From a virus: a stretch of 64,000 bases of DNA. This document shows, piece after piece, positions 1 through 64,000 of the stretch. The stretch covers positions 1 to 64,000 of IMG/VR virus record IMGVR_UViG_3300012979_000037; one strand, given 5' to 3'. Positions within the stretch are counted from its first letter, which is position 1; every line of letters begins with the position of its first letter. The position numbers and the translations under genes were made by a program. The notes beneath the pieces were generated by a model. It made no database searches, was not told the origin of the DNA, and worked only from the letters and a program-made list of their open reading frames with translations.

Positions 1-1
1 A

Positions 2-112
2 GATAAAACCACATTAAATATAAACATAACTTATCAAGATGGTAATATAATTGAATGTGATTCTACCGTAACATTTAAGAGTGATTCTGTGAAATTATCT
101 GAAAAACAATAA
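2..112 (+). CDS. 3' end of a gene truncated by the window start (hypothetical protein)
   Basis: Frame-2 ORF open from the window edge to TAA at 110-112; AT-rich phage-like codon usage. Confidence 0.3.
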   Translation, partial: DKTTLNINITYQDGNIIECDSTVTFKSDSVKLSEKQ

Positions 113-190
113 AATTTTTTTACAATATTTTATATATTTAATTGATAATGAAATCACAAAGGATTTCAAGACTTTATTAACTCATAAAAC
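111..190 (+). promoter_or_regulatory. Promoter-like motif (AAAATTTTTTT..TATATATTTA) plus conserved leader element with a 10-codon uORF (MKSQRISRLY)
   Basis: Sequence aaaattttttt-acaatattttatatatttaatt followed by atgaaatcacaaaggatttcaagactttattaa. Near-identical leader copies occur at 13723-13793 and 62273-62343. Confidence 0.45.
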
Positions 191-198
191 TAAAAAAT

Positions 199-618
199 AT
201 GGAAGCAAAAAAGAAATTTGAAATTGGCCAAGATGTTTATGTTGTGTGCTTCAATCGTAATGATAATGAATTTTATTACATTACAGCAAAAGTAATGGAT
301 ATAACATATGGTGACGAAATAACTTATGTTTGTAAGGCTTACGCTGGTGAAAAATTATATAACGTATCTGAAAAAGACGTATTTGCAACATATCAAGAAG
401 CTGAGGAGTATTGCAAAAAATACACAATAATGAAAATTAAAACAAAACCACCAAAAGTCGAATTAACTGATTTTGAAAAACTCAAAATTGCTTATGAAGT
501 AATTCGTGATTTGGAGAATCGCGATGATATTCGAGCTGGTGTTGTAAATAGTATTACTATTGTTAAAAACATATTGGCAAATGATATTGCATTTGATGTA
601 ACATTTAGAAAGGAGTAA
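199..618 (+). CDS. hypothetical protein
   Basis: 139-aa ORF downstream of the promoter/leader motif; no recognisable domain. Confidence 0.55.
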   Translation: MEAKKKFEIGQDVYVVCFNRNDNEFYYITAKVMDITYGDEITYVCKAYAGEKLYNVSEKDVFATYQEAEEYCKKYTIMKIKTKPPKVELTDFEKLKIAYEVIRDLENRDDIRAGVVNSITIVKNILANDIAFDVTFRKE

Positions 619-619
619 T

Positions 620-787
620 ATGGAAACTTTAAGAGTAAATCAAGCGATCATTAGAGAATTTTGCGAAACTCATATGTCTACTCATAGTGACTGGACGGGA
701 ACCAGAGTTGAAACAAAGCATCAATGCGCTTCTGTAGATGAGTTCGTAAAAATGTTAATGACACATATTGAAGATAATCAATTCTAA
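620..787 (+). CDS. small hypothetical protein (55 aa; not in the ORF track)
   Basis: ATG at 620 is preceded by a strong SD (aggag, 611-615) 4 nt upstream. The ORF is sub-threshold and fills the gap before the next gene. Confidence 0.4.
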   Translation: METLRVNQAIIREFCETHMSTHSDWTGTRVETKHQCASVDEFVKMLMTHIEDNQF

Positions 788-806
788 AATACAACGAATA
801 AAAATT

Positions 807-1082
807 ATGAAAGCAGTATTTAAGAAAGTTCTATATGATGAACTTGATATAGATTTTCAAAAGATTTATGATCTAATAGTGCAGAAAACAGGTGAAGATG
901 ATTTCAATGCACTTTATGACGAATTTGCTGATAATGCAAAATATTATATTTCTGAAACACAAGCCATAGAATCATTATTTAATGATTATGGCTTATTGGT
1001 ATCATTTAAAGATAATGAAGATACCATTAATTTTATCATTGATAGTTATTATGTATTTTTAAGAGACAAATTTGGATTTTAA
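807..1082 (+). CDS. hypothetical protein (track start 768; the internal ATG at 807 is more likely)
   Basis: ORF 768..1082; starting at Met 807 avoids overlap with the small ORF 620..787. Confidence 0.45.
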   Translation: MKAVFKKVLYDELDIDFQKIYDLIVQKTGEDDFNALYDEFADNAKYYISETQAIESLFNDYGLLVSFKDNEDTINFIIDSYYVFLRDKFGF

Positions 1083-1084
1083 TT

Positions 1085-1294
1085 ATGAAACGAAAATTTT
1101 ATACAAGTTACGCGCGCGACCGTTATACTGGAGAAACAACTTTTGATAATGATATAATTTTGTTAGATGTACCGGAGAATAAAGAAAAACAAATCCCTAT
1201 ATTACTCCAAGAAAAACTATCCGATAAAATAAACAATAGTACACGCGGTAGATTTTTTCCTATTACTCTTATTAACTTTTGGGAGATTGATTAA
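1085..1294 (+). CDS. hypothetical protein
   Basis: 69-aa ORF, tightly packed. Confidence 0.4.
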   Translation: MKRKFYTSYARDRYTGETTFDNDIILLDVPENKEKQIPILLQEKLSDKINNSTRGRFFPITLINFWEID

Positions 1295-1297
1295 ATT

Positions 1298-1726
1298 ATG
1301 CTAGACTTATCAAAAAAATATCACTTTAAAAAATTCAATCAAGATAAGCGTAGTTCGTTTGCTTATTGGTATTATCACTGGAAGGCATTTAATCTTACAG
1401 CATTTCATCTTGGATGTTGGAAGTTTAAATATCTTTTTCATGACATTGAGAAACCTTGGTTGATGTTATTTTGGAGAAGTTATATTAGAGTACAATATTA
1501 TCATAGAGCACACTCAAATCATCATCTAGAATATGAAGACAAAGATAAAATCGACTGGGAAGCATTAGTGATTGATTGGGAATGTTCTCGTTTTACAAAA
1601 TATGCTTCTCCAAGAAATGCTTATCAAGAGTTATGTTATATTGAATCAAATATTGATCCAAACTACTATAATTTTATTAAAGATAATATGATACCTGTTC
1701 TTATTAGGCTTGGTTTAGATGAATAA
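1298..1726 (+). CDS. hypothetical protein
   Basis: 142-aa ORF. Confidence 0.5.
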   Translation: MLDLSKKYHFKKFNQDKRSSFAYWYYHWKAFNLTAFHLGCWKFKYLFHDIEKPWLMLFWRSYIRVQYYHRAHSNHHLEYEDKDKIDWEALVIDWECSRFTKYASPRNAYQELCYIESNIDPNYYNFIKDNMIPVLIRLGLDE

Positions 1727-1739
1727 AAATTAAAAAATT

Positions 1740-1982
1740 ATGGTTTATTTATCGGTTACTGAAAGGGGAAAAGAAATTTTACATTCTTCCCGTCCTACAC
1801 GAAAAACTCGCCGGGGAAACAATATATATTGTGATAATTATTGGTATAATTATTATGGTTCACCTTATGACGGACCTTATGACGGAATTGTATTACCAAA
1901 GGGTACAATTAAACATCTTATCGGAAGAGAATTAACATTTGAAGATAGACCTGTTTGTTTGCCAAAAAACAAAGTTTATTAA
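1740..1982 (+). CDS. hypothetical protein
   Basis: 80-aa ORF. Confidence 0.4.
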   Translation: MVYLSVTERGKEILHSSRPTRKTRRGNNIYCDNYWYNYYGSPYDGPYDGIVLPKGTIKHLIGRELTFEDRPVCLPKNKVY

Positions 1983-1994
1983 AAATTAAATAAT

Positions 1995-2411
1995 ATGAAT
2001 CAAGATATGACAAACGAAAATATAAATAAATCAATAGAATGTCATGAAAAATTGATACAAGAAATGTTTAAGCTTTATTCAGATGATTTTGAGAAGCGTT
2101 ACATTAAACGAATTTTGGGTAAGAATTGGGTGATAGAAGAGTTTAACGAAGCATTTTTTACAATCATTGATGATGAAAAATCTACTGTAAAAGTTGAGTT
2201 TGATGCATTTGGAGAGATTTGGGTAGATACAATCAATCTGTTTTTGTACGAACCAATATATTTTAGAGACGGTTCTTATATTAACGAATTAAAAGCTATT
2301 GTCAAGCTGTATGAACATAAAGAAGATTTAAAAGAGTTTATCTGTAAGTTTATACAAGCAATAGATCCAATGTTTGAAAGTGTTAGAATATTAAAAACCG
2401 CATTACAATGA
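1995..2411 (+). CDS. hypothetical protein
   Basis: 138-aa ORF. Confidence 0.5.
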   Translation: MNQDMTNENINKSIECHEKLIQEMFKLYSDDFEKRYIKRILGKNWVIEEFNEAFFTIIDDEKSTVKVEFDAFGEIWVDTINLFLYEPIYFRDGSYINELKAIVKLYEHKEDLKEFICKFIQAIDPMFESVRILKTALQ

Positions 2412-2659
2412 GAAATTATCAACAAATAGTAGTATTTGCACCAATGTCAGATGTTTGTTATGATGATTGGCAAGAAAAAATAAATAAAAAATATTTTAGT
2501 TGTGGTGCTCTTGTAGCATTGGAAGAACTTAAGAAAATTTGCCCAAACATTCAGACCACAACAATTGAACAGCTTTGCGATAAGTTTAATAGAAACAGAA
2601 CTTTGGATTTTTCTTATATGAAACTTAATTGGTTTGGTGTAATTTATGTAGAGATGTAA
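2408..2659 (+). CDS. hypothetical protein
   Basis: 83-aa ORF with ATGA overlap to the upstream gene. Confidence 0.45.
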   Translation: MRNYQQIVVFAPMSDVCYDDWQEKINKKYFSCGALVALEELKKICPNIQTTTIEQLCDKFNRNRTLDFSYMKLNWFGVIYVEM

Positions 2660-2661
2660 TT

Positions 2662-3228
2662 ATGATACATAGAATTAAAATAGTAGAATTATGTAAAAAT
2701 AATAATATATCTTCCAAAGAGCATGCAGAATTGATTATAAAAGAAATTCAAAATGCTTTAGATTTATATTTAGAAGTAATATTATCATTTAAAGGTGTCA
2801 AGAGTATATCATTTGAAGCATCAACAATTATTCGTAATTATATTTATGATAATAAGTTAGAGAACTGTATTTATCTTATAAACATGTCTCACTATGTTAG
2901 GCAAATATTCTTTTGCGGTCCTGATACTAAAAAAGAAACAAACGAAATGAATAATACAAATCAAAAAGAACTAAGTAAATTTAATAAATGGTTCCTCAAT
3001 TTTATGAACAATAAAGGAGGGGCTAAAATACTGGTTATGGTCGGTTTAACCTCATTAGCAATATTTTTAGGACCATTTTTCGTGCAGGTATTTAATCTAT
3101 TATGTTCTGACATGAATGGTGCATCAAAAGCTATTGTTATATTTGGTTTAGCTTGTGTAATAACAGTGTTAGTATGTCTTGTTAAGATGATAATTTTAGT
3201 CAATAAACAAACAGATTTTTTCAAGTGA
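2662..3228 (+). CDS. hypothetical membrane protein (C-terminal TM helices)
   Basis: Hydrophobic C-terminal ~60 aa (ILVMVGLTSLAIFLGPFF...VIFGLACVITVLVCLV). Start moved to the ATG at 2662, just after the upstream stop. Confidence 0.5.
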   Translation: MIHRIKIVELCKNNNISSKEHAELIIKEIQNALDLYLEVILSFKGVKSISFEASTIIRNYIYDNKLENCIYLINMSHYVRQIFFCGPDTKKETNEMNNTNQKELSKFNKWFLNFMNNKGGAKILVMVGLTSLAIFLGPFFVQVFNLLCSDMNGASKAIVIFGLACVITVLVCLVKMIILVNKQTDFFK

Positions 3229-3229
3229 T

Positions 3230-3565
3230 ATGGGAAGAAACACATATTTTTCAGAAGAAATAGCAAAAAAGCTGGTAAAAATTGGCTTTTATGAAACAGT
3301 ACAATATTACAAAATTAAAGATAAACTCTATCCGAAACTTCCAGAGCCAGATGAATTAGTAACATGGCTACGGGAAAATAAAAATGTTTATATAGTTGTA
3401 GTACCAGATCCTGATCACCCTCTTAGACATCAGTTTAATTATTTTGTATATGCACCTGATGATTATAATGGTAGACCTAGATTGGTTTTAGAAGGTATTC
3501 ATTTTGATTTTGATAGTGCGACAATTGATGCAATTTTAGATTATTTAAACAAAGAAGTGTTATGA
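3230..3565 (+). CDS. hypothetical protein
   Basis: 111-aa ORF. Confidence 0.5.
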   Translation: MGRNTYFSEEIAKKLVKIGFYETVQYYKIKDKLYPKLPEPDELVTWLRENKNVYIVVVPDPDHPLRHQFNYFVYAPDDYNGRPRLVLEGIHFDFDSATIDAILDYLNKEVL

Positions 3566-3783
3566 AAAAATATAGTTGTAGAGTATTTAAAAATTTAGAT
3601 GATTTGTTATACTGGTTAAATAAAGAGCAAAAATACATTAATGTAGTAAGTATAATGTACGTGGATAGTAGTTTCCCTTATGAAGTTATTTTTTACACAG
3701 AAGCACAAAAATATTTTGAAGATTTTAAGAATAAAACGATAGAAGAAATAGATAAAAATTTGATGAATTATGAAAAACTATAG
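3562..3783 (+). CDS. hypothetical protein; paralog of the next small ORF
   Basis: 73-aa ORF. The motif YxW(L)N.EQ.INVVS..Y is shared with ORF 3770..3934. Confidence 0.5.
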   Translation: MKKYSCRVFKNLDDLLYWLNKEQKYINVVSIMYVDSSFPYEVIFYTEAQKYFEDFKNKTIEEIDKNLMNYEKL

Positions 3784-3934
3784 TTACCAATGGTTTAAAG
3801 ACGAAAACCAAATGTTAGAATGGTTAAATAGTAATCAAGAGATTAACGTGGTAAGTGTAATTTATCTTGAGCGTAATTTAAGTTATCGAGTGTTTTATTA
3901 CATTGAAGAAGAATTTAAGAATGGTCGTGAATAA
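3770..3934 (+). CDS. small hypothetical protein (54 aa; sub-threshold tandem paralog of 3562..3783)
   Basis: The translation MKNYSYQWFKDENQMLEWLNSNQEINVVSVIYLERNLSYRVFYY matches the upstream gene MKKYSCRVFKNLDDLLYWLNKEQKYINVVSIMYVDSSFPYEVIFY. Confidence 0.4.
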   Translation: MKNYSYQWFKDENQMLEWLNSNQEINVVSVIYLERNLSYRVFYYIEEEFKNGRE

Positions 3935-3938
3935 ACAT

Positions 3939-4256
3939 ATGGAAAGAGTAACAGAACAAAATATACAAAGATTTTACGAAGGTAGTAAAATTTTTCATGT
4001 AAGTCCATTAGATGGAAAAGAGTCTATTTATCGTTACGTAATGGTAGATGGTGATTATATTATTGTTAGAGAACTTAATTTGCTTGCATTGTTATCAGAA
4101 CAATGGGGGGATATTACATCGCTTACGGAATCGCAAATATTTAACTGTAATTTCTATTTCTTTGATGAGAAAAAAGTATTAGAGAAGCAAATTGAATGGC
4201 ACGAAAATGAAATAAGAAGGTTGCAAAATAAAATTGATACTATTTATTGTGTTTAA
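3939..4256 (+). CDS. hypothetical protein (track start 3903)
   Basis: ORF 3903..4256; the Met at 3939 follows the stop of the small paralog. Confidence 0.45.
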   Translation: MERVTEQNIQRFYEGSKIFHVSPLDGKESIYRYVMVDGDYIIVRELNLLALLSEQWGDITSLTESQIFNCNFYFFDEKKVLEKQIEWHENEIRRLQNKIDTIYCV

Positions 4257-4306
4257 TTTTGTTCAGAAATTTAATATATTATATTGTAACTAAAATTTAA
4301 AAAGAT

Positions 4307-4735
4307 ATGACATTAATTCAAATTTATTTTATTATAGCTGGAATAATTTTATTGGGTAAGTTTTTGTTTAAACTTTTTACCTTTAATTATCTAAAACGCT
4401 TTATTAGTGAGAATAAAGAAACCATAGACGAATTACTTATATATGAACCCAAATTAAAAAGTACTGAAAAACAACATATATATCTTATAAAGGAAGGTTC
4501 ATTAACATATAGTGATTTAATAATTTACCATTTTTCAACAAATTCAATAAAATATGAAGATTATTCGGATGAAATGAATACGTTCTTAATAGATGATGCG
4601 TCATGTTTCGAAATAATACTATATATTTTATTTGCTTTATTCTGGATAATCTCGATTCCTTGTGTATTGCTTTGTATGTTGATAGGATGGTTCGGAGAAA
4701 GGTTCGATAAATTTGCTAAATCTATTTTATCATGA
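4307..4735 (+). CDS. hypothetical membrane protein
   Basis: Hydrophobic segments at the N-terminus and C-terminus. Confidence 0.5.
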   Translation: MTLIQIYFIIAGIILLGKFLFKLFTFNYLKRFISENKETIDELLIYEPKLKSTEKQHIYLIKEGSLTYSDLIIYHFSTNSIKYEDYSDEMNTFLIDDASCFEIILYILFALFWIISIPCVLLCMLIGWFGERFDKFAKSILS

Positions 4736-5388
4736 ATTACGACGAATACGGAGACCCAATAAGTGGTTGTCATAAGAGACGATTAGCAAAGGTAACACTC
4801 TATCTTGAGGTGCCTTCAGTTAATCCAGAAACTGAAACCTGGTATACAGAAGGTGAACTTTGTAAGCAAATTGAAGATAATCTACCAGAAGGTTTTGAAA
4901 CAACTTCATGGTCAGATATTAACATATCAGATATTGAAGGAGATGACCAATCTAAGTTTAAGAACCCAGTTGGTTTTCTTGCCCCTGATGGTAAGTTCTT
5001 CTTGATTGAAACCGAAGAGAATGGATTAGCACATTTAGCTCTTGCACGACGCGTTCATGATTTATATGAACCTACAATTACAGAACGTATTTACGGTGTG
5101 TCTTATGAACAATGGTTAGAAAATGCCGGATTTATTAAGGTTCATTGTTCAGAAGTTCGTTATTTTGCTAATAAGCATTATTCAGGTTTTTGGGATCAAC
5201 CAGATGTAAAGACTCCAAAGGTTACAGAACAACAACGCAAAGCTCTTTATGAGTATTTCAAAACTCATAGAAAGTTTGCACAAATAGCTTCAATTAATGA
5301 TTATAATATGTATCGCAAAAATATACCGGTTACTAAGTGGTTAAGAGAAGCAGACGATATTCAATTTCAAAAAACTTTTGAGCTTTAA
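4732..5388 (+). CDS. hypothetical protein
   Basis: 218-aa ORF with ATGA overlap; local GC and codon usage are less AT-biased than the neighbours. Confidence 0.55.
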   Translation: MNYDEYGDPISGCHKRRLAKVTLYLEVPSVNPETETWYTEGELCKQIEDNLPEGFETTSWSDINISDIEGDDQSKFKNPVGFLAPDGKFFLIETEENGLAHLALARRVHDLYEPTITERIYGVSYEQWLENAGFIKVHCSEVRYFANKHYSGFWDQPDVKTPKVTEQQRKALYEYFKTHRKFAQIASINDYNMYRKNIPVTKWLREADDIQFQKTFEL

Positions 5389-5412
5389 AAGTGGAGTTAT
5401 CTCCACTTTTTT
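5389..5412 (+). terminator. rho-independent terminator
   Basis: Hairpin gtggagttatctccac followed by TTTTTT, directly after the stop of 4732..5388. Confidence 0.6.
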
Positions 5413-5423
5413 ATGTTATATAT

Positions 5424-5458
5424 AAAAGTTTTTTCAAGTTTTTTATATATTTATATAG
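5424..5458 (+). promoter_or_regulatory. Recurrent promoter-like motif
   Basis: Sequence taaaagttttttcaagttttttatatatttatata lies about 20 nt upstream of ATG 5478. Confidence 0.45.
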
Positions 5459-5477
5459 AACTTAATAAATAAATAAT

Positions 5478-5855
5478 ATGAGCAAAGTAAAGAAATACAA
5501 CGTAACGACAAGACTTGAAGGTTTATTTGGTAAGAACTATAAGGAGCATATCCAAGTTGGTAAGAAGTTCTGGTGGTTCTTTGATGGTAATTCAGAGGTG
5601 TTTAAGTTGACCAATCAGCATTGGAATAAGTTGGAAGTTACTTACATTCGTGCTGGAGTTGTTTTCTATACTATTGAGAACGTTGATGGTGAATATCATT
5701 TCGAGATAGATTCAATTATGGCTATGCAATTAGAACCAGAATTTTTAGATCCACAAAAGGATTTGGGTTCAACTATTGAGCATCTCGAAATGTTCTACTT
5801 TAATTCAGAAAGAACGCAAATTATAAACTTTGAAAATACTGAGTATTATGGATAA
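5478..5855 (+). CDS. hypothetical protein
   Basis: 125-aa ORF. Confidence 0.55.
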   Translation: MSKVKKYNVTTRLEGLFGKNYKEHIQVGKKFWWFFDGNSEVFKLTNQHWNKLEVTYIRAGVVFYTIENVDGEYHFEIDSIMAMQLEPEFLDPQKDLGSTIEHLEMFYFNSERTQIINFENTEYYG

Positions 5856-6063
5856 AAAGGCGGAACAATATTGGATGGACCACGAGTTATATCGTTTTGT
5901 TAAATCTGTTTCTTCATTCGATATAAGCACCGGGTATTGCCAAAATAAAAATGCTATAATCGGAACAGTTGAACATAATGGCTGGAAATTTTCGGTAGTA
6001 AACAACGGAACTATTAAGTACATTACTCCAACCGGTGAAAAAAGTTATTTCATTATTAATTAA
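5830..6063 (+). CDS. hypothetical protein, copy A of a duplicated gene
   Basis: 77 aa; about 75% identical to ORF 6922..7161 and lies within a ~270-bp direct repeat. Confidence 0.5.
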   Translation: MKILSIMDKKAEQYWMDHELYRFVKSVSSFDISTGYCQNKNAIIGTVEHNGWKFSVVNNGTIKYITPTGEKSYFIIN

Positions 6064-6076
6064 AATATTTATAAAT

Positions 6077-6253
6077 ATGAAAACTATTTTAGGATATTGT
6101 TTATCAAACAAGGAGCACAAAAAAGACGTAATTTGGTGTGATAAATGTGGATGTGTATTTTCACATGATCCAGAAGATTCTTATATAGGAGTTTCTACGG
6201 GTAATTCCATTAAATGTCCAAATTGTAATAAACTATTAAAAGCATATATATGA
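6077..6253 (+). CDS. small Zn-ribbon protein (CxxC...CxxC)
   Basis: Motifs CDKCGC...CPNCN. Start taken at the ATG at 6077, after the stop of copy A. Confidence 0.4.
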   Translation: MKTILGYCLSNKEHKKDVIWCDKCGCVFSHDPEDSYIGVSTGNSIKCPNCNKLLKAYI

Positions 6254-6660
6254 GACTAGTAACTAACGTAATGAGAGGAGATTTTCTCCAAGATATTTAT
6301 GAGAACATTGGTTTTGTTTATAAAATCGATGAAACGATTCATATTCAATTATTGGAAGGTCCAGATGTAGGTCAAACCGCTTATAATTCGATCTCACCTG
6401 TTAAATTGACTGAGAATTTTTTAAAGAAAAACATGGATCTTAGTGATTACCACGGTGAAGTTGAAAATGATTTTAACGAATATTTATATGAAGATTCGGA
6501 TCCAGACGGTGTCGGAATATATGTAAGAGCATATAATGACGGTACATTTTATGTAGAAGCTACGGACAGAACTGGTAATTATTCTAAAGATATTCAATTT
6601 ATTCATGAGCTTCAACACATATTTAAAGAATTTAACGTTAAAAAAGATTGGGTATTATGA
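6250..6660 (+). CDS. hypothetical protein
   Basis: 136-aa ORF. Confidence 0.5.
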   Translation: MRLVTNVMRGDFLQDIYENIGFVYKIDETIHIQLLEGPDVGQTAYNSISPVKLTENFLKKNMDLSDYHGEVENDFNEYLYEDSDPDGVGIYVRAYNDGTFYVEATDRTGNYSKDIQFIHELQHIFKEFNVKKDWVL

Positions 6661-6899
6661 TTTTAGCTTGGATTTGTATAGGACTTGGATTGATAGGATT
6701 GTTGTTTGTAATTAACTTTCTTGTTAAAATGCACAATTGGAAATTGCGTGGTTATGAAGAAACACACCAAGCACTAATGAAAGGTAAATTAGGAGAAGTA
6801 AAAGATCCTTCGGAAATGACTTTTAATAATATTGAAAATAGAATGTATCACATTGGTGCTTGGGAAGCATATCGTGATTTTAGAAGTATGTTTAATTAA
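6648..6899 (+). CDS. hypothetical membrane protein
   Basis: N-terminal TM helix (ILAWICIGLGLIGLLFVINFL). Confidence 0.45.
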   Translation: MGIMILAWICIGLGLIGLLFVINFLVKMHNWKLRGYEETHQALMKGKLGEVKDPSEMTFNNIENRMYHIGAWEAYRDFRSMFN

Positions 6900-6921
6900 G
6901 GAAGAACATAAAATATAAACT

Positions 6922-7161
6922 TTGAAAATACAGAATATTATGGATAAAAAGGCGGAACAATATTGGATGGATCATGAGTTATATCGTTTTATCAAATACT
7001 CCTACATGTTCTGTAAAAGATCAGGATCAGGATATTGTATAAATAAAAACACCATAATTGGAACAGTTGATTATAATGGTTGGAAATTTTCAGTAGTAAA
7101 CAACGGAACTATTAAGTACATTGCCCCGACTGGTGAAAATGGTTATTTCATTGTTAATTAA
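6922..7161 (+). CDS. hypothetical protein, copy B of a duplicated gene
   Basis: 79 aa; the MDKKAEQYWMDHELYRF...GWKFSVVNNGTIKYI core is shared with ORF 5830..6063. Confidence 0.5.
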   Translation: MKIQNIMDKKAEQYWMDHELYRFIKYSYMFCKRSGSGYCINKNTIIGTVDYNGWKFSVVNNGTIKYIAPTGENGYFIVN

Positions 7162-7168
7162 AACGTAT

Positions 7169-7558
7169 ATGAGACTAGCAGATAACATTATGGATTCAAT
7201 TTATAAAAAATACTATACAACTGAAATTCTTGAGAAGATTGAGAAGTTTGGTTATGACGAAGAATGTAGTTTCCATTCAATTGATTGTGATGATCCATTG
7301 GATTTAGACGCTGATGTTGTAGCAATACCAACACCAGAAGAGTTCTTTAATTGGATATTGAATAGATATCAATTTTATATTTCTATCATACCAGAAGATG
7401 ATTATAAACATGGTGTAGTTTTCAGATATAATATTTACAAACGTGATTATGATGATCATTTTAATTTGAAACTGTCTAAATCTGATTTCAGAACGCATAA
7501 TGAAGCAGTTGAGAATGCTATTTACGATTTGTTGATGAATTTTGAACCAAATCGGTGA
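7169..7558 (+). CDS. hypothetical protein (track start 7121)
   Basis: ORF 7121..7558; the Met at 7169 follows the stop of copy B. Confidence 0.45.
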   Translation: MRLADNIMDSIYKKYYTTEILEKIEKFGYDEECSFHSIDCDDPLDLDADVVAIPTPEEFFNWILNRYQFYISIIPEDDYKHGVVFRYNIYKRDYDDHFNLKLSKSDFRTHNEAVENAIYDLLMNFEPNR

Positions 7559-7687
7559 ACAAATGGAAATTGAAGATTAGTAAAAATTATGAACTCCTTT
7601 AGAAGATTATGTGTTAAAGTTTATCTTTGGATATGCGTTTACATTTTTAAAGTAGACAAAAAAAAACAAAGATATTTAGGAAAACAA

Positions 7688-7888
7688 ATGTGGCTTACTG
7701 TCAATAAAGATGGTCAAGAAGTCCTTATTTATAGTGATGCAGAACCTATTAGAATGACAGATGGACATTGGTTACCTAATGATGAAGATACAATATTGGA
7801 AAATGACATGGTATATCTTTATAATGGGTTTATTGAAAGAAACTTAGGTGAAAAACTCGAATGGGAAGATGATGCAGTCGAATATTAA
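7688..7888 (+). CDS. hypothetical protein (track start 7589; later Met more likely)
   Basis: The N-terminal 33 aa of the track ORF are low-complexity and contain an A9 tract; MWLTVNKDGQEV... looks like the real start. Confidence 0.35.
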   Translation: MWLTVNKDGQEVLIYSDAEPIRMTDGHWLPNDEDTILENDMVYLYNGFIERNLGEKLEWEDDAVEY

Positions 7889-7900
7889 AATATAAGTATT

Positions 7901-8179
7901 ATGAATTTTTTAGAAATAATGGGATTGATCTTTGTATCAATGTTTAGTTTAGCTTTTATTGGAGCATTTATATTTTTTTGGATTCCAGAGATTAAAGATT
8001 TTTTGTACGGTTTATTTACATGGCAAAAGAAGGTGCCTGTTTATAGAGATATTGGTAATAATCAATTTTCAAATGTATTTGCTGCGATGTTCCCTGTAGA
8101 TCATTACGAATGGGTAAAAAGAAAATCATTAAAGGAAGAAATAAAAGAATGGTTTATTAAGAAAAAATATCATAGTTAA
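7901..8179 (+). CDS. hypothetical membrane protein
   Basis: N-terminal TM helix. Confidence 0.45.
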   Translation: MNFLEIMGLIFVSMFSLAFIGAFIFFWIPEIKDFLYGLFTWQKKVPVYRDIGNNQFSNVFAAMFPVDHYEWVKRKSLKEEIKEWFIKKKYHS

Positions 8180-8197
8180 AGAAAAGATTGATAGCGT

Positions 8198-8428
8198 ATG
8201 TTAATTTTACTTAAAATTATATATTTTATTCTTGAAATTTTAACTCGATATTTGTTGATGCCATTTGCAGCTTTGAGTGTAAAAGTATTTGAATTAGAGG
8301 AAAAAATTCAAAATAAATTTGTGTATTATTTAATCTTAATTCCACAATATTTAATATTTCCAATTACATTATTGTGGATAGTATTAACCATTTGGGAGTT
8401 AAATATACAAGAAAAAATTAAATATTAG
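8198..8428 (+). CDS. hypothetical small membrane protein
   Basis: Hydrophobic 76-aa ORF. Confidence 0.35.
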   Translation: MLILLKIIYFILEILTRYLLMPFAALSVKVFELEEKIQNKFVYYLILIPQYLIFPITLLWIVLTIWELNIQEKIKY

Positions 8429-8437
8429 TGAAACTAT

Positions 8438-8917
8438 ATGGAAAATCAAACAATAGAAAAAATGACTCTTTCGGAAGAACAAAAAGAACTTATACGTTCA
8501 CTTTTTAAGGCTGGTACTCATGGTGTAAAATGGGATAGTTTTATCGTAGGAAACACTTATTATGTTAATTCCTTAGAAGAACTTGAAGCTGCGTTTAATG
8601 AGGATGATTTGAGAATGATAGTTTGCTACGAACTTAGTCCTTATAGTAGTATACGAGAATTATTAAGTGCATCTAAAAATCACGGACCATATGTTAAGAC
8701 GTCTGGTGAGCGATATTATTTGATAACTTCTATCTATAAAATTAATGATAGTGATAATGATTGTCGTGTAGCTTTAGAAGGTAATCACAAAGGTAATTTG
8801 AATTTTAAAGAACTTTTAAATACCTGTAAATGGCAAGATGGAACATATTGTGGAAAGCAAAGTAATGATGTATTCAGATGGTCACGTTTTAGTGGAGTAA
8901 TAACAATGAATGTTTAA
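8438..8917 (+). CDS. hypothetical protein
   Basis: 159-aa ORF. Confidence 0.5.
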   Translation: MENQTIEKMTLSEEQKELIRSLFKAGTHGVKWDSFIVGNTYYVNSLEELEAAFNEDDLRMIVCYELSPYSSIRELLSASKNHGPYVKTSGERYYLITSIYKINDSDNDCRVALEGNHKGNLNFKELLNTCKWQDGTYCGKQSNDVFRWSRFSGVITMNV

Positions 8918-8940
8918 AATAATTGACAAACAAATAAAAA

Positions 8941-9129
8941 TTGAAAAGTAATATGGGAAATAAAAATAAAGATTTCGGCAAATTATTAGCAAATCTTTTA
9001 TATGAAAATGGAATAAATTATTGTCCATTTATATTAAACTCAGAACAGGCAAATGCATTAGATAAAAGATATAAAGAATTACATAAAAAATATGGAAAAT
9101 ACAATAGAACAAATAAAAAGTTTAGTTAA
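8941..9129 (+). CDS. hypothetical protein
   Basis: 62-aa ORF. Confidence 0.35.
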   Translation: MKSNMGNKNKDFGKLLANLLYENGINYCPFILNSEQANALDKRYKELHKKYGKYNRTNKKFS

Positions 9130-9451
9130 TACACTAAATCTTCAAAACACTCCATTGATGGAAAAACCATCAGAATATGAATTGAAATATTTAAGTACTG
9201 ATGTTAGTAAAGGAAAATATATTAAATCACGTTTTCCAGAATATAGCGACCCAACTTATTGGCGTTATCCTAATGGTGTTGAAGAAAAAATTGAAGATGA
9301 TAAAACATATAAAGTATGGTTTGAGTATAGAGATGCAGCTGACCCTTATGATTCTACTACATGGTATCATGTTAAGTATATAGAAGAGGTTCCTGACGAT
9401 AAAATTGCATTAATTAAATACTTAGAAAAACTGTTAAAAGATTTGAAGTAA
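9092..9451 (+). CDS. hypothetical protein
   Basis: 119-aa ORF. Confidence 0.5.
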   Translation: MENTIEQIKSLVNTLNLQNTPLMEKPSEYELKYLSTDVSKGKYIKSRFPEYSDPTYWRYPNGVEEKIEDDKTYKVWFEYRDAADPYDSTTWYHVKYIEEVPDDKIALIKYLEKLLKDLK

Positions 9452-9468
9452 TATGAAAAATAATAATT

Positions 9469-9945
9469 ATGGAAAAGAAAACTATCATCCCATTTGACTT
9501 AGAAATGGCAAAGAAAATCCAATCAGGAGAGATTGAAGGCAGGATAATAACTAAAAAAGGTAATACTGCAAGAATTATATGTTTTGATGCCGAGTCTGCT
9601 TATAATTATTCTATTATAGGATTAGTTAAAGATTCTTATAGCAATTTTGAAGAGTGTTGTAGGTATTTTACAGACGGAACCAGAGATAGAGAAAATGATG
9701 AATTAAATTCGTTGGCAATAGAGTTATTTGTTTATCCAGTAAATGAAAATATTATTGAACCTCCAGAAGAAATTCAACTGAATAATTGTAAAGAATCAGA
9801 AGATTATAGAATTGAACCTCCAGAAGAAATTCAACTGAATAATTGTAAAGAATCAGAAGATTATAGAAAAGGATATGAATATGGTTATAAAACTGCAACA
9901 GAAATTATAGAATCCATTACATATCTTAAAAGTAAAAAAAATTAG
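9469..9945 (+). CDS. hypothetical protein with an internal perfect 60-nt tandem duplication
   Basis: IIEPPEEIQLNNCKESEDYR occurs twice; nt 9763-9822 equal 9823-9882. Confidence 0.5.
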   Translation: MEKKTIIPFDLEMAKKIQSGEIEGRIITKKGNTARIICFDAESAYNYSIIGLVKDSYSNFEECCRYFTDGTRDRENDELNSLAIELFVYPVNENIIEPPEEIQLNNCKESEDYRIEPPEEIQLNNCKESEDYRKGYEYGYKTATEIIESITYLKSKKN

Positions 9946-10019
9946 AGTCACAGTTCAATAAACCATGAGGATAGCGGTGAAGTATTTGAAATTAAAGAAG
10001 TAAATAAAAAAATAATTTT

Positions 10020-10202
10020 ATGAAATCAAAAGAACTATTAGACAATGCTGTCGATTATATCTATAACATTGTTTATGGTCAAGATTGGATTTGTGAGGCA
10101 CTGCTTGATATTCCAGAGGAATCTGAAATCTGCGACCTGACCTGCGACAATCTGTGCAAGAATTACATATTGAGATTCCTTAAACATTATAAGAAAAAAT
10201 AA
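10020..10202 (+). CDS. hypothetical protein
   Basis: 60-aa ORF. Confidence 0.35.
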   Translation: MKSKELLDNAVDYIYNIVYGQDWICEALLDIPEESEICDLTCDNLCKNYILRFLKHYKKK

Positions 10203-10361
10203 AAAAAAGAAATAAGATGATTTACAACGGACGAGAAGAAGAAAACTGGTGGTATGATGATGGTGATGAAGGTTCCAGAACAAAATACGACAATGGCGAC
10301 CATAATTATGACTATGATGAGTTATATAATAGTTTCTAAATAATATAAAAAAATAATTATT

Positions 10362-10727
10362 ATGACGAAAGACGAACTTAAGAAATACAAAGAACTTCAA
10401 GAGAAGTTCGAACGTTCAGTAGACCATGTAACAACAATTTTATCTAAAATTCCTCAGTATAAGGAGAATTTTTATACATATGATAAAGTGTGGATAGATA
10501 CCTGTGAAGGTGGAGATTTTGGCGAGGTTCATACAGAAGGATCGGATTATTATGGTGGATATAGGGGGCATTTTGATGCCGAAATGTTAACTTGGTCAGA
10601 TAAGAAACTTGAGAAATATGTAAATGAACTTTTAGATAAAGAGAAAAAATCTGAAGAAGAAAGAAAGCAAAAGTTAGAAGACGCAGAGCGCAAAGAATAT
10701 GAACGTTTAAAACAAAAATTTGGATAA
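10362..10727 (+). CDS. hypothetical protein
   Basis: 121-aa ORF with a charged C-terminal tail. Confidence 0.5.
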   Translation: MTKDELKKYKELQEKFERSVDHVTTILSKIPQYKENFYTYDKVWIDTCEGGDFGEVHTEGSDYYGGYRGHFDAEMLTWSDKKLEKYVNELLDKEKKSEEERKQKLEDAERKEYERLKQKFG

Positions 10728-10917
10728 GTTTTATAAAAAAATTAAATATATGACAAGAACTATTTCATACAATACAGAAAACACAGAAGATATGTTATGG
10801 GCATTAAAACGTGTAGTTGATGATGTTTTTGCCTATGATAAGCAATTAACTGAGCAAATTAGAATTGTTGCAAACGAATCAATTAAGCGATTAACGGAAT
10901 CTGCTAAAAATTTATAA
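10720..10917 (+). CDS. hypothetical protein
   Basis: 65-aa ORF. Confidence 0.4.
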   Translation: MDKFYKKIKYMTRTISYNTENTEDMLWALKRVVDDVFAYDKQLTEQIRIVANESIKRLTESAKNL

Positions 10918-10921
10918 TGAT

Positions 10922-11191
10922 ATGAAAAAAATAATCTATTTAATTACAATTTTTCTTTTATCTATTAGTTGTACAACAAATCACACCACTACTCACACTA
11001 ATATGCAGGTCGATCATATTGACTATTTAACCATAGATGGTTTTTGTACTGTAAGTATTTATAATATTGAATATAATGGACATGAGTATTTGTTATTAGA
11101 CGGGTATGAATCAATAGGTATAGAGCATAATCCAGATTGCAAAAAATGTAAATCTCAGTCTAGCTATACACCAACAGAATACTTATATTAA
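10922..11191 (+). CDS. putative lipoprotein
   Basis: Signal peptide plus lipobox-like LSISC (MKKIIYLITIFLLSISCTT). Confidence 0.45.
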   Translation: MKKIIYLITIFLLSISCTTNHTTTHTNMQVDHIDYLTIDGFCTVSIYNIEYNGHEYLLLDGYESIGIEHNPDCKKCKSQSSYTPTEYLY

Positions 11192-11203
11192 TTTTGAAAA
11201 TTA

Positions 11204-11240
11204 TAAAAGTTTTTAAGTAATTTTGATATTTTTATATATA
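11204..11240 (+). promoter_or_regulatory. Recurrent promoter-like motif
   Basis: Sequence ataaaagtttttaagtaattttgatatttttatatata lies upstream of ATG 11255. Confidence 0.4.
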
Positions 11241-11254
11241 AAACAATAAAATAT

Positions 11255-11479
11255 ATGAATAAATATCTTATCATCACAATTCTCTTTTTAGGCTTGATGG
11301 GGTTTGGTTGGATGTATTTTCTAACTAATCAAGTAACAAACTACGATGCAGCTATTGAAAACTGTATTTACAAGATGGATTCTCTTGAGACTCGTACTCA
11401 AATTCTTGAAGCACTGGTTGAAAAACAAAGTGAACAAGATAACAAACATGAAGTAACAATTTATCTAAAAACTAAATGA
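11255..11479 (+). CDS. hypothetical membrane protein
   Basis: N-terminal TM helix. Confidence 0.45.
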   Translation: MNKYLIITILFLGLMGFGWMYFLTNQVTNYDAAIENCIYKMDSLETRTQILEALVEKQSEQDNKHEVTIYLKTK

Positions 11480-11661
11480 TTATGACAGTAAAAGACGCTA
11501 AAGAAAAATTGCAAAATCTTGTTAATTCATTAAATGTATATAATGATGATGCAGATTTTGATATAAATATATATGACAACCGGGGTCATTATTATATCAC
11601 CGATATTGACGACTGGGTGTTAGATAACAGACCTGATAAAGTTGTTTTAACTATTGAATGA
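11476..11661 (+). CDS. hypothetical protein, tandem paralog 1
   Basis: Start MIMTVK(D/E)AKE; 61 aa; same length and motif (YDN.G.YY...DDW.LD) as the next gene. Confidence 0.45.
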   Translation: MIMTVKDAKEKLQNLVNSLNVYNDDADFDINIYDNRGHYYITDIDDWVLDNRPDKVVLTIE

Positions 11662-11843
11662 TTATGACAGTAAAAGAAGCAAAAGAATCATTATATAGTT
11701 TAATAGAAGCATTAAACGAATGTGATGAAAATTCAGAATTTGTATTGGATGTTTATGATAACTTTGGTTCATATTACAGAGGACATTTTGATGATTGGTT
11801 TCTTGATACCACTACAGAAATAATATCTTTAAATATTGAATAA
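11658..11843 (+). CDS. hypothetical protein, tandem paralog 2
   Basis: See 11476..11661; both share the junction ATTGAATGATTATGACAGTAAAAGA. Confidence 0.45.
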   Translation: MIMTVKEAKESLYSLIEALNECDENSEFVLDVYDNFGSYYRGHFDDWFLDTTTEIISLNIE

Positions 11844-11845
11844 TT

Positions 11846-12175
11846 ATGACAAGAAAAGATTTGGATAATGAGAGTATACGAACTTTATGTAAAATGAATA
11901 GAAGTGCTTTCTATGCTATCAGAGAAGAAGCCGAATTACGTTTGAAGAATTATTTTCATTCTTCTAAAATGACGGAGATAAAACTTGATAATCCAGTATA
12001 TTGTTCATTTTGGAATAGGGCTTTTGATATTAAAGTTGATAGGGTTTTTATAGAAAACAATAATGTATTTGTTGGAGGTAAAACTTCTAATGGAGGTGAT
12101 ACTACCGAATTTTTCAATTACATATTCAGCGATACTAGTTTGGATCAATTATTTGAACAAATACATATTTATTAG
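11846..12175 (+). CDS. hypothetical protein
   Basis: 109 aa; begins with the same ATTGAATAATTATGACA junction as the two upstream paralogs. Confidence 0.45.
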   Translation: MTRKDLDNESIRTLCKMNRSAFYAIREEAELRLKNYFHSSKMTEIKLDNPVYCSFWNRAFDIKVDRVFIENNNVFVGGKTSNGGDTTEFFNYIFSDTSLDQLFEQIHIY

Positions 12176-12227
12176 GAAAAAGTTTCTAAAGATTTATATA
12201 AATGAAAATAAAAACTAAATAAGAAAT

Positions 12228-12497
12228 ATGAAGAAAATTTATCTATTCTTAAGTCTTTTGACTATTCTAAGTTTTTCAAGCTGCACAGAACAAGAACGTG
12301 CTCGTAATTTTGGAGGTAAAATTGAAATTAACGTTCCAGCAGGCTACAAGGTAACGTCAGCAACTTGGAAAGAAGCTGAGTTGTTTTATTTCTTGGAGCC
12401 AATGGAGGAAGGTTATGTTCCAAAGGAGAAGAAATTTGTAGAAAGCTCCTGCTATGGATTTTGGGAAAGTGAAGTAACATTTAAAGAAAAACGATAA
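12228..12497 (+). CDS. putative lipoprotein
   Basis: Signal peptide with LSFSSC lipobox-like motif. Confidence 0.45.
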   Translation: MKKIYLFLSLLTILSFSSCTEQERARNFGGKIEINVPAGYKVTSATWKEAELFYFLEPMEEGYVPKEKKFVESSCYGFWESEVTFKEKR

Positions 12498-12501
12498 AAC
12501 T

Positions 12502-12828
12502 ATGAACACAGCAGTAATTTTAATACTTATATTTGGTGGAATTTTGTTTTTCATTCTTGATACACTGTTTTTTGATATGAATGAAAGCAATATTAAGTGG
12601 ATTATAATGACCATTGCAGCATTTATTCCTTTGCTTGGGTTGGTTACTTATGGAGTTTTATTATTCTTTTGTATATCCAACTACGAAAAAGACTGGACAA
12701 AATATACTCATAAAGATCACTATAACAAAATCTACGTGAAAGATACTAAATTAAATCGTTGGCTATTTAATGATGTGGAGTGGTCGTATATTGATTCAAT
12801 GAAAAATATAACTAAAAATAATAACTAA
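12502..12828 (+). CDS. small membrane protein (NfeD-like candidate partner of the SPFH protein)
   Basis: Two or three TM helices; immediately upstream of the SPFH gene. Confidence 0.35.
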   Translation: MNTAVILILIFGGILFFILDTLFFDMNESNIKWIIMTIAAFIPLLGLVTYGVLLFFCISNYEKDWTKYTHKDHYNKIYVKDTKLNRWLFNDVEWSYIDSMKNITKNNN

Positions 12829-12844
12829 CTAAAAACAACTAATT

Positions 12845-13678
12845 ATGAACGGAAAATCGTTATTTACGCTTATCGCAGCACTACTTCTTGTAGTAGTAAT
12901 TCCAACAACAATGTGTCGATGCACACGAGTAGACTCATCTGAAGTCGGTATTAAGTTTAATAAGCTTTCTTTGACGGAGCAAGGTAAGTTGGATGCAAGC
13001 CCTGTAACCGGATATGTATTCTATAACCCAATTAAGACTGCAGTACATACTTATCCAACTTATGTACAACGTGTAGACTTCGACGAGTTTAGTGTCAATA
13101 CAAAGGATGCTGCAATCTTCACAATGGATCCTACAATGGCATACTACTTAAATCGGGAAAATGCAACAGATGTATTCTTCAAGTACCGTAAGAGTCTCCC
13201 TGAAATCCAAGATGGTTATATGCGAACCGTAATTTATGATGCATATCGTGTTGTAGCAAATAACTATACTTCAGATGAGTTGATGGCAAATCGAGCAAAG
13301 TTTGAGAATGAAGTACGAATTATGCTTGACTCCACATTGACTTCAGAAGGTTTCACTGTAACAGAGTTTACTTCTCAGATTACTCCTCCTTCATCACTTC
13401 GACAAATGATTGATGCAAAGAACACAGCAGTTCAAGCAGCACTTAAGGCTGAGAATGAAGTAAAGCAAGCTGAGGCAAATGCAAAGATTGCTATTGCAAA
13501 GGCGGAAGGTGAAGCAAAAGCTATGCGCATTAAGGCTGATGCTGAAGCATATTACAATCGTACCATTAGTGCTTCATTGTCACCGATGATTGTGCAAGAA
13601 GATTGGATCGAGAAATGGGATGGTCATCTCCCAACGTATTCTGGTGGAGGGACTCCTTTGATTCAATTACCTAAATAA
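12845..13678 (+). CDS. SPFH / band-7 (stomatin-prohibitin-HflK/C-like) domain membrane protein
   Basis: N-terminal TM anchor, SPFH-like core, and a C-terminal Ala/Glu/Lys-rich coiled coil (AENEVKQAEANAKIAIAKAEGEAKAMRIKADAEAY) typical of HflK/C and prohibitins. Confidence 0.65.
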   Translation: MNGKSLFTLIAALLLVVVIPTTMCRCTRVDSSEVGIKFNKLSLTEQGKLDASPVTGYVFYNPIKTAVHTYPTYVQRVDFDEFSVNTKDAAIFTMDPTMAYYLNRENATDVFFKYRKSLPEIQDGYMRTVIYDAYRVVANNYTSDELMANRAKFENEVRIMLDSTLTSEGFTVTEFTSQITPPSSLRQMIDAKNTAVQAALKAENEVKQAEANAKIAIAKAEGEAKAMRIKADAEAYYNRTISASLSPMIVQEDWIEKWDGHLPTYSGGGTPLIQLPK

Positions 13679-13688
13679 ATGTGATTAA

Positions 13689-13717
13689 AAAGAGGTGAAA
13701 GCCTCTTTTTTTATATG
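13689..13717 (+). terminator. rho-independent terminator
   Basis: Hairpin aagagg-tgaaag-cctctt followed by a T7 run, after the SPFH gene. Confidence 0.5.
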
Positions 13718-13722
13718 ATTTA

Positions 13723-13793
13723 TAAAAGTTTTTTGAGGTATTTTATATATTTATATATAATGAAATCACAAAGGATTTCAAGACTTTGTTAAA
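13723..13793 (+). promoter_or_regulatory. Promoter-like motif plus conserved uORF/hairpin leader (MKSQRISRLC)
   Basis: Sequence taaaagttttttgaggtattttatatatttatatata followed by atgaaatcacaaaggatttcaagactttgttaa. Confidence 0.45.
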
Positions 13794-13808
13794 CATTAAA
13801 AACATATT

Positions 13809-14408
13809 ATGACAACTTTTGGAATTATTCTCGTTTGGTTAGTTACCGTGTTAGTTTTAGTGATTTCTATATATATTACAGTGGATATCACAAAATACAC
13901 ACGCAATAAATTTTTAAGATGGTTATCTACTGGTTTAATAACCATAATTGTCTTTATAGTAATTGAAACAATCTCTCTAATTGCATTTGCAACTTGTAAT
14001 ATAATAGCTTATGATAAGGGAGAACTTAGATATCCTTTATATAATTCTATAGTATCAAAAGAATTACACACTATTGGATGTGAGGAAGATTTCAATATGA
14101 TTATATCAAAAGACGAAAATGGTGAAACTATACTACAAACTATTATAGATAACGAGGGAAGTCTTGAAATTATAGATTTGAATATTCACAATTTTAATTT
14201 TTATTTAACCGATACTAGAACACCATGTATTGAATATTATTCAAAAGTTAAAGTAGAACCTAGTTCATTTAGATGGATTTTTAATGATATTGATACAATC
14301 AATATAGATTTATCTAATATAAACACCATATATAAAGAAATGAAACTTAAAGGGGATGTTTATTTACCTCGAACAACAAATATTAATCAAAATTTAATAA
14401 TTTTTTAA
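13809..14408 (+). CDS. hypothetical membrane protein
   Basis: Two N-terminal TM helices. Confidence 0.5.
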   Translation: MTTFGIILVWLVTVLVLVISIYITVDITKYTRNKFLRWLSTGLITIIVFIVIETISLIAFATCNIIAYDKGELRYPLYNSIVSKELHTIGCEEDFNMIISKDENGETILQTIIDNEGSLEIIDLNIHNFNFYLTDTRTPCIEYYSKVKVEPSSFRWIFNDIDTINIDLSNINTIYKEMKLKGDVYLPRTTNINQNLIIF

Positions 14409-14420
14409 ATTCAATACATT

Positions 14421-14720
14421 ATGTATGCGGACACTTTCGATTTCTACAAAGTAGAAAAGTACAAAAAGCATTTAGATTTTAATCTTTTGTATAATAAAAT
14501 CAAGGAAGAATTACAGGAGGATTTTCAAACATCTTGTAATGATTGGGATAAATATGATTGGGTTAATATGATAATGGAATATTATACAACAAACCCTAAA
14601 TTATATCTACTAGAAGTATATGGTCTTGATATTGACACTACTTTTGAACCAAACGTTGACGAAATCGATTATATTACTTCACAATTCAATCAATTTATTG
14701 AGGAAAAATACGAATTTTAA
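14421..14720 (+). CDS. hypothetical protein
   Basis: 99-aa ORF. Confidence 0.5.
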   Translation: MYADTFDFYKVEKYKKHLDFNLLYNKIKEELQEDFQTSCNDWDKYDWVNMIMEYYTTNPKLYLLEVYGLDIDTTFEPNVDEIDYITSQFNQFIEEKYEF

Positions 14721-14736
14721 TACTAATTAAAAATAT

Positions 14737-15162
14737 ATGAAAGTTAATACATATACAGAGTTTTCAGGTAAAACAATTCAAGAAATTCGTGGTTGCAAAA
14801 ATCATTCCGATGAGGTTACTATAATGTTTACAGACGGATCTTGTTTGAAATTTTATCATAGTCAAGATTGTTGCGAATCTGTACTTTTAGAAGATTTTGA
14901 TGCTACTCCGGAGGATCTTGTAAATGCAAAGATTATATCTATTGAGGAAAGAATATCTTATAGTGGTGAAGATAAGATAAAATCATTAAATCCTTGGCAT
15001 GAATCATATACTTGGTCGTTTTATGTAATTAAAACCTCAAAATTCACAATGACAATGAGATGGTATGGTGAATCGAACGGCTGGTATTCGGAGACAGTAG
15101 ATATTGATTATCTATATTATAACGAAAAAGGTGAATTTGTAAGAAAAACAATTAATTTATGA
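14737..15162 (+). CDS. hypothetical protein
   Basis: 141-aa ORF. Confidence 0.5.
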   Translation: MKVNTYTEFSGKTIQEIRGCKNHSDEVTIMFTDGSCLKFYHSQDCCESVLLEDFDATPEDLVNAKIISIEERISYSGEDKIKSLNPWHESYTWSFYVIKTSKFTMTMRWYGESNGWYSETVDIDYLYYNEKGEFVRKTINL

Positions 15163-15431
15163 AAATGATTTTAATTATAACTTTTTATGTATTTGTGGCA
15201 GTATTAGCATTTATAGCGAATAGTAAAGAATCTATTAGTATAAGAACTGCGACTTCAGTATTTTGGCCAATTTTAGTATGTATGGCTTTTATTTATGTAA
15301 TTTATGGCATATTGGTGCTTATTTTTTGCAACTTTTTATGGCGATTAGTACTTGGGTCTTGGGAGCTTATAAAGACTATTCCAAATACATTTGCCGATAT
15401 TTTTAATGAATTAAAATACAATAACAGGTAA
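15159..15431 (+). CDS. hypothetical membrane protein
   Basis: Two TM helices. Confidence 0.45.
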   Translation: MKMILIITFYVFVAVLAFIANSKESISIRTATSVFWPILVCMAFIYVIYGILVLIFCNFLWRLVLGSWELIKTIPNTFADIFNELKYNNR

Positions 15432-15441
15432 TTTATAAGTT

Positions 15442-15603
15442 ATGGCGAAGAATTTTACATACAAGATGCTATATAATCAAGATTTAAATAGCAATTTAGG
15501 GACTCTAAATACATACGGTTCTTTGGGATATAAAGTTATCCATATTGGAAAAGTTACAGAACATTCTGGTTTATGTAATATTTTATTAATGAAAGAAGAA
15601 TGA
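15442..15603 (+). CDS. small hypothetical protein (53 aa; not in the ORF track)
   Basis: ATG at 15442 (MAKNFTYKMLYNQD...) fills the 170-nt gap and ends in ATGATTATGA coupling with the next gene. Confidence 0.3.
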   Translation: MAKNFTYKMLYNQDLNSNLGTLNTYGSLGYKVIHIGKVTEHSGLCNILLMKEE

Positions 15604-15956
15604 TTATGAAAACAAAACTACTTACAAGACTTCGTAAAGAAGCCAAAAAATACATATATTTGTCGCAGTATTATTCAGAATCTTGTCAAATTACAATTGT
15701 GCATGAAGTAATTGATGCATCATTCGGATCAACAATAACCTTTTATGATCCAGTTCTTGATATGTTTGTACAAGATGAAGCTGCATATTATAACACAGTA
15801 GAAGAAGCATTACCAGATTTAGCAAAAGCACGCCGTTATTATATTTTAAATGTTTTGCATAGCGAGTATAGAAAATTATCGAAAGGCAAACAAAAAAGAC
15901 AAGAAGCTGAAAGATTGAAACAACAAGATTATCAAAAATACTTACAACAATTTTAA
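15600..15956 (+). CDS. hypothetical protein; paralog of 45695..46000
   Basis: N-terminal KTKLLTRLRKEAKK matches KTRLLKKLRKTAKNK in ORF 45695. Confidence 0.5.
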   Translation: MIMKTKLLTRLRKEAKKYIYLSQYYSESCQITIVHEVIDASFGSTITFYDPVLDMFVQDEAAYYNTVEEALPDLAKARRYYILNVLHSEYRKLSKGKQKRQEAERLKQQDYQKYLQQF

Positions 15957-15962
15957 TTATGT

Positions 15963-16247
15963 TTGATCAAGAATATTTTGAGGTTGTCAAAAGAATATAA
16001 GATACCTTTAACTGGGTATTATAATGTTTTTGTATATGAATGCCAGAAGTGTGACCATAATATGATAGATGAATTACACGATCATATTGTAGGATTTGCT
16101 GATTCTAGTATGGGTGTTGTAAAAGTAATTGAATGTCCTAAGTGCTTTGAAAAATTTTACTGTCATGCATGCGAATCTGATTACTGGCACTTTTTATGGG
16201 AAATTGAGAGAGGAAAACAAAAACATTTTGATAAAGTATATAAATAA
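15963..16247 (+). CDS. Cys/His-rich zinc-binding protein
   Basis: Motifs CQKCDH...CPKCFEKFYCHACESDYWH. Confidence 0.45.
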   Translation: MIKNILRLSKEYKIPLTGYYNVFVYECQKCDHNMIDELHDHIVGFADSSMGVVKVIECPKCFEKFYCHACESDYWHFLWEIERGKQKHFDKVYK

Positions 16248-16295
16248 AACATAATTTATTAAGAGAAATCTATATAGTATAACATAATATATAAG

Positions 16296-16529
16296 ATGAC
16301 TAAAATTAGAAAAGGATCATATATTTATCGTGGTTATTATATCGAATATTTAGGATATTACGAACCCGAGCACCATATCGTTTGGGAGGCGGTTGATGAA
16401 TATGGAAATGGTTTTGCACATTCATATTCATTAAAAGATGTCAAACGAGAAATTGATTACGAAATACAAAACGGTCTTAAAGAAGGTATTTTAACAAAGG
16501 AAAACATTAATAAATTTTTAAACATATGA
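16296..16529 (+). CDS. hypothetical protein
   Basis: 77-aa ORF. Confidence 0.45.
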   Translation: MTKIRKGSYIYRGYYIEYLGYYEPEHHIVWEAVDEYGNGFAHSYSLKDVKREIDYEIQNGLKEGILTKENINKFLNI

Positions 16530-16711
16530 TACATCAAATTCAACAAGAAGAAAAAGAACAAGTTATTAAAGCTGTCAGGGAGTGGCTTAAAAATAACATA
16601 TACGAACAAGAATTCGAATATTGGAATGGCTATTATGATATGTGTGTAACTGCACATGAAACAGAAGAAGAGTTTTGGAAAGCATTTGATGAATTTGTAA
16701 AAACATTGTAA
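16526..16711 (+). CDS. hypothetical protein
   Basis: 61-aa ORF. Confidence 0.4.
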   Translation: MIHQIQQEEKEQVIKAVREWLKNNIYEQEFEYWNGYYDMCVTAHETEEEFWKAFDEFVKTL

Positions 16712-16713
16712 TT

Positions 16714-17007
16714 ATGACGTACGAAGAATTATTTAATCAAACCCAAGAAATTCTCATTAATAATGGTTTTAATATTGATGAGGATACTGCAACAAAAGTC
16801 ATTCAACAACAAACCGGTGAAGTAATTATAAATGGACAACGACAAATTCAAACTAGGAGTATCAAAGTTAAATTTTGTTGTTTAGGTGAAGGTAGTATGA
16901 ATGAGTCTCCATTAATTGGATATAAGATTATAATTAACAATCAAGATGTTGTAGATGAATGGATTGAATATCCAGAGACTCTCATTGAAATACTTAATAG
17001 ACTTTAA
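16714..17007 (+). CDS. hypothetical protein
   Basis: 97-aa ORF. Confidence 0.45.
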   Translation: MTYEELFNQTQEILINNGFNIDEDTATKVIQQQTGEVIINGQRQIQTRSIKVKFCCLGEGSMNESPLIGYKIIINNQDVVDEWIEYPETLIEILNRL

Positions 17008-17062
17008 AGATTATCTTAAAATTACATATATTTATTATAGAAACATTTAAAATTAATATAAT

Positions 17063-17710
17063 ATGACACGAGAAGAATGGTTGCGTAACGCAGTAGAGAA
17101 ACTTAATTCAAATCTTTTTAATGGGGATCTTGACCTCCTTAACAAACCCTATCAAATTAGTTGTGGTATCACCAGAACTAACGCTCAAAGTAAGGGAGGT
17201 AATTATGCTGTTATATTTCCTTATGATGGTGAAGACCCAACTCTAGATGATTTTTTCCCAAATACAATCGTTATTAATCATGCTATTAAGGATCCAGTTG
17301 AGATTTTAGAAGCTATAGCGTTAAGTTGTATCAGAGCATTTTTTAATCACAAGAAGGAGAATAAAAAATTCAAAAAACATTGCGAGGAGTATTATTTCGA
17401 ACAAGTTGACAAACAAATGGTTGCTTCAGATTATTTGAAATCTATTTTGAATGGTGTTTATGGAGTAATGGTTAAGACTTATGGGGATTTCCCTGGAAAA
17501 GCTGTTGTACAACACGTTAAGGAAAAAGCAGATAAAGAGCGTCAAAAGAATACTATTAAGATGTTTTGTCCATATTGTGATTTTGAAACAAAAACTTCGC
17601 GTAAAGTATTTGAAAAATATGGTCAAAAGTGTCCAACATGCGCTTGTGGAACACAAATGGCGGTAGATTTGGAAGATGAGAACAATGAAAGTGAGAGTCT
17701 CGAAATGTGA
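17063..17710 (+). CDS. hypothetical protein with C-terminal zinc ribbon
   Basis: Motif CPYCDFETKTSRKVFEKYGQKCPTCACG. Confidence 0.5.
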   Translation: MTREEWLRNAVEKLNSNLFNGDLDLLNKPYQISCGITRTNAQSKGGNYAVIFPYDGEDPTLDDFFPNTIVINHAIKDPVEILEAIALSCIRAFFNHKKENKKFKKHCEEYYFEQVDKQMVASDYLKSILNGVYGVMVKTYGDFPGKAVVQHVKEKADKERQKNTIKMFCPYCDFETKTSRKVFEKYGQKCPTCACGTQMAVDLEDENNESESLEM

Positions 17711-17799
17711 TGTTAAGAACTTCACAGTCGAAAATATGCAAATAGATCCATATTGGGACGATTTATATAATGCACCTATAAAAAAGAAAAGAAAATAAT

Positions 17800-18432
17800 A
17801 TGAGTACTACAAAATCAACAATTATAATTTCAATAGCTTTGGTGTTGATATTATGTTTTGCAGGATTTACAAGTTTGGATAAAAATCATAAAGATTATCC
17901 ATATCAAGTATATCGAGGTAATATTGAATTGAAGCTTCAGCAATCCAAAGGTCAATTGGTAGATGAAATTGATAAGTATATTAAGAATGTTGCTCCAAAT
18001 AGTATTTTAAATGCTAGGATTCTCCTCGAGATTTGTGAGGAGTATAATATAGATGTAAAATTTGTATTAGCACAAGGTCACATAGAGTCTCATTTTGGAA
18101 CAAAGGGAATGGCTTTAAAAACCAATTCAGTGTTTAATGTATTTGCTTATGATGGTAAAAATTATAGTCAAATATGTAAAAAAGGAAAATACTCTCATCC
18201 AGACCACTCAATAAGACCTTATTTGGAGTTACTTGCAAATGATTATATGGTTGAAGGAAAAAGCGAGTATGATCTCTTGGATGAATTTGTAAATAAAAAT
18301 GGAGATAGATATGCATCTGCATTGGATTATGAGAGGAAATTAAATAACACATTTATCAATATAAGTGATAGTACAAATATTGATGAGTTATATAAACAAT
18401 ATAGAAAATATCAAATGTTATCAGGAATATGA
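17800..18432 (+). CDS. peptidoglycan hydrolase, glucosaminidase (FlgJ/lysozyme-like) domain with N-terminal signal-anchor
   Basis: N-terminal TM, then LAQGHIESHFGTKGMALKTNSVFNVF resembling the glucosaminidase-domain motif (AQ..ES..G.S......NN.FG). Confidence 0.6.
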   Translation: MSTTKSTIIISIALVLILCFAGFTSLDKNHKDYPYQVYRGNIELKLQQSKGQLVDEIDKYIKNVAPNSILNARILLEICEEYNIDVKFVLAQGHIESHFGTKGMALKTNSVFNVFAYDGKNYSQICKKGKYSHPDHSIRPYLELLANDYMVEGKSEYDLLDEFVNKNGDRYASALDYERKLNNTFINISDSTNIDELYKQYRKYQMLSGI

Positions 18433-18761
18433 AACAAGAATTTGAGTTTATAATTCACACTAGTGATTGGAGAAAGACTAGCCAATTTATTTCTTGGGAG
18501 ATAATGGAGAAAGAAGGTCGAGGTTTTGCAAGACTCTATTATTTTTTAGATGAAAAAGGATATTTGCTTAGCGACCTATATGTAGATACTAAATATAGAA
18601 AACAAGGAATGGCAACTCAAATCATTAACACAGCTAAGGAGATAATGGGTGGGAGTAAGCATTTGGGTGTATTTGTGCATATGGATGCTCCGGATTGGAT
18701 CACAGCTTTCTACTTAAAAAATGATATGGTTGTATCATATGAAATGAATTTTAAAGAATAA
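18429..18761 (+). CDS. GNAT-family N-acetyltransferase (putative)
   Basis: Motif YVDTKYRKQGMATQIIN resembles the acetyl-CoA binding motif A (R/Q-x-x-G-x-A). Confidence 0.45.
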   Translation: MKQEFEFIIHTSDWRKTSQFISWEIMEKEGRGFARLYYFLDEKGYLLSDLYVDTKYRKQGMATQIINTAKEIMGGSKHLGVFVHMDAPDWITAFYLKNDMVVSYEMNFKE

Positions 18762-18772
18762 AGAATTTTAAT

Positions 18773-19057
18773 ATGGAAGATAATAAAGTTACTAACGAAT
18801 TAAAAGAACAACTACAATTATTTAATGAGCGTATGAATTCTAATGGATATTCAATCAATATGTCTTGGGGATTTTTAACTAGTTTAATCTTTATGATTTT
18901 AAAGTTAACAGACGTAATTGATTGGTCCTGGTGGGTTATTACAATGCCTTTGTGGTTACCTTATGCTCTAGTGATAGGTTTCTTTTTAATAATTATAGTT
19001 GCATATTTAGTATTAGTTCTAATTCAATCTATTTATGAAATAATTATTCGGCGATGA
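18773..19057 (+). CDS. holin-like small membrane protein
   Basis: 94 aa with two TM helices and a charged C-terminus (IIRR); adjacent to the endolysin-like gene. Confidence 0.4.
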   Translation: MEDNKVTNELKEQLQLFNERMNSNGYSINMSWGFLTSLIFMILKLTDVIDWSWWVITMPLWLPYALVIGFFLIIIVAYLVLVLIQSIYEIIIRR

Positions 19058-20055
19058 AAATATTACTTACAGACACACACTTTGGTGTGAAGCAGAACTC
19101 AATTACTTGGCTAAAAAGTCAATTGAGTTTTTTTTATAATCAATTAATTCCTTTTATCAAACAACAAAAGGAAAGAGTTTTAATATATCATTTAGGGGAC
19201 TTATTTGACTCTCGTTCCTCAATTAACCCATATATAGCAGATCAAGTAAGAAAACTCTTTATTGATTTATCATCTTTGGAGAACATATTAAACATTATCG
19301 TGATTGGGGGTAATCACGACTACTACTCTCCTAACGATCCTTCAACAAACTCAATTGATATTATATTGAGAAATATTGATAAGGTTGAACTGATCACAAA
19401 TGGAATTAACATGTACGAAGACGAGGATTTAAATGAGTTTGATGTATTTGTTCCTTGGAATGACTATTTTGATTTGGAAAATTTAGAATCTTGGATTTCT
19501 ATTAAAGGTGTTAAGAGAATATTTATACATAATGATTTGGATCAATTAGAGCCAGAATATAGAAAACTCTTTAATAAATATGATATAAATGTTTACAGCG
19601 GTCATATTCATATTCCAAAGATTTCAGGAAGATATTATAACTTAGGTTCATTATATGCTTTAAATTTTGCTGATGCTAATCAAAAAAGAGGTTTCTATTA
19701 TATGAATGATGATGGGGGTAACTTCACATTTATTCCAAATGAAGTCTCAATTAGATTTTATAGATTATATAATGAGGAGATCTTTAAAGATATTAATTAT
19801 GATGTAAATGATTATATTGAATTATACATAAATCAAGACAATCTTTCAAAAGAAAGGTATCAAAGTAGAATAAAAATATTTAATGATAATGTCAAAAATT
19901 TAAATATTATACCAATTTCTCGAGGAGAGATTTTTGAGAATAATTATGAAGGAGTCAATCAATATAGTATTGATGATATATGTAAAGAGATGATTCCAGA
20001 AAATCTAAAAGATAAGTTTAATATAATTATGGAAGAGTATAAAATGGGAAAATAA
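19054..20055 (+). CDS. SbcD/Mre11-type recombination endonuclease subunit (T4 gp47-like metallophosphoesterase)
   Basis: N-terminus MKILLTDTHFGVK parallels T4 gp47 MKILNLGDWHLGVK; phosphoesterase motifs HLGDLFD and GGNHD. Confidence 0.65.
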   Translation: MKILLTDTHFGVKQNSITWLKSQLSFFYNQLIPFIKQQKERVLIYHLGDLFDSRSSINPYIADQVRKLFIDLSSLENILNIIVIGGNHDYYSPNDPSTNSIDIILRNIDKVELITNGINMYEDEDLNEFDVFVPWNDYFDLENLESWISIKGVKRIFIHNDLDQLEPEYRKLFNKYDINVYSGHIHIPKISGRYYNLGSLYALNFADANQKRGFYYMNDDGGNFTFIPNEVSIRFYRLYNEEIFKDINYDVNDYIELYINQDNLSKERYQSRIKIFNDNVKNLNIIPISRGEIFENNYEGVNQYSIDDICKEMIPENLKDKFNIIMEEYKMGK

Positions 20056-20133
20056 AGTAATAAATTGATTGTCACAATCATTTAATTAGTTTTTATATGC
20101 ATTTTATTATATAAATAAATTAAAGGAAACAAT

Positions 20134-20376
20134 ATGAGTATTGAACAAAAAATAGTTCTCTATTTGGCCGATTTAGGTTTTATCACGGACGTTGTGGCTG
20201 CCGCAGCTGCATTAGAGCATCAAAATATTGCAGAGTGGATGATTACTGGAGATGGAGTTGAGGATGAAATTAAAGAAGGTATTGAAAGTGGAGAAATTGA
20301 AGTTGATGTTGATTGTGATCACGAAGCTCTTACAAATAAAGAAATTGAAGAAGTATTTACCAACGATTATGAGTGA
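20134..20376 (+). CDS. small acidic protein
   Basis: 80 aa, highly acidic C-terminal half; promoter-like AT box upstream. Confidence 0.4.
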   Translation: MSIEQKIVLYLADLGFITDVVAAAAALEHQNIAEWMITGDGVEDEIKEGIESGEIEVDVDCDHEALTNKEIEEVFTNDYE

Positions 20377-20391
20377 TAAAAAATAAATAAT

Positions 20392-20829
20392 ATGGATGAT
20401 AAAATTATAACATTAGAAAAATTAAAATATTTTAAAGATACTTTAATTGACGTTATATACCCAGTTGGTTCTATTTATATATCAGTAAATAGTGTAAATC
20501 CTAAAAATATAATGGGTGGTGAATGGGAACAAATAAAGGATAGATTTCTTTTGAGTGCTGGTAATACCTATGTAGCTGGAAGTACAGGTGGTGAAGCAAC
20601 ACATACTCTGACAACTCAAGAAATGCCACGACACAATCACATGTTTGCTTTGGCCGATCCTCAAGCAGGCACTTTAGGAGGTGAGTATACTTGTATTAAT
20701 AGAGACGCTTACGAGGTATATGATCATGGTTGGGCTGACACAACCATAGTGATGCATGCTGGTAAAAGTGTGGCTCACAACAACATGCCTCCTTATTTAA
20801 CAGTTTATATGTGGAAAAGAATAAGTTAA
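20392..20829 (+). CDS. phage tail-collar-domain protein (tail fibre-associated)
   Basis: Motif GGEATHTLTTQEMPRHNH matches the tail-collar signature (GG.E.HTLT..EMP.H.H); C-terminal ...HNNMPPYLTVYMWKRIS. Confidence 0.55.
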   Translation: MDDKIITLEKLKYFKDTLIDVIYPVGSIYISVNSVNPKNIMGGEWEQIKDRFLLSAGNTYVAGSTGGEATHTLTTQEMPRHNHMFALADPQAGTLGGEYTCINRDAYEVYDHGWADTTIVMHAGKSVAHNNMPPYLTVYMWKRIS

Positions 20830-20834
20830 AATTG

Positions 20835-21348
20835 ATGATTATGAAAATTGTAACAGTAAGTAATTTGCAAAGATTTTTAGATAACATTAAAAATTTATTT
20901 TGTTATCATAACGGGGGGGGAATTAATTGACATTGTATACCCAATTGGTTCTATTTATATTACAACAAATAATATTTCTCCAAAACAAATATTTAAAGTA
21001 GGTGAATGGGAACAAATAAAGGATAGATTTCTTTTAAGTGCTGGTGATACTTACAAATCCGGTACCATCGGAGGTGAATGTGAACATATATTAGTATCTA
21101 AAGAACTTCCTACAATAGAAGGTGAAATTATAATGCACCATGCTGCCATAGGAACTAATATTGCTAATGTTGGCGGTTGCTTTACTGGAGAATCTATTGT
21201 TAAAGGCAAATATAGACAGGGTGGAACTTTAATAGATGCAGATACTGAATCTGTTGGTAACATTAAATATAATAACGGAGGAGAAAACCAACCTCATAAC
21301 AACATGCCTCCTTACTTAACAGTTTATATGTGGAAAAGAATAAGTTAA
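20835..21348 (+). pseudogene. second tail-collar-domain paralog interrupted by a G8 homopolymer frameshift (possibly phase-variable)
   Basis: Reading from ATG 20835 stops at 20928-20930 just after GGGGGGGG (20913-20920). With G7 the frame continues into ...LIDIVYPIGSIYITTNNISP...HNNMPPYLTVYMWKRIS (track ORF 21133..21348). The 5' and 3' ends are near-identical to 20392..20829. Confidence 0.5.
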
Positions 21349-21382
21349 ATAAAAAAATAAATAAATAAAATAAATAAATATT

Positions 21383-22440
21383 ATGGCTGAAAATAAAATT
21401 AATACAAATGTATTCGACGCTGAGAAAAAATTCGTCGATTCGCTGGTCTAGATCATTTCTGGGAAAAAGCTAAAGGTTATGTAGATCGTGTAGACCAATC
21501 ATTATCACAACGTATTACAGCTAACGCAGATGCTATTGCTGGTTTAACAGGTGGTGAATCTTCTGTAGGAGCACAAGTTGCCGAAGCACTTGCCGAGGCT
21601 AAATCTTATGCAGATGGAAAAGATTCTGCAATGGATGCTCGTGTTGATGTATTAGAAGGACGTGATGTATATGTTGCTGCTGACGTAACATCTGCTATTA
21701 ATACCGCTGCTGCTGGTGCACTTTCTGATGCTAAAGAATACGTAGATGGAAAAGATTCTGCAATGGATGCTCGTGTAGTAAAACTTGAAGCAATTAACCA
21801 CGACAAACTTGCTGCTGATGCTTCTGCTGCTGCTGTTGCTACAGTTCTTGATGGTGCTCCTGAGAAGTTTGATACTCTTAAGGAAGTTGCTCAATGGATT
21901 GCTGATTCTGAATCTGCTGCTGATGCTGCTGATCTTGTAACTCGAGTTAAGGCTCTTGAGGATATTGATCATGATGCTTATAAGGCGGCAGATACTGCTC
22001 TAGAGACATCTCTTAAAGGTTATGTAGATGGTTTAGCTTCTAATTATGATGCTGCTGGTAGTGCAGCTACCGCTAAGTCTGAAGCTATCGCTGCTGCTGC
22101 TGCTGATGCTAAAGATAGAGCTGCTGCTGCTCAAGTTAATGCTGTTGAAGCGGCTGCCGCTGATGCTACTACTAAAGCTAATGCTGCTCAAGCTGCTGCT
22201 GAGGCAACTGCTGCTGCTGATGCTACTACAAAGGCAAACGATGCTCAAGCTGCTGCTATAGCTCAAGCAAAAGCTGATACTGCAGAGACTTTAAAATCAT
22301 ATTACACTAAATCAGAAACCGACAACTTATTATCAACAAATTCTGAGGGAGATCGTGCTTATGCAAAACAATATACCGATGAGTTGTTTAGTTCTATTAA
22401 GTTTGCAACAAATTCTGATATAGACAATTTATTTGCATAA
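21383..22440 (+). CDS. Ala-rich tail-fibre / fibritin-like protein; 5' end separated by a frameshift in an A6 tract
   Basis: ATG 21383 (MAENKINTNVFDAEKK) reaches a stop at 21446-21448, while the other frame is open from 21424 to 22440 with no start before Met 21631. One extra A in the run 21425-21430 fuses the two. The body has repeated DGKDSAMDARV and AAAA(D)ATTKANAAQAAA segments. Confidence 0.5.
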
Positions 22441-22463
22441 TGTAGTATTAAAAAGACATTATA

Positions 22464-22498
22464 AAAAGACCAATTCCTAAGAATTGGTCTTTTTTTTA
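22464..22498. terminator. rho-independent terminator (bidirectional hairpin)
   Basis: Sequence aaaaagaccaattcctaagaattggtcttttttttat lies between convergent genes. Confidence 0.6.
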
Positions 22499-22608
22499 TT
22501 TAAACATTATATATTTTAATTCTAACAAGAGATCTCTTATAAAATGTATATTTATATTATTTTGAAGGTTGAACTTGTTAAATCGAAGATTTTCATTCAA
22601 TCGAAGAT

Positions 22609-23121
22609 TTATAAAAAATACATAAAATCATCTATTTTCTTCATATTATATTTTTTAGTAAACTCTCTTATCCATTTTAGATATTTAGCTTTGGTTTTAA
22701 ACATAATCTCAATAAACCCATTGTCCTTACCAAACCATTCTTGAAATAATATGAGGTTAGAATCTTTATTGAATTCTTCATATTTTTTTTGCGTGTTAAT
22801 AAATGTTGAACTATTCTCTTTCATATAGTTTTTGCCAACTGTAATTAAGCATTCAGCATACCCGTCTATTTCAACTCCCAGAGAATATCTAAACGCTGCT
22901 AAATATAAATGATCATTCATAGGAATATTATCCATTACCTTATATTGATCAAATATTTTTTGTATTTCAAGAATAGAACCTGTATATGCAATTTTACCAT
23001 TATTTATATAGTCATATTTAATCATTAAGAATGGATTTTGGGTGTCTTTAATAGATCTACCAATCAATTCCTCTTCATCATCTAAAAGAGATTCTATTAT
23101 ATAGTCATTTAGTGTTTTCAT
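22609..23121 (-). CDS. ILDDE-leader family protein (long leader MKTLNDYIIESLLDDEEELIGRSIKDTQNPF)
   Basis: Conserved N-terminal ~30 aa shared with at least 18 other ORFs in the window; unrelated C-terminal domain. Confidence 0.6.
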   Translation of the reverse strand: MKTLNDYIIESLLDDEEELIGRSIKDTQNPFLMIKYDYINNGKIAYTGSILEIQKIFDQYKVMDNIPMNDHLYLAAFRYSLGVEIDGYAECLITVGKNYMKENSSTFINTQKKYEEFNKDSNLILFQEWFGKDNGFIEIMFKTKAKYLKWIREFTKKYNMKKIDDFMYFL

Positions 23122-23633
23122 AATATAACATTATCTTGTATTACAAAAAACCCCCACTCTGAAGTTTTAAATGTTGAATATTCAATTTTAAATATTTTCT
23201 TTATATCGTTTTTAATCTTGCTAAAATTTTTAATGTAATTTTTATGTAAATTTTTACTTATATTTTTAATAATATCTGGCTTTTTTAAACACAAATGTAA
23301 TTCATTAAATTCGGACATATGTGTTATATTCATTATATTATTACCATCTTTATCCATTAACTTAACTGTACGAGTTAAAGGATTCTTTATATAATCCTGA
23401 CTCTTAACTCCACCAACTTCCCAATAAAGACCGTCATCGAATTTAAAAAATTCTCTTACTAAATTAAGAAATTTTTTATCTTTATCTAATTGATCTTGTA
23501 AATCATATTTATCATTTATTTTTTTTATTGTATAATTATTAATAAAATAAGTAACTGGATTATTAATATCCTTATAAATATTTCTTACTAAAACATCTTC
23601 ATCGTCTAATATTGATTCATATAGTGTTTTCAT
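23118..23633 (-). CDS. ILDDE-leader family protein (MKTLYESILDDEDVLVRNIYKDINNP)
   Basis: Family leader; ATGA overlap with the downstream member. Confidence 0.6.
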   Translation of the reverse strand: MKTLYESILDDEDVLVRNIYKDINNPVTYFINNYTIKKINDKYDLQDQLDKDKKFLNLVREFFKFDDGLYWEVGGVKSQDYIKNPLTRTVKLMDKDGNNIMNITHMSEFNELHLCLKKPDIIKNISKNLHKNYIKNFSKIKNDIKKIFKIEYSTFKTSEWGFFVIQDNVIL

Positions 23634-23643
23634 ATATTTTATA

Positions 23644-25272
23644 TTATTTTACATCATATCCGTGTCCTGAGTTAATAGGACGAGCTAGATCATTTATTAC
23701 ACAATTTTCATGAGTTGTTGTATATTTAATCATTTCCTTCAAACACTCCTCATTTTCCAATGCTTTATTATATAATTTAATATTTGAAAGGAATAAAGGA
23801 TAAGCGTGAGCTTGACAATTCATTTTACCTTCTACTATATAATCATTATTATAAGATGTTAATAATTGACATATTGGATTTTCAACATCAAAATAATACA
23901 TCTCAGGTCTTAACTTATATACTGGAATATTCATATCGTGAGTATATTTATATATAATTAACTCACTACTAAAGGTACTTCTATTCCACTTACATATTAC
24001 CATATAAGTTGTAAATGAATCCAATTCTTGAGTCATATTATTAAACTCTAATGTAAACTTCTCTCTACTACTATCATAATTAACATTAATTGAAATGGTA
24101 CCGAATTGTAAAACCTCTTTGCTAATATTACCTCCTAATGTTCCTTGTGTTTCCAATAAGAACATTAAAGTACCATTTTCACCACAATATCCTTTTTGAT
24201 AAGTAACACAAGCATTTTTATTTTTAAACTTATAGAGATTTCTCGCTATAACATTACTCTTGTGATTATATTGTTTATTTACAATAGCAATATCATTTTT
24301 TGTATATTGTTTTCTTACATTATCTTCCATAAAAATATCAAATAAATTTGTTGCAGCAAATGTTGGAGCACTTAATGGTGAAGCACCTACTTCTCTTTCT
24401 TGCTCATTTCTTTCTAATTTTCCAAAGGTATCTTCATAATTATTTACAATCCAAGTGTCTATAATACTATCAAAATTACCTTTATCAATATTGGTTTTAT
24501 CATTATATTTTACTAGTGCTAATTTCCAAGTAACTGGAGTCCACATAAATCCTTCATTTTTCTCATCATATGCACTATTTACCTCATACATTCTCTTTAA
24601 GAGTGGTACATAAATTAAATCCCTTTGTTTTGGAAAAATGGTATCACCAAAAGCCTGAGCAAATTGTTGTTTACCAACTTCTACTTCCCAATCATTTTCC
24701 CAATCAAAATCAAACTCTGTAAATTTCGGATTGGAGCTTGGTAATTGTCCATCTTGTAACATTAATTTAATTTGCTTAATATCTACCACGTCGTGAAGTG
24801 AAAATTCCTTAAAGGTATAATCAACACTTTCTTGTTTTGGTTGTACTCTTAAATAATATATTGGAATACCAAACATACATATTATGGAATTAGATGTTTG
24901 TTGATATAACTCCAAAGCACAATCTAAATTGGAATATGGATTGAATAATTGTTCTTCTCCACAAAAATTGTGTAAAAAGGTATCACTTGAGTCAATGCAA
25001 ATATCATAGCAGGTTGTAAACATACCGTGAAGTGAAATCTTATTAAAGATTCCAGGTATGCGAACTCTCAAGTAAAAATCACTTTCAATATTTTTACATA
25101 TTCTATTATATTCATCATAATTAACCCAACAAGTCCAACAAACTCTATCTCCAGACCAACTAAATTCACATAATTGTGTAATGTCTTGATTTAAATTGTT
25201 ATAGACTACTACTGGTCCATACACAACAGCTTCACTAAAGGTTAATATATGTTTTAATAAGGTACAACTCAT
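23644..25272 (-). CDS. large hypothetical protein (542 aa) embedded in the leader-family array
   Basis: Long ORF with no family leader and no recognisable motif. Confidence 0.55.
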   Translation of the reverse strand: MSCTLLKHILTFSEAVVYGPVVVYNNLNQDITQLCEFSWSGDRVCWTCWVNYDEYNRICKNIESDFYLRVRIPGIFNKISLHGMFTTCYDICIDSSDTFLHNFCGEEQLFNPYSNLDCALELYQQTSNSIICMFGIPIYYLRVQPKQESVDYTFKEFSLHDVVDIKQIKLMLQDGQLPSSNPKFTEFDFDWENDWEVEVGKQQFAQAFGDTIFPKQRDLIYVPLLKRMYEVNSAYDEKNEGFMWTPVTWKLALVKYNDKTNIDKGNFDSIIDTWIVNNYEDTFGKLERNEQEREVGASPLSAPTFAATNLFDIFMEDNVRKQYTKNDIAIVNKQYNHKSNVIARNLYKFKNKNACVTYQKGYCGENGTLMFLLETQGTLGGNISKEVLQFGTISINVNYDSSREKFTLEFNNMTQELDSFTTYMVICKWNRSTFSSELIIYKYTHDMNIPVYKLRPEMYYFDVENPICQLLTSYNNDYIVEGKMNCQAHAYPLFLSNIKLYNKALENEECLKEMIKYTTTHENCVINDLARPINSGHGYDVK

Positions 25273-25280
25273 AATACTAT

Positions 25281-25787
25281 TTATATTTGCAATTTATTTT
25301 CTTGTATTTTGCCAGAACCTGTTTTTGAATATTCAGCACCCATATCTAGTAAGTATTGTTTAAACTTTAACAACTCCGTGGGTTTTACATTCTTTCTAGC
25401 AGTTTTAGATAGTTGATTAATGTCTGCAATTTCTATATGTACATATTCTTTATCACCCCATAACATAAATGATAATGCTGGTTTTGGAGGATACTTAGTT
25501 CTTTCCTTTGTATCTTTTAATATACAGTATACACTTTTACCAGAAGCCCCCGAGTATTTACCACAAAGCCATTTCATTCTACCATCAAATTTATAGAATA
25601 ATTTAGATACCTCTTTTTCTACCATATCTTGATTGATTATTCTCTCCAATTCCTCCTCACTAGCATCATTTAACATAGCTCTCTTTAAAGTGAGTAACCA
25701 GTTTTTAGATATTTCTTTTGCTTTATCAATCAATACATCCTCATCATCTAAAAGAGATTCTTTTATATAGTCATTTAGAGTTTTCAT
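25281..25787 (-). CDS. ILDDE-leader family protein (MKTLNDYIKESLLDDEDVLIDKAK)
   Basis: Family leader. Confidence 0.6.
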   Translation of the reverse strand: MKTLNDYIKESLLDDEDVLIDKAKEISKNWLLTLKRAMLNDASEEELERIINQDMVEKEVSKLFYKFDGRMKWLCGKYSGASGKSVYCILKDTKERTKYPPKPALSFMLWGDKEYVHIEIADINQLSKTARKNVKPTELLKFKQYLLDMGAEYSKTGSGKIQENKLQI

Positions 25788-25793
25788 ATCAAT

Positions 25794-26021
25794 CTAGTCT
25801 GCTTTCGTATAAACTTTATTATCTTCAATTTTAACAATCTTAAACACTGTGCCTCCAGCGTACCATCCTTTACCTACTTGAGGTTTCTTTTTCCACTCCT
25901 TAGCCCATTCTGTAAAGTGATTATCCAATTTATCATCAACGTAAACCAACCAAGGTTCTCCATTATCGGCTTTAACAGCTTCTAATATATATTCACTTAA
26001 ATTTTTCATATTTATGTCCAA
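25794..26021 (-). CDS. hypothetical protein (no leader)
   Basis: 75-aa ORF within the array; overlaps the next gene start by 10 nt. Confidence 0.4.
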   Translation of the reverse strand: MDINMKNLSEYILEAVKADNGEPWLVYVDDKLDNHFTEWAKEWKKKPQVGKGWYAGGTVFKIVKIEDNKVYTKAD

Positions 26022-26827
26022 TTTTTAAATCTATACCACTTACCGTCACTATGTTTAATTAATTGCGAGTTTTGTGTATATTGTATATTTTTAAGATTTT
26101 TAATATCATTATTCTTACCAAAGTATGTATTTATAACTTCGAGACCTTCCTCAGTAACTGGATTTTCAAATTTGTTTTTATATTTATTCATTGGAGCCTT
26201 TCTAGCAATAGCTTTTGAGAAGGAATCTCCAAAGTTAAAATCATTTACAAAATCAATACGCTCAACACCCTTTAATTCAAACATTTTGGAAAAATCATTA
26301 TAATCTCTATCAGCATGTATTCCTAACGATCTTATATGAAGCTCTTTTATAATTCTACCCTTAAAGTCTAACTTCATCTTTTCTATACCTTTAGTGGCTG
26401 AATATATATTTACCCAACATCCATTACAAGTCATTTTTAGTTCTGGGAAGTAATCTAAATTTACTTTAATATTTAAATAACGCACTTGCTCAGGTAATCC
26501 TCTAAATGATTTAATACTAATTTTTTTATTAGAATACATTCCTTGAAGTTTAGGTTCTCCAATTGTCACATCAAGATTTTCTTGGCTAGCAAACTTAATA
26601 TATTTTGGTAATTCATCATAATCTTCGTATGTTAAATACAGACGATATGCCAAATTAATCGGTTCAATTTCTTTTTTTGAATTTATCTTAAAATTACCAT
26701 TATATATTTTGTGCTCTTTACACCATTCTTCTATAATATTGATCTCTGAGTCTTCTATGGAACGACCGATCAACTCTTCTTCATCATCTAATAGTGATTC
26801 TCTTATATATTCATTTAATGCTTTCAT
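26012..26827 (-). CDS. ILDDE-leader family protein (MKALNEYIRESLLDDEEELIGRSIED)
   Basis: Family leader; 271 aa. Confidence 0.6.
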   Translation of the reverse strand: MKALNEYIRESLLDDEEELIGRSIEDSEINIIEEWCKEHKIYNGNFKINSKKEIEPINLAYRLYLTYEDYDELPKYIKFASQENLDVTIGEPKLQGMYSNKKISIKSFRGLPEQVRYLNIKVNLDYFPELKMTCNGCWVNIYSATKGIEKMKLDFKGRIIKELHIRSLGIHADRDYNDFSKMFELKGVERIDFVNDFNFGDSFSKAIARKAPMNKYKNKFENPVTEEGLEVINTYFGKNNDIKNLKNIQYTQNSQLIKHSDGKWYRFKNWT

Positions 26828-26923
26828 ATCTATATAATAATAAAAAAGAGAAGATATCTAAAAGACATCTCCTCATAAAATTCATCTAAATATTATTTAT
26901 AGTTTCTTTTCGTATTCAACTAT

Positions 26924-27415
26924 TTATTCAATCACCCAAAATTCATTAAATCCTTCTTTATACTTTGGGTGTTTTTTAAATTTATATTTTTTTACAAATT
27001 TATTAATTTCTTTCTTTCTTTCTTTATCATCCCAATTTGGTATGTTTTTATCATATGTATTTACTGTTAAAAAAACTCTATATTTTGATTCATCCCAATA
27101 TTTTGATTTTTTTGGAAATGAAAAACTAAAGAGTTCTTTTTTAGGAGTCCACCTCATTCCTTCTTCCGGACAATCTCTAAATATGTAGATAAGCTCAGGA
27201 TGATTGTATGATAATGATGTATATATAGTACTATCTTTTGGAATATCAATTTGTTTTAAAATAGACCTAAATTCTTTATCCCATTCAAGATTACCTGGTT
27301 CACAATTTTTCTCTTTACATATATTATAGAGTTTAATAATAGGATTAGAATCATCAATAGATTTATCTATTAAAACCTCTTCATCGTCTAATATTGATTC
27401 ATATAGTGTTTTCAT
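26924..27415 (-). CDS. ILDDE-leader family protein (MKTLYESILDDEEVLIDKSIDD)
   Basis: Track ORF extends to 27439; the leader Met at 27415 fits the family start. Confidence 0.55.
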   Translation of the reverse strand: MKTLYESILDDEEVLIDKSIDDSNPIIKLYNICKEKNCEPGNLEWDKEFRSILKQIDIPKDSTIYTSLSYNHPELIYIFRDCPEEGMRWTPKKELFSFSFPKKSKYWDESKYRVFLTVNTYDKNIPNWDDKERKKEINKFVKKYKFKKHPKYKEGFNEFWVIE

Positions 27416-27416
27416 A

Positions 27417-27905
27417 TTATATTTTTTTATTATACACATTGTACGATCCCATTTTGTCTAGCGACCAAGTTGATTTCTTAAACCCTCTTTTTCTAATATG
27501 AGATAGTGTCTTTTTATATTTATCGTATTCAAAAATGTTTGACACTTGCCCATACTTGCTTAATTTTTTAATTTCAATATCGAATGTTTTTGATTTTATT
27601 CTATAGCGAATAATAAATAGATGAATTTCAAAATCTTTATTGCATAATGAAGCACTTGCAATAGAATCTGTATATGTATTTACTATCCAATAATGATCTT
27701 TTGGATCTAAATATAATTCATTTTTAATAAACTCATCAAAAACTCCACCACTAATAAATTTTTGAAAATCATCCCTGCTCATTCCTGAATCTATAGCAGC
27801 AATCACCGCCGTGAAAGGATCATTAAAAGCATCTTTTGCTCTACCTATCAATTCATCTTCATCGTCTAATATAGATTCTCTTATATAATCATTTAGTGTT
27901 TTCAT
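27417..27905 (-). CDS. ILDDE-leader family protein (MKTLNDYIRESILDDEDELIGRAKDAFNDPF)
   Basis: Family leader. Confidence 0.6.
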   Translation of the reverse strand: MKTLNDYIRESILDDEDELIGRAKDAFNDPFTAVIAAIDSGMSRDDFQKFISGGVFDEFIKNELYLDPKDHYWIVNTYTDSIASASLCNKDFEIHLFIIRYRIKSKTFDIEIKKLSKYGQVSNIFEYDKYKKTLSHIRKRGFKKSTWSLDKMGSYNVYNKKI

Positions 27906-28375
27906 AAGTAATATACTAATGGGTCTTTTTTTGATTTATTTAAATTATATTTTTTAGCTATTGTATGTATCCAATCATTATAATATCTTTCATCTTTAAA
28001 TCCATAATAAAGGTAATCTTCCATAAAAGGTTCACTAAAAAATATAACCATTTTTTGATCTCCTGGAAGTCCATAAACATCGTCATTTTTAGACCATAAA
28101 TCCCCATGTCTCAATATTATTAGTGGATCAAAATCACTGTGTTGAATTCGCAACTTAATACCATTAGATTGTGTAATTATTTCAATAGGGCGTTTTGATT
28201 TAATTGTTTTAATAAATTTATCAAATAATTTTTCAATTTCCTGCTTATGGTCTATTAAATTAGCTTCATTACTCATTAAATTAGCTAAAGTAATAAATGG
28301 ATTTTTAGAATCCTTAATAGCATTACCTATTAAAGTATCCTCATCATCTAATATAGATTCATATAAACTTTTCAT
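27902..28375 (-). CDS. ILDDE-leader family protein (MKSLYESILDDEDTLIGNAIKDSKNPF)
   Basis: Family leader; first gene of the minus-strand array. Confidence 0.6.
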   Translation of the reverse strand: MKSLYESILDDEDTLIGNAIKDSKNPFITLANLMSNEANLIDHKQEIEKLFDKFIKTIKSKRPIEIITQSNGIKLRIQHSDFDPLIILRHGDLWSKNDDVYGLPGDQKMVIFFSEPFMEDYLYYGFKDERYYNDWIHTIAKKYNLNKSKKDPLVYYL

Positions 28376-28389
28376 ATTATTTATAATAA

Positions 28390-28420
28390 AAAAGAAAAGA
28401 GGTTCAATTAAGAACCTCTT
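28390..28420 (-). terminator. rho-independent terminator for the upstream minus-strand unit
   Basis: Hairpin aagaggttc-aattaa-gaacctctt with a flanking T/A run; overlaps the stop of 28420..28737. Confidence 0.45.
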
Positions 28421-28737
28421 TAAAATTTTGGCATATTCATACTTGGCATTTTAGGTATTGAAGGATTCATCATTTTATTCATATTTGAGGGATTTGCCAT
28501 CTTTTTATATGAATTAATATCATACTTATCCATTTCATCCTTTTGTTTCTTATTTTCCTCTTTAACAACCTCATTGAGTGTCTTCATAAACATCTCATAT
28601 TCCCACATTGGCATTTTATCAATCTCGGAAGGTTGTATGTGAAAGTTCTTAGCCAAGTGAACCTTATTTGTAACTAAATTCTCTATATTGATCATCCATA
28701 AACTAATTATAGCCTTTTCAATATATGAATTGTCCAT
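28420..28737 (-). CDS. hypothetical protein (track 28420..28836; Met after the upstream stop chosen)
   Basis: Internal start MDNSYIEK lies directly after the stop of 28742..29809; Met/Asn/Pro-rich C-terminus. Confidence 0.4.
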   Translation of the reverse strand: MDNSYIEKAIISLWMINIENLVTNKVHLAKNFHIQPSEIDKMPMWEYEMFMKTLNEVVKEENKKQKDEMDKYDINSYKKMANPSNMNKMMNPSIPKMPSMNMPKF

Positions 28738-28741
28738 TCTA

Positions 28742-29809
28742 TCATCTTGATCCGAACTTCTTGGCTTTAGTAGCGACGTTAAAGATTGCTTTGATACCGT
28801 TCGGAAATTGAACGTTACTTGTGACCTCCGCACCACAATGAGGACAAGTTTGTCTCAATTTTTCACTTGGATTGATAGTGATGTTTCTTACAACATCATT
28901 CATAAATGAGAACATATCCACACTCCAAGCTTTATACTCTTTATAAATCTTTTGAATTTGACGATCTAACATTTGAGCATCCTTTGAAGCTTTTGGTAAC
29001 ATCCAAACTAAATAAGTAATAAATGTCTCATCAATTTTACCTCCAGCACGAACCTTTGCAGTAGCCCAATCAATAATTGCTTGATCTTTTCCAATTGTAG
29101 GAGTATAGAGTGTAATTACTGGATCATCCAAATCATAATCGCTTGGATCAATCACCCAATTTTCACCATTCCAATAATTTTCAATTAAGTCCTCATCAGG
29201 AAATTCATAAAAGAGATTTTCACTACGAAGTGTATACATCAACTCCTCATCACACTCTGAACAAGTATCTTCAAATTCAATTTTTTGTTCTCCGGTTACA
29301 AAGGTTAACTCGCGAATCTTTAATGTAAACCAAAAACGATCCCAAGAATTAATATTTTGCCAACTTACACTACTTGTAGGAGTTTGAATTTTTACACAAG
29401 TTCTAATAATATCATTAAATACATTATTTACAATATCAGGACGCTCTTCATCAATTGCTGTCCAATTCTTAATAGCTTGTACTGTGGCTGGACGCACGTA
29501 GAAAGTCCAATCTTCTGGATAGAATTGAGAACGAATACCCATCTCTTCACGATCAATTGGCATCCAACCCTCACTAATACTTGTAATACTTTGTTCCTCT
29601 TCTCTTGCTGCAGAACCTACAATTGAAAGTTTGCGCGACTTATTGAGAAACTCTTGCATTTCTTGACGTTCTTGATCAGTCAATTGTTCCTCCTTTGTCT
29701 TTCCATAACGTTCCAATTTTCCTAATGACTTAGGTTGTTCTTCTTGAATTACTCCCATATCTCCAATTTGAGACTCTAGAGTACTGTAATCTTGTGTGTC
29801 TTTTTTCAT
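28742..29809 (-). CDS. hypothetical protein with C-terminal zinc ribbon, divergent from the terminase gene
   Basis: 355-aa acidic protein; motifs CSECDEE...CPHCGAEV. Confidence 0.5.
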   Translation of the reverse strand: MKKDTQDYSTLESQIGDMGVIQEEQPKSLGKLERYGKTKEEQLTDQERQEMQEFLNKSRKLSIVGSAAREEEQSITSISEGWMPIDREEMGIRSQFYPEDWTFYVRPATVQAIKNWTAIDEERPDIVNNVFNDIIRTCVKIQTPTSSVSWQNINSWDRFWFTLKIRELTFVTGEQKIEFEDTCSECDEELMYTLRSENLFYEFPDEDLIENYWNGENWVIDPSDYDLDDPVITLYTPTIGKDQAIIDWATAKVRAGGKIDETFITYLVWMLPKASKDAQMLDRQIQKIYKEYKAWSVDMFSFMNDVVRNITINPSEKLRQTCPHCGAEVTSNVQFPNGIKAIFNVATKAKKFGSR

Positions 29810-29923
29810 TTTTATAAAACGTTTTATTTTTATGAATAATATATAATAGAGTCTAATTTTTTAAAGGTTTTTATTGAAAAAATATTCAAAATTTATATTA
29901 TATAGATAATTAAATCAATATAA

Positions 29924-30523
29924 ATGAGTGAATTTAATCCTATTAAACAAGATAAAGATGGAGTAGTAGCGAAAAGAGTTGTGTGGACTACTAAATCTAT
30001 TGAAGCCGCAATTAAAGGACTTGTAGAGGGTCGAAAGTTAGTGGCTAATCCATTTTATGAATATAATACAAAACTATTAAAAGGAGAGTTGGTATTTAAA
30101 AGAACTCAGGAGGAAATTGATGAGTTTAGAAAATGTATGAACAATGTTGTTTACTTTGCTGAAACTCATTGTCAATTGATGACTCCGGAAGGTATTCAAC
30201 ATATTAAACTTCGTGATTACCAAATTAAATATTTGAAGCATTTGGAAAATAATAGGTTGAGTATTTATAGGGCTTGTAGGCAGTGCGCGAAGTGTGTGAT
30301 TCCTATTGAGTTAGTAAGAATTAAAGTAAAAGACGAGTTATTTGTCGGCAAGTTAAAAAAAGAGGATTGGAATAATTATTATATAAATGATAATATTTAT
30401 GAATTACCTCTATTTGAAGTTATGAATTTATATAAAACTGGATGGAGATGGTTTGTAAAATACCAACTATATAAATTAATCTACAAAATTAACCAGTATA
30501 ATGAAAGACGGAAGAAAAAATAG
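29924..30523 (+). CDS. terL: terminase large subunit N-terminal fragment (N-extein through the Walker A Lys) plus intein N-fragment
   Basis: NVVYFAETHCQLMTPEGIQHIKLRDYQIKYLKHLENNRLSIYRACRQCAK aligns with T4 gp17 [51 protein letters not shown]. It then continues from a Cys into about 76 aa of non-terminase sequence (CVIPIELVRIKVKDE...). Confidence 0.65.
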   Translation: MSEFNPIKQDKDGVVAKRVVWTTKSIEAAIKGLVEGRKLVANPFYEYNTKLLKGELVFKRTQEEIDEFRKCMNNVVYFAETHCQLMTPEGIQHIKLRDYQIKYLKHLENNRLSIYRACRQCAKCVIPIELVRIKVKDELFVGKLKKEDWNNYYINDNIYELPLFEVMNLYKTGWRWFVKYQLYKLIYKINQYNERRKKK

Positions 30524-31619
30524 AAAAATACCTAAAGAAAATCAATGGAAAAATCTTGAATTTTATATTAAAAGAAATCCTGATAAAACGTTAGAAGAAT
30601 GTAAATTAATTTGGCAACAAACTCTATTAAAATCAAAACAATCAAAACGAACTAATATTGAATATTGGAAGACTAAATATCCAAACTACACTGAAGAGCA
30701 AATAAATAAAGTTTTTACTCAATATAAAAGAGAAAATTGTTTTCAATGTATAGAATATTGGATTAAAAGAAATCCTGATAAAACGTTAGAAGAATGTCAA
30801 GAATTGCTTACCCAAGCAAAACAATCGTATATAAAAAAAAGACCAAATAATCGAGGTAAAAATAATCCGGGTCATAAATCAAAAACTACACTTCAACAAA
30901 GAAGAGAACGTTCAGCAAGCTGTATTGAATTCTGGAGAAAAAAATATCCAAACTCTACTGAAGATGAATTGAAAAAATATTTAGAAAATCATTTAATTAA
31001 GCTTAAACAATCTCATACTCCAGAAAATACAATAACTCGAATCGAATATTGGCTATCTAGAGGTTATGATGAAGAAAACGCTTATTTAAAAATGAAAGAA
31101 GAGCACTATAAAAGATCATTTACTTTAGAAAAATGCATTAAAAAATATGGAGAAGAAAAAGGAATAGAAGTTTTTAATAAAAGACAGGAAAAATGGAAAA
31201 AATCCTTATATAAAAATTTTGAAAAATATGGAGATGGAAGAAGTTCTCAAAGTGAATTCGCTCATACTATCATATGTCAAATTTGCGATTATTTAAACCT
31301 AAATGTAAATGATTTTACTAAAGAAAAATGGCTTACCGATAAAAGTACAAATAGACATTATTCTTACGATTTTACTTATAATAAAAAAATCATAGAATTT
31401 AATGGAGATTATTGGCACGCGAATCCAGATTTATATGACGAAACCTTTTTTAATGTACGTAAAAATATGACCGCTGAAGAAATTTGGTTGTATGATAAAC
31501 AAAAAATACAATGCGCTAATAAAAACGGATATAAAACCCATATTGTGTGGGAAAATAATTGGAATAACAATAAAGAATTTGAATTACAAAAATGTATTGA
31601 TTTTTTAACAAATGATTAA
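30501..31619 (+). CDS. free-standing homing-endonuclease-like protein with 5 N-terminal helical repeats and a C-terminal Vsr/DUF559-type PD-(D/E)xK nuclease domain
   Basis: Repeats IEYW(K/I/R/L)..(Y/N)P(N/D)...E(E/D) occur five times. C-terminus FNGDYWHANPDLY...EEIWLYDKQKIQCANKNGYKTHIVWENNW. Lies between the two terminase fragments in a third reading frame. Confidence 0.55.
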   Translation: MKDGRKNRKIPKENQWKNLEFYIKRNPDKTLEECKLIWQQTLLKSKQSKRTNIEYWKTKYPNYTEEQINKVFTQYKRENCFQCIEYWIKRNPDKTLEECQELLTQAKQSYIKKRPNNRGKNNPGHKSKTTLQQRRERSASCIEFWRKKYPNSTEDELKKYLENHLIKLKQSHTPENTITRIEYWLSRGYDEENAYLKMKEEHYKRSFTLEKCIKKYGEEKGIEVFNKRQEKWKKSLYKNFEKYGDGRSSQSEFAHTIICQICDYLNLNVNDFTKEKWLTDKSTNRHYSYDFTYNKKIIEFNGDYWHANPDLYDETFFNVRKNMTAEEIWLYDKQKIQCANKNGYKTHIVWENNWNNNKEFELQKCIDFLTND

Positions 31620-33465
31620 TTTTTTATTAAATATTATCTATAAAATTGTTGAGTTTTTAGATAAACAAAATGAGCAAGAAGATAAAATAGTATGGTCTCA
31701 TATACTCAATGGAGTAGAAGTCTATTCAAAATCAGGTTGGGTACCTGCGACATATATTCATGAAACTAAACCATTTATAGTATATAAGATAACTACTAAA
31801 AATGGTCTTCATTTAGATTGCGCTGATGATCATTTAGTTTTTGATGAAAATATGAATACTATTTTAGTAAAAGATTTAAAAATAGGAAGTAATATTCAAA
31901 CAGAATTTGGTTTAGATAAAATAGTAAATATTGAAAAGGTAGATATAAAAATATCAATGTGCGACTTATCAGTATTAGAAGAAGATGAAAGTTATTATAC
32001 AAATCATATATTATCCCATAATACTACTACTTCAGCTATATTCCTCTTACATTACGCTCTTTTTAATACCGATAAAAACACATTAGTTTTGGGGAATAAA
32101 CGCAAAACAGCTGTCGAGATATTAGATAAAATTAAGAAGATTTATTTAGAGATTCCTTACTATCTCAAACCGGGTATTTTAAAATGGAATGAAAGTGAAA
32201 TCGTCTTCGATAATGGATGTAGAGTAATGGCTGAAGCTACTACAATCAACTCAGGTATTTCATTTACCTTTCACTGCGTACTAGCAGACGAGTTCGCTCA
32301 CGTACCACCAAACATTCTTGATAAGTTCTATAATAACCTATTCCCTACTATTACCGCAGGTAGAGCTCGTTTTATCATTACATCAACCCCACTGGATTAT
32401 AATTTGTTTTATAGATTATATAAAGCAGCGGAAGCCGGAGAAAACGACTATGCTCCATTTAGTACAGATTGGTGGGAAGTACCTGAGTGGAATCCCGATA
32501 AACGTTGTTGGGAGAAGAGAGATGAAGAATGGCATCAACGTCAAATAGCCAACTATGGTAGTGAGGAAGCTTTTAATAAGCAATTTGGTGCTTCATTTGA
32601 TGTTAATGCAAATACCTTAGTGAAAGTTAAAAAGATTAAAGAAATGAGAGAAAGAGCTGTGGAGTTTATAAATAAAGATATATATGGAGTCTCTCATAGT
32701 GAGTTCTTCTCTTGGGATCCCACTTATGATCCTATGGAAGATCTAAAAAAAGACCACATAATTATTACTTGTGACTTAGCTGAGGGTGGTGGAAATGATT
32801 ATACTGTATTCATTTTTAATAAGTTACAAAAAGATGATACTATGAAAACCATTGGAATGTTTAGATGTAATAGTTTAGGTTTGGATGTAACATCAAAAAT
32901 ATTACAGGAGATATGTTGTAAATGGTGTAATTTTGATAGATTATTAGTAAGTATTGAATTAAATATGTATGGCGAGTTATTCAGTAAAATGTTATTTACA
33001 AATAGGGATACATATAATGATTTAGCTAATTTTGATGAAACTTGTTTAGTTAAGTATTATAATAAAGAAGGTAATAAGTTTACATATGGTATTAAATTGA
33101 ACTCTGGTAACAAATCAATGGGTTGTAAGTTGTTTAAAGAGAAAGTAGAAAAGGATATAGTATCAAACTTATCAACAACATTCTTAATGGAGTTGGAAAA
33201 CTTTAGTGATAATAAGGGTAATGATACATACCAAGCAACATTTGGACACGATGATGTTGTAATGGCTCAAATGCAAATTGTATTTGTTTTACAAACACCT
33301 CAATATAAATTTTTATTAGAAGATTTACAATCTGGATTATCTTCCACCCAAAAAGATTTTTATAATCCTTACCAAGATTTTTATGATCAAAATTCTTATT
33401 ATAATAATGATATATTTAATGAAGTATATAGTGAAAGTCATATAAGAAGATTAAATAGATTTTAA
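31612..33465 (+). CDS. terL: intein C-fragment (Hint blocks B, F, G ending ILSHN) fused to the terminase large subunit C-extein (ATPase remainder plus nuclease)
   Basis: Residues 1-137 contain GLHLDCADDHLVF (block B TxxH-like) and MCDLSVLEEDESYYTNHILSHN (blocks F/G, terminal HN). From T138, TTTSAIFLLHYALFNTDKN...CVLADEFAHV...GHDDVVMA aligns with T4 gp17 (GK)TTVVAIFLAHFVCFNKDK...IYIDECAF...YHDDLVMS. Confidence 0.7.
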   Translation: MINFLLNIIYKIVEFLDKQNEQEDKIVWSHILNGVEVYSKSGWVPATYIHETKPFIVYKITTKNGLHLDCADDHLVFDENMNTILVKDLKIGSNIQTEFGLDKIVNIEKVDIKISMCDLSVLEEDESYYTNHILSHNTTTSAIFLLHYALFNTDKNTLVLGNKRKTAVEILDKIKKIYLEIPYYLKPGILKWNESEIVFDNGCRVMAEATTINSGISFTFHCVLADEFAHVPPNILDKFYNNLFPTITAGRARFIITSTPLDYNLFYRLYKAAEAGENDYAPFSTDWWEVPEWNPDKRCWEKRDEEWHQRQIANYGSEEAFNKQFGASFDVNANTLVKVKKIKEMRERAVEFINKDIYGVSHSEFFSWDPTYDPMEDLKKDHIIITCDLAEGGGNDYTVFIFNKLQKDDTMKTIGMFRCNSLGLDVTSKILQEICCKWCNFDRLLVSIELNMYGELFSKMLFTNRDTYNDLANFDETCLVKYYNKEGNKFTYGIKLNSGNKSMGCKLFKEKVEKDIVSNLSTTFLMELENFSDNKGNDTYQATFGHDDVVMAQMQIVFVLQTPQYKFLLEDLQSGLSSTQKDFYNPYQDFYDQNSYYNNDIFNEVYSESHIRRLNRF

Positions 33466-33471
33466 TAAGGT

Positions 33472-34140
33472 ATGGAAGAAAGACAAGAAGAATTAAAGTT
33501 ACAAAATAAACGTAATGTAGGTAAATATGTAACCTTAAATAAAGGTCAAAAACCTAAAAAGGATTATAGTTTAATTAAAGATATTAGGGAGCAAAAACTT
33601 CACAAAGCCAATGTTGAAGTAAGAGATAAGGTTGCTAGAAAATATCTTACAGAGAACTATGATAGAAAAGGTCAATCATCTATCGTTCCAGGTCAATTAG
33701 TAATGTTCAATTACTTTAACCCTATTACAAAAGAGGACTTGGAATATTATGATGCAATGCCTTGTACAATATTCTTTGGAATTCACAACACAGAAAAAGG
33801 AAAGAGAATTATTGGATTTAATATACACTATTATCCTCCAAAGATTCGTTATCAAGTAATGAATCGTATATTTGAAATCTTTCGTCCTTTTTATATGAAA
33901 TCATTTAATTCTCCAATTAAATCTACAATGGAGCACTTTGAATACAATTGGTTAATGAAACAATTAGAAGAAGCTAAATTAGACTTTGGTGTACGTCAAT
34001 ACGATCCTTCACTATGTGGAAAGATAATTCCTATTCCTACGGAGGCTTGGGCCAAGGCAGTATTCACAGAAGGACATTTTAAAAAGAGTACAAGAGAAAA
34101 AATAATGAAATATTGGAAAGAAAGACTCCAGAAAACATAA
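33472..34140 (+). CDS. hypothetical protein
   Basis: 222-aa basic protein immediately after the terminase. Confidence 0.5.
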   Translation: MEERQEELKLQNKRNVGKYVTLNKGQKPKKDYSLIKDIREQKLHKANVEVRDKVARKYLTENYDRKGQSSIVPGQLVMFNYFNPITKEDLEYYDAMPCTIFFGIHNTEKGKRIIGFNIHYYPPKIRYQVMNRIFEIFRPFYMKSFNSPIKSTMEHFEYNWLMKQLEEAKLDFGVRQYDPSLCGKIIPIPTEAWAKAVFTEGHFKKSTREKIMKYWKERLQKT

Positions 34141-34170
34141 AAGTTTTTTGGGGTTTTTTATATATTATAA
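34139..34170 (+). promoter_or_regulatory. Recurrent promoter-like motif
   Basis: Sequence taaaagttttttggggttttttatatattataat ends at ATG 34172. Confidence 0.4.
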
Positions 34171-34171
34171 T

Positions 34172-34606
34172 ATGAGTATATTAGATGATGAAAATATTGT
34201 AGTAGAAAGTATTAAAAGAGATATCAATAATCCTTTTTTAACGCTAAGTGAATATTTAAAGGATTTTGATATAGAGGGATTTATGGAAGTAGATAAAGAA
34301 CTTGTAAAAAGAGTTTTATCTCAACTAAACCCTCCAGTACTATACGAGTATAAATTTAATTTTGAGTTTAAGGCAGACTGTATAAAATTAAATCTTTTAA
34401 ATTCAAATGATAGATTCATATGTAACGTTTTACTCATTAAAAAATTTTTTCATTGGACTGACGAAAGTATCTGGTTATATTTCGCTCTTAATATAAATTC
34501 TAATTTACGATTATTTGATAGAGATGATATTACTTTTCAAAATTTTATAAAAAGACTCGACACCACATATAATTTTAGAGAAGGTAATTTAAAATTTAAA
34601 CAATAA
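34172..34606 (+). CDS. ILDDE-leader family protein, short-leader form (MSILDDENIVVESIKRDINNPF)
   Basis: Track ORF 34148; the Met at 34172 gives the family-type start. Confidence 0.55.
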   Translation: MSILDDENIVVESIKRDINNPFLTLSEYLKDFDIEGFMEVDKELVKRVLSQLNPPVLYEYKFNFEFKADCIKLNLLNSNDRFICNVLLIKKFFHWTDESIWLYFALNINSNLRLFDRDDITFQNFIKRLDTTYNFREGNLKFKQ

Positions 34607-35052
34607 TGAATAAACTTTATAAATCCATATTAGATGATGAAGATGCTTTAATAGGTGATGCTATTAAGGAATCTAAAAATCCATTCCTTACTATTAAAAA
34701 TAACTATATTAAAAGAGGTAATAAATTTAGCATAGAAGATTTAGAAGTATTAGATAAAAAGGTATTTACATATAAATATTCAAAGTATAAATATAAAAAA
34801 TATGTAAATTTTAAAAAAGAGTATGATGAAGGAAACCATATAATAAAACCTAAATATAAATGGAGATATACAGACTCTTACATAAATTTATTGGATTCCA
34901 ATGATATAGACTTACTATTTATATTCTTTACAGATGCTGGTACATTAAATATTTATATTGAAAACTGTAACAATGATTGGATTGATTTTCGATCACATAT
35001 AATTGATAAATATAATTTAACTCTAGACGTGCATAATTATTATATAATATAA
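34606..35052 (+). CDS. ILDDE-leader family protein (MNKLYKSILDDEDALIGDAIKESKNPF)
   Basis: Family leader on the + strand. Confidence 0.6.
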   Translation: MNKLYKSILDDEDALIGDAIKESKNPFLTIKNNYIKRGNKFSIEDLEVLDKKVFTYKYSKYKYKKYVNFKKEYDEGNHIIKPKYKWRYTDSYINLLDSNDIDLLFIFFTDAGTLNIYIENCNNDWIDFRSHIIDKYNLTLDVHNYYII

Positions 35053-35118
35053 ATTATCATTTAATAAAAGATCTCTTGTTAGATCAAAGAAAAACTATAT
35101 TTAAACAAAAGTTATAAT

Positions 35119-35316
35119 ATGGCTCTAAAATTTACAAAAGAAGATATTGAAAATTTTACATTAGAAGTATGTAATAAATGTCATTGCAAAGATTCCTGCT
35201 ATCAAATGAATCTCAGGAAGGAAGCTTGTGGTAAATTCTTTAATTGGAAAATAGGTTATACCAGTTTTGTTATAGAAAATTGTAGGAAAAATTCAGATTC
35301 TCTAAATAAATCATAA
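35119..35316 (+). CDS. small Cys-rich protein
   Basis: Motif CNKCHCKDSCYQMNLRKEACGKFF. Confidence 0.4.
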   Translation: MALKFTKEDIENFTLEVCNKCHCKDSCYQMNLRKEACGKFFNWKIGYTSFVIENCRKNSDSLNKS

Positions 35317-35359
35317 ACATTCCTTATATTTATATATAAACTTTTAAATATTACAAGAA

Positions 35360-36124
35360 ATGAAAAATTTAGTATGTTTCGATGTTGAAACAACAGGACT
35401 AAGTCAAAAAGAAGATTTTATCATTCAACTTTCAATGGTTAAGTTGGATGAGCATTTACAAGAAATAGATTCTCGAAATTGGTATATTAAACCTGTACAT
35501 AATTACGAGATGAAACCTACAGCTATTGAAAAACACGGTATCACCAAGGAATTTTTGGAGAGTAATGGTGTAAATTTAAAGGATATTGCTGGTGAAATTA
35601 TTGAGTTCTTCGATAATTGCGACATTCTCACATATAATGGTAATTCTTTTGATGTAGGATTTTTATATAAAGATCTCAAATTGGTGGGGGTAGACTTCGA
35701 TTTTTCCGATAGAACTTTTTATGATGCTTTTGTGCTTTACAAACAACTCTATCCAAGTACTTTGGAAGCTGTATATAAAAGATATACTGGAAAGGAGTTG
35801 GATAATGCTCACAATGCTTTAAATGATGTTCGAGCTACAATTGAAGTATTTAAGCATTTGAAACAAGATGCTCAAAAGGTTGGTGTTGAAGATTTGAGTA
35901 CAGGATTGATTTCACCAGAAAATTCTATAAAGAGTGTGGTAATAGATGGTAAAGAAAGTATTGTATTTTCTTTTGGTAAATATAAGGATGATGAATTTTT
36001 AAGTGTTTATAAAAAAGATCCTTCATATATTAAATGGTTTTTATCTAATGTAGCTAGTGAATACACATTTAATATATTGAAAAAGTATTGCGAGAAAAAC
36101 AAAACAACGGAGAAATCACAGTAA
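35360..36124 (+). CDS. DEDD-family 3'-5' exonuclease (DnaQ / pol III epsilon-like)
   Basis: Exo I motif CFDVETTGL; Exo III-like HNALNDVRAT. Confidence 0.6.
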   Translation: MKNLVCFDVETTGLSQKEDFIIQLSMVKLDEHLQEIDSRNWYIKPVHNYEMKPTAIEKHGITKEFLESNGVNLKDIAGEIIEFFDNCDILTYNGNSFDVGFLYKDLKLVGVDFDFSDRTFYDAFVLYKQLYPSTLEAVYKRYTGKELDNAHNALNDVRATIEVFKHLKQDAQKVGVEDLSTGLISPENSIKSVVIDGKESIVFSFGKYKDDEFLSVYKKDPSYIKWFLSNVASEYTFNILKKYCEKNKTTEKSQ

Positions 36125-36136
36125 AATTTCAATAAC

Positions 36137-36460
36137 ATGAAAACAATTTATAAATACACAATTAGTAATACACCAGATGTTATTTCTGGAGAAAATCTTG
36201 AATCTAAAATTTACGTACCTGTAGATTCTAAAATTCTATGTTGTAAGGTTCAAAATGGTACAGATGTATGTGTTTGGGTAGAACTTGATGGAGCTGATTG
36301 GGATGATGCCAAAATACCAATACAACGAATAACAATTAAGTTATTTGGAACTGGCTGGAATATGGATTGTCTTAAAGATAACGAATACGAATATCTGGAT
36401 TCAATATATATTGGAAAAGATGGATTGTTCGTTTATCATGTTTATGCGATTTATGAATAA
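36137..36460 (+). CDS. hypothetical protein
   Basis: 107-aa ORF. Confidence 0.5.
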   Translation: MKTIYKYTISNTPDVISGENLESKIYVPVDSKILCCKVQNGTDVCVWVELDGADWDDAKIPIQRITIKLFGTGWNMDCLKDNEYEYLDSIYIGKDGLFVYHVYAIYE

Positions 36461-36498
36461 TTGAAAAATAACGTTTAACTTTTTAATTTTAATTTTTA

Positions 36499-37668
36499 AT
36501 GGCAAAGAAAAAACAAGATTCTAAACAAGAGAATCAACAAGAGGTTCAAAAACCTCAACGCGAACAACGAACTGTGTGGGTTCTTGACACACAAGCAAGT
36601 CCAAAATCAACATTGGATTATGAATGGCCTAAGTTCAAGAGTGACAAGGAGCGTATTAAATACATGTCACAACACTACAAGGACTATGCTATTACAGAGG
36701 TATTCAAAATGGAGTCTGGTGTAACTTGTAATGTACGTAATGTAGCTCAAGTAAATACAACACCTCGTGATCTTTACACTGGTCAAATTGTTCCAATGCA
36801 AATCTCCCATATTTCTAAAAATGGTGTAATGTTTGATAACATTGGTACTAAGCAAAACATTCAATCCAGTGTAAATCTCTGGAAGTATGAGAAGTTTCGT
36901 CACTTCCTTCCTACAGATGACATCAATGTAAAGGTAATCTCTGTAACTAAAGATCGTGTACAAGTGGATCCTTTGGCTCCAATGTATGAGTCTTGGTTGA
37001 ATGGAATTCTTCAAGATGTTGATGTCCAAAAGAACATTAATGAACCAAAAGCAGTTCTTGTAAAAAATCTTCGATTGACTCGAGGTGGATTTATGGGTAA
37101 GGCTGTTATTCCAAATGTTAGTGAGTTTGTAGGTGCGGAGTATACAGTAGATGCATTCATTCCAGGTTCTCAAATTGTTCTTAATATTGAGAATGACTTT
37201 ACCAAATGGGAGGGAAAAGAGGTTTATGCGTTTGTAACCAATTACATCAATAAACCAAATGACCCAAGTCAAATGTCACTCATTTGTTCAGCTAAGGAGT
37301 ATTTGAAGTTCCACGGTGATCTTAATATGGTTAAACTCTTTAAGGCTTGCTGTGAGAATAATGAAATTTGGCAACATCACGTCAATCACACCTTTAATGG
37401 TAGGGTAACAGGTATTATTAACTCAAGTAAAAAGTGTGGTGTATTTGTAGAGATTCCTGAGTTGTTGATCACTGGAATGATTCCAATGAAACCTGAGGAG
37501 TTGGTAAAATACAAACCACAAATGGAAGTAGGAGTAAAACTTGTTGATTTTGAAGAGGATACATATTTTGATTCAGTTGTACAACAATTGCGTCACAATG
37601 AACCTTACAAGATTGAGGATGGTGTTTTGCGAGAGGTTAATGTAAAACCTGTACTTGCATTGGCTTAA
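36499..37668 (+). CDS. S1-like RNA-binding domain protein (putative)
   Basis: Segments GRVTGIINSSKKCGVFVEIPELLITGMIP and GKAVIPNVSEFVGAEYTVDAFIPGSQIV resemble S1/OB folds; codon usage is less AT-skewed than the surroundings. Confidence 0.35.
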   Translation: MAKKKQDSKQENQQEVQKPQREQRTVWVLDTQASPKSTLDYEWPKFKSDKERIKYMSQHYKDYAITEVFKMESGVTCNVRNVAQVNTTPRDLYTGQIVPMQISHISKNGVMFDNIGTKQNIQSSVNLWKYEKFRHFLPTDDINVKVISVTKDRVQVDPLAPMYESWLNGILQDVDVQKNINEPKAVLVKNLRLTRGGFMGKAVIPNVSEFVGAEYTVDAFIPGSQIVLNIENDFTKWEGKEVYAFVTNYINKPNDPSQMSLICSAKEYLKFHGDLNMVKLFKACCENNEIWQHHVNHTFNGRVTGIINSSKKCGVFVEIPELLITGMIPMKPEELVKYKPQMEVGVKLVDFEEDTYFDSVVQQLRHNEPYKIEDGVLREVNVKPVLALA

Positions 37669-37692
37669 GTATTAAAAGTACATAAAAAGAAA

Positions 37693-37722
37693 AAGAGAAG
37701 CCCTCGAGCTTCTCTTTTTTAT
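37693..37722. terminator. bidirectional rho-independent terminator between convergent genes
   Basis: Sequence aaaaagagaagccctcgagcttctcttttttat with A-run and T-run flanks. Confidence 0.6.
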
Positions 37723-38189
37723 TATAAATAAAGTGTAAATGTTTCTACTTTATCACCAGGAAATGATTCTGCAGTAAAATCAAATTTTTTTCGTAAAATG
37801 TTTGATATTATTTTATATTCTTTAAATTTGTAATAATCATTACTATAAAAATAAATTCTTATATATTTATCTTCGAACGATATGTAAAAAAACACAGGAT
37901 ATTTAAGTACATAACTAGGTCTTGCTATAACTTGTAATCTATTACTTTTAAACATACCAAAATCTCTCCCATAGTCAGGTTTTAACTTATCAAGTTTTAA
38001 ATCCTTAAATATAGAATTCATTAAGTAATATAATTCATCATCAGGAATATTTTGTAATTTTTTGTTATAATTTAACCAAGTAGAGAGAATAGTAATAAAT
38101 GGATTTTTAAAGTCATCATTAAGTCTACCTATCAACTCTTCTTCATCATCTAAAATAGATTCTCTTATATAATCATTTAGTGTTTTCAT
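37722..38189 (-). CDS. ILDDE-leader family protein (MKTLNDYIRESILDDEEELIGRLNDDFKNPF)
   Basis: Family leader; ATGA overlap with the upstream NMNAT-like gene. Confidence 0.6.
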   Translation of the reverse strand: MKTLNDYIRESILDDEEELIGRLNDDFKNPFITILSTWLNYNKKLQNIPDDELYYLMNSIFKDLKLDKLKPDYGRDFGMFKSNRLQVIARPSYVLKYPVFFYISFEDKYIRIYFYSNDYYKFKEYKIISNILRKKFDFTAESFPGDKVETFTLYL

Positions 38190-38731
38190 ATTGTCTCCAT
38201 TATATTTTTTAATTTTTCATACATACCCCAAAGTACTTGAGGAACTAACTCTTTAAATCTATCTTCGTGACCTGCTTTGAGAGCTTCTCTAACTGCTGTT
38301 GCTGATACATCATCATCATTTCTCTTAATCTCCACTAATTCGGTGTCTGGAGCATATTTAGCGACCATTCTACTATAAGATTGCACTCTATCTGTACCAC
38401 AAGTCCAAGTAGCTGCTGTTAATCCTAGGGCTCCTAATTCTTCACCTATCTTAACAATATCAGCGTTCTTAACTAATATTATATCTTCAATCTCCTCATA
38501 ATTCTTAACCAACTTTTTATAATATGGTAAAATAATTTTGGTGAGAAATGGATGTCTATCATCAACTTTTGTAGTCTCAACCATACAAATCACAGTTTTA
38601 AGACCACGATTTTTATAAACATTTTGAATACACTTTAAGTGTCCATTTGTAAAAGGTTGAAATCTACCTACTAATATATTTACTTTAGTTCTCTTAAGAG
38701 ACTCATTTATAAATTGTGTAATTGTTTTCAT
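38186..38731 (-). CDS. NMN adenylyltransferase-like nucleotidyltransferase (NadM-type HxGH family)
   Basis: N-terminal VNILVGRFQPFTNGH matches the NadM/NadR-type motif GRFQPFH.GH of cytidylyl/adenylyltransferases. Confidence 0.55.
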   Translation of the reverse strand: MKTITQFINESLKRTKVNILVGRFQPFTNGHLKCIQNVYKNRGLKTVICMVETTKVDDRHPFLTKIILPYYKKLVKNYEEIEDIILVKNADIVKIGEELGALGLTAATWTCGTDRVQSYSRMVAKYAPDTELVEIKRNDDDVSATAVREALKAGHEDRFKELVPQVLWGMYEKLKNIMETI

Positions 38732-38736
38732 ATATT

Positions 38737-39345
38737 TTAACTTAATTCTACAAATTCAAAATCAATATTATTAAACTTAAATGTAACTTCAAATGTATTA
38801 GATTCTCTATCTACTTTTGAATACGTGAAATCTAATCCTTCAATACCATCAATAAAAACATCCATTAATTTAATACGTGAGGTGATTTTTCCAGTCTCAT
38901 CTAAAATATCAATTAAAAATACCTCTTCTTGTTTATTATTCAATGGTTTTAAATACTTATAAAATATCGTCTCATACATCATAAAATAATTATAGAGACC
39001 TTGATTTAATCTAAAAGTAACCTTAAACTCTTTATTAATTCTTGATAAAGGGTTAGAAGACTCCAAATAAGTAATTTCATGAATTGGCTCAACATTGATT
39101 TTCCCTAATCCCTTACTTGTTCTTTTTATACTATTACTCTCACGTTGTTGTTGAGAGAGTACCAAATCATTCATACCAGGTATATTTATAGATTGAATAC
39201 TCTCGTTTAAATAGTCAATAGGTTTTTGAATAACTCCAGCGTTACTATTTAATATATTATAATATTTACCCTCAATTTCCTTTGGAAGAAAATCTAAAGG
39301 TAAAATAAATTTAAATAAATCAAATCTAGGGCTTAATGATAGCAT
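38737..39345 (-). CDS. hypothetical protein
   Basis: 202-aa ORF. Confidence 0.5.
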   Translation of the reverse strand: MLSLSPRFDLFKFILPLDFLPKEIEGKYYNILNSNAGVIQKPIDYLNESIQSINIPGMNDLVLSQQQRESNSIKRTSKGLGKINVEPIHEITYLESSNPLSRINKEFKVTFRLNQGLYNYFMMYETIFYKYLKPLNNKQEEVFLIDILDETGKITSRIKLMDVFIDGIEGLDFTYSKVDRESNTFEVTFKFNNIDFEFVELS

Positions 39346-39357
39346 ATCTTATATATC

Positions 39358-39804
39358 TTATTTTTCTAAATAATACCAACCTTGAAATTTATCAGCTGGT
39401 ACATCAATATGTTCAAAATCATATTTTTTAATAAAACTCTTTATAAATTTAAGAGCATTAGGGCCAAATTTTTCTTTTGAATTAGATATAGTATTATCAA
39501 CTAGTAAACAGCAAGCATTTTTTGGTAATATAGGTGTTTGACAACTAAATGAAATTTCAAATAAAGTAGTTGAAGTACTCTCTATAATTATTCTTATAAA
39601 GTTCTTTCCAACAAAATACCTCACTCCATTTGGTAGAGGAAATTTAGACATAATTCCCTCAGCATATCTTTCCCAAGCTCTATAACTATTTTTCAACTCA
39701 TCATATTTAATCTTTAATACTCGAAATGGATTTTGAGTATCCTTGATTGAGTTTCCAATCAAAGTATCTTCGTCATCTAATATGGATTCGTATAATGTTT
39801 TCAT
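39358..39804 (-). CDS. ILDDE-leader family protein (MKTLYESILDDEDTLIGNSIKDTQNPF)
   Basis: Family leader. Confidence 0.6.
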   Translation of the reverse strand: MKTLYESILDDEDTLIGNSIKDTQNPFRVLKIKYDELKNSYRAWERYAEGIMSKFPLPNGVRYFVGKNFIRIIIESTSTTLFEISFSCQTPILPKNACCLLVDNTISNSKEKFGPNALKFIKSFIKKYDFEHIDVPADKFQGWYYLEK

Positions 39805-39816
39805 TATATTAGTATT

Positions 39817-40257
39817 TTATTGTAAATAGTAAATATTTTTTGAAGCGTGTTTCAAATTATACTTTTTAGCCCAAGATTTCATATAATATTTCATTTTCTT
39901 TTGACCCCATTCTCCATATTCTGAAAATTCTATAAATAATTTACAATCATATGAAATTCCATTATATGAAAATTCATCATCTAATGTAATATAACATAAT
40001 GATATATTATGATCATCATGTATACAAAACAATTTTTTATCTATTATATTAATCTCGAACGCAGTCAATTCAGAATTAAGAGGTAACTCAAGTGGTTTTA
40101 AAATATTTGAAATATCTTTTTGTTTTCCAAAAGGGATTTTTTTACCATTTGATATATAATAATTATATAATACTATAAAAGGATTTTGTGAGTCCTTAAT
40201 AGAGTTGCCTATTAAAACATCTTCGTCATCTAATATGGATTCATATAATGTTTTCAT
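39817..40257 (-). CDS. ILDDE-leader family protein (MKTLYESILDDEDVLIGNSIKDSQNPF)
   Basis: Family leader. Confidence 0.6.
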   Translation of the reverse strand: MKTLYESILDDEDVLIGNSIKDSQNPFIVLYNYYISNGKKIPFGKQKDISNILKPLELPLNSELTAFEINIIDKKLFCIHDDHNISLCYITLDDEFSYNGISYDCKLFIEFSEYGEWGQKKMKYYMKSWAKKYNLKHASKNIYYLQ

Positions 40258-40709
40258 AATTTAAATACTCGCACAATTTTATTATTGTTGCCTTTTGTTG
40301 TTTTAGCACCAAACTGTTTATTAATTTTATTTTCAATAGATTCATATTCATTTTGAGTTAAATCATAAACTTTCAGTTTATCCTTATCTGAATAATCATC
40401 TCTATCATAATCATTCATAAATTCTATTTTAGCTTCGTTTGCATTGATCTTATTAATAAACAAAAATGGCAATGTTCCCTCAAACCAATAATATAAATCA
40501 TCTCCGCTTGATTCCCAATGACAATATTTTTGATCTCCAGCTATATAAATTTCATTATCATTCAACCATTTGCAGCATTCTGTAAATTTATCTCTCTTAA
40601 TGAATTTTTTAATAGTATCACACCATTGAGCTAATTCAACAGCCTGTCCGATCAATACATCTTCATCATCTAATATAGATTCTCTTATATAATCATTTAA
40701 TGTTTTCAT
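40254..40709 (-). CDS. ILDDE-leader family protein (MKTLNDYIRESILDDEDVLIGQAVE)
   Basis: Family leader. Confidence 0.6.
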   Translation of the reverse strand: MKTLNDYIRESILDDEDVLIGQAVELAQWCDTIKKFIKRDKFTECCKWLNDNEIYIAGDQKYCHWESSGDDLYYWFEGTLPFLFINKINANEAKIEFMNDYDRDDYSDKDKLKVYDLTQNEYESIENKINKQFGAKTTKGNNNKIVRVFKL

Positions 40710-40710
40710 A

Positions 40711-41205
40711 TTATTGATAAATGTAAATTTCTCCTACTCTATAAGGACTTTTTTTAGTTTTTAATTTATATTTTTTACACAATTTACTTGGTATTGCACT
40801 CCAAGCTTGTTTTGATTTAATGTTGTTTTCGTTGTGAATATTGATCGTTGAGATTGAATTTATTGTCATTATAAAGCAACCTACACCATTAATTGAATTA
40901 TCTTTATAGTATATAAATGAAATATCCGGAATTCTAATTTGTTGATATTTATTAAATATACCTACCGTTCTTTCTTCATCAATCCAAGTGATTGGTTTAA
41001 TTTCAACGTCACTCTTATCCTTAAAGACACTCATTATATCTTTTTGAAACCCTTCACTTCTAAACACCTCTAACAAATCCTTTTGCTTACAATTTGGATT
41101 ACTAATGAGTTCTTGAAGAGTATGGAACCAGCTCTCTGATAAATTCTTTGCTCTACCAATCAACTCTTCTTCATCATCTAATATGGATTCATATAATTTT
41201 TTCAT
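40711..41205 (-). CDS. ILDDE-leader family protein (MKKLYESILDDEEELIGRAKN)
   Basis: Family leader; first gene of the second minus-strand array. Confidence 0.6.
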   Translation of the reverse strand: MKKLYESILDDEEELIGRAKNLSESWFHTLQELISNPNCKQKDLLEVFRSEGFQKDIMSVFKDKSDVEIKPITWIDEERTVGIFNKYQQIRIPDISFIYYKDNSINGVGCFIMTINSISTINIHNENNIKSKQAWSAIPSKLCKKYKLKTKKSPYRVGEIYIYQ

Positions 41206-41213
41206 AATTTATA

Positions 41214-41249
41214 TTAAAGTTTTTTCCTCATTTTTATATCTTTATATAT
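41214..41249 (+). promoter_or_regulatory. Recurrent promoter-like motif in a divergent intergenic region
   Basis: Sequence taaagttttttcctcatttttatatctttatatata upstream of ATG 41281. Confidence 0.4.
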
Positions 41250-41280
41250 AATAATATACACAAATCAACTTTTATAGAAT

Positions 41281-41679
41281 ATGACATTAAATGGTACATT
41301 AGAAGTTAGCGACGTCCAACAGGAATTTGATAAGTTGCAGTCTTGGGAAAAGAAACAATTTATTGCACAAAACATCGATCACTTTGGTGTTTTTGATACG
41401 TGTGATTTAATAAATAGTTTTAATATTGATACTTGGGACTTACTTCAACATTTCTCTACAGGAGATATATGCGAATACTTTAATTATAATGAATTATTAA
41501 GAGAGATTGGTAAGGATGAAATAATTCAATATTTATTATGTTGGAGCACTCTTTCAAATGAGGATATTGAAGAGATTTTAGAAGATAAGTTGTATAATAG
41601 TTCAAAAACTAATCTTATAAAACTTGAAACCATTTTGAGTAAAATTATTGAAAAACTTCGCAAAGAAAATATAAAATAA
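41281..41679 (+). CDS. hypothetical protein
   Basis: 132-aa ORF. Confidence 0.5.
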   Translation: MTLNGTLEVSDVQQEFDKLQSWEKKQFIAQNIDHFGVFDTCDLINSFNIDTWDLLQHFSTGDICEYFNYNELLREIGKDEIIQYLLCWSTLSNEDIEEILEDKLYNSSKTNLIKLETILSKIIEKLRKENIK

Positions 41680-41689
41680 ACTATAGGAT

Positions 41690-41902
41690 ATGAATCCGTT
41701 AAATATAAATACAAAAATAGAAGCAGTTACGGAGTTGAAAGTAGGTAATGTGCCAATCAATAATGTTCTTACTGAAGCAAAAACCTTAGCTCATCAAGTT
41801 TTAGAGGAGATAAGTATATTTAAACAAATGCATAATTTTGAAGATATGGATTTTCAATTCGAAGCAGATTGTTGCAAATTTTTAGAAATGATAGGAGACT
41901 AA
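41690..41902 (+). CDS. hypothetical protein
   Basis: 70-aa ORF. Confidence 0.4.
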   Translation: MNPLNINTKIEAVTELKVGNVPINNVLTEAKTLAHQVLEEISIFKQMHNFEDMDFQFEADCCKFLEMIGD

Positions 41903-41911
41903 TAAAATAAT

Positions 41912-42628
41912 ATGGAAAAATTTAAACAAGTAATTGTAATTCCAGATGTTCATGGAAGAACTTTTTGGAAGGAAGCCATTAAGGGTAAAGAAGATCAACA
42001 AATTATCTTTTTAGGAGATTATGTAGATCCATACCCACATGAGGAGATTAGTGAAATTCAAACATTAGAAAATCTCCAAGAAATTATTCACTTTAAGATG
42101 GCTCATCCAGATAATGTAATTCTTTTAATTGGTAATCACGATTGCTCCTATATGTACTCACCGAGTGTATGTAATTGTCGCTACTCATATAAATATGCAA
42201 AGGATTTTCAAAGGTTATTTAGCGATAATAAATATTTATTTCAAATGGCTTATGAATGTGAAGTAAATGGTAAAGTGTATGAGTTTAGTCACGCGGGAAT
42301 ATCAAATCGATGGATTGATCGCATCAAAGATTTATCCATTGTAGGTAAGTACGCAGAAGAAACTAATGTAGAATATATCAATCGCTTATATAATGATCAC
42401 CAAGATGTATTAGTTGAATTTTTAAAGGATTGTGGTTGGTATCGCGGAGGTAGTTATACTTCAGGATCTTGCGTATGGAGTGATGTAAGAGAATGGCTTC
42501 GTAAATATGAACCGAATACAAGCAAGAATATTCAAGTATTTGGACACACTCAACTAGAGAAGGATCCATATATTATTCCTAATAAAATTTTGTGTTTGGA
42601 TTGTAGAAAAGAATATATTTTGGAGTAA
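41912..42628 (+). CDS. calcineurin-like metallophosphoesterase (Ser/Thr phosphatase-like)
   Basis: Motifs IPDVHG, FLGDYVDPYPHE and LIGNHD are the DxHG / GDxxD / GNH(D/E) signature. Confidence 0.6.
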   Translation: MEKFKQVIVIPDVHGRTFWKEAIKGKEDQQIIFLGDYVDPYPHEEISEIQTLENLQEIIHFKMAHPDNVILLIGNHDCSYMYSPSVCNCRYSYKYAKDFQRLFSDNKYLFQMAYECEVNGKVYEFSHAGISNRWIDRIKDLSIVGKYAEETNVEYINRLYNDHQDVLVEFLKDCGWYRGGSYTSGSCVWSDVREWLRKYEPNTSKNIQVFGHTQLEKDPYIIPNKILCLDCRKEYILE

Positions 42629-42633
42629 ATTAT

Positions 42634-43314
42634 ATGATACTTGATGATGAAGATATTTTAATACAAGCTGCTATAGATTCAGCTTGTTACAAAATGGTTG
42701 ATTTAGGTTTATCAGTTAAATGGGCTAATAAGAACGTCGGAGCTTCTCACCCTGAAGATGCTGGATTGTATTTTCAATGGGGTGATACTATAGGGTATAC
42801 GGCAGATCAAGTAGGTAAAGATAAAACATTTAATTGGGAATCTTATTTCGATACTACAGATAGAGGGGATACTTTTAATATATACAATAATAATGGAGGT
42901 TTAACAGTACTATTATCTGCAGACGATGCTGCAACAGTTCATATGGGATCTCAATACAGAATGCCAACAGTAGATGAAATAAGAGAACTTATGAATAATA
43001 CAAAACAGACATTTATCGATTTAAATGATAATGGGTATAGTAAAATTCAAGCCAAAAATGGGGCTATCAAATCTGGAAAGTTAAAAGGAGTAAGATTTAC
43101 AGGTTCAAATGGTAATAGTATTTTTATACCAGCAGCAGGTTATTGTGCTGATCCTTGTATGAATAGTATTGGAGTATCTGGTACATTATGGTCTTCTAGT
43201 TTGAGTGGTAGTTACAACGGTTGTGCTAGAAGTTTGAATTTCTATTATGATGCGGATGTTTATGATATTAGTGATAGGCGCAATTATGGGGCATGTGTTC
43301 GTGGTGTAGAATAA
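42634..43314 (+). CDS. ILDDE-leader family protein (short leader MILDDEDILI) with Fib_succ_major-type C-terminal domain
   Basis: GLSVKWANKNVGA...GLYFQWG matches the Fibrobacter succinogenes major paralogous domain signature common in Bacteroidetes. Confidence 0.55.
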   Translation: MILDDEDILIQAAIDSACYKMVDLGLSVKWANKNVGASHPEDAGLYFQWGDTIGYTADQVGKDKTFNWESYFDTTDRGDTFNIYNNNGGLTVLLSADDAATVHMGSQYRMPTVDEIRELMNNTKQTFIDLNDNGYSKIQAKNGAIKSGKLKGVRFTGSNGNSIFIPAAGYCADPCMNSIGVSGTLWSSSLSGSYNGCARSLNFYYDADVYDISDRRNYGACVRGVE

Positions 43315-43337
43315 TTTTAGGTAAAATTTCAAAAAAC

Positions 43338-43374
43338 ATAAAAGTTTTTTCTTCTTTTTTGTATATAAATAAGT
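43338..43374 (+). promoter_or_regulatory. Recurrent promoter-like motif (contains TATAAATA)
   Basis: Sequence ataaaagttttttcttcttttttgtatataaataag upstream of the sigma-factor gene. Confidence 0.4.
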
Positions 43375-43394
43375 AACGCATAAATTTAAACATA

Positions 43395-44039
43395 ATGAAT
43401 TACAAGAATTTAACAGAACTCGAAAAGAATCAATTAGTTAAACAGTACGAAAACTTGATCGTGAAGATCACAAATCAATTTGCGAAAAGTGTAAAGTGTC
43501 CTTGGGAGGATTTACAATCATATGCTTATGAAGGTTTTGCTTTAGCAATTCAAAAGTATGATGATCAACGTTCTACAATGACATTTACACAATATGCTGC
43601 ATATTATATGCGAAATAACATTTTGAATTCACTTAATAACGAATTGCGTACCGTTAAGTTGGATGCATATGCTCAAAAGAAGGTGGAGCAAGGTGGAGGA
43701 CAATCTTTTAATACCATTTCAATTGATAATTGTAATGATGAAGAAGGAGTACAAACTCACAAGATTTTGATGAGTATTGCAATAGAGGATAAATTTTCTA
43801 ATGGGGATGTGTTTGATTATTTATATTCGCGTTTGGAGGATGAGTTCTCCTATCGAGATTGTGAAATCTTTTATAAAACCTTTGGATTAAAAGAGTTTGA
43901 TGTTGAGAAAGGTATGGATATCGCAAAACAATATGATATCTCTGCCGGACTGGTGTCACAAAAGGTCTCCAAAATTATTAAATGGATTCGCAAGGATAAT
44001 GAATTATGTGAACAATTAAGTGAATTACTTAAGTTTTGA
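43395..44039 (+). CDS. RNA polymerase sigma factor (sigma-70-family-like, phage-encoded)
   Basis: Region-2-like SYAYEGFALAIQKYDDQRSTMTFTQYAAYYMRNNI and region-4-like HTH ISAGLVSQKVSKIIKWIRK. Confidence 0.5.
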   Translation: MNYKNLTELEKNQLVKQYENLIVKITNQFAKSVKCPWEDLQSYAYEGFALAIQKYDDQRSTMTFTQYAAYYMRNNILNSLNNELRTVKLDAYAQKKVEQGGGQSFNTISIDNCNDEEGVQTHKILMSIAIEDKFSNGDVFDYLYSRLEDEFSYRDCEIFYKTFGLKEFDVEKGMDIAKQYDISAGLVSQKVSKIIKWIRKDNELCEQLSELLKF

Positions 44040-44062
44040 TAATTTTTTAATATATTTAATAT

Positions 44063-44662
44063 ATGATAATTAGAAAGAAGTTTAATGTAGAAAGTGCTCA
44101 CATTGTACGTAATTGCACTTCAGAGAGATGCTCTCACTCAATTCACGGCCACTCTGCTGTGATTGAAGTATTTTTGGAAAGTAATTTTTTGGATAATGCG
44201 CAAATGGTTTATGATTTTGGACTAATGAAGTCTACTATTAAACAATTTGTTGATTCTATGGATCATTGCTATCTATTGTGTTCTCAGGATAGTGAGGAGT
44301 TTAAGAGTTTTATTAAGTCTACCTGTGATCGTTGGATTGAACTTCCATTTAATCCTTCAGCAGAGATGTTGAGTATGTTTGTATTTTCAGGAGTTCAAAA
44401 GATTTTGAATAATACATATAAAAATAATGGGGAGGATTATATTCAAACACACGCTGTTCGTTATCACGAAACAACTACAGGTTATGCTGAGTGTAATGCT
44501 ATGGATGTTGCTAGATTTCAAAATATTATTGATTTTGATTCTATCATATATTCAGAAGGTGTAATGAAAGATTGGGGTAGTGATTTGAAATCTATCTTTG
44601 AGGGAGATGTAGTTACTAATCCTCTTATTAAACAACAAATAAAGTTAAATACAATTCTTTAA
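44063..44662 (+). CDS. queD: 6-carboxy-5,6,7,8-tetrahydropterin synthase QueD-like (with C-terminal extension)
   Basis: Motifs FNVESAHIV and CSHSIHGHSAVIEV (Cys-x-x-x-His-Gly-His) match the QueD/PTPS zinc site. Confidence 0.65.
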   Translation: MIIRKKFNVESAHIVRNCTSERCSHSIHGHSAVIEVFLESNFLDNAQMVYDFGLMKSTIKQFVDSMDHCYLLCSQDSEEFKSFIKSTCDRWIELPFNPSAEMLSMFVFSGVQKILNNTYKNNGEDYIQTHAVRYHETTTGYAECNAMDVARFQNIIDFDSIIYSEGVMKDWGSDLKSIFEGDVVTNPLIKQQIKLNTIL

Positions 44663-44663
44663 T

Positions 44664-45470
44664 ATGTTACCAGTAGTAGAAATTTTTACAAGTATTCAAG
44701 GTGAAGGTAAATTCACAGGAGTTCCTTCAATCTTTGTGAGAGTAAGTGGTTGTAATTTGAGATGTGTGTTTAAAGACTCAGTATGTGATACTCCTTATAC
44801 TTCATTTAATCCAGAGCATAGTTTATATAAATCAATGGATGAATTGGTAAAAGCATTTAAGGAAGAGCAAGAAAGATATCCACGAGTTAAACACGTAGTA
44901 GTTACAGGTGGTGAACCATTAATGTATAAGAGGGATTTGGAAGAGTTTTTAGCTCGTGTGTATGATGATACAATGATGATCACTATTGAAACAAACGGTA
45001 CTAAACCAATTTTGAATCCATTGAATGGTAAGTTTAGAATTGAGTTATATAGTGTGAGTCCAAAATTGAGTACCTCAGTAGGTAAACCAGGTAAGTATAA
45101 TGGTGTAGAAGTAACACAAGGAATGATTGAACGTCACAATTGTGAGAGACTTAATTATCAAAACTTGGTGGATATTGCAACAAGTGCGAACTATCAATTT
45201 AAGTTTGTATATAGTGGTCCAGAGTGTGTTGAAGAGATTAAGAATATTTATAGAGAGATGGGAAAGATTGTTTGTAATCAAGATGATCAATTCTATAATT
45301 TCTATATGAAACATCACCCAATGAAACACACAATGCTTATGCCAGAGGGCATTAAAGTAGATCAATTGGATCAAAAAACAAAGGAAATGGCTCAAGTATG
45401 TTTAGAAAATGGTTGGCAATTTACAGATCGTTTACACATTCGTATTTGGGGTGATATGAGAGGAGTGTAA
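44664..45470 (+). CDS. queE: 7-carboxy-7-deazaguanine synthase QueE (radical SAM)
   Basis: PVVEIFTSIQGEGKFTGVPSIFVRVSGCNLRCVF..DSVCDT at the N-terminus; C-terminal RIWGDMRGV parallels LLWGNKRGV of bacterial QueE. Confidence 0.75.
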   Translation: MLPVVEIFTSIQGEGKFTGVPSIFVRVSGCNLRCVFKDSVCDTPYTSFNPEHSLYKSMDELVKAFKEEQERYPRVKHVVVTGGEPLMYKRDLEEFLARVYDDTMMITIETNGTKPILNPLNGKFRIELYSVSPKLSTSVGKPGKYNGVEVTQGMIERHNCERLNYQNLVDIATSANYQFKFVYSGPECVEEIKNIYREMGKIVCNQDDQFYNFYMKHHPMKHTMLMPEGIKVDQLDQKTKEMAQVCLENGWQFTDRLHIRIWGDMRGV

Positions 45471-45473
45471 GTT

Positions 45474-45686
45474 ATGAAAAGTGTATTTTTATTAGAACAA
45501 AAGATTTTTAATGGCACTATATTAATAGCCACTATTAATACCGGATTTAGTACTAAAGAATTAGCAGAAAAGGCATTACAATCTACAAAAAAAGCCAATG
45601 AAGATGGTGAGTTTATTAATACATATAATATAAACGAAATCCAAATTTATGAGGAAGAACAAGAAATACCAATAATGAATAAATAA
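45474..45686 (+). CDS. hypothetical protein
   Basis: 70-aa ORF. Confidence 0.4.
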   Translation: MKSVFLLEQKIFNGTILIATINTGFSTKELAEKALQSTKKANEDGEFINTYNINEIQIYEEEQEIPIMNK

Positions 45687-45694
45687 AATCTGCG

Positions 45695-46000
45695 ATGAAA
45701 ACTAGACTTTTAAAGAAGCTTAGAAAAACAGCAAAGAATAAATTCTTTCCAGTTTTACTTGAAACCGGAATAGTTATTTCGACATATAATGAAACCGGAT
45801 ATAATAGATTGAATTTAACATACAGTATTGCTGGTAGTCCATATGCTTGGGTTAATCAATTTTCGCCTTGTTGGGTATTTGACACACAAAAGTCTATTCA
45901 AAAAATGTTAGATCGTGTTCGCCGAGATTTTATCATTGAATATATTAAAGCTGAAAAGGAAAAAAGGAGATTAAATAACGAATTCAATAAAATACAATAA
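45695..46000 (+). CDS. hypothetical protein; paralog of 15600..15956
   Basis: Shared N-terminus KTRLLKKLRKTAKNK. Confidence 0.45.
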   Translation: MKTRLLKKLRKTAKNKFFPVLLETGIVISTYNETGYNRLNLTYSIAGSPYAWVNQFSPCWVFDTQKSIQKMLDRVRRDFIIEYIKAEKEKRRLNNEFNKIQ

Positions 46001-46002
46001 TT

Positions 46003-46371
46003 ATGAAGAAAGAACAATATCCACTATATGTGGTAAATGAAGAGAAGAAAGCAATTTCTTGCAAAATTAAAACTAAAGGAGAATTTTTTATAGGTGTAGC
46101 GAAATGCTGCGACGAGGATACATTTGATATTCAACGAGGTAAAGACATCGCATATAATCGTTGTCGATTGGAGATTAATAAATATGTCCTCAATCAAGAC
46201 ATTGTTGTAAGGGACACCATTCAAGACATTATTCGTCAATACGATGGCATGGGGCTTTCAAAACAATGTAATAAGGCTTGGTATGATTATTTAGAGGATA
46301 TCAAACGCCGTATTAAAGTACGTAAAGCTATTATCTACCATACTGAACAAAAAATTAAAGAACTTTTGTAA
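46003..46371 (+). CDS. hypothetical protein
   Basis: 122-aa ORF. Confidence 0.45.
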   Translation: MKKEQYPLYVVNEEKKAISCKIKTKGEFFIGVAKCCDEDTFDIQRGKDIAYNRCRLEINKYVLNQDIVVRDTIQDIIRQYDGMGLSKQCNKAWYDYLEDIKRRIKVRKAIIYHTEQKIKELL

Positions 46372-46511
46372 TTTATATATAGCAATATCTCCATTGGATG
46401 TTGAGTATATGGTAGATAACGAATTAAAAAGTCCATCAAGAAATACAATATCAAAGTTACTGAATTGACCAGTGGCGTAGAAGATGGAATTAAACAAATA
46501 TATCGAACACA

Positions 46512-46934
46512 ATGATTAAAAGAGAATTGAAAAACGTAAAAGTGGATGATTTAATCCCATATGAAGCCAACCCACGTAGAAATAACAAATCTGCAAAAAT
46601 CGTAGCAAAATCAATTGAAGCGTATGGATATATAAATCCAATTCTAGTGACAGATAAAAATATCATCCTCGCTGGACATACTCGTCTTAAAGCACTTAAA
46701 CTTTTAGGTATCGAAGAGGTGGAAGTTTTAGTTATTTCTGGTTTGAGTGATGAACAAATCCACGGTTTTGTAATTGCGGATAACAGGGTAGGAGAATATT
46801 CTAGATGGAATTATGCGGCAGTTGATCGCATGATGGCTGGTGTTTCAAAAGATGATAAATTACTAAAAGAGCTTGGTATGAGTTCGTTTGTTGATAATAA
46901 AAAAGATTTGGAGGATTTGATTAATGGAAACTAA
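46512..46934 (+). CDS. ParB-like nuclease domain protein (mini DpdB-like partner of DpdA)
   Basis: LIPYEANPRRNN...LAGHTRLKALKLLG is the ParB N-terminal domain signature; overlaps the DpdA start. Confidence 0.55.
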   Translation: MIKRELKNVKVDDLIPYEANPRRNNKSAKIVAKSIEAYGYINPILVTDKNIILAGHTRLKALKLLGIEEVEVLVISGLSDEQIHGFVIADNRVGEYSRWNYAAVDRMMAGVSKDDKLLKELGMSSFVDNKKDLEDLINGN

Positions 46935-47790
46935 TAATGAACATAAATTAGTATATGGTTTAGGTGGAGGCTTAGTTTATTCTTGTGGTAGTAAAGGTAA
47001 ATGGAAACAAGTTCTACCAAAACTCTTGGCTTCGATCGATAATTGTGTATTGATTTCGACAGTTGATATGCCAAAAATCGCGGCTCAATTTATTGAACAA
47101 TGTGTTGGTGCAGATCGTTTATATATAGACTCTGGTGGTTTTACATTATATAAACAACAAAACAAACTAGGTGCAGATAATCCAGAGTTCCATAAGGAAT
47201 GTGAAAGAATGAAAAATAAATTTCTCAACCTTCTTAAAAGCACTAAATGTTGTGAATGTTTCGAGCTCGATAATGAATATTTCCGTCACGATGAAGATCT
47301 AATGTCACCAAAAAATTATTGCCGCGAGGAAGTAAAAGCAATTACCGGGTTCTATCCTACACCAGTATTCAAAATGCATCAAGGTTTCGAATATTGGAAG
47401 CGCCTCTGTGAGAGTGATATGTATGATAAACTGGCGATTGGTGGTTTAGCTATGACAAAAGATTGGGGTAAGTATAGTGATGAATTCCGTAAAATGATGA
47501 ACTATGCTCGTGATTGTGGTAAAAAGGTCCATTTGCTTGGATGCCAAAATGTGGATACTTTTAAAACGGTTAAACCAGATACCATCGATTACTCTATATT
47601 TCAATACGCCATCAACTTAGCTCATGCGAAAAAGGAACATCCTGAATTGGAAACTTATGAGGACTTGAAAATTCATGCAGTTTTGTATGCATTTGCCCGA
47701 GCAAAATCGCGTAGTTTCTTATATGATCATTTTATAGAGGGTGAAGATGACGAATTAGAAATAATTAATGAAAATTATAAAGAAATATAA
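46924..47790 (+). CDS. dpdA: DpdA-like DNA-guanine transglycosylase (TGT superfamily)
   Basis: LYIDSGGFTLYKQ parallels TGT LTDSGGFQ; LAIGGLAMTKDW parallels TGT AVGGLAVGE; no zinc-binding subdomain, as in phage DpdA. Confidence 0.55.
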   Translation: METNNEHKLVYGLGGGLVYSCGSKGKWKQVLPKLLASIDNCVLISTVDMPKIAAQFIEQCVGADRLYIDSGGFTLYKQQNKLGADNPEFHKECERMKNKFLNLLKSTKCCECFELDNEYFRHDEDLMSPKNYCREEVKAITGFYPTPVFKMHQGFEYWKRLCESDMYDKLAIGGLAMTKDWGKYSDEFRKMMNYARDCGKKVHLLGCQNVDTFKTVKPDTIDYSIFQYAINLAHAKKEHPELETYEDLKIHAVLYAFARAKSRSFLYDHFIEGEDDELEIINENYKEI

Positions 47791-47830
47791 TAAATTATAT
47801 ATTTTATATTAAATTTAAACTGTAAAGAAT

Positions 47831-48787
47831 ATGAATAATGAAATTAAAGTAAAAGATTTAAAGAGAGAGTATGATAGTACGTTTGCTCCATCTCAAGAGT
47901 ATTTAGATTCAATGCCTGATCTTCAAAATAGTGACTTTGTAGGTATTCCAATTGATTTTGTGGGTATTCATAACTTCCACTTACCAATCCGTATCAAAGA
48001 AAAGAGCGGAGATACCCAAGAAGTGATGGCTAGTATTACAGGTACAGTGTCTTTGGATGCTTCTAATCGAGGAATTAATATGTCCCGTATTATTCGTACA
48101 TTCTATAAATCAAAAGATGATATTTTTGATATTAATAAATTGGAGGAGGTATTGAGAAACTATCAAAAGGATTTGAAGACGTTTGATGCTCACCTTCTTA
48201 TGAATTTTAAATATCGTATTTGGCAAGACGCTCTTCGTAGTGTTAAAGAAGATGGTACTCCAGAAGGTGGTTGGCAATATTATAATATTACATTTGATTG
48301 CAATTTAGATCATAATGGAGAATTTAAAAAGATTATGTGGATGGATTACGTTTATAGTTCGGCTTGCCCTTGTAGTACAGCTCTTTCTGAACACGCTGCT
48401 TTAACTCGAGGTGTATATGGTATTCCTCACTCACAACGTTCTATTGCAAGAATTGGCATAGAATTTGATGAGTTGCTTTGGATCGAGGATATATTAGATA
48501 TGTGTAATCGAGCTCTTACAACTGAAACATTAGTATTCTGTAAGAGACAAGATGAACAAAGTTTTGCCGAGAAAAATGGAGCTCAACCTAAATTTGTAGA
48601 AGATGCTATACGATATATGGCTAATGAATTGAATACTGATCAACGAGTATTAGATTATAAAGTAATTTGTTCTCACCAGGAAAGTTTACATAGTCATGAG
48701 GCGGTCGCTGTTATTACAAAGGGGTTAAAAAATTCAGTATTCAATCATCACGTAACTCTTGGAGAGTGGCATAGTATGAAGGTATAG
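47831..48787 (+). CDS. folE2: GTP cyclohydrolase I type 2 (FolE2 / GCYH-IB)
   Basis: PDLQ...VGIPIDFVGI...RGINMSRII matches the FolE2/MptA family; 318 aa. Confidence 0.65.
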   Translation: MNNEIKVKDLKREYDSTFAPSQEYLDSMPDLQNSDFVGIPIDFVGIHNFHLPIRIKEKSGDTQEVMASITGTVSLDASNRGINMSRIIRTFYKSKDDIFDINKLEEVLRNYQKDLKTFDAHLLMNFKYRIWQDALRSVKEDGTPEGGWQYYNITFDCNLDHNGEFKKIMWMDYVYSSACPCSTALSEHAALTRGVYGIPHSQRSIARIGIEFDELLWIEDILDMCNRALTTETLVFCKRQDEQSFAEKNGAQPKFVEDAIRYMANELNTDQRVLDYKVICSHQESLHSHEAVAVITKGLKNSVFNHHVTLGEWHSMKV

Positions 48788-48832
48788 TATTGTAAACGAA
48801 GACTTTATAAATTCAATAATAATATTTAAAAA

Positions 48833-49981
48833 ATGCAATGTATTCTTTTATTATATAAACATAAAGATACATTGCATTTACTTATGAATATTATGAATAG
48901 TAGAAATTATAAATATCATTACTTTTATCGGATAATTAATAAAAATACAAATCAATATTATTTCGGAATACATAGCACAAATAATCTCAATGATAATTAT
49001 ATGGGCTCAGGAACGTTCCTGAAAAAAGAATATAGAGAACATGGTAAAGAGAATTTTATAAAAGAAATTTTAAAATTTTTCGACGATAGAAAAACTCTAT
49101 TGGAATATGAAAAAAAGATAGTTAATGAAGATATTTTATCAGATCCCCTATGTTTAAATATAGCGAAGGGTGGCGTAACTTCTTCAGAGGAACATTTTAC
49201 CACAGGATTAGTGACTGTGCGTGATATTCATGGAAATTGTTTTGATGTGAAAAAAAACGATCCACGATACTTATCCGGAGAATTACAATCTGTGAATAAG
49301 AATATGGTAACAGTGCGGGATAAATTTGGTAAAACATTTAAAGTTAGTATAGATGATCCCCGATATACATCAGGTGAATTAATTATAATATCAAAAGGTA
49401 ATAAAGGAATAACTGGAAGGATTGCTGTATCTAAAGCTGGTCAAAATAAATTCATATTGAAAGAAGAGTTAAATGAGTATATTTCGAACGGGTGGGTTCG
49501 CAATTCAATTCAAAAAGGCAGAATAAGTCCAACTAAAAATAAAGTGTGGATATATAAAGATAATGTAATGAAATGTGTAGATAAAAATAACGTGTCTAAA
49601 TATATAAATGATGGTTGGAAAAAAGGTCGTTTAGTCAATGCATTAAAAGGTCAAATAGGAATAATGAAGGATGGTGTATCAAAATATATAAAACGCGATG
49701 AATTAAATCAATATATTTCAGATGGGTGGAGACTGGGAATGAAAACACGAAATAAAGGGAAAATCACAGTATATGATGATTCCGGTAAAATATTTCACAT
49801 AACAAAAGATGATTCGCGGTGGATAAATAAGGAAGTTAAATTAATACAATTTAAAAACGGATCACCAGCAAAAGGACTAATATATATAAATAAAAATAAT
49901 AATATTAAAAGGGTGAAACCTGACGTATTACAAGAATATTTAAATAATGGCTGGAGTAAAGGGATGAAATCCAAAAATTAA
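48833..49981 (+). CDS. GIY-YIG homing endonuclease (Seg-like) with repeated DNA-binding modules
   Basis: KYHYFYRIINKNTNQYYFGIHST...YMGSG is the GIY-YIG motif (start probably at Met 48887 or 48896). It is followed by repeated VTVRD..G..F.V...DPRY.SGEL and (N/S)DGW(K/R).G(R/M) modules. Confidence 0.65.
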   Translation: MQCILLLYKHKDTLHLLMNIMNSRNYKYHYFYRIINKNTNQYYFGIHSTNNLNDNYMGSGTFLKKEYREHGKENFIKEILKFFDDRKTLLEYEKKIVNEDILSDPLCLNIAKGGVTSSEEHFTTGLVTVRDIHGNCFDVKKNDPRYLSGELQSVNKNMVTVRDKFGKTFKVSIDDPRYTSGELIIISKGNKGITGRIAVSKAGQNKFILKEELNEYISNGWVRNSIQKGRISPTKNKVWIYKDNVMKCVDKNNVSKYINDGWKKGRLVNALKGQIGIMKDGVSKYIKRDELNQYISDGWRLGMKTRNKGKITVYDDSGKIFHITKDDSRWINKEVKLIQFKNGSPAKGLIYINKNNNIKRVKPDVLQEYLNNGWSKGMKSKN

Positions 49982-50114
49982 ATATCATCATGTAACTCTT
50001 GGAGAGTGGCAGAGTATGATGGTATAAAGTTTTTATATAATATTTCACAATCAAAAGAGATTTCTTTTAAAGAAGTCTCTTTTGTTCTTTATTTTTATAT
50101 AAAAATATGTTTAT

Positions 50115-50396
50115 ATGAATCCAATCGGAACATTAATAGAATATTTGGTTAATCCAGATAATATGTTTTACCCTTACGGATATTTAGTATGCAATGGAAA
50201 TAGTATTTTTGAAGATGACTATCCAGAATTATTTTATCACTTAAATAATGATCCTAATGTATATGAAGTATCATTACCAAATATTGATATAAAGAAGGTA
50301 GGAAATTTTGAAATTCACACTCTTATTAAAGCGTTTGATGAGAGTAGTAGTGATGACCTTCAAATAGGTGATGGAGAATTTATTATTTCACAATGA
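50115..50396 (+). CDS. hypothetical protein
   Basis: 93-aa ORF. Confidence 0.45.
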   Translation: MNPIGTLIEYLVNPDNMFYPYGYLVCNGNSIFEDDYPELFYHLNNDPNVYEVSLPNIDIKKVGNFEIHTLIKAFDESSSDDLQIGDGEFIISQ

Positions 50397-51553
50397 GAAA
50401 AATTAACAATATCATTATAGCTTCTTCTCCGTATAGTACAATAGAGGAAACCCGTCAATACGACTTAAGTTGCAATTGCAGTAATATATTAGGTCACTAT
50501 TTCATTGACGATGAAGGAAATATTTTAGATTGTTTGGATCACTCTATTGCTTTGCGATATGAAGATAAGTTATTCGAAAAATCCATATTTATAAGAATAT
50601 ATATAAAAGACAGAGAGTCTGGGTCTATATTTGGTAATTTAAAAGAAAATCAAATTAGATCCACATACGCTCTCTTATATACATTATATACAAAATATGG
50701 TAATTTAACCATATATAATGGCTCATTATTAGGTGAGCAATACGATACAAAAATGTACTTTAATCTCTGCTTTAATAATTTAGAGATTTTATTCAAAATG
50801 TGTGACAACTCCACAAAGAAGTTTAGAGAGATTAAAGAAGATATTAGATTGACCAGAGAAGAGGCACAAGACGCAATTGACAAAGGATTATTTAAATGCA
50901 AAGAAGATATTTTAAAGTCTAAATACTACAATTTATATAATGTAGGTATTAAGAGATATAAGAATATTATTAATACACACATAAATAATCCAAAAGAACT
51001 AATAGAGATACGTCCAGAAAAACACTTATTTATTCACAATGAATATATACATATTAGCGTTTATGAAGATATAATTAAACGTTGTAATCAATGTAATATA
51101 GAACCTTGGTTGATGTTTGAAACTCTATATAGAGAAACATCATATATAAAAGGAAATAATGGCGTATTGAGTGATAAAATATTGGTGTATAAAAATGGTA
51201 AAAAATATATGCCAATTATAAATGCTTTTAAGTGTTGGTCTCTCATCAAAGAAACGTACCCTTCTAGTAAAACTATAAATATGATTAAAAATTTACAAGA
51301 TAAACAAAATCTCACCAAAGAGGAGTTAATAGACTTTTTAACAGCTTATATGTTATTGAGTAAAGAAACTAGAACAATAAAGGATTACGACTCCAATAAA
51401 ATAATGGAGTTAATATATGAAAAGATAATAAATGGTATATACATTTGTGGGGAGAATTATGTAAATAATGGACACCAAATAAATATGAGGAATCTTTTTT
51501 ATTTCTTTTTCGGAATAAATTTAAAACATCCTTTAGAATTAAACAATTACTAA
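50393..51553 (+). CDS. hypothetical protein
   Basis: 386-aa ORF. Confidence 0.55.
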   Translation: MRKINNIIIASSPYSTIEETRQYDLSCNCSNILGHYFIDDEGNILDCLDHSIALRYEDKLFEKSIFIRIYIKDRESGSIFGNLKENQIRSTYALLYTLYTKYGNLTIYNGSLLGEQYDTKMYFNLCFNNLEILFKMCDNSTKKFREIKEDIRLTREEAQDAIDKGLFKCKEDILKSKYYNLYNVGIKRYKNIINTHINNPKELIEIRPEKHLFIHNEYIHISVYEDIIKRCNQCNIEPWLMFETLYRETSYIKGNNGVLSDKILVYKNGKKYMPIINAFKCWSLIKETYPSSKTINMIKNLQDKQNLTKEELIDFLTAYMLLSKETRTIKDYDSNKIMELIYEKIINGIYICGENYVNNGHQINMRNLFYFFFGINLKHPLELNNY

Positions 51554-52269
51554 TGACAATAAAGAGAATTTTTGAAGTTACTAAAAACTATATGACTAGA
51601 CATTTCTTTAAGAATACTAATTATACAAAGCCGTTCTTATTAGATATGTCTAGTATGAAGTTATCTAAAATAGATTCAAGTATTGATGACGAGTATATAG
51701 AAAGTATATTATTTTGTGACTTTCATGAAACCAAATCTATTGCTTACGGAGAAGCTAAACGATTTAAAAATAATCCAGAATTGTTAATCACTGATCATAA
51801 TATACCAGCTAAAAATTTCAAGTTTTGGTATGGTGTAAAAAATAATAAATTGGTAGTCAACGAGTTATATAATTTTGAAGACGAGGATGTGGTTATTCCT
51901 GTAAGAAATTTAAAGAGTATTATCGATAAACCCTTTTACGAACTCAAAGTAATTAAAGGAGTATTGAAATTATTTAATGGGGAACAATATATAGATTTAC
52001 CATATGAACAAACGCACAATAATATAGGTAAGTGTGCATTAATATCCAAAGAAGGATATTCAATGTTTGTTTATGGTATAAATTATAATCACAAAGAAGA
52101 AATAAATAAAATAAATGAATTTCTAAAAGATCATCCATCATACCCTATATTAGTGGATAATGGTAGATATATGTTTTACTTTATTGGAGAAGACACCACC
52201 AAGGAAGCTTTTCTATGTGGAGGTTTCGCTAACATTGATGATATGTTCGTAGTAGGTTCAATAAAGTAG
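51553..52269 (+). CDS. hypothetical protein
   Basis: 238-aa ORF. Confidence 0.5.
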   Translation: MTIKRIFEVTKNYMTRHFFKNTNYTKPFLLDMSSMKLSKIDSSIDDEYIESILFCDFHETKSIAYGEAKRFKNNPELLITDHNIPAKNFKFWYGVKNNKLVVNELYNFEDEDVVIPVRNLKSIIDKPFYELKVIKGVLKLFNGEQYIDLPYEQTHNNIGKCALISKEGYSMFVYGINYNHKEEINKINEFLKDHPSYPILVDNGRYMFYFIGEDTTKEAFLCGGFANIDDMFVVGSIK

Positions 52270-52273
52270 AATT

Positions 52274-53239
52274 ATGAAAATAGTAGGATATATATTACCC
52301 AATAGTCAATTACCTAACCCTTTTTTATTAACTCATATAAATTTTTCTTTTGGTGAGATTTATATGAAGAATAATGTTTATCAAAAAATTGGTATACATG
52401 GAGGATGTAGTGAGTTAAAAAGAGTAGTAGATTTAAAGAATGAAAACCCAAACCTCAAAGTATTGCTTTCAATTACAAGTTTAGTTGAATTAGATGATAA
52501 TAAGAGAGATGGTGGATTTTCTCAATTGTGTCAAGATTCGTATCAACGCCAATTATTTATAATGGATTGTTTGGAGTTATGCAATAAGTTTAATTTAGAT
52601 GGGATTGATTTGGATTGGGAATTTCCAACACTTAATTGGAGTAATCAAACGCCTTTACCTAATGATATTGAAAATTATACTCTTTTAGTAAAAGAAATGA
52701 GAAGTATTTTTAAAGATAAATTGATTACTATAGCTACCCACGTAAATGCTAAATATATGAATATACGTGAATTAGAAAAATATGTAGATTTTTTCAACGT
52801 AATGTGTTACGATTTAGGTGAAGGAGAAAAGTTACAGTACCATAATGCTATAGATAATCAATGCTTTAATATTAAGGATTCTATTAAAATATATAAAAAC
52901 ATATTGAAAGACTCGAACAAGTATGTAATGGGAATCCCTCTTTATATTAGATATAATTACAAATCTGAGAATAGATATTTGCCTATTAATAAAGTAGACT
53001 TTTCAAATCCAAAGTATATAATTAAAAAAGATAATACAATACCATTTTTATATGAAAAAAGAAATGGCGTTTATAAACCAATAGGATCTTTTGAAGATAA
53101 GGATTCAATTGACATTAAATCCTGTATTGTTAGAAGTAATGATTTAGGTGGTTTTATGATATGGAATTTAGCACACGACATTGACTGCAAATATTTAATA
53201 ATGATTAATAATTCTCTTATTATAAAAGAAAACATATAA
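52274..53239 (+). CDS. glycoside hydrolase family 18 (chitinase-like) protein
   Basis: FNLDGIDLDWEFP is the GH18 catalytic DxxDxDxE motif; NLKVLLSI upstream. Confidence 0.65.
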   Translation: MKIVGYILPNSQLPNPFLLTHINFSFGEIYMKNNVYQKIGIHGGCSELKRVVDLKNENPNLKVLLSITSLVELDDNKRDGGFSQLCQDSYQRQLFIMDCLELCNKFNLDGIDLDWEFPTLNWSNQTPLPNDIENYTLLVKEMRSIFKDKLITIATHVNAKYMNIRELEKYVDFFNVMCYDLGEGEKLQYHNAIDNQCFNIKDSIKIYKNILKDSNKYVMGIPLYIRYNYKSENRYLPINKVDFSNPKYIIKKDNTIPFLYEKRNGVYKPIGSFEDKDSIDIKSCIVRSNDLGGFMIWNLAHDIDCKYLIMINNSLIIKENI

Positions 53240-53240
53240 A

Positions 53241-53381
53241 ATGGCAAAGATAATTACAAGTGCTGTAAAATATACCGGTGGCGCGAAAATAAGTCGTCCA
53301 GGAGTACACGCAAAGTCAAAAACATCTCATCTTAAATCATCTAAAAATTATAAAAAAGCCTATAGAGGTCAAGGTAGATAA
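53241..53381 (+). CDS. small highly basic protein (46 aa; not in the ORF track)
   Basis: MAKIITSAVKYTGGAKISRPGVHAKSKTSHLKSSKNYKKAYRGQGR; the ATG follows the GH18 stop directly (TAAAATG). Confidence 0.3.
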   Translation: MAKIITSAVKYTGGAKISRPGVHAKSKTSHLKSSKNYKKAYRGQGR

Positions 53382-53386
53382 TTAAT

Positions 53387-53719
53387 ATGAAAACAATATT
53401 ACAATATATTAGTGAAAGTCTAAATCAAATAAAATCTATTAAAGATTTAGAAAAATTTATATCGAGGTTTCCAGATAATGCTACATCTTGGAGATATGCT
53501 AATGATGAAATTCGAGATATTTGTAAAACATTGAGAGAATACCTTAAAGAGTATGATAATATAGATGTAGAACCATTGGATTACAAATCATTCAAGACTC
53601 CTTCAGAATGGAATATTAATTCTAAAGATTTTATTAGAGTTAACATAAAAAAATTATCTAAAAATACATTAGAAAGATTTTTAAAGGATCTTGATGAAAC
53701 ATTCTGCCATAATGAATAA
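53387..53719 (+). CDS. hypothetical protein
   Basis: 110-aa ORF. Confidence 0.5.
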   Translation: MKTILQYISESLNQIKSIKDLEKFISRFPDNATSWRYANDEIRDICKTLREYLKEYDNIDVEPLDYKSFKTPSEWNINSKDFIRVNIKKLSKNTLERFLKDLDETFCHNE

Positions 53720-53759
53720 TAATTCACATAGTTTTTTCATAGTTTTAAGTTTTGTTTCG

Positions 53760-53812
53760 AAAACTTCAAGGAACATAAAGTTTCTTGAAGTTTTTTATAT
53801 ATTTATATATAG
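53760..53812 (+). promoter_or_regulatory. Terminator-like hairpin followed by the recurrent promoter-like motif
   Basis: aacttcaag-gaacataaagtttc-cttgaagtt stem with T5, then tatatatttatatata. Confidence 0.4.
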
Positions 53813-53961
53813 TTTTATAAAGTAACTTGAAAACTTTGATTTAAACAGTTCAAATGCTTATATAATACATTTTATTAAATAAGTAAAGATCTCTTTGTAA
53901 ATCGAATAAAAATAGTGTTTAAATTGAAATTAAATAATAAGGCAGATAAAATATAATTAAT

Positions 53962-54786
53962 ATGATTACAAATTGTGAATTACCAAATTCTCTTTTAAAT
54001 TATAATATGGAGTTAAATGATTATGACTTTGTATTATTTCATTTGTTGAAAGATAATAGTGAATATAGAGAATACTATTATAATATGCGTAGAACTCATC
54101 CAGAACGATTGATGATTCTAGATAATTCAGCATATGAATTTTTTGTGAAGGGAGAAGAATTGGATTTAGATGAGTTTAAATATTATATTGAGGACTTACA
54201 ACCTGATTATTATATCTTACCAGATAAGTTGATGGATCATGATAAGACCATTGAAATGGTTGATGAGTTTATTAAAACATATAATATGGAATCTAAAAAT
54301 ATTTTCAATCCTAAACCTTTGGCTGTAGCTCAAGGAAATACTAGTGAGGAATTAATTGATTGTCTTTTGAAGTATAAAAGTTTAAATATAGATTATGTTG
54401 GTATACCATTTCATTTAAGTTTTTATAAAACATATAATATATTAGATGAAGTATCTCATGAGTTCCTAACAACGTATGAAGAATGTAATGAAGATCTTTT
54501 ATATGCAATGGGGCGAGTGAGTTGGATTAAAGATCATAAACATATTTTAAGTTTATTTGACAAAGTTCATTTATTGGGATCTCATTGTCCTTTAGAAAAA
54601 TTGTTTTATAAAGATTTATATAGTATGGATACTGGATATCCAGTTAAGTTAGGTATAGTTGAAACTAAGTTGTTTGAAGAAAAACAAAAACCTAACGTTA
54701 TTATTGATGAGTTTTTGGATAAAGAATTGAATGAAAATCAAATAAGTTTAATCAAAGAAAATATTAATATCTTTAAAAATATATGA
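53962..54786 (+). CDS. hypothetical protein (possible distant TGT/TIM-barrel fold)
   Basis: 274 aa; weak resemblance to the DpdA/TGT region (LMILDNSAYEFF...PLAVAQGNTSEE) only. Confidence 0.4.
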   Translation: MITNCELPNSLLNYNMELNDYDFVLFHLLKDNSEYREYYYNMRRTHPERLMILDNSAYEFFVKGEELDLDEFKYYIEDLQPDYYILPDKLMDHDKTIEMVDEFIKTYNMESKNIFNPKPLAVAQGNTSEELIDCLLKYKSLNIDYVGIPFHLSFYKTYNILDEVSHEFLTTYEECNEDLLYAMGRVSWIKDHKHILSLFDKVHLLGSHCPLEKLFYKDLYSMDTGYPVKLGIVETKLFEEKQKPNVIIDEFLDKELNENQISLIKENINIFKNI

Positions 54787-55325
54787 GCAAAATTTTTATA
54801 AATTTAGTAGGTACTCAAGGTACAGGAAAGACCACGATTTTAAAATTGATGGAATCTGAAATGAAGTTTAATATCATTACTGAAGTTGTTCGTAAATTGA
54901 ATAAAACTGGAGTAAATATTAATGAATCTGGTAACGATGAAGGACAGCAGATCATATTCAAGACTTATGTAGATACTTTTAATAATATCGATAATGAATT
55001 GAATTGGGTGAGTGATCGAGGTTTGATAGATGTTGTGTCTTATACTAAATACTTATATGATCATGGAAATGTAAGTAAACAGGTGTATGAAGAACAATTA
55101 GCTTTTTTGAATGATTGGTATAAAACTCATAAAGTTATTATTTGTTACTTCCCAATTGAGTTTGATGTTGTTAATGATGGCGTAAGATCTGTAAATGAGG
55201 AGTTTAGAAAAGAGGTGGATAATAATATCCGTTGGATTCTAAATGAGTTGCAAATAGATCATTATATTATAGAAGGAAGTGTTTACGACCGTTTGGAACT
55301 TATGAAAGCAATTACAGAGTTTTAA
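54783..55325 (+). CDS. P-loop NTPase / nucleotide kinase-like protein
   Basis: Walker A NLVGTQGTGKTTILKLM. Confidence 0.5.
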   Translation: MSKIFINLVGTQGTGKTTILKLMESEMKFNIITEVVRKLNKTGVNINESGNDEGQQIIFKTYVDTFNNIDNELNWVSDRGLIDVVSYTKYLYDHGNVSKQVYEEQLAFLNDWYKTHKVIICYFPIEFDVVNDGVRSVNEEFRKEVDNNIRWILNELQIDHYIIEGSVYDRLELMKAITEF

Positions 55326-55351
55326 ATAATAACATCATATAAAATACAGAA

Positions 55352-55378
55352 AAGGAGCTTTAATGCTCCTTTTCTTTT
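55352..55378. terminator. bidirectional rho-independent terminator
   Basis: Sequence aaaggagctttaatgctccttttctttt between convergent genes. Confidence 0.55.
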
Positions 55379-56493
55379 ATGGTATTTTCGAAATATATAT
55401 ACCAACCATCTAATGTACTTGGAATAATTAATTCTCCTTTTAATATGGATTCTCTATATTGCCAATTATAATGTGTAAAAGCTTTTTTATAATCTTTAGT
55501 AAATACAATCTTTATATTTTTAGGATACTTTATAATAATATTATTCAAACCAGTGCAATCACTAATATCCAATATCTCGTACATATTTATATTCTTTAAT
55601 GAATATGGGAGATTTGTATTATATATACTATAACGTTTGTAATTTCTATAATAGTCTATTAAATTAGACATATTCTTTATTTTAATTCTTTCTATACAAT
55701 CATTATAGTTATTGTAGGTGTCGAATTCATAATTATTTATAAAGAGATTAAAAATTTGCTTGGAAAGTTTACATTGAGAATCCTTTGGTTCTAAAATTAA
55801 GCTTTCAATATTATTGGTTTTAAAGTTGTTTAATTGAATTTTACTTGAAGTCTTAATTATAACTTTACCTAACTTGTCACTACAAATATTCCAATTATTT
55901 AACTCTAAAACATCTTTAGAATCACTAACAATTTCTAAGCAAGGAGTACTTGTAGTGGAATCTTTTCTTTTTACACTATTCTCATAATATTTCTTATAAT
56001 CTACTTCGCTACTATTTTCAAACTTGAGATTATATCCAATATACTTGTTTAAATCATATAGGTGTATTGTGGAATTAGATAGTTTAGATCCAATATGAAA
56101 CCTAATGTTATTAGATTCAATTCTACCAACATTATCTAATAGAGAATCACAAACATCAATATAATTAAAATAAATAGAAGGAGCTTCAAATCCAGATATA
56201 TTGAATTCCTTACAATAATTGATAAGACTCTTAATAACTAATGTACTCCCAATATTATAATGCTCATTAAGAAACGTTATAAGATCATTTTGAATACAAA
56301 TAGGATTATAGTCACCCAATGTTAATAACTCGTAGTTTTTAGAAAAGCTTAATAAACTACATACACAATCATTACAATTAAATATTCTACAAGGAATATT
56401 TACGAGATCTTTAGCTTTCTCAATTAAATCAATCTCGTCATAATCAAAAATACTAAAAGAATTTTGAAATTCAGCAAGAGGAACGTCGTCCAT
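55360..56493 (-). CDS. hypothetical protein
   Basis: 377-aa ORF. Confidence 0.5.
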   Translation of the reverse strand: MDDVPLAEFQNSFSIFDYDEIDLIEKAKDLVNIPCRIFNCNDCVCSLLSFSKNYELLTLGDYNPICIQNDLITFLNEHYNIGSTLVIKSLINYCKEFNISGFEAPSIYFNYIDVCDSLLDNVGRIESNNIRFHIGSKLSNSTIHLYDLNKYIGYNLKFENSSEVDYKKYYENSVKRKDSTTSTPCLEIVSDSKDVLELNNWNICSDKLGKVIIKTSSKIQLNNFKTNNIESLILEPKDSQCKLSKQIFNLFINNYEFDTYNNYNDCIERIKIKNMSNLIDYYRNYKRYSIYNTNLPYSLKNINMYEILDISDCTGLNNIIIKYPKNIKIVFTKDYKKAFTHYNWQYRESILKGELIIPSTLDGWYIYFENTIKEKEH

Positions 56494-56498
56494 TTAAA

Positions 56499-57041
56499 TT
56501 AATTAATTAGTAATGAGGCAGCTGTGATTACAGTAGCGTATGTTGCTCCAAATGCCATCATCTCCAACCAATATATTTGAGCTCTTTTCCAAGATTTAGT
56601 ACACAATCCAACAATAGCTGGAATTGCTGCACCCACCAAAGGAACATAAAAGATATTCCAACAAACTATAAAACACCATAATAATGCGGCTGCTGCTGCA
56701 ATCTTCGCGGACACTTCATGCACAGCACCTTCTAATTTATTTGCTCTAAAAGCTGGAGCTGCTCCAACAAAGCAAATTGCAGCTGAAGTAAAGAATGCTA
56801 AAAAAGTCAAGTTTTTAGACCACTCAGACCATAAATCACTTATTTCCAACCAACCTGGAAGTAAGGTCGTTCCCATTATAAACATAAATATGGTGAATAT
56901 ATATCCTAATTTATCTTTTTTACTATTGTATAAATAAAATGTCTCAGACAAACTCTTTGGAATACCAAATATTGATAATGCTGTAATATTGTATATTAAA
57001 AATATTGCAAATGAAATGCACACTGTAATTAATTGCCACAT
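56499..57041 (-). CDS. polytopic membrane protein (5-6 TM; possible small transporter)
   Basis: Hydrophobic throughout; locally higher GC and Ala-rich (AIAAAAALLW). Confidence 0.45.
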   Translation of the reverse strand: MWQLITVCISFAIFLIYNITALSIFGIPKSLSETFYLYNSKKDKLGYIFTIFMFIMGTTLLPGWLEISDLWSEWSKNLTFLAFFTSAAICFVGAAPAFRANKLEGAVHEVSAKIAAAAALLWCFIVCWNIFYVPLVGAAIPAIVGLCTKSWKRAQIYWLEMMAFGATYATVITAASLLIN

Positions 57042-57055
57042 AATTTTAGGTTTTT

Positions 57056-57997
57056 TTAAAATAACATTGTTTTAGTATATATAACAAATTCTTTTGATTT
57101 AGTTTTCTCTATAAAACCTTCTTTTTTGAGTTTCTTTTTAATATCTTTATAGTTTTGAACATAATTTGTATAGTTCGAAATTGTCTCTCTAAATATTCTG
57201 GAGAAATTGTATAGTGAATTTTTTAAATCCATTCTTGGGACATATATTAATAATGCATTATGCATATATGCTAATGGAGAATATACAATTCTAACAATGT
57301 AGTTGCTATTACAATCTAATAAAATTTCAAAAGATGGCATTTTGCAGTCAAAATCTGTATTATCGTATAATCTTACTCTCCATCTAACACGTTCTCTAAT
57401 CTTGTCAATGTCAACACTTAAAAAATCTCTTAAAAAATCATCTAATTCTCCATTGTTAAGTCTTTTGTAAATTACATTTTCATCACCACCATTTCCAAGA
57501 TCTTGAAGAACTCTTACTACAAATGAATTAAAAAAGTCATTTGACATTTTAGCAGCTTTTGAGATTAATTCATCCTCATCATCTAATATAGATTCTTGTA
57601 AGTTTGTTGAGAAGTAAATTTTTGATTCTCTTGTTACATTTTCTTGGGAGTCACTAGAATGCATAACATTCTTCATATCGCTCCTTCCATACTTTTCTCT
57701 AATTTGATCCTTAAGTTTGGATAGATCTTTGTTCTTTCTATTGTTTAAAATATAACCTATGGAATCTCCAGAAGACATATATTTACAAAGATCCTCATAA
57801 AAATCTTCACTTTCGTGCATTTTATAGAGATTCATTGCTTCGTCTAATGAAAGCGTTTTCTTTAATTTCTTATTAATAGAAAAACCATAACCCAATAAAA
57901 TATCTTCAATTTCTTGCTGATATCTTAAAAACTCAGGTTTGATAATAACAAACTCTAGTTTATCCATTACTTCCAATATATCATATAAAGTCTTCAT
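57056..57997 (-). CDS. nucleoside diphosphate kinase domain fused in-frame to an ILDDE-leader family module
   Basis: N-terminal 140 aa: VIIKPEF...GF...LCKYMSSGDSIGYIL...NVMHSSDSQENVTRESKIYF parallels NDK (LIKPDAV, KGF, VKYMNSGPVVAMVW, NIIHGSDSVESAEKEIALWF). Then STNLQESILDDEDELISKAAK opens a family-type C-terminal part. Confidence 0.5.
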   Translation of the reverse strand: MKTLYDILEVMDKLEFVIIKPEFLRYQQEIEDILLGYGFSINKKLKKTLSLDEAMNLYKMHESEDFYEDLCKYMSSGDSIGYILNNRKNKDLSKLKDQIREKYGRSDMKNVMHSSDSQENVTRESKIYFSTNLQESILDDEDELISKAAKMSNDFFNSFVVRVLQDLGNGGDENVIYKRLNNGELDDFLRDFLSVDIDKIRERVRWRVRLYDNTDFDCKMPSFEILLDCNSNYIVRIVYSPLAYMHNALLIYVPRMDLKNSLYNFSRIFRETISNYTNYVQNYKDIKKKLKKEGFIEKTKSKEFVIYTKTMLF

Positions 57998-58029
57998 ACT
58001 ATTATAATAAATTTTTATGTATTTTTACT

Positions 58030-58066
58030 AAAGTTTCAATTTGTATTTTATATATTTAATTATAAA
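58030..58066 (+). promoter_or_regulatory. Recurrent promoter-like motif (divergent region)
   Basis: Sequence aaagtttcaatttgtattttatatatttaattataaa upstream of ATG 58078. Confidence 0.35.
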
Positions 58067-58077
58067 TTTATATAAAT

Positions 58078-58497
58078 ATGATACTGGACGACGAAGACAT
58101 TTTGATTAGAGAAGCTAGCAATAGTTGCCAAGATCCTATTAAATTATTATTTGATTGCTATGACGATGAATCAAGTTCTTTGAATTTATTAAATAGATAT
58201 ATTAATATTGAAGGATTTAAATGGGAGCAAAGTGTTCCATATTACATACTAGTAGATAACGAAGATTTAATTCACTGTCAGATTTTAAAAGATCCTCATG
58301 GTGTCGGATCAATGAATATTACCACATATCCAGGCAATGAAGAATGTGAAAATAGATTACACAACATATTTATAACTTTGGATATGATTTATTTCAAAAT
58401 AAAGGATCCTTTTAGAGGATATTATGTAAGATATGATTTACACGATATGTGTTATATCCCTAGTTACTTTGAAAGAATAAAAAGAATAATAGTATGA
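58078..58497 (+). CDS. ILDDE-leader family protein, short-leader form (MILDDEDILIREASNS)
   Basis: Family leader. Confidence 0.55.
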   Translation: MILDDEDILIREASNSCQDPIKLLFDCYDDESSSLNLLNRYINIEGFKWEQSVPYYILVDNEDLIHCQILKDPHGVGSMNITTYPGNEECENRLHNIFITLDMIYFKIKDPFRGYYVRYDLHDMCYIPSYFERIKRIIV

Positions 58498-58832
58498 TAT
58501 CAATATTTTTAAAGGAAGAAAACTCCATAATTAATTTGGATAAAATTGTTTATACACAAATTCATTATGAAAACGTATTTAAACAACCAAATGATTATCA
58601 ATATACTAAGCAATTTTATGTAAGTGTGGTTTTTGAAGATGGGTTGACAAAAAGAATTTCACCATTTTATGATAATAGAGCAAAGGCTGAGATGTTTGTA
58701 TCTTGTTTATTTGATAAAATAAAATTTATAGAAAATCGTCATAACATTTTTATAGATGCTAGTGAAATTGATTTAGAGGTTCGAAAAGAGAAAAATACTG
58801 AAATATTAGAATTATTAACACAACATGCTTAA
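58494..58832 (+). CDS. hypothetical protein
   Basis: 112-aa ORF. Confidence 0.5.
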   Translation: MISIFLKEENSIINLDKIVYTQIHYENVFKQPNDYQYTKQFYVSVVFEDGLTKRISPFYDNRAKAEMFVSCLFDKIKFIENRHNIFIDASEIDLEVRKEKNTEILELLTQHA

Positions 58833-59337
58833 GTACGCAAATACACAATTAGGTTTTAGAGAGTTTCCCGATGAGGTTGCATTACTCATAAATATCTCAG
58901 GTTGCCCGAATAAATGTAAGGGATGTCATTCTGCATATCTTCTAGAAGATATTGGAAAAGTATTGGATGAAAATGCTTTGGATAATTTGATTGAAGAATA
59001 TTCTGGAGTAACTTGTATCGGGTTTATGGGGGGAGATAATGACCATTTAACTCTAGCCAAATTATTTAAATATATTAAACAAAAATACGGCTTAAAAGTA
59101 GGTTGGTATAGTGGAAAAGATTATAAATTCGAGATTATAGATGATTTATATGAAGTTTATAATATTCCAAATCAACACTATATAGACTTTTTGAAAATCG
59201 GTCCTTATAAAAAAGAATGTGGACCACTTGATAGTAAAACAACTAATCAAACGTATTTCAAAAATACCGGATTGAGTTCTAATCCAAGTATAATGATAGC
59301 GGAAGATGAAACAAATAAATTTTGGAGAAATGATTGA
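58825..59337 (+). CDS. nrdG: anaerobic ribonucleotide reductase activating protein NrdG-like (radical SAM)
   Basis: INISGCPNKCKGCHS parallels T4 NrdG VTGCLHKCEGCYN; IGFMGGDN parallels LTLTGGDP; DFLKIGPYKKE parallels IIDGKYEKN. Confidence 0.7.
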   Translation: MLKYANTQLGFREFPDEVALLINISGCPNKCKGCHSAYLLEDIGKVLDENALDNLIEEYSGVTCIGFMGGDNDHLTLAKLFKYIKQKYGLKVGWYSGKDYKFEIIDDLYEVYNIPNQHYIDFLKIGPYKKECGPLDSKTTNQTYFKNTGLSSNPSIMIAEDETNKFWRND

Positions 59338-59536
59338 TATAGAATACGTTAAAAAGAATATTAAAGAAGGATGGATTTTAAATCCCAATGAAAAAGTAGT
59401 AAATGGTATTATCAAAGGATTAAATAGATGTAACGGAGAATGTCCTTGCCATAATACATCGAGAGATAAACAATGTCCTTGTAGTGGTTATAGAGAAGAA
59501 GATAAATGTTGTTGTAATTTATATATTCGTGAGTAA
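59330..59536 (+). CDS. small Cys-rich protein (CPC...CPC...CCC)
   Basis: NRCNGECPCHNTSRDKQCPCSGYREEDKCCCNLY; the ATG is embedded in the NrdG stop (ATGATTGA). Track start 59306. Confidence 0.4.
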   Translation: MIDIEYVKKNIKEGWILNPNEKVVNGIIKGLNRCNGECPCHNTSRDKQCPCSGYREEDKCCCNLYIRE

Positions 59537-60150
59537 TGAAAGAAGTAAATAATTTCGAGCAAATAAAAAGTTTGTTAGATTTTGATGGAAAGTCTATATA
59601 CCTTGTTTGGTTAGTATTGAGAAATAAAGACGGTAATACCGAAGCTAAAGGTAACAATAGAAATCGTACAATCAAATCTTACTATTTTCAAGATTTGAAA
59701 CATTTTGAAGAACGAGAACAAGAGATTATTGAGATTTGTAAAACGTTTAATTGTAGAGCATATATTTGCTTGAATAAAAAGCCTCTTGAAAACGTATTGT
59801 TTGCACTTCAAGACAATCTTACGGACCGTTTGAGACAAATGATGCATGGACAAATTATGGGTATTAATGGAATGTTAGATCATGCGGTTATGACAGCTGG
59901 TACTGCTGGTGATAAGCGTTGGATTGTTGATATTGATACATTGGATGAAGATATCATTAATTTAATTGAAACTGATATTAATAACGCGAGATCAATATAT
60001 CAAAAAAATGTAATTACTCGCATTCCAACAGCTCATGGGGTACATATTGTTACTCACCCATTCTATACTAGTAATATTGGTGTTGGAAGAGATATAAAAA
60101 AAGAGGGTTTAACACTTTTATATGCTTATTTAGATGAAAACAAAAATTAA
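59536..60150 (+). CDS. hypothetical protein
   Basis: 204-aa ORF. Confidence 0.5.
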   Translation: MKEVNNFEQIKSLLDFDGKSIYLVWLVLRNKDGNTEAKGNNRNRTIKSYYFQDLKHFEEREQEIIEICKTFNCRAYICLNKKPLENVLFALQDNLTDRLRQMMHGQIMGINGMLDHAVMTAGTAGDKRWIVDIDTLDEDIINLIETDINNARSIYQKNVITRIPTAHGVHIVTHPFYTSNIGVGRDIKKEGLTLLYAYLDENKN

Positions 60151-60448
60151 TTTTAACGAACTTTCAGAAAAAGAAGTTAATAACATTATTGAAAAGGCTA
60201 GAAAACGATTAGACGATATTTTAGCAAATGACAGATCACCAATTAATGAAAAAACTAATGGTGAACTTATTCCGTATAAAAAATTCGTAGATTATATGAT
60301 GTCTTTTAGTGTTACGAATGATGACGGTATTGGTTATTATGCCACCGCAACAGAAAGTTCACGATTACCATTTAAGTTTTTTGATTTAGATGACGAAAAG
60401 AAACTTAAAAAATATAAATTTACACACATATTATGGTATAATAAATAA
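60134..60448 (+). CDS. hypothetical protein
   Basis: 104-aa ORF. Confidence 0.45.
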   Translation: MKTKINFNELSEKEVNNIIEKARKRLDDILANDRSPINEKTNGELIPYKKFVDYMMSFSVTNDDGIGYYATATESSRLPFKFFDLDDEKKLKKYKFTHILWYNK

Positions 60449-60477
60449 CGGTTTTTGAAAGATTAATTCAAAAAAAT

Positions 60478-60515
60478 ATAAAAGTTTTTTTTACGTTTTG
60501 ATATATATAAATATA
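60478..60515 (+). promoter_or_regulatory. Recurrent promoter-like motif (contains TATAAATA)
   Basis: Sequence tataaaagttttttttacgttttgatatatataaatata upstream of ATG 60536. Confidence 0.4.
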
Positions 60516-60535
60516 ATTAAAATTTTAATATAAAT

Positions 60536-60733
60536 ATGTACAACGTAAATAATGTATCAAAAAGTTATGAAAATCACAAATTCTCAGTGATTAGATATTG
60601 TGATGGTGAGTATTGGTATTATTGTTCTTATGATACCATCGAACAAGCGCAAATTGCTTGTAACGAAATCGATAACGGATTGATTGTAGAGAGTCAAAAC
60701 ATTGAAGTGGTTTATTTCTCACCATCTTGGTGA
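60536..60733 (+). CDS. hypothetical protein
   Basis: 65-aa ORF. Confidence 0.4.
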   Translation: MYNVNNVSKSYENHKFSVIRYCDGEYWYYCSYDTIEQAQIACNEIDNGLIVESQNIEVVYFSPSW

Positions 60734-60753
60734 TTTTTTAAAATAATAAGATT

Positions 60754-61134
60754 ATGACAAAACAAGAACTACAAGCACATGGTGTTAAACTGGAAAATTT
60801 AACTCACGAATACGGTGAAATGAATATTATCGTCCAACAATTCCCTTCGGAAGAGTATAATGAGGACGATAATGATGAGGATGGACTTATCAACAATGTT
60901 GTATTTCCAGATATTTATCAACCCCGCAAAAACCGCGTATATTCATACGGTGAGACCGGTGAAGTTATTAATTTAGATGATCCGGAGATTCGAGCTAACC
61001 ATCTTAAACATATGCGAGACTCCGCGGAACGACTAAAGATTATGTCTATCCTTCTTGCTAAACAAGCAGATGAGCTTGAGCAAACTGGAAAAATTACCAC
61101 AACAATGTATTATCCAGAACCAAATAATGACTGA
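60754..61134 (+). CDS. hypothetical protein
   Basis: 126-aa ORF; locally GC-richer. Confidence 0.5.
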   Translation: MTKQELQAHGVKLENLTHEYGEMNIIVQQFPSEEYNEDDNDEDGLINNVVFPDIYQPRKNRVYSYGETGEVINLDDPEIRANHLKHMRDSAERLKIMSILLAKQADELEQTGKITTTMYYPEPNND

Positions 61135-61139
61135 TTGAT

Positions 61140-61535
61140 ATGAAAAAGAAATATTCAATAGATGTAGTTGATAAAGAGTGGTTTCAAGGAAAAGAACTAT
61201 TTACAGTATGCGTGTATCGTTGGATTCTTTTTGGTCTTATTCCAATACGTGTTGTAACATATTTTAATAATGATTTAGATAAAACTTTATCGTATGCAAA
61301 ATATTACGTAGATGAAAATGGTGAATATAAAAAAAATAATAAAAATATGAAAAATTGGACTTGGAAACAATGGACCTCACTAGGTCTTGTAGTAGCGGTA
61401 TTTATTACCTGTTTAGTATTGCATTTGGTACAACCACAAATTACTTATTCATTTGCAGAGTTAATGACATTTGTAGGAGCTGTAGTTGGTTTTGTAGCGG
61501 GATATCTTTTTAAGAGAGATATCAAACAAAATTAA
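61140..61535 (+). CDS. hypothetical membrane protein
   Basis: C-terminal TM helices. Confidence 0.45.
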   Translation: MKKKYSIDVVDKEWFQGKELFTVCVYRWILFGLIPIRVVTYFNNDLDKTLSYAKYYVDENGEYKKNNKNMKNWTWKQWTSLGLVVAVFITCLVLHLVQPQITYSFAELMTFVGAVVGFVAGYLFKRDIKQN

Positions 61536-61566
61536 AATAATATGAAAAACCGTATAGATTATATAG

Positions 61567-62142
61567 ATGTATATACTCCATACGTTTTTGAAGGGAAACA
61601 TTTTAAGTTTAACTATTTTAATTTTTAAATATATGGAAACATTTTTAGCTATTACACTTTTAATTTTATCAATTTTGGGTTTTATTGTGATTTGTGTAGC
61701 AATATTATTTGCCACACTTTATCATAAAAGTTTATTTCTTCAAAAACTTTATACAATAATGTTTGAAAGAGATGATTATAAGTTGTATAAAGAAGTAAAA
61801 GAATATTTGAAGAATAATAAAATGCAACTTGTACCTCAAACAACCCTATCCATAGCACAAACATATAAAGATACATTATTGAGTAAATACATATTTGTTG
61901 CATTTTACAATAACAATGAGCCTCACGAAGTAGCTATATACGATGATAATTATACCTTACGTTTAACCAACTTCTACAATAAGTTAATGCAAGACTTACT
62001 GGATGATGCTGGATATACTCAAGAAGATATTGATAAGGCTGCAATTGAAAGTAACGTAAGATATCAGCAACTCTTACAAGAAATAGAGGAATCCCAGAAA
62101 GAGTTAGAAGAATTGGAAAAGCAACTTAAACAATCCAAATAA
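61567..62142 (+). CDS. hypothetical membrane protein with C-terminal coiled coil
   Basis: N-terminal TM; C-terminal QQLLQEIEESQKELEELEKQLKQ. Confidence 0.5.
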   Translation: MYILHTFLKGNILSLTILIFKYMETFLAITLLILSILGFIVICVAILFATLYHKSLFLQKLYTIMFERDDYKLYKEVKEYLKNNKMQLVPQTTLSIAQTYKDTLLSKYIFVAFYNNNEPHEVAIYDDNYTLRLTNFYNKLMQDLLDDAGYTQEDIDKAAIESNVRYQQLLQEIEESQKELEELEKQLKQSK

Positions 62143-62235
62143 ATAATATAGCCAATGCCTTGTGAGTACTCATTGGAGGAAGATGTAGATGAAACTCTCT
62201 GGTAGCGGGAAAGCCGCGATGTTTAACCCTTAAAG

Positions 62236-62264
62236 TAGTGGAGATTTTTTCTCCACTTTTTTTT
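62236..62264 (+). terminator. rho-independent terminator
   Basis: Hairpin agtggagattttttctccact followed by T8. Confidence 0.6.
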
Positions 62265-62272
62265 GTCTTATA

Positions 62273-62343
62273 TAAAAGTTTTTGTGAGTTTTTAATATAT
62301 TTAATTATAATGAAACTACAAAAGATTTCAAGACTTTTTTAAC
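62273..62343 (+). promoter_or_regulatory. Promoter-like motif plus conserved uORF/hairpin leader (MKLQKISRLF)
   Basis: Sequence tataaaagtttttgtgagtttttaatatatttaatt followed by atgaaactacaaaagatttcaagacttttttaa. Confidence 0.45.
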
Positions 62344-62360
62344 ATTTAAATATAGTTAAA

Positions 62361-62780
62361 ATGATTTTAGACGATGAAGATATATTAGTTGGAGATTTAA
62401 AAAAAGATGCTAATAATCCATTCTTTACACTTAAGCAAATCTTTATACAAGCTAATAAAGATAATAACAAAAATTTACATACATATAGTGAAGATGTTTA
62501 TAGGATTTTAAATAGTATTAAAATACCCAAGCATACAAAATGGTTTATTAATTATGATATTATAGAATTAGTTGATAAATCCTATTATGGAGAGCCTGGG
62601 GATTATTACAAGATATTCGCGAGCATTTCCTTCACCCACCGCAACCAAAGAACATTGATAGATGTTAAAACAAGTCGCAAATATACAAATCCAGATATTT
62701 ACAACAATATTTGCAATGTGTTTATGAATCCAAAATACGATTTAGTTCAAATAACTAATAGTGCATACACGTACCTATAA
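62361..62780 (+). CDS. ILDDE-leader family protein, short-leader form (MILDDEDILVGDLKKDANNPF)
   Basis: Family leader. Confidence 0.55.
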   Translation: MILDDEDILVGDLKKDANNPFFTLKQIFIQANKDNNKNLHTYSEDVYRILNSIKIPKHTKWFINYDIIELVDKSYYGEPGDYYKIFASISFTHRNQRTLIDVKTSRKYTNPDIYNNICNVFMNPKYDLVQITNSAYTYL

Positions 62781-62792
62781 TAATTATAATAC

Positions 62793-62975
62793 ATGAATAC
62801 AATTTTTATTTTTATATGTTGTTCAATAGTGAGTTTATGGTATTCCATTTCTTACGAAATAAGTGCAAGGAAAAATTGTAAAAATAAACATTTAAATATA
62901 TTTCGTGTTTTACTCCACGGTAATACAATTGCAATACTTACTATTACATTAGAAGAGATATATAAACTATTTTAA
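62793..62975 (+). CDS. small membrane protein
   Basis: 60 aa with an N-terminal TM helix. Confidence 0.35.
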   Translation: MNTIFIFICCSIVSLWYSISYEISARKNCKNKHLNIFRVLLHGNTIAILTITLEEIYKLF

Positions 62976-63007
62976 GTTAATTTAAGTTAATTTTAAACAA
63001 AACAAAT

Positions 63008-64000
63008 ATGAAACTATTAAGTAAATCAAAAAGCTTTGTACAAGAGTATTGTGCAACAATTGTCCAAATTGGTGAAATGAAACCTATTGAAGGTTCAGAC
63101 TTTCTTGCAGTAACTCAAGTAAATGGATTTCCAATTGTGGTTCGTAAAGACCAAGTTAAGGAGGGTGATATTATGATTTATTGTCCTATTGAAACTCAAT
63201 TAGATCATAACTTCTTGAGAATCAATAACTTATACGAATTAAATAGTCGTCAATTGAACTCCAATTACTCTGAAGTAGAGAATCTCATTAATGAAGGTAA
63301 AGCAGATGAAGCTAAATCCAAAGTAGGATTTTTCAACAAACAAGGTCGTGTTAAGTTGATTCGTCTTCGTGGTCAAGCTTCGATGGGATATTTGATTACC
63401 CTTCGTGAAATGACCAAATATTGTTCAAAACTCTCCCGATTTAAATTTCAAGATCACATTGGAGAAGATTTTGATGAGGTTGATGGAGTAGAATTCATTA
63501 AAGTATATATTCCACCAGTTAAAGAAGGTACTCCAAGAGCTTCTCGCGATGGTCGTCGCAATAAGAAACTTAAAAAGGTTTCACGAATGATTCCTGGTGA
63601 GTTTTCTTTCCACTATGACACTCAACAATTGAATAGAAGTATGGATCGCTTTAATCCAGACACTCAAGTTGATATCTCTGTAAAGATTCACGGTACTTCC
63701 ATTTGTGTTGGTAACGTATTAGTGAAGAAACCAAAAGAGTTTAAAAACAAGCTCATCAATAAGGTTCACTCTATGTTGCCTTTGAAATGGCAAATAATTG
63801 AACAGGATTATGATGTGGTATACTCTTCACGCACCGTAATCAAAAATGAGGACTTGAATCCTAACAAAGGTGTTGGCTACTACTCAAGCGATATTTGGAG
63901 TGAGTATGGTAAAATGTTGAAACCTTATATTCCACAAGGTATGGAGATCTTTGGTGAGATTTTTGGCTACGAAACTGGTACTTCTCGAATGATTCAAAAG
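63008..64000 (+). CDS. ATP-dependent RNA ligase (DraRnl/NgrRnl-like, N-terminal domain plus nucleotidyltransferase), 3' end truncated by the window
   Basis: ORF open to the window end. Motif I SVKIHGTSICVG (KxHGT, as in T4 Rnl2 KIHGTN) sits about 215 aa from the N-terminus, the architecture of the DraRnl/NgrRnl clade. Confidence 0.5.
   Translation, partial: MKLLSKSKSFVQEYCATIVQIGEMKPIEGSDFLAVTQVNGFPIVVRKDQVKEGDIMIYCPIETQLDHNFLRINNLYELNSRQLNSNYSEVENLINEGKADEAKSKVGFFNKQGRVKLIRLRGQASMGYLITLREMTKYCSKLSRFKFQDHIGEDFDEVDGVEFIKVYIPPVKEGTPRASRDGRRNKKLKKVSRMIPGEFSFHYDTQQLNRSMDRFNPDTQVDISVKIHGTSICVGNVLVKKPKEFKNKLINKVHSMLPLKWQIIEQDYDVVYSSRTVIKNEDLNPNKGVGYYSSDIWSEYGKMLKPYIPQGMEIFGEIFGYETGTSRMIQK

What the first reader, a model, noticed from the sequence alone, without database searches (positions are those of the whole stretch)
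20392..21348. Two tail-collar paralogs with near-identical ends and divergent centres; the second is switched off by a G8 tract
Both genes share the 5' region (..IDVIYPVGSIYIS.. / ..IDIVYPIGSIYIT.. and GEWEQIKDRFLLSAG) and a nearly base-identical 3' end (aacaacatgcctcctta(t/c)ttaacagtttatatgtggaaaagaataagttaa, encoding HNNMPPYLTVYMWKRIS). The middle receptor-facing part differs.

In the second copy a run of eight G (20913-20920) places a stop 2 codons later, and G7 restores the full reading frame. Together these features suggest alternative host-range cassettes, with slipped-strand phase variation or recombination between the conserved ends. A homopolymer sequencing error is the other possibility.
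Basis: seen in the sequence. Interest (0 to 1): 0.55.

Follow-up and report, generated by a model that had tools for sequence, protein, structure and literature searches.

The report
PolyG on/off switch in phage receptor-binding gene
An uncultured gut or rumen phage carries two small receptor-binding "head" genes side by side, and the second is knocked out of frame by a run of eight G's that behaves, in relatives, like a slippage-prone on/off switch of the kind already known from Campylobacter phages.

Summary
Copy 1 (20392-20829) and copy 2 (20835-21348) are paralogs of the T4 gp10 C-terminal "head" family (Pfam PF21939), not the Pfam tail-collar family. Their ends are nearly identical and their centres are unrelated. 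G8 at 20913-20920 stops copy 2 after 31 codons; G7 or G10 restores a 170/171-aa protein.

The tract is not chance. It is the only G or C run of 7 or more in 64 kb (0.02-0.07 expected), and GGG is a rare Gly codon here.

Relatives support a slippage-prone switch:
- The same site is G10 and in frame in one relative.
- It is an interrupted GGT-GGC-GGA in a ~90%-identical relative.
- Two 99.88%-identical contigs of a related phage differ at another polyG (G8 vs G11).
- Across 299 Gp10_C domains, 13 of 22 G>=8 runs lie just upstream of the domain (0.2 expected), and about two thirds of in-gene tracts are out of frame.

Best reading: a replication-slippage contingency locus switching a second receptor-binding head, as in Campylobacter Fletchervirus phages. 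It is a new member of a known kind.

Caveats: no reads were available, so the exact length is unverified. The adjacent fibre gene is also broken, by a non-repeat 1-nt deletion. Cassette recombination has only evolutionary-scale support.

The parts
20110..20117 (+). TATAAATA motif (T4-type late-promoter consensus), 16 nt upstream of the small ORF that precedes copy 1. It is the possible start of the transcription unit.
   Evidence: 52 TATAAATA in the window vs 24.9 +/- 4.8 in shuffles, one of them here. Promoter function is inferred from T4 biology and was not tested.
20134..20376 (+). 80-aa acidic ORF of unknown function, the first gene of the unit.
   Evidence: An identical protein is found on Logan contig L268.
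20392..20829 (+). Copy 1: intact 145-aa Gp10_C-type head protein with a ...LPRHNH... (HxH) motif.
   Evidence: Pfam PF21939, E 4.6e-25, 89.6 bits. PHROG tail protein families.
20835..20928 (+). Copy 2, 5' part as assembled: 31 codons (MIMKIVTVSNLQRFLDNIKNLFCYHNGGGIN) and stop TGA 20926-20928.
   Evidence: The start at 20835 fits the N-termini of homologues (MSPKIVT..., MDKIVT...).
20913..20920 (+). G8 homopolymer. It encodes the Gly linker between the N-terminal helix and the head domain. G7/G10 = ON, G8/G9 = OFF.
   Evidence: The orthologous tract is G10 in L005-L009 and is interrupted in L004 and L010.
20920..21348 (+). Copy 2, 3' part in the +1 frame: 142 open codons encoding the whole Gp10_C head (ELIDIVYPIGS...HNNMPPYLTVYMWKRIS).
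   Evidence: The repaired protein hits PF21939 at E 6.3e-21 and is 61-71% identical to intact homologues.
20774..20830 (+). 3' conserved repeat of copy 1, paired with 21293-21349 in copy 2.
   Evidence: family D8: 57 nt, 96% identity..
21293..21349 (+). 3' conserved repeat of copy 2.
   Evidence: family D8..
20443..20627 (+). 5' conserved core of copy 1 (LIDVIYPVGSIYIS ... GEWEQIKDRFLLSAG), paired with 20923-21110 in copy 2.
   Evidence: families D5 (78%) and D4 (74%)..
21383..22440 (+). Ala-rich fibre gene directly downstream, frame-broken. The ATG frame stops at 21449-21451, and the remaining 338 codons continue one frame back from 21424. One T of a TTT is missing at about 21438-21440.
   Evidence: Intact homologues read ...AEKKFVDFAGLDYFWEKAK.
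22463..22494 (+). Intrinsic-terminator-like hairpin plus T run that closes the unit copy 1 - copy 2 - fibre.
   Evidence: it is the only terminator-like site in 19900-22700. inverted repeat I6.

Best explanation
Copy 2 is a phase-variable (contingency) gene. The two genes encode small proteins, each an N-terminal helix plus a T4-gp10-C-type head domain, and most likely act as alternative receptor-binding heads of a large T4-like uncultured phage. They appear to be transcribed late, together with the adjacent fibre gene.

In copy 2, the Gly linker between helix and head is encoded by a pure G run. Polymerase slippage during phage DNA replication adds or removes G's. G7 or G10 gives the full 170/171-aa head, and G8 or G9 ends translation after 31 codons. 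A phage population would therefore mix particles with and without the second head, which is bet-hedging on host range or adsorption. The assembled consensus here is OFF.

Shown:
- the tract, the frames and the family membership;
- conservation of the tract at the homologous site, with different lengths;
- length polymorphism at a sister tract in a related phage;
- family-wide enrichment of coding-strand polyG.

Inferred:
- slippage as the cause;
- reversibility and switching rate;
- receptor binding by these particular proteins;
- presence of the proteins in the virion;
- the adaptive benefit.
For: 1. The tract is improbable by composition and goes against codon bias.
2. The same site differs among relatives. 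It is G10 in frame in L005-L009 (58% aa-identical orthologue with the same ...FCYHNGGGELIDI... N-terminus). It is AAC GGT GGC GGA in L004, which is 89.8% identical in DNA over 20776-21053, and AAT GGT GGT GGG in L010. So the protein needs Gly-Gly(-Gly), not a G run.
3. L172 and L265 are 99.88% identical over 6674 bp. Their only indels are an intergenic A6/A7 and a polyG inside a Gp10_C gene, G8 vs G11.
4. Close clade members carry further tracts. At the '...Y GGG...' site: G9 ON (L005), G7 OFF (L172/L265), G11 OFF (L263/L264) and G12 ON (L266/L267). At the '...FGGGEW...' site: G10 ON (L246).
5. In 299 Gp10_C domains from about 245 loci, 13 of 22 G>=8 runs lie within 170 nt upstream of a domain start on the coding strand (0.2 expected; binomial P 1.6e-21). 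Most of the rest lie inside such genes, and there are no polyC runs of 7 or more.
6. Among tracts found independently of protein identity, 3 are ON and 8 are OFF. That is what a switching accessory gene would show, and not what an essential gene would show.
7. The OFF copy is not decayed. It has 142 stop-free codons (chance about 2e-6 at roughly 0.09 stops per codon; my estimate from the base composition) and 61-70% identity to intact homologues in its centre.
8. The same architecture recurs in unrelated DNA. In L125 (47% GC) an intact paralog is followed by a second with MAIGNLNIAGGG(G)VEAYPIGS and G11 OFF. L140 has seven tandem mini-heads, four with polyG.
9. Precedent: Fletchervirus phages carry 7-11-G tracts in receptor-binding-protein genes, which create infective sub-populations (Sorensen 2021, as summarised in 10.1101/2025.10.21.683753).
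Against: - No reads were available, so neither the true length nor within-population heterogeneity at 20913-20920 was observed.
- The only other sample holding this phage (L268, 100% identical) ends at 20547, before the tract.
- The neighbouring fibre gene is broken by a 1-nt deletion in a TTT, which is not a hypermutable tract. The whole module may therefore be inactive or decaying in this genome, or the assembly may be imperfect at this locus.
- Loci fetched by exact protein identity share tract length by construction, so the identical G10 in five samples says nothing about stability.
- G runs of 8-12 are error-prone in short-read data, so individual ON/OFF calls in assemblies may be off by one.
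- Receptor binding is inferred from homology only. The AF2 monomer model was poor (pLDDT 63).
Confidence: 0.62

Rival explanations
1. Tract length was miscounted. The real phage carries an in-frame tract (G7 or G10), and G8 is an error of short-read sequencing or of the assembler's consensus over a mixed population. The gene is simply ON. This rival is compatible with the tract being hypermutable; it disputes only the OFF state.
For: - The contig name (k141_...) indicates a short-read de Bruijn assembly, and long G runs are a known weak point of such data.
- The orthologue is in frame at G10.
- A second 1-nt frame break lies 500 nt downstream, so local assembly quality may be poor in this strain-variable region.
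Against: - These two adjacent genes are the only sense-strand frame breaks in about 100 genes over 64 kb, despite 44 A/T runs of 7 or more. The assembly is not generally indel-prone.
- The fibre break is in a TTT, where short-read indel errors are rare.
- Two thirds of polyG tracts in this gene family are out of frame in independent assemblies from different pipelines. That is more easily explained by biology than by consistent error.
Confidence: 0.17
2. Plain pseudogenisation. The accessory module (copy 2 and the fibre) is being lost in this lineage. The G tract is merely where one inactivating mutation happened, with no adaptive or reversible switching.
For: - Two neighbouring genes of one transcription unit are both frame-broken, one of them irreversibly.
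- The ~90%-identical relative L004 carries a clearly decayed copy 2, with a shifted start and truncation after 93 aa.
- Most relatives that carry the fibre gene have no Gp10_C genes next to it, so the pair is dispensable.
Against: - Both broken genes keep long stop-free frames (142 and 338 codons) in a 29%-GC genome, and keep normal similarity to intact homologues. Any inactivation is therefore very recent.
- Decay does not explain why G runs, against codon bias, recur at Gly linkers of this family in many unrelated phages.
Confidence: 0.13
3. Programmed recoding. RNA-polymerase slippage on the G8 template, or +1 ribosomal slippage of tRNA-Gly on GGG GGG GGA, makes some full-length copy 2 from the G8 genome. 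On this reading G8 is a low-expression state, not an OFF state.
For: - A run of GGG codons lets P-site tRNA-Gly re-pair in the +1 frame.
- Homopolymers can cause transcriptional slippage (general knowledge, reviewed in PMC5009743, which was listed but not read here).
- In L104 and L111 the tract separates a long shaft from its head, an arrangement where making two products would make sense.
Against: - There is no stop or rare codon in the A site at the run (GGA is 38% of Gly codons), no evident stimulator, and the stop lies three codons further on.
- Relatives vary the DNA length and include in-frame and interrupted versions, which is not what a conserved recoding signal looks like.
- The zero-frame product here is a 31-aa peptide with no obvious use.
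Confidence: 0.05
4. Recombinational cassette switching. Homologous recombination or gene conversion between the near-identical ends swaps the central receptor-facing segments of the two copies at useful frequency.
For: - The copies share 35-57-nt near-exact blocks flanking a divergent centre.
- Codon identity at conserved residues is 72% vs 50% expected.
- Family members are mosaic: copy 2's N-terminus groups with P0008/P0010, and its centre with P0001-P0007.
Against: - The repeats are direct, so crossover would delete the interval, not switch it.
- No invertase, DGR reverse transcriptase or template repeat was seen. The variable parts differ in length and are unalignable.
- The paralogs of L005 show no excess codon identity (55% vs 50%), and window genes are as similar to genes of other phages (79%) as to each other.
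Confidence: 0.03

Closest known systems
Hypermutable polyG tracts in receptor-binding-protein genes of Campylobacter Fletchervirus phages (Sorensen et al., Cell Rep 2021, 35:109214; known to me through PMC10877375, PMC12823448 and 10.1101/2025.10.21.683753)
   Same: - G tracts of 7-11 nt lie inside genes for receptor-binding proteins of a low-GC, T4-like myovirus.
- The frame goes ON or OFF with tract length.
- Several RBP genes occur per genome.
- The proposed outcome is phenotypic diversity within a lysate.
   Different: - The protein family differs: Gp10_C mini-heads here. No Campylobacter phage appears among the 40 best rows or the ten commonest organism names of the tblastn search.
- The phage lineage differs: TerL is only ~31% identical to anything in the phage collection.
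- The host is unknown and the source is a gut or rumen metagenome.
- Nothing has been shown experimentally here.
Phage contingency loci in T2/T4 and other phages (Gomez, Barrick & Waters, bioRxiv 10.1101/2025.10.21.683753)
   Same: Short homopolymers in phage ORFs give reversible frameshifts by polymerase slippage and act as bet-hedging devices.
   Different: - Those tracts are mostly runs of 6 or more in many gene classes. In coliphages they are under-represented in tail-fibre genes (0.77x).
- Here a single long G tract, against base composition, sits specifically in an RBP-type gene, and the association is family-wide.
T4 gp10 C-terminal domain (PDB 2FKK, 5HX2) and the related heads of gp11/gp12
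   Same: Sequence-level homology of both copies: profile E 1.7e-8 to 2FKK, covering YPxGxIY ... PY(I/L)TVY.W.RI. Pfam PF21939.
   Different: - T4 gp10 is a 602-aa structural baseplate wedge protein with this domain at its C-terminus. Here the domain stands almost alone (145-171 aa), is duplicated, and one copy is switchable.
- T4 gp10 has no polyG tract (own knowledge, not checked here).
C-terminal region of the antireceptor of Lactobacillus delbrueckii phages LL-H / LL-Ku / Ld17 (Gp71 family)
   Same: These are the best annotated hits: 38-44% identity over residues 26-170, E to 2e-28, annotated 'putative antireceptor'. From my own knowledge (Ravin et al. 2002), host-range mutations map to this region. 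This is the main support for a receptor-binding role.
   Different: There the domain is the tip of a long siphovirus tail protein. No paralog pair or G tract is known to me.
Other tropism-switching systems: Mu G-segment inversion, and Bordetella BPP-1 diversity-generating retroelement
   Same: The goal is the same: alternative receptor-binding ends from one genome.
   Different: The mechanisms differ. There are no inverted repeats or invertase, and no reverse transcriptase or template/variable repeat pair.

Membership tests
Pfam PF21939 Gp10_C (T4 gp10 C-terminal head domain) | Whole-protein score above the curated gathering cut-off (27 bits), with full-length coverage of the 139-position profile. 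| tested here: met
   Copy 1: 89.6 bits, profile positions 1-139. Repaired copy 2: 76.2 bits, positions 1-139. Profile hit to PDB 2FKK at E 1.7e-8.
   The Pfam scan at E<=1 returned only Gp10_C plus two sub-threshold unrelated families. Copy 1 does carry an LP.H.H-like motif (MPRHNH). JGI names two homologues 'microcystin-dependent protein', so a distant relationship is possible.
Simple-sequence contingency locus (phase variation by slipped-strand mispairing) | A homopolymer of about 7 nt or more inside the reading frame (or promoter), whose length sets the frame. | tested here: met
   G8 at 20913-20920. G7/G10 are ON and G8/G9 are OFF.
Simple-sequence contingency locus (phase variation by slipped-strand mispairing) | Tract length varies between close relatives while the flanks stay conserved. 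| tested here: met
   G8 (window), G10 (L005-L009) and an interrupted tract (L004, L010) at the same site. G8 vs G11 at a sister tract between 99.88%-identical contigs.
Simple-sequence contingency locus (phase variation by slipped-strand mispairing) | Length heterogeneity within one population, and high-frequency reversible switching. | not testable with these tools
   No reads or cultures. The only other contig of this phage stops before the tract.
Fletchervirus-type polyG RBP system | The tract-bearing gene encodes a demonstrated receptor-binding protein. | tested here: inconclusive
   The only support is homology to antireceptor C-termini and tail-protein PHROGs. There are no functional data.
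Fletchervirus-type polyG RBP system | Homology of phage or RBP to Eucampyvirinae. | tested here: not met
   No Campylobacter phage appears among the 40 listed rows or the ten commonest organism names for copy 2 (179 rows and five names were not shown), nor among the listed rows and names for TerL. No megablast hit in 50,697 phage records.
Diversity-generating retroelement target | A variable repeat and a template repeat of equal length that differ at adenines, plus a nearby reverse transcriptase. | tested here: not met
   The repeated parts are the conserved ends. The divergent centres differ in length and are 19% identical. The window was not scanned for a reverse transcriptase.
Invertible-segment tail-fibre switch (Mu Gin / P1 Cin type) | Inverted repeats flanking alternative 3' exons, plus a serine invertase. 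| tested here: not met
   The paralogs are in direct orientation. The longest inverted repeat in 19000-23000 is 30 nt at 73% complementarity and is AT-rich. The window was not scanned for an invertase.

The most novel reading that the evidence does not exclude
PolyG contingency tracts may be a general, repeatedly evolved feature of Gp10_C-type receptor-binding heads in gut and rumen phages and prophages, spanning 29-48% GC and both standard-code and TGA-recoded phages.

The tracts sit at Gly linkers:
- at the helix or shaft-head junction;
- at '...Y GGG...';
- at '...FGGGEW...';
- at the C-terminal '...GGGQ...'.

They switch individual heads on and off. In long fibres they attach or detach the head from the shaft (L104, L111). 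In arrays of up to seven mini-heads (L140) they would give combinatorial host-range states. The window's G8 would be one instance of this wider, so far undescribed, bet-hedging system.
Probability: 0.45. Interest if true: 0.7.

Novelty: new member of a known kind. Interest (0 to 1): 0.55.

Why it matters
Experimentally supported phase variation of phage receptor-binding proteins by homopolymer slippage rests essentially on one phage genus (Campylobacter Fletchervirus). A recent survey of coliphages found such repeats depleted in tail-fibre genes.

This window shows the same device in an unrelated, uncultured T4-like phage and in a different protein family. The comparative data suggest it recurs across many gut phages and prophages.

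If confirmed, three things follow:
- A simple sequence signature (coding-strand G runs at Gly linkers of Gp10_C heads) would flag switchable host-range determinants in metagenomes.
- Some 'frameshifted' tail genes in viral assemblies would be explained.
- Host-range prediction and phage-therapy design would have to allow for mixed adsorption phenotypes within a lysate.

Tried and rejected
- Megablast of 20100-21500 against 50,697 phage records: no match.
- Exact-pattern scan of IMG/VR for the conserved 3' end: none. A single-protein IMG/VR scan gave only relatives at 37% identity or less.
- Exact-protein look-ups to find the same phage elsewhere. Copy 1 is on the source contig only. The 80-aa neighbour is on L268, which is 100% identical but ends at 20547, inside the 35-nt block shared by the paralogs. 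So there is no second view of the tract.
- AlphaFold2 of repaired copy 2 with a 19-sequence alignment: mean pLDDT 63, pTM 0.38. This is too poor for a fold search, so I ran none. I used only the observation that residues 22-28 (the Gly linker) lie between two predicted helices.
- Alternative genetic code in the window. Code 4 and TAG recoding barely change ORF coverage, and TGA ends 19 long ORFs, so recoding was rejected for the window. It was accepted for relatives L005, L172 and L265.
- General assembly indel noise. A scan for long start-less open frames found only copy 2 and the fibre on sense strands, so this was rejected as a global explanation.
- A6 slippage (21425-21430) as the cause of the fibre break. 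Rejected in favour of a missing T in TTT, because intact homologues read KKFVDFAGLD.
- Fibre homologues as a route to more orthologous polyG sites. Their neighbourhoods (L251-L262) lack Gp10_C genes.
- DGR and invertible-segment models were rejected.
- Promoter scan: no more sigma-70-like sites than in shuffles.
Full report
OBSERVATION

Copy 1 is an intact 145-aa ORF at 20392-20829. Five bases after its stop, copy 2 starts at ATG 20835. It runs into a run of exactly eight G (20913-20920) and reads GGG GGG GGA ATT AAT TGA, so translation ends after 31 codons at 20926-20928. Removing one G (G7) or adding two (G10) joins this start to a frame that is open for 142 further codons and ends at 21348 (170 or 171 aa).

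The DNA alignment and the repeat finder confirm the shared ends. A 57-nt 3' block is 96% identical (20774-20830 / 21293-21349). Two 5' core blocks are 74-78% identical and include a 35-nt exact stretch. The centres are 19% identical at protein level. Relative to copy 1, copy 2 carries a 37-nt insert that contains the tract.

IS THE TRACT MORE THAN CHANCE?

The window is 28.8% GC. G8 is the only G or C run of 7 or more in 64 kb. Between 0.02 and 0.07 G8+ runs are expected from mono- or dinucleotide composition. GGG is only 6.7% of Gly codons, and none of 35 Gly-Gly dicodons in long ORFs is GGG-GGG. The tract therefore runs against both composition and codon bias.

WHAT THE GENES ARE

Both proteins match Pfam PF21939, the C-terminal domain of the T4 baseplate protein gp10, over the full profile (89.6 and 76.2 bits; cut-off 27). 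There is no hit to the tail-collar family. A profile of the family finds T4 gp10 structures (2FKK, E 1.7e-8). PHROG hits are tail, tail-fibre and baseplate families. The best annotated relatives in isolated phages are the C-terminal part of the 'antireceptor' of Lactobacillus delbrueckii phages (38-44% identity, E to 2e-28). I therefore read them as small receptor-binding-type heads: an N-terminal helix (KI(V/I)T.xxLxxF), a short linker, then the head domain.

GENOMIC CONTEXT

The window is part of an 81.8-kb contig from an ENA metagenome assembly. It uses the standard genetic code. It encodes a T4-type large terminase only ~31% identical to anything in the phage collection, and baseplate-hub-like proteins.

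No terminator-like site lies between copy 1, copy 2 and the following Ala-rich fibre gene. A strong one follows the fibre (22463-22494). A T4-late-promoter-like TATAAATA sits at 20110-20117, and the motif is twofold enriched in the window. The three genes therefore look like one late transcription unit. This is inferred, not shown.

EVIDENCE FROM RELATIVES

The closest homologues of repaired copy 2 (up to 71% identity) come from metagenomes only. Three of them share its particular N-terminus...NLFCYHN(N)GGGELIDIVYP.... Their DNA is decisive:
- In L005-L009 (one phage, five samples) the homologous site is G10 and in frame.
- In L004, which is 89.8% identical to the window across 20776-21053, it is AAT AAC GGT GGC GGA.
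- In L010 it is AAT AAT GGT GGT GGG.

So the protein needs two or three glycines there, not a G run, and the run exists in some lineages at different lengths.

The same clade carries further tracts at other Gly motifs of the domain:
- At '...Y GGG...': G9 ON in L005, G7 OFF in L172/L265, G11 OFF in L263/L264, G12 ON in L266/L267.
- At '...FGGGEW...': G10 ON in L246, and G8 (L172) or G11 (L265), both OFF.

L172 and L265 are independent assemblies that are 99.88% identical over 6674 bp. Their only two indels are an intergenic A6/A7 and this polyG. That is direct evidence that these tracts change length on a very short evolutionary scale.

FAMILY-WIDE SURVEY

I collected about 245 loci encoding relatives from isolate genomes and MAGs, IMG/VR and metagenomes. 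I located 299 Gp10_C domains with an HMM of the domain core. In 5.44 million strand-bases there are 22 G runs of 8 or more. Thirteen lie within 170 nt upstream of a domain start on the coding strand, a zone that is 0.92% of the sequence (0.2 expected; binomial P 1.6e-21). Most of the remaining nine also lie inside Gp10_C genes. There is no C run of 7 or more in or near these genes.

The tracts occur in phages of 29-48% GC with unrelated nucleotide sequence:
- In L104 and L111, a G8 and a G9 lie exactly at the junction between a 320- or 586-aa shaft and its head, and both are out of frame.
- In L125, an intact paralog is followed by a second with a short N-terminus and G11, out of frame. This is the window's architecture again.
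- In L140, a 574-aa fibre gene is followed by seven tandem mini-heads, four of them with G8-G10 tracts, one ON and three OFF.

Among tracts found independently of protein identity, 3 are ON and 8 are OFF. That is close to the one-third ON expected if lengths drift freely, and unlike what an indispensable gene would show.

MECHANISM PROPOSED

The best-supported reading is a contingency locus. Polymerase slippage on the G run during phage replication shifts copy 2 between ON (G7, G10) and OFF (G8, G9). A burst would then contain particles with and without the second head, while copy 1 is always made.

The closest precedent is the Campylobacter Fletchervirus phages. Their receptor-binding-protein genes carry 7-11-G tracts that create sub-populations able to infect when the phase-variable host receptor is absent (Sorensen 2021, as cited). 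Reversible frameshifts at short repeats have also been shown in T2/T4, although such repeats are depleted in coliphage tail-fibre genes.

The steps shown here are the tract, the frames, family membership, tract conservation with length differences, and enrichment. Slippage itself, reversibility, virion incorporation, receptor binding and benefit are all inferred.

CAVEATS AND RIVALS

- I had no reads. The only other contig of this phage (L268, 100% identical over 4036 bp) ends at 20547, inside the block shared by the paralogs, so it gives no second measurement.
- The fibre gene immediately downstream is also frame-broken. Intact homologues read MAE.IN.NVFDAEKKFVDFAGLDYFWEKAK, and the window lacks one T of a TTT at about 21438-21440. 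That is not a hypermutable site.
- A scan for long start-less open frames finds only these two adjacent genes as sense-strand breaks in 64 kb, despite 44 A/T runs of 7 or more. The assembly is therefore not generally indel-prone, but this locus is either locally mis-assembled (strain variation) or biologically inactivated.
- Both broken genes keep long stop-free frames and normal similarity to homologues, so any inactivation is recent.
- I give the contingency-locus reading 0.62, a miscounted in-frame tract 0.17, plain decay of an accessory module 0.13, programmed transcriptional or ribosomal slippage 0.05, and recombinational cassette switching 0.03.

RECOMBINATION

The conserved ends are conserved across the whole family at protein level. 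At residues identical between the two copies, 72% use the same codon against 50% expected from codon usage. But window genes are just as similar to genes of other phages (79% for copy 1 vs L266), and the paralogs of L005 show no excess (55%).

The family is mosaic. Copy 2's N-terminus groups with P0008/P0010 (75% and 51% identity), whose centres are only 38-41% identical to it. Its centre groups with P0001-P0007 (61-70%), whose N-termini are unrelated.

This supports exchange of modules over evolutionary time. It does not support a programmed switch: the repeats are direct, and no long inverted repeat flanks them. I did not scan the window for an invertase or a DGR reverse transcriptase.

VERDICT

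The feature is a new member of a known kind, a polyG phase-variable phage receptor-binding gene, in a new protein family and phage lineage. The recurrence of such tracts in Gp10_C heads of many gut phages is, as far as my literature searches reach, undescribed. It is the most interesting lead to follow.

Noticed in passing
window 21383-22440 (+): The Ala-rich fibre gene next to the paralogs is frame-broken. The ATG frame stops at 21449-21451 and the remaining 338 codons continue one frame back. Intact homologues (P0140, P0148) show that one T of a TTT is missing at about 21438-21440. This gene and copy 2 are the only sense-strand frame breaks in the 64-kb window.
   Followed up: yes
L005 1-7808; L172; L265: The relatives that carry G10/G9/G7/G8-G11 tracts read TGA as a sense codon. 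There are 27 in-frame TGA in a 1448-aa gene, and TGA sits at both conserved Trp positions of a Gp10_C paralog. ORF coverage is 0.68 under code 11 and 0.97 under code 4. The window itself uses the standard code. The mini-head module is therefore shared between standard-code and TGA-recoded phages (or phages of a code-4 host).
   Followed up: partly
L140 4640-9836 (IMGVR_UViG_3300045988_160375, 95 kb): A 574-aa tail-fibre gene is followed by seven tandem Gp10_C mini-head genes (about 125-153 aa each). Four carry G8-G10 tracts at the C-terminal GGGQ motif (one ON, three OFF), and another G8 lies between two of the genes. This may be a combinatorial array of switchable heads.
   Followed up: partly
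L104 7013-8423; L111 6260-8402: In two IMG/VR phages, a G8 and a G9 lie exactly at the junction between a long fibre shaft (320 and 586 aa) and its Gp10_C head. Both are out of frame as assembled, so the assemblies predict head-less fibres.
   Followed up: partly
L040 7894-7903; L061 3050-3059; L085 7946-7953: G8-G10 tracts lie 50-125 nt upstream of the start codon of Gp10_C genes, in non-coding DNA or tiny ORFs. L040 and L061 share a short conserved peptide (...MEVADI) after the tract. These may be promoter or leader phase variation; I did not analyse them further.
   Followed up: no
L125 7500-8460 and the contig end: The second paralog has TGA at the conserved Trp (GGT*ERIKD) in addition to its out-of-frame G11. 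The contig itself ends in a 12-nt G/C run, which suggests assemblers break at such tracts.
   Followed up: no
window, whole (e.g. 20110-20117): The T4 late-promoter consensus TATAAATA occurs 52 times against 24.9 +/- 4.8 in shuffles. This is consistent with T4-like late transcription in this phage.
   Followed up: partly
L268 (Logan SRR6059713) = window 16512-20547: A second public assembly holds the same phage at 100% identity. Its contig ends inside the 35-nt block shared by the two paralogs, which shows that the paralog repeats break short-k assemblies at this locus.
   Followed up: yes
window 4105-4110 and 59028-59033: The only other G runs of 6 in the window. They would serve as internal controls for read-level error at G homopolymers.
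   Followed up: no
window 48833-49981 (+): A 382-aa ORF matches homing/HNH endonuclease PHROGs (E 1e-25), so there is a mobile endonuclease inside the phage genome.
   Followed up: no
L251-L262 and one search hits: The fibre protein belongs to a large family (690 hits at E<=1e-8), found on contigs of up to 265 kb from buffalo-gut-type (TONG22) and other metagenomes. It has conserved ends (MAE.INTNVFD...KKFVDF.GLDYFW / ...NSDIDALFA) and a variable Ala-rich repeat centre. Most of these relatives lack adjacent Gp10_C genes.
   Followed up: partly

What the first reader, a model, noticed from the sequence alone, without database searches (positions are those of the whole stretch)
22609..28375. Array of ILDDE-leader genes: conserved ~30-aa N-terminus, hypervariable C-termini (array 1)
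Seven of the nine ORFs in this minus-strand block start with MKTL[YN][ED][SY]I[RK]ES[IL]LDDE[DE]xLIG(R/N)xIKDxxNPF. At the DNA level this is ~45 nt of near-identical sequence (atgaaaacattatatgaatcaatattagacgatgaagat... or atgaaaacactaaatgattatataagagaatctatattagatgatgaa...). After the leader they diverge completely.

The genes are packed with ATGA or zero-gap junctions and include a 542-aa leaderless protein. Counting the second array (37722-41205), four + strand short-leader copies and one fusion (57056), at least 19 members occur in 64 kb. The leader resembles the T4 capsid-targeting sequence of internal proteins (MKTYQEFIAE, removed by the prohead protease after Glu). One interpretation is therefore a large, diversifying set of proteins packaged into the capsid and ejected into the host, which would be anti-defence effector candidates. 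Alternatively the conserved 5' segment is a recombination handle that lets C-terminal cassettes be swapped.

Neither explanation corresponds to a described family that I can name.
Basis: partly seen in the sequence, partly recalled or inferred. Interest (0 to 1): 0.9.

Follow-up and report, generated by a model that had tools for sequence, protein, structure and literature searches.

The report
Phage gene family sharing an address tag
An uncultured giant T4-like phage carries dozens of small, fast-changing genes that all begin with the same roughly 30-residue tag, which looks like the signal phage T4 uses to load proteins into its head, so they may be a large set of proteins injected into the host.

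Summary
Eighteen ORFs in the window, seven of them in 22609-28375, carry S-[IL]LDDE[DE]xL[IV]...NPF near the N-terminus.

The tag is conserved as protein, not as DNA. It sits on at least six unrelated body classes. One novel ~120-aa alpha/beta domain makes up about 60% of bodies. Family genes evolve about five times faster than their neighbours and are gained, lost, swapped and pseudogenised between relatives.

The host phage is a ~240-kb T4-like myophage, distantly related to Bacteroidota jumbo phages. Array 1 lies among baseplate and neck genes.

In every leader form the tag is preceded by [LI]-x-E|S, the T4 prohead-protease motif. The long leader MKTLNDYIRE|S parallels the T4 gp24 and IPIII propeptides. 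One subfamily also copies the capsid protein's N-arm.

Best reading, about 45% likely: a T4-style capsid-targeting, protease-trimmed tag on a diversifying set of head-packaged proteins. Packaging itself is untested.

The parts
27902..28375 (-). Family member, 157 aa, mid leader MKSLYE|SILDDEDTLIGNAIKDSKNPF. First gene of array 1.
   Evidence: Orthologue in L001 is 70.7% identical, dN/dS 0.36.
28396..28421 (-). Terminator-like hairpin between the gp51-like gene and the first array gene.
27417..27905 (-). Family member, 162 aa, long leader MKTLNDYIRE|SILDDE. Same body class as the C-terminal half of the NDK fusion.
26924..27415 (-). Family member, 163 aa, mid leader. The leader ATG is at 27415.
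   Evidence: 84.7% identity to the L001 orthologue.
26848..26874 (-). Terminator-like hairpin inside array 1, upstream of the 271-aa member.
26012..26827 (-). Family member, 271 aa, long leader on a larger body class that shows no relation to the others.
   Evidence: 95.5% identical to the L014 orthologue.
25794..26021 (-). 75-aa ORF with only the decapeptide-like start MKNLSEYILE and no ILDDE motif.
   Evidence: Conserved at 97% in L014.
25281..25787 (-). Family member, 168 aa, long leader.
23644..25272 (-). Leaderless 542-aa neck-protein homologue, a late structural gene, packed within 8-10 nt of family genes on both sides.
   Evidence: 98.9% identical in L014.
23118..23633 (-). Family member, 171 aa, mid leader. 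At the same position L014 has a member only 34% identical.
22609..23121 (-). Family member, 170 aa, long leader, main body class. Orthologues carry the long or the mid leader. The gene is split by a frameshift in L014.
34172..34606 (+). Family member, 144 aa, short leader MSILDDE. It directly follows the terminator-like hairpin after gp2.
34606..35052 (+). Family member, 148 aa, variant leader MNKLYK|SILDDE with Lys instead of Glu at P1.
37722..38189 (-). Array 2 member, 155 aa, long leader.
38186..38731 (-). Cytidylyl/adenylyltransferase inside array 2. It has no ILDDE motif but has an 18-residue N-terminal extension MKTITQFINESL in front of the enzyme domain.
   Evidence: domain starts at residue 19.
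39358..39804 (-). Array 2 member, 148 aa, mid leader. The L001 orthologue carries the long leader.
39817..40257 (-). Array 2 member, 146 aa, mid leader. This is the protein modelled with AlphaFold2.
   Evidence: pLDDT 83, pTM 0.75; the first two 10-residue blocks average 59 and 68, later blocks 76-94.
40254..40709 (-). Array 2 member, 151 aa, long leader, acidic body of a separate class.
40711..41205 (-). Array 2 member, 164 aa, mid leader. First gene of array 2.
42634..43314 (+). Family member, 226 aa, short leader MILDDE on a distinct body (GLSVKWA...YFQWG).
   Evidence: No Pfam or NCBIfam match.
57056..57997 (-). Fusion protein: NDK domain (residues 15-132), then NLQE|SILDDE at residue 137, then a family body.
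   Evidence: NDK is a separate gene upstream of family genes in L010.
58078..58497 (+). Family member, 139 aa, short leader, acidic body. Its codon choices within the leader are very different from the others.
62361..62780 (+). Family member, 139 aa, short leader.
53387..53719 (+). 110-aa ORF with a decapeptide-like start MKTILQYISESL and no LDDE motif. Possibly a degenerate relative.

Best explanation
These genes belong to a lineage-specific multigene family of an uncultured ~240-kb T4-like jumbo myophage.

Architecture. Each protein has two parts.
1. An N-terminal address module. It has an optional pro-piece: MKTLYE, MKTLNDYIRE, or a ~55-residue version that copies the capsid protein's N-arm. 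The pro-piece always ends in [LI]-x-E. An invariant acidic amphipathic helix S-[IL]LDDE[DE]xL[IV] follows and runs to an NPF turn.
2. An exchangeable, fast-evolving body. It is usually a novel ~120-residue alpha/beta domain. Sometimes it is an unrelated domain, such as DUF285/PARCEL repeats.

Proposed mechanism. The module docks the protein into the assembling prohead core, as the T4 capsid-targeting sequence does. The gp21-type prohead protease cuts after the Glu of [LI]-x-E. The cargo then stays in the head and enters the host with the DNA.

Evolution. Turnover, leader swapping and elevated dN/dS generate a diversifying repertoire, plausibly under pressure from host defences.

Shown here: the family and its size; selection on the tag at the protein level; portability of the tag; rapid evolution and gene turnover; the motif-level match to T4 processing sites; the capsid N-arm copy; and the position among late structural genes.

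Inferred, not shown: packaging, cleavage, ejection and any anti-defence role.
For: Phage identity.
- T4-type genes are present: gp26 hub, gp51, TerL, gp2, gp55-like sigma factor and Gp10_C.
- A relative encodes a Gp23-family capsid protein.

Processing-site evidence.
- The [LI]xE|S boundary is kept in 210-221 of 222 leaders while P2 varies among Y, R, K, C, L, I, Q and S. It is kept in every architecture: LYE|S, YIRE|S, NLQE|S in the NDK fusion, and KIKE|S in the extended form.
- T4 gp21 cuts after L/I-x-E (PMC9026906).
- T4 gp24 loses the 10-residue peptide MAKINELLRE and the IPs lose MKTYQEFIAE (PMC9958956; sequences read). The long leader is MKTLNDYIRE|S.
- In the relative's capsid protein, the last Glu before the fold sits in MYE|S.

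Link to the capsid.
- Residues 11-30 of the extended-leader subfamily copy capsid protein residues 49-68, ATPxNTxGMGNP. The local alignment score is 61, against 23.7 +/- 3.8 (maximum 43) in 2000 shuffles.

Behaviour as a tag.
- The AlphaFold2 model has pLDDT 59-68 for residues 1-20 and block means of 76-94 for the rest.
- The tag occurs on at least six unrelated body classes, on DUF285 repeats (E 1e-54) and downstream of NDK.
- Decapeptide-like extensions also sit on a nucleotidyltransferase and two other ORFs.

Genomic setting.
- Array 1 is co-oriented and tightly packed with gp26, gp51 and a neck protein.
- In L011 family genes lie two genes upstream of the capsid gene.

Arms-race style evolution.
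- dN/dS is 0.20-0.57 for family orthologues and 0.03-0.18 for neighbours.
- Members are gained, lost, replaced and pseudogenised between three syntenic relatives.
- Bodies are mostly basic (pI 8-9.4) behind an acidic tag.
Against: - There are no virion proteomics data and no cultured relative that carries the family.
- The most conserved segment, SILDDE[DE]xL[IV], lies after the putative cut and has no counterpart in the T4 CTS.
- Forty-seven of 269 leaders are short forms that lack any pro-piece.
- Eight leaders have Lys at P1.
- Similarity to T4 propeptides covers only 10 residues and cannot be given an E-value. A leader HMM finds nothing significant among ORFs translated from the two T4 regions that were fetched.
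- The capsid maturation site is inferred, not aligned unambiguously. MAFFT places the T4 LTE|A site elsewhere.
- Array 2 lies among replication and nucleotide-metabolism genes.
- Eighteen or more cargo species in 64 kb far exceeds any known set of internal proteins.
- DUF285/PARCEL bodies are typical of surface proteins.
- No late-promoter signal could be shown.
Confidence: 0.45

Rival explanations
1. Intracellular effector or adaptor family. The acidic amphipathic helix is a docking peptide for one common partner inside the infected cell, such as a host or phage protease, polymerase, clamp or chaperone. The variable bodies recognise different targets. The proteins are never packaged.
For: The best-conserved part is the helix itself, not the pro-piece. 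Short forms consist of the helix alone. Array 2 and the plus-strand copies lie among replication, nucleotide-metabolism and transcription genes. Members are individually dispensable, which is typical of accessory host-interaction genes.
Against: This reading does not explain three things: the near-invariant [LI]xE|S junction across different upstream architectures, the capsid N-arm copy in one subfamily, or the placement of array 1 with neck and baseplate genes. No partner can be named.
Confidence: 0.25
2. Virion-surface modules. The conserved N-terminus anchors small, variable binding domains to a head or tail appendage, in the way conserved N-terminal anchors hold exchangeable receptor-binding proteins. 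This would give the particle a variable adhesin coat.
For: One member carries DUF285/PARCEL repeats, which are typical of surface proteins. A 1037-aa DUF285 protein and fibre-like genes flank the region. Distant cultured relatives such as PTm1 and PAU have unusual head or tail fibres (PMC7824862). Array 1 lies between Gp10_C/fibre genes and the baseplate hub genes.
Against: Most bodies are small monomer-like alpha/beta domains with no fibre or adhesin fold match. A Glu-specific cut site and a copy of the segment that follows the capsid protein's maturation site point to the prohead interior. Anchors of known receptor-binding proteins are larger folded domains.
Confidence: 0.12
3. The conserved 5' segment is mainly a DNA-level recombination handle that lets 3' cassettes be exchanged. 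The encoded peptide has no function of its own.
For: Leader forms differ between orthologues more than 90% identical and between window and L001 orthologues. Leader form is uncoupled from body class. A few leader pairs share all synonymous choices, for example 23118/26924 at 7 of 7 codons.
Against: Synonymous sites in the leader are close to the codon-usage expectation overall (702 observed, 602 expected, of 1129). Some copies, such as 58078, use quite different codons for the same residues. So the peptide is what is conserved. Residues are more than 93% invariant across 269 sequences whose bodies are saturated with change.
Confidence: 0.05

Closest known systems
T4 internal proteins IPI, IPII and IPIII with their capsid-targeting sequence (CTS), and the hypervariable internal-protein loci of T-even phages
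   Same: The phage is T4-like. The proteins are small and mostly basic, highly divergent, and share only an N-terminal tag. The tag starts MKT, has hydrophobic or aromatic residues at positions 4 and 7, and ends in I-x-E before a small residue (PMC9026906). The tag is portable to other proteins. Evolution is rapid and fits an arms race (PMC3012670).
   Different: There is no homology to the IP bodies. The tag is ~30 residues, not 10. Its most conserved part, SILDDE[DE]xL[IV], lies beyond the cut site and has no T4 counterpart. Some members lack the pro-piece. Copy number is 18 in 64 kb and ~200 divergent clusters in metagenomes, against three IPs in T4. Packaging has not been demonstrated.
The T4 gp24 vertex-protein propeptide (MAKINELLRE|S) and other gp21 substrates
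   Same: A ten-residue N-terminal peptide ends in [LI]-R-E followed by Ser. The long leader MKTLNDYIRE|S matches at N5, acidic 6, hydrophobic 7-8, R9, E10 and S11 (PMC9958956).
   Different: gp24 is an HK97-fold capsid protein. The bodies here are unrelated small domains.
Paralogous inner-body and ejection protein families of phiKZ, 201phi2-1 and SPN3US giant phages
   Same: These are multiple paralogous head-internal proteins carrying propeptides that are removed after Glu by a gp21-like protease (PMC9026906).
   Different: The phage lineage differs. The cleavage motif there is S/A-x-E. Those families have no shared 30-residue leader and no sequence or fold similarity to this one.
Polymorphic effector and toxin families with conserved N-terminal trafficking modules, such as LXG, MIX and Rhs types
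   Same: The logic is the same: a conserved N-terminal delivery module on swappable, fast-evolving C-terminal domains arranged in arrays.
   Different: No toxin domains, immunity genes or secretion-system context are present. This is an analogy only.

Membership tests
T4-type CTS-bearing internal head proteins | Encoded by a T4-like phage that has a Gp23-family capsid protein, which implies a gp21-type prohead protease | tested here: met
   gp26, gp51, TerL, gp2 and gp55-like genes are in the window. A relative has a Gp23-family capsid protein. The protease gene itself was not reached.
T4-type CTS-bearing internal head proteins | An N-terminal ~10-residue targeting peptide with hydrophobic or aromatic residues at positions 4 and 7 | tested here: inconclusive
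   The long form MKTLNDYIRE fits (L4, Y7). The mid form MKTLYESILD has S7. Short forms have no such peptide (PMC9026906).
T4-type CTS-bearing internal head proteins | An L/I-x-E prohead-protease site at the end of the targeting peptide | tested here: met
   Of 222 leaders, P3 is L or I in 216, P1 is E in 210 and P1' is S in 221. This is a sequence motif only; cleavage itself is untested.
T4-type CTS-bearing internal head proteins | Present in the mature virion in processed form and ejected into the host | not testable with these tools
   The phage is uncultured and no proteome exists.
T4-type CTS-bearing internal head proteins | Sequence or fold homology of the body to IPI, IPII or IPIII | tested here: not met
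   No PHROG or Pfam hits. No BFVD or PDB fold match. No tblastn hit in phage records.
FISUMP (Fibrobacter succinogenes major paralogous domain), considered for 42634-43314 | A match to the curated domain model | tested here: not met
   No Pfam or NCBIfam hit at E<=0.01. The resemblance was by eye only.
DUF285 / PARCEL-repeat surface proteins (for the L011 6239-7162 member) | A match to PF03382 or TIGR02167 above the curated cut-off | tested here: met
   PF03382 E 1.3e-54, 183 bits. TIGR02167 63 bits against a cut-off of 30. This applies to that one member's body only.
Polymorphic toxin/effector systems | A recognisable toxin domain with an adjacent immunity gene and a secretion apparatus | tested here: not met
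   No toxin domains in 132 members. The neighbours are phage structural and replication genes.
Mobile promoter/stem-loop cassettes of T4-type phages (PeSL-like shuffling elements) | A conserved promoter plus stem-loop immediately upstream of the shuffled ORFs | tested here: inconclusive
   Terminator-like hairpins precede three members, those starting at 28375, 26827 and 34172. Most members abut the previous gene, and no conserved promoter was shown.

The most novel reading that the evidence does not exclude
This jumbo phage lineage loads its head with a combinatorial arsenal of injectable effectors: dozens per genome and at least 200 divergent types across the population. They are addressed by a bipartite tag, namely a protease-removable pro-piece plus a retained acidic docking helix. 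Some members additionally mimic the capsid protein's own N-arm. That would be a delivery-tag and effector-repertoire system on the scale of bacterial secretion-system effectors, but carried by a virus.
Probability: 0.3. Interest if true: 0.85.

Novelty: new variant of a known kind. Interest (0 to 1): 0.68.

Why it matters
If the tag is a head-targeting signal, the family would be the largest known repertoire of phage-packaged proteins. It would also be a ready-made catalogue of candidate early-acting effectors against defences of gut or rumen bacteria.

The invariant 16-30-residue tag gives a simple handle. It could be used to find cargo by mass spectrometry, since peptides should start at SILDDE. 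It could also be used to load foreign proteins into these capsids, as was done with the T4 CTS.

Even if packaging is wrong, this is an undescribed, very large, rapidly diversifying family with a novel fold. Its strictly conserved docking helix implies one common and still unknown partner.

Tried and rejected
- Near-identity DNA search of the block against phage records: no match.
- tblastn of one member and of the leader consensus against 50,697 phage records: no match.
- IMG/VR scans by peptide pattern and by back-translated leader: nothing.
- JGI metagenome scan: two short contigs only.
- Pfam, PHROGs and NCBIfam on members: no family.
- FISUMP guess for 42634-43314: not supported.
- Resemblance of the tag to T4 prohead-core gp68 (ENMLDDETDLAVAL): a leader HMM gave no significant hit among the T4 ORFs tested, so I treat it as anecdotal.
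- Sigma-70 promoter scan and TATAAATA census: no more sites than chance, and sites that abut start codons cannot serve as promoters for those genes.
- Rfam scan of the window: nothing.
- Search with the 59-residue extended N-terminus: no candidates.
- Leader-only profile search: returned only short fragments.
- Literature search for the motif: no paper.

Full report
**1. What is in the sequence**

The window has about 28% GC. The block 22609-28375 holds nine tightly packed minus-strand ORFs. Seven begin with one of two leader versions:
- the mid form, MK[TS]LYESILDDE[DE]xL[IV]
- the long form, MK[TA]LN[DE]YI[IRK]ES[IL]LDDE

A six-frame scan finds [IL]LDDE near the start of 18 ORFs in the window:
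- seven in array 1
- five in a second minus-strand array (37722-41205)
- 34172-34606 and 34606-35052
- three plus-strand genes with the short form M(S)ILDDE (42634, 58078, 62361)
- one internal copy at residue 137 of 57056-57997

The two leaderless ORFs in array 1 are these:
- A 542-aa neck-protein homologue. tblastn gave 6e-18 to the annotated neck proteins of Tenacibaculum phages PTm1 and PTm5, and also hit Chryseobacterium phage MA9V-2 and Sphingomonas phage PAU gp88. PHROG 679 scored 2e-7.
- A 75-aa ORF that starts MKNLSEYILE.

**2. What kind of genome this is**

The neighbours are T4-type genes: gp26 baseplate hub, gp51, large terminase, gp2 DNA end protector, a DNA polymerase exonuclease subunit, a gp55-like sigma factor, QueE and tgt-like deazaguanine genes, and Gp10_C.

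No DNA-level relative exists in 50,697 phage records. TerL is at most ~31% identical to anything there.

Exact-protein look-ups place the window on an 81.8-kb ENA metagenome contig. They also give syntenic relatives on contigs of 237.7 kb (L001), 152 kb (L010) and 140.7 kb (L014).

The phage is therefore an uncultured jumbo T4-like myophage. It is only distantly related to the ~220-kb Bacteroidota phages PTm1, pT24 and MA9V.

**3. Size and novelty of the family**

- A word-indexed profile search returned 61 metagenomic proteins, none named and none with a Pfam domain.
- An exhaustive HMMER search of 1.84 billion representatives returned 197 clusters at 50% identity, 70 of them at E<=1e-10. Nearly all are 140-175 aa and match over their full length.
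- Of the 150 listed, 118 start with the mid leader, 13 with the long leader and 9 with the short leader.
- Scanning 132 members against Pfam gave nothing except NDK in the window's fusion and a few sporadic hits that are probably chimeras.
- PHROGs, NCBIfam, tblastn against phage records, IMG/VR and a full-text literature search for the motif all came back empty.

**4. The tag is conserved as a peptide**

Across 269 leaders, S-[IL]-L-D-D-E is 93-100% invariant, and L and [IV] follow at +7 and +8.

At residues identical between window paralogues, the codon is also identical in 702 of 1129 comparisons. Codon usage alone predicts 602. Some copies encode the same residues quite differently, for example CTG GAC GAC GAA GAC in 58078.

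The 'near-identical DNA' is therefore mostly a by-product of selection on the peptide in an AT-rich genome.

Exchange of leaders does occur:
- Clusters at 90% identity of the 22609 orthologue contain both 170-aa (long leader) and 166-aa (mid leader) versions.
- The L001 orthologue of 39358 carries the other leader form.
- Short, mid and long leaders are mixed within most body classes.

**5. The bodies**

Leader-stripped bodies in the window show almost no BLASTP similarity to each other.

With the metagenomic relatives added, 229 bodies fall into 28 single-linkage groups. Profile-profile comparison joins the two largest groups and a third at 86-94% probability over ~90 columns. Together they hold 135 bodies. 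Another pair of groups joins at 88%. The 271-aa type, the 226-aa type and several others remain unrelated.

AlphaFold2 results:
- For 39817-40257, with 132 sequences in the alignment: pLDDT 83.4, pTM 0.75. The fold is three helices, a six-stranded sheet, the KKYN helix and a terminal hairpin.
- For 22609-23121: the same topology at lower confidence.

In the better model the first two 10-residue blocks have mean pLDDT 59 and 68, while later blocks have 76-94. The extreme N-terminus therefore behaves as an appended helix, whereas the NPF region belongs to the fold.

The same tag also sits on other proteins:
- a DUF285/PARCEL-repeat protein in L011 (E 1e-54)
- downstream of an NDK domain in the window. 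In L010 the NDK is a separate gene directly upstream of family genes, so the fusion is derived.

**6. Evolutionary behaviour**

Against L001, family orthologues are 62-85% identical with dN/dS 0.20-0.57. Neighbours (gp26, gp51, gp2, the transferase, sigma and others) are 85-98% identical with dN/dS 0.03-0.18.

Array content differs between the window, L001 and L014:
- members are inserted, deleted or duplicated
- one position holds a member only 34% identical in L014
- the 22609 orthologue is split by a frameshift in L014
- the neck protein (98.9%) and gp51 (100%) stay fixed

**7. Link to head assembly**

T4 N-termini, read directly from NC_000866:
- IPII and IPIII: MKTYQEFIAE|A
- IPI: ...ITE|A
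- gp24: MAKINELLRE|S
- gp23: ...LTE|A

What the literature says about T4:
- gp21 cuts after L/I-x-E.
- The 10-residue CTS is sufficient for head incorporation.
- Residues 4 and 7 matter for targeting, and residues 8 and 10 for processing (PMC9026906).
- gp24 loses its first 10 residues and gp23 its first 65 (PMC9958956).

What is seen here:
- The residues just before S-ILDDE are [LI] at P3 in 216 of 222 leaders, Glu at P1 in 210 and Ser at P1' in 221. P2 varies.
- The rule holds in the NDK fusion (NLQE|S) and in an extended-leader subfamily (KIKE|S or VSE|S).
- The long leader MKTLNDYIRE|S parallels gp24 and IPIII position by position.
- Similar decapeptides head a nucleotidyltransferase (MKTITQFINE, ahead of a domain that starts at residue 19) and two other ORFs.

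L011, from a relative, contains the Gp23-family capsid gene two genes downstream of family members. Its N-terminal region holds LNE5 and ITE16, and its last Glu before the fold lies in MYE40|S. The exact maturation site is my inference. MAFFT aligns the T4 site ambiguously.

The extended-leader subfamily has this layout: MKNLKEYIEE|CDGVALATPANTMGMGNPGM...KIKE|SLLDDE. Its residues 11-30 copy capsid protein residues 49-68. The local alignment score is 61, against 23.7 +/- 3.8 (maximum 43) in 2000 shuffles. In these members, a copy of the capsid N-arm sits between two protease-type sites.

**8. Interpretation**

The best-supported model is a head-addressing, protease-trimmed tag on a diversifying set of packaged proteins. 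This is an expanded and modified version of the T4 internal-protein system.

Its weak points are listed under evidence against. The main ones are:
- the best-conserved helix lies after the putative cut
- short forms lack the pro-piece
- array 2 lies among replication genes
- nothing shows packaging

The main rival is an intracellular docking helix for a common partner. A surface-anchor role is possible for some members. A purely DNA-level recombination handle is disfavoured by the codon analysis.

**9. Novelty**

The principle of a shared N-terminal tag on hypervariable small proteins in T4-type phages is known (PMC3012670). This tag, its bipartite structure, the body fold, the capsid N-arm copy and the scale of the family are not described anywhere I could search.

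Noticed in passing
window 29924-33465: The large terminase appears interrupted. It is read as a 199-aa TerL N-fragment (29924-30523), a 372-aa ORF (30501-31619) and a 617-aa TerL (31612-33465). Relatives L001 and L014 have a single 803-aa TerL, and L001 has a 469-aa DUF7487 ORF upstream. This suggests a mobile insertion polymorphism of intron, intein or homing-endonuclease type.
   Followed up: partly
window 62143-62360: A GC-rich, apparently structured intergenic stretch that ends in a strong terminator-like hairpin (AGTGGAGA...TCTCCACTTTTTTTT). It lies upstream of the short-leader gene 62361. There is no Rfam match.
   Followed up: partly
window ~22520-22545 and ~35065-35085: The same palindromic motif (AAGAGATCTCTTGTTAGA and its complement) occurs in two intergenic regions that flank family genes. 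Its role is unknown.
   Followed up: no
window 44063-47790 (and L001 20035-20438): A 7-deazaguanine DNA-modification gene set: PTPS-like, QueE radical-SAM (E 3e-51) and a tgt/DpdA-like transglycosylase. The phage DNA is probably modified at G.
   Followed up: no
window 11476-11661 / 11658-11843 and 3562-3783 / 3770-3934: Two pairs of small tandem paralogues (MIMTVKDAKEKL / MIMTVKEAKESL and MKKYSCRVFKNL / MKNYSYQWFKDE) in the plus-strand region of small ORFs.
   Followed up: no
window 11846-12175 versus L001 18964-19293: A 109-aa ORF (MT[RQ]KDL.NESIRTLCKMNRS.FYAIREEAELRLK) sits at different genomic positions in the window and in the relative, so it looks like a mobile small gene.
   Followed up: no
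window 48833-49981: An HNH or homing-endonuclease-like ORF (PHROG 314, E 1e-25) lies next to the deazaguanine genes.
   Followed up: no
L011 7673-9331: A 552-aa RimK/glutathione-synthetase-type ATP-grasp protein lies immediately upstream of the major capsid gene. This is an unusual neighbour for a capsid gene.
   Followed up: no
T4 gp68 (L013 3024-3449) versus the family tag: The T4 prohead-core protein gp68 contains ENMLDDETDLAVAL, which resembles ESILDDEDVLIGNS. A leader HMM gives no significant score, so this may be chance. It is worth checking in the gp68 homologue of this lineage.
   Followed up: partly
window 10922-11191 and 12228-12497: Two small ORFs with lipoprotein-like signal peptides (MKKIIYLITIFLLSISC, MKKIYLFLSLLTILSFSSC) in the region of small plus-strand ORFs.
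   Followed up: no

Follow-up and report, generated by a model that had tools for sequence, protein, structure and literature searches.

How could a phage make the large subunit of its terminase (TerL), the packaging ATPase, when the gene is interrupted inside the Walker A loop? The question is raised by a viral sequence of 64,000 nucleotides (IMG/VR record IMGVR_UViG_3300012979_000037, positions 1 to 64,000; the whole stretch is called the window below), in which an earlier note, made from the letters alone, saw what looked like the halves of a naturally split intein and, between them, the gene of an endonuclease. The analysis presented here points in the same direction. The whole arrangement is very probably a fractured terminase gene, its Walker A Lys/Thr junction occupied by a mobile element that combines a class-1 intein with the free-standing gene of a Vsr-like (EDxHD-type) homing endonuclease, and the terminase being rebuilt by trans-splicing.

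The Interrupted Terminase Gene

Three open reading frames (ORFs) on the + strand, in three different frames, overlap successively: 29924-30523 (199 aa), 30501-31619 (372 aa), and 31612-33465 (617 aa). The overlaps are 23 nt between the N-fragment and the endonuclease and 8 nt between the endonuclease and the C-fragment. The ORFs proved to be as the earlier note describes them, and the start of the intein was corrected from 30294 to 30293. The inserted element is thus 30293-32022 (1730 bp), placed exactly between the Lys and the Thr of the TerL Walker A loop. The first ORF encodes TerL residues 1-123 followed by a 76-aa N-intein, and the third encodes a 137-aa C-intein followed by the rest of TerL (124-603). 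The parts, with the evidence for each, are as follows.

29924..30292, + strand: TerL N-extein, aa 1-123, ending ...YRACRQCAK, the first half of Walker A (gp17 alignment, phrog_5989, collinear with intein-less L001-L003)
30293..30445, + strand: putative N-intein, block A part, with Cys1, strand CVIPIELVRIKV, a clade-specific insert of ~22 aa, then IYELPLFEVMNLY (invariant residues, AF2 model of P0126)
30446..30523, + strand: putative tail helix of the N-intein (RWFVKYQLYKLIYKINQY...) with a basic end and the TAG stop; its final 23 nt are shared with the endonuclease ORF (invariant residues, P0126 model)
30501..31619, + strand: putative free-standing homing-endonuclease gene, 372 aa, with N-terminal repeat modules and a C-terminal Vsr-like nuclease (phrog_22677, tblastn, hhalign)
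31612..31695, + strand: C-intein leader, a predicted hydrophobic helix MINFLLNIIYKIVEFLDK plus linker, its ATG overlapping the endonuclease stop (ATGATTAA) (P0126 helix 115-131)
31696..32022, + strand: C-intein Hint core, with block B LDCADDH, block F Asp118, and block G SHN (Protein Data Bank sequence matches, invariant residues)
32023..33465, + strand: TerL C-extein from Thr+1 TTTSAIFLL, completing Walker A and carrying the ATPase and nuclease domains after it (gp17, Pfam Terminase_6N)

Both terminase fragments are homologous to T4 gp17, as had been claimed. N-fragment aa 54-124 aligns with gp17 residues 121-192, ending ...SRQLGK (PDB 2o0h, E 5e-10), and C-fragment aa 137-568 aligns with gp17 residues 191-585, from KTTVVAIF (E 2.5e-35). 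The N-extein also matches the terminase large subunit family phrog_5989 (E 5e-16) and the C-extein matches Pfam Terminase_6N (E 9e-10). The proposed interruption inside Walker A can be located exactly, between Lys and Thr, by the intein-less alleles: the relatives L001-L003 read ...CRQC(G/S)K followed directly by TT(T/M)SA..., unbroken.

The Two Intein Halves

The residues for splicing are found at 30293-30295 (Cys1), 31831-31833 (block B His, in LDCADDH), 31963-31965 (block F Asp), 32014-32022 (block G SHN, with the terminal His-Asn of the C-intein at 32017-32022), and 32023-32025 (Thr+1). Cys124 of the N-fragment, which is the intein Cys1, directly follows the Walker A Lys123 and is invariant in 26 homologues, as are Y152, P162, E165, and N168 of the N-intein. 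In the N-intein tail, W176, Y180, and K184 do not vary within the family, and the tail is 78% identical in amino acids to that of L004, with synonymous sites saturated. Residues C70, D72, H74, D118, S135, and H136 of the C-intein are invariant in 21 sequences, in which the block F Asp (D118), block G H136-N137, and T+1 are conserved. The block B Thr position is Ala family-wide (C-A-D-x-H), with an invariant His (H74); this replacement is probably tolerated, since the block B of VidaL has Ala there as well (CAFNH).

The C-intein resembles known inteins in sequence. C-fragment aa 23-137 matches gp41-1 residues 22-128 (E 6e-5) and CatC residues 6-112 (E 7e-5), and the Cat C-fragment is among the best Protein Data Bank matches. 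Taken by itself, the N-intein matches no known intein significantly in sequence; Cys1, its position, the contiguous homologues, and a structural model suggest its identity. The model, a confident AF2 prediction (mean pLDDT 86.7), was made not for the locus chains but for P0126, a contiguous homologue with 54-63% identity to the locus halves, and the Hint fold is predicted from it for the locus's own two chains. A Foldseek search with the model finds gp41-1 at a TM score of 0.72 (rmsd 1.9 A), Cat at 0.71, and VidaL at 0.67. The block A region of the model comprises a strand (45-50), two short helices, a second strand (78-82), and a helix (83-88), at a pLDDT of about 90-96.

In P0126, helices 94-111 and 115-131 are linked by a short loop, and the split at the locus maps into that loop. 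The N-intein tail corresponds to the first helix and the C-intein leader to the second; 14 split homologues conserve the leader, which the AceL/Cat-like short C-inteins lack. According to the model, a conserved two-helix hairpin follows block A as an insert, and the break falls in its loop, so that one helix would be kept by each half. The gp41-1 and CatC alignments and the P0126 model agree with the earlier reading of a Hint domain split after block A and therefore with a long C-part. The same reading saw a repeat of the pre-block-B region (KTGW/KSGW), which proves to be coincidence, not duplication: no DNA direct repeat connects the two sites, contiguous homologues hold both segments as different structural elements, and the N-side motif is D-x-S-F-x-W in most family members.

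The Endonuclease Gene

Both overlaps, of 23 and 8 nt, and the presence of Vsr-type residues bear out the proposal of a free-standing endonuclease gene overlapping the two halves. The product matches phrog_22677 (E 1e-14), and tblastn finds phage ORFs annotated as VSR endonuclease, including that of the Aes123 gp43 split-intein locus. The candidate catalytic residues are D290 (31368-31370), E299 (31395-31397), H306 (31416-31418), and D332 (31494-31496), all invariant in nine of nine endonuclease homologues. An hhalign comparison with E. coli Vsr (E 2e-3, probability 13%) aligns NGDYWH with HGCFWH. At this low probability, it pairs H306 with His69, W305 with Trp68, and E299 with Phe62 of Vsr, and D332 with an Asp in the Vsr ERDRRD segment, which by residue count contains Asp97. 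Weak Pfam matches among the nine homologues are to PF18741 (in six) and DUF559 (in two). The endonuclease thus appears to be Vsr-like, a link that is statistically weak and leans on motif positions and annotated relatives. Its N-terminus has four to five IEYW-x-K-x-P-x-x-T-x-EE repeats with no Pfam match, NUMOD included, and the gene carries internal DNA repeats D1 and D3.

Allele Types and Mobility

Related phages carry three allele types: empty, contiguous-intein, and split-plus-endonuclease. The split allele L017 has ~90% nucleotide identity to the empty allele L032 on either side of the element, which is inserted in frame precisely between AAA and ACN, and in L015 compared with L029 the insertion likewise lies exactly between AAA (Lys) and ACN (Thr). 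Contiguous-intein forms, which lack the endonuclease, include L012 (an 835-aa TerL), P0126, and 30 of the best 150 representative clusters. The N-intein is 76 aa at the locus and 64-113 aa in relatives. All parts are under purifying selection, with dN/dS of 0.15 for the N-extein, 0.24 for IntN, 0.125 for IntC, and 0.06 for the C-extein, and a value for the endonuclease within this range.

It could be argued that the element is now immobile, with halves that still trans-splice, an endonuclease that is inactive or domesticated, and a fractured state that is vertically inherited. The split state does dominate the clade: N-fragment homologues number 397, every one of the 120 listed having 188-253 aa, and an N-terminal C-intein is found in at least 89 of the best 150 representative clusters. 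Also, no endonuclease target site was identified, and L017 compared with L032 has no co-conversion gradient. However, purifying selection on the endonuclease is strong (dN/dS 0.10, computed against L004), its EDxHD-type residues are all invariant in the nine homologues, and close relatives alternate between empty and split alleles, which are interspersed in a neighbor-joining tree of the exteins. L015 and L029 are 77-87% identical in the first 300 nt downstream and 96-98% identical beyond, and this lower-identity tract, which adjoins the insertion, resembles a co-conversion tract. An immobile element is therefore an unlikely reading.

Alternatives to Trans-Splicing

The TerL fragments might instead assemble non-covalently without splicing, the intein remnants and helices being mere interaction domains. 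Such an association could be brought about by the tail and leader helices, which are conserved and hydrophobic, and there is a precedent in phage Aeh1, whose endonuclease-fractured NrdA is reported to assemble from its fragments non-covalently, with element-derived residues involved and no splicing (PMC3045599). Association alone, however, needs none of the splicing residues, all of which are invariant across divergent homologues. In addition, because the break lies inside the P-loop, an intein of ~213 aa would stay in the ATP-binding site. Assembly without splicing is thus very improbable.

If the layout were a sequencing or assembly artefact, two frameshift errors would have broken a single contiguous ORF, that of an intein with an endonuclease domain nested in it, into three. 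There is an A6 run at the N-fragment/endonuclease overlap (30513-30518), where one indel would fuse both ORFs. Joining the C-fragment to the endonuclease frame, however, needs a second, precisely placed indel outside homopolymer runs because a TAA stands in the C-fragment frame two codons ahead of its ATG, and, according to PMC2677866, no in-frame intein domains of the Vsr-like nuclease type are known. The three-ORF layout with both overlaps is present in ENA, Logan, NCBI, and IMG/VR contigs and recurs in L004, L007, L010, L013-L015, L017, and L019, the endonuclease/C-intein overlap being 8 bp at the locus and 8-25 bp in relatives. Since the stops, starts, and overlaps recur in many independent metagenome assemblies, at 39-98% identity, comparison of the sequences effectively refutes an artefact.

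The 1.7 kb might instead be removed from the RNA as a group I or II intron with an endonuclease ORF, the group I case having been raised in the earlier note, and Vsr-like endonucleases do occur in group I introns, such as I-Bth0305I (PMC3239194); nonetheless, this is hardly conceivable here, as no intron family matches 29500-33600 at E up to 10, the element junctions have no stable RNA structure, a Cys opens the insert and His-Asn closes it, precisely in the frame of the Hint motifs, and the contiguous homologues are translated straight through.

Proposed Mechanism

A fractured intein that splices in trans may work as follows. The endonuclease gene sits within the intein coding sequence, in the loop of the predicted two-helix hairpin after block A, and the terminase gene therefore encodes two polypeptides. 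The first is TerL(1-123)-IntN, with 76 aa of intein (block A and helix 1), and the second IntC-TerL(124-603), with 137 aa of intein (helix 2 and all remaining Hint motifs). The three overlapping ORFs are likely to be co-transcribed and translationally coupled. Neither the endonuclease nor the C-fragment showed a promoter, Shine-Dalgarno motif, or hairpin, the fold before the endonuclease gene is no better than shuffles (z = +0.6), and TATAAATA, sought as a late promoter, is absent from the + strand between 28378 and 32667. The missing Shine-Dalgarno motif carries little weight because such enrichment is absent over the whole window.

The intein halves would then associate, probably aided by the two hydrophobic helices re-forming the hairpin, and trans-splice via Cys1, the His of block B, the Asp of block F, the terminal Asn, and Thr+1, thereby joining ...CRQCAK to TTTSAIF... 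and restoring the P-loop of an active packaging ATPase. In a co-infection, the endonuclease may cut alleles that lack it or lack the intein, and the element would spread by recombinational repair.

A more speculative reading, somewhat less likely than not in our estimation, is that these inteins form a subfamily with an autonomous hairpin between block A and the Hint core. An endonuclease gene would have invaded its loop, the helices would form a built-in heterodimerizing zipper that docks the 76-aa N-piece onto the C-piece, a mode of association of its own, and the alleles would be a live record of a mini-intein turning into a split intein. The fragments of canonical split inteins associate by electrostatic "capture and collapse," and threading of a short peptide has been described for Cat. 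If the zipper exists, association here would differ from both, and the co-existing empty, contiguous, and split alleles would record how a free-standing endonuclease makes a mini-intein split.

Comparison with Known Systems

A close published counterpart is the fractured gp17-like terminase of Dassa 2009 (PMC2677866), since named the GOS-TerL split intein, in which the C-part lacks only motif N1 and the 3' ends of Vsr-like endonucleases overlap the C-intein ORF. As judged from its published description, GOS-TerL is similar in its gp17-like myovirus terminase host, its split after motif N1, which leaves a long C-part (122 aa in GOS, 137 aa here), and a free-standing endonuclease between the halves on the same strand with its 3' end overlapping the C-intein ORF. 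The fractured genes described in 2009 have overlaps of 6-69 bp at this end, a range that includes the 8 bp found here. They also have a 27-51 nt non-coding spacer before the endonuclease, often with a hairpin or late promoter, whereas here a 23-nt ORF overlap takes the place of the spacer and no upstream hairpin or late promoter was found. GOS-TerL is further distinguished by Ser1/Cys+1 (PMC11766414) in place of Cys1/Thr+1, and the N-intein here is 76 aa.

The kinship suggested earlier with the atypical TerL split inteins of metagenomes, among which AceL-TerL, GOS-TerL, and Cat are characterized, is supported by the match to CatC (E 7e-5) and by the shared split region. AceL-TerL and the consensus intein Cat (Thiel 2014; Stevens 2018; PDB 6dsl) have a homologous C-intein, with 27% identity over the whole CatC chain, a split between block A and the remaining Hint fold, and TerL as host; the block F/G segment DL..(E/G)ED..YYTN.I.SHN has the same length in Cat and at the locus. 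In contrast, their N-inteins are 25-30 aa and their C-inteins 104 aa long, neither bearing a helical tail or leader, whereas here each half has an extra conserved helix and block A has a clade-specific insert. Because of this insert and the tail helix, the N-intein exceeds the 15-37 aa of atypical split inteins. The +1 residue of AceL-TerL appears to be Cys, as gathered from a review (PMC11766414), versus Thr here.

Aeromonas phage Aes123, a cultured T4-like phage, has an identical three-ORF layout in gp43 (PolB1; JN377899; PDB 9hth), with overlaps of 16 and 17 nt and a homologous "putative VSR endonuclease" (30% identity over 160 aa, E 8e-7). Its host gene, unlike the one here, is a DNA polymerase, and PMC11923092 describes its split intein as cysteine-less and as the subject of work on protein trans-splicing. 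The endonuclease of the window resembles the I-Bth0305I/EDxHD family (Taylor et al. 2011, PMC3239194) in its C-terminal Vsr-like nuclease, where Asp, Glu, His, and Asp are conserved, its putative DNA-binding N-terminal repeats, and its association with fractured genes; the solved domain of I-Bth0305I (3R3P) has no detectable sequence match to it. The TerL1-a inteins of mycobacteriophages, which lie in the P-loop (Kelley et al. 2016, PMC5050341), are contiguous and in terminases of the Terminase_1 type, while the one here is split and in a Terminase_6 (T4-type) protein.

Significance

The earlier note implied that the arrangement is rare. It was in fact described in 2009 (PMC2677866), its relatives form hundreds of sequence clusters, and the layout is common in metagenomic T4-like phages. 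Neither the locus nor its relatives overturn current understanding. What is added here are the three allele types among related phages, the break predicted in the hairpin loop, and the recognition of KTGW/KSGW as a coincidence. DNA packaging, an essential late function, would depend on the predicted trans-splicing in an apparently large, uncultured T4-like clade. An atypically split Cys1/Thr+1 intein with complementary helices on its halves might, if active as predicted, serve as a new scaffold. The alleles also supply a natural series for the 2009 model of split-intein origin, from empty site to contiguous mini-intein to an intein fractured by a free-standing endonuclease, and this series includes near-identical phage backbones whose difference is the element only.

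Anatomy of the split terminase gene

The earlier note had claimed that the gene for the terminase large subunit (TerL) is interrupted within its Walker A box by a split intein, with a free-standing endonuclease gene between the two halves. This finding is real and its main interpretation correct; the locus adds one more well-preserved case to a known arrangement, and the family proves large in the searches made here. The analysis contributes a series of alleles, evidence of mobility and the placing of the break within a pre-existing helical hairpin.

Features of the TerL locus (window positions, strand)
29924-30523, +, N-fragment ORF (N-extein and N-intein), 199 aa, in a frame different from the other two
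30290-30292, +, Lys123, read from the DNA
30293-30295, +, Cys1 of the intein, read from the DNA
30501-31619, +, endonuclease ORF, 372 aa, in its own frame
31612-33465, +, C-fragment ORF (C-intein and C-extein), 617 aa, in its own frame
32017-32022, +, His-Asn, end of the intein, read from the DNA
32023-32025, +, Thr+1, read from the DNA

The endonuclease ORF overlaps the N-fragment by 23 nt and the C-fragment by 8 nt. The N-fragment matches residues 121-192 of gp17, the terminase large subunit of T4 (E 5e-10), in an alignment that ends at ...RQCAK (T4 ...SRQLGK), and from residue 137 on the C-fragment matches gp17 residues 191-585 (TTTSAIF versus KTTVVAIF, E 2.5e-35). The first 137 residues of the C-fragment match intein chains, both residues 22-128 of gp41-1 (E 6e-5) and residues 6-112 of CatC (E 7e-5), which is from the engineered consensus atypical TerL intein Cat. 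Because of the positions of the Lys123/Cys1 and His-Asn/Thr+1 codons, the inserted element is 30293-32022 (1730 bp); the start at 30294 given earlier was off by one. Neither a group I intron nor any other RNA family was found in 29500-33600 (Rfam, E up to 10), where the sole match, IMES-4, is a chance one. The intein and endonuclease segment (30300-31950) has a GC content of 0.23-0.28 and an AT skew of up to +0.34, and the adjoining ATPase-coding part of TerL (32100-32550) is less AT-rich (GC 0.36-0.41). The contrast would fit a different history or the composition of a Lys-rich endonuclease.

Such "fractured genes" were described from ocean metagenomes by Dassa et al. (2009) as split inteins whose two parts flank a free-standing endonuclease gene of the GIY-YIG or Vsr-like type, with overlaps of 6-69 bp between the endonuclease and C-intein ORFs (PMC2677866). 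Characterised members of the atypical class include AceL-TerL (25-aa N-intein), GOS-TerL (37 aa) and the consensus Cat (PMC11766414). Compared with the published descriptions of these, the window N-intein is far longer (76 aa) and each half would carry an extra helix. The intein is also Cys1/Thr+1, unlike the published TerL inteins as described, and its N-fragment ORF overlaps the endonuclease ORF, whereas in theirs a spacer separates the two.

How common the arrangement is

The protein collection holds 397 homologues of the N-fragment; lengths among the 120 listed are without exception 188-253 aa, and identity is 49-98% over essentially the full length. The three-ORF layout is repeated in the ENA, Logan, NCBI and IMG/VR contigs that carry such N-fragments, with an N-fragment of about 200 aa, an endonuclease of 302-402 aa, a C-fragment of 617-688 aa and overlaps at both junctions. 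On the sequence record, then, the split layout is common and no artefact. With the 137-aa C-intein as query, an exhaustive search (E up to 1e-3, representative clusters at 50% identity) returned 747 clusters. Among the best 150 of these, which were classified, the C-intein is at the very N-terminus, i.e., atypically split, in at least 89 (median C-intein length 124 aa), and 30 have contiguous inteins at an RQxxK/(C or S) junction; Thr occupies position +1 in 95, Ser does so in 24 and Cys in 4. An exact-sequence look-up of the C-fragment gave no identical record.

The intein lineage also occurs outside terminases, since the same atypical C-intein type (...YTNGILSHN/SMW...) is found at the N-terminus of two DnaB-like helicase fragments (P0141 and P0137, PF03796). 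Two TerL C-fragments, P0002 and P0132, have, at the same K/T site, an atypical C-intein with a short leader and, from their sequences, appear to start a second intein further downstream (...IRGKS/CLTGNTRV... and ...IDEC/IGGNSEITV...). One small protein (P0003, 93 aa, from a 515-bp contig) shares 96% identity with the end of the window C-intein and the start of the C-extein, continues into AraC-type HTH sequence and is most likely an assembly chimera. Another match, P0161 (1805 aa, 19 "stretches"), was rejected as a spurious match to a translated tandem repeat.

Empty alleles and mobility

The N-fragment profile found 23 IMG/VR loci: 6 split, 1 contiguous and 16 empty, i.e., intein-less. In the related contigs L001-L003, the uninterrupted TerL reads ...LSIYLACRQCSK/TTMSALFMLHY..., or similar variants, and the joined exteins of the window (...LSIYRACRQCAK/TTTSAIFLLHY...) are collinear with it. 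The element separates the invariant Lys of the P-loop from its nucleophilic Thr, a position described as the "classic" intein site for the mycobacteriophage TerL1-a inteins (PMC5050341). A split locus, L017, and an empty one, L032, have flanks of about 90% and 87% nucleotide identity, and L017 has 1518 extra bases precisely between AAA (Lys) and ACN (Thr). The pair L015 and L029 follows the same pattern, and in both pairs of close relatives the element is essentially the sole difference. Directly downstream of the insertion, L015 and L029 are 77-87% identical over 300 nt (L015 2533-2832, L029 4858-5157) and 92-98%, mostly 96-98%, over the following 700 nt; this dip beside the element resembles, at the sequence level, a co-conversion tract left by homing from a divergent donor. 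The L017/L032 pair has no such gradient. In a neighbour-joining tree of the exteins, the split alleles are scattered between empty ones.

The intein-less relative L002 has, between a baseplate-hub-like gene and its uninterrupted TerL, a 519-aa ORF (3050-4609) with repeated KQTCLERYG-type modules, which is probably another free-standing endonuclease-like gene, on the 5' side of TerL.

The split point

The intein also occurs at this site in a contiguous form without the endonuclease, as in the 835-aa TerL of L012, the protein P0126 (about 82% nucleotide identity to the split locus L010 over C-intein and extein) and many more. In these proteins, a few residues link the N-fragment tail (...W-x-x-K-Y-x-L-Y-K...) to the hydrophobic C-fragment leader (...I-x-x-I-x-x-L-L-D/N...). 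AlphaFold2, given an alignment that included contiguous homologues, modelled P0126 at a mean pLDDT of 86.7; an earlier alignment, with unpaired rows for N- and C-fragments, had left the N part of the intein poorly modelled (pLDDT 65.8). The P0126 model has the block A strand (45-50), a clade-specific insert of two short helices, a strand (78-82) followed by a helix (83-88), helices 94-111 and 115-131 with a short loop between them and, last, a standard Hint core. Foldseek matched it to gp41-1 (TM 0.72, rmsd 1.9 A), Cat (0.71) and VidaL (0.67), and its extein part to gp17 (rmsd 2.1 A). The stop codon of the window N-fragment and the restart of the C-fragment map to the inter-helix loop, which puts the natural split between the two helices of a hairpin inserted directly after block A. 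Each intein half would thus retain one helix of the modelled hairpin, and the two helices may help the halves find each other.

The strings KTGW and KSGW, on the N- and C-sides, had earlier been read as a duplication. That reading is rejected because they are different structural elements (KTGW at the start of helix 1, KSGW in the strand preceding block B), contiguous inteins contain the two together, and no DNA repeat is common to the two sites. The N-side string is not kept as KTGW across the family.

Conservation and selection

Invariant in 26 N-fragments are Cys1, four residues of the block A region (Y152, P162, E165 and N168) and three of the tail (W176, Y180 and K184). The 21 C-inteins conserve Cys-Ala-Asp-x-His in block B, the Asp of block F and Ser-His-Asn in block G; in all 21, the canonical Thr of block B is Ala, a substitution shared with VidaL. 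Between the window and L004, a split relative, dN/dS is 0.15 for the N-extein, 0.24 for the N-intein, 0.10 for the endonuclease, 0.125 for the C-intein and 0.06 for the C-extein. By these evolutionary criteria, both intein halves and the endonuclease are functional. PDB sequence searches with the N-intein alone and with a profile of 18 N-inteins gave no meaningful match.

The endonuclease

The middle ORF matches phrog_22677 and, by tblastn, ORFs annotated as VSR endonuclease in T4-like and other phages. In Aeromonas phage Aes123, the matched gene sits between N- and C-intein-bearing fragments of gp43 in an overlapping layout like that of the window. D290, E299, N-G-D-Y-W-H306 and D332 are invariant in nine family members. 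A low-probability profile alignment to E. coli Vsr (E 2e-3) covers three segments, pairing IEFNGDYWH with IFTHGCFWH, the D332 region with the ERDRRD segment (which holds Asp97 by residue count) and GYK..IVWE with GWRVLIVWE. By this alignment, E299 falls at the position of Vsr Phe62, where Vsr-like (EDxHD) homing endonucleases have an extra invariant Glu (Dassa et al., Taylor et al.; PMC2677866, PMC3239194). Weak Pfam matches of the nine homologues are to REase_MTES_1575 (6/9) and DUF559 (2/9), and the window's own copy has no significant Pfam family. Four to five IEYW-x-K-x-P-x-x-T-x-EE repeats make up the N-terminal half; they show as DNA repeats D1 and D3 and have no Pfam match. PDB sequence searches with the endonuclease alone and with the nine-sequence profile gave chance matches only, neither 3R3P nor Vsr.

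Expression signals and host

Sigma-70-like promoters and terminators at the endonuclease and C-fragment starts are not above shuffled expectation, no perfect T4-type late promoter (TATAAATA) is associated with either start, and no hairpin at the two ORF junctions is more stable than in shuffles; some published fractured loci, unlike these starts, do have expression signals. Shine-Dalgarno sequences are not enriched across the window (6/67 ORFs versus 6.25 expected from random 17-mers) and ORF leaders are A-rich (49% A versus 37% overall), so missing ribosome-binding sites are uninformative. The ATGATTAA overlap suggests that the C-fragment could be translationally coupled to the endonuclease. 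The whole window has 28.8% GC and 52 copies of TATAAATA versus 24.9 expected. The lack of Shine-Dalgarno enrichment, the leaders, GC and this excess fit a T4-like phage whose host initiates translation independently of Shine-Dalgarno sequences and is possibly a member of the Bacteroidota; the closest cultured TerL is that of Tenacibaculum phage PTm1 (31% aa identity), and no DNA similarity to GenBank phages was found.

Other genes in the window

A 254-aa ORF is followed by a 389-aa ORF without a PHROG match, and from their sequences the two may reflect a polymerase that is split or unusually arranged. A 7-deazaguanine (preQ0) pathway cluster (44063-48787, +) suggests a phage DNA modified with a 7-deazaguanine derivative. 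Directly 3' of folE2 is a second free-standing homing-endonuclease-like gene.

Other genes (window positions, strand)
35360-36124, +, 254-aa ORF, "DNA polymerase exonuclease subunit" (phrog_192, 4e-43)
36499-37668, 389-aa ORF
44063-44662, +, QueD/PTPS
44664-45470, +, QueE radical SAM
46512-46934, +, ParB_N-like ORF
46924-47790, +, tgt/DpdA-like ORF
47831-48787, +, FolE2
48833-49981, +, homing-endonuclease-like gene of the GIY-YIG type (PF01541, 5e-5; phrog_314, 1e-25)
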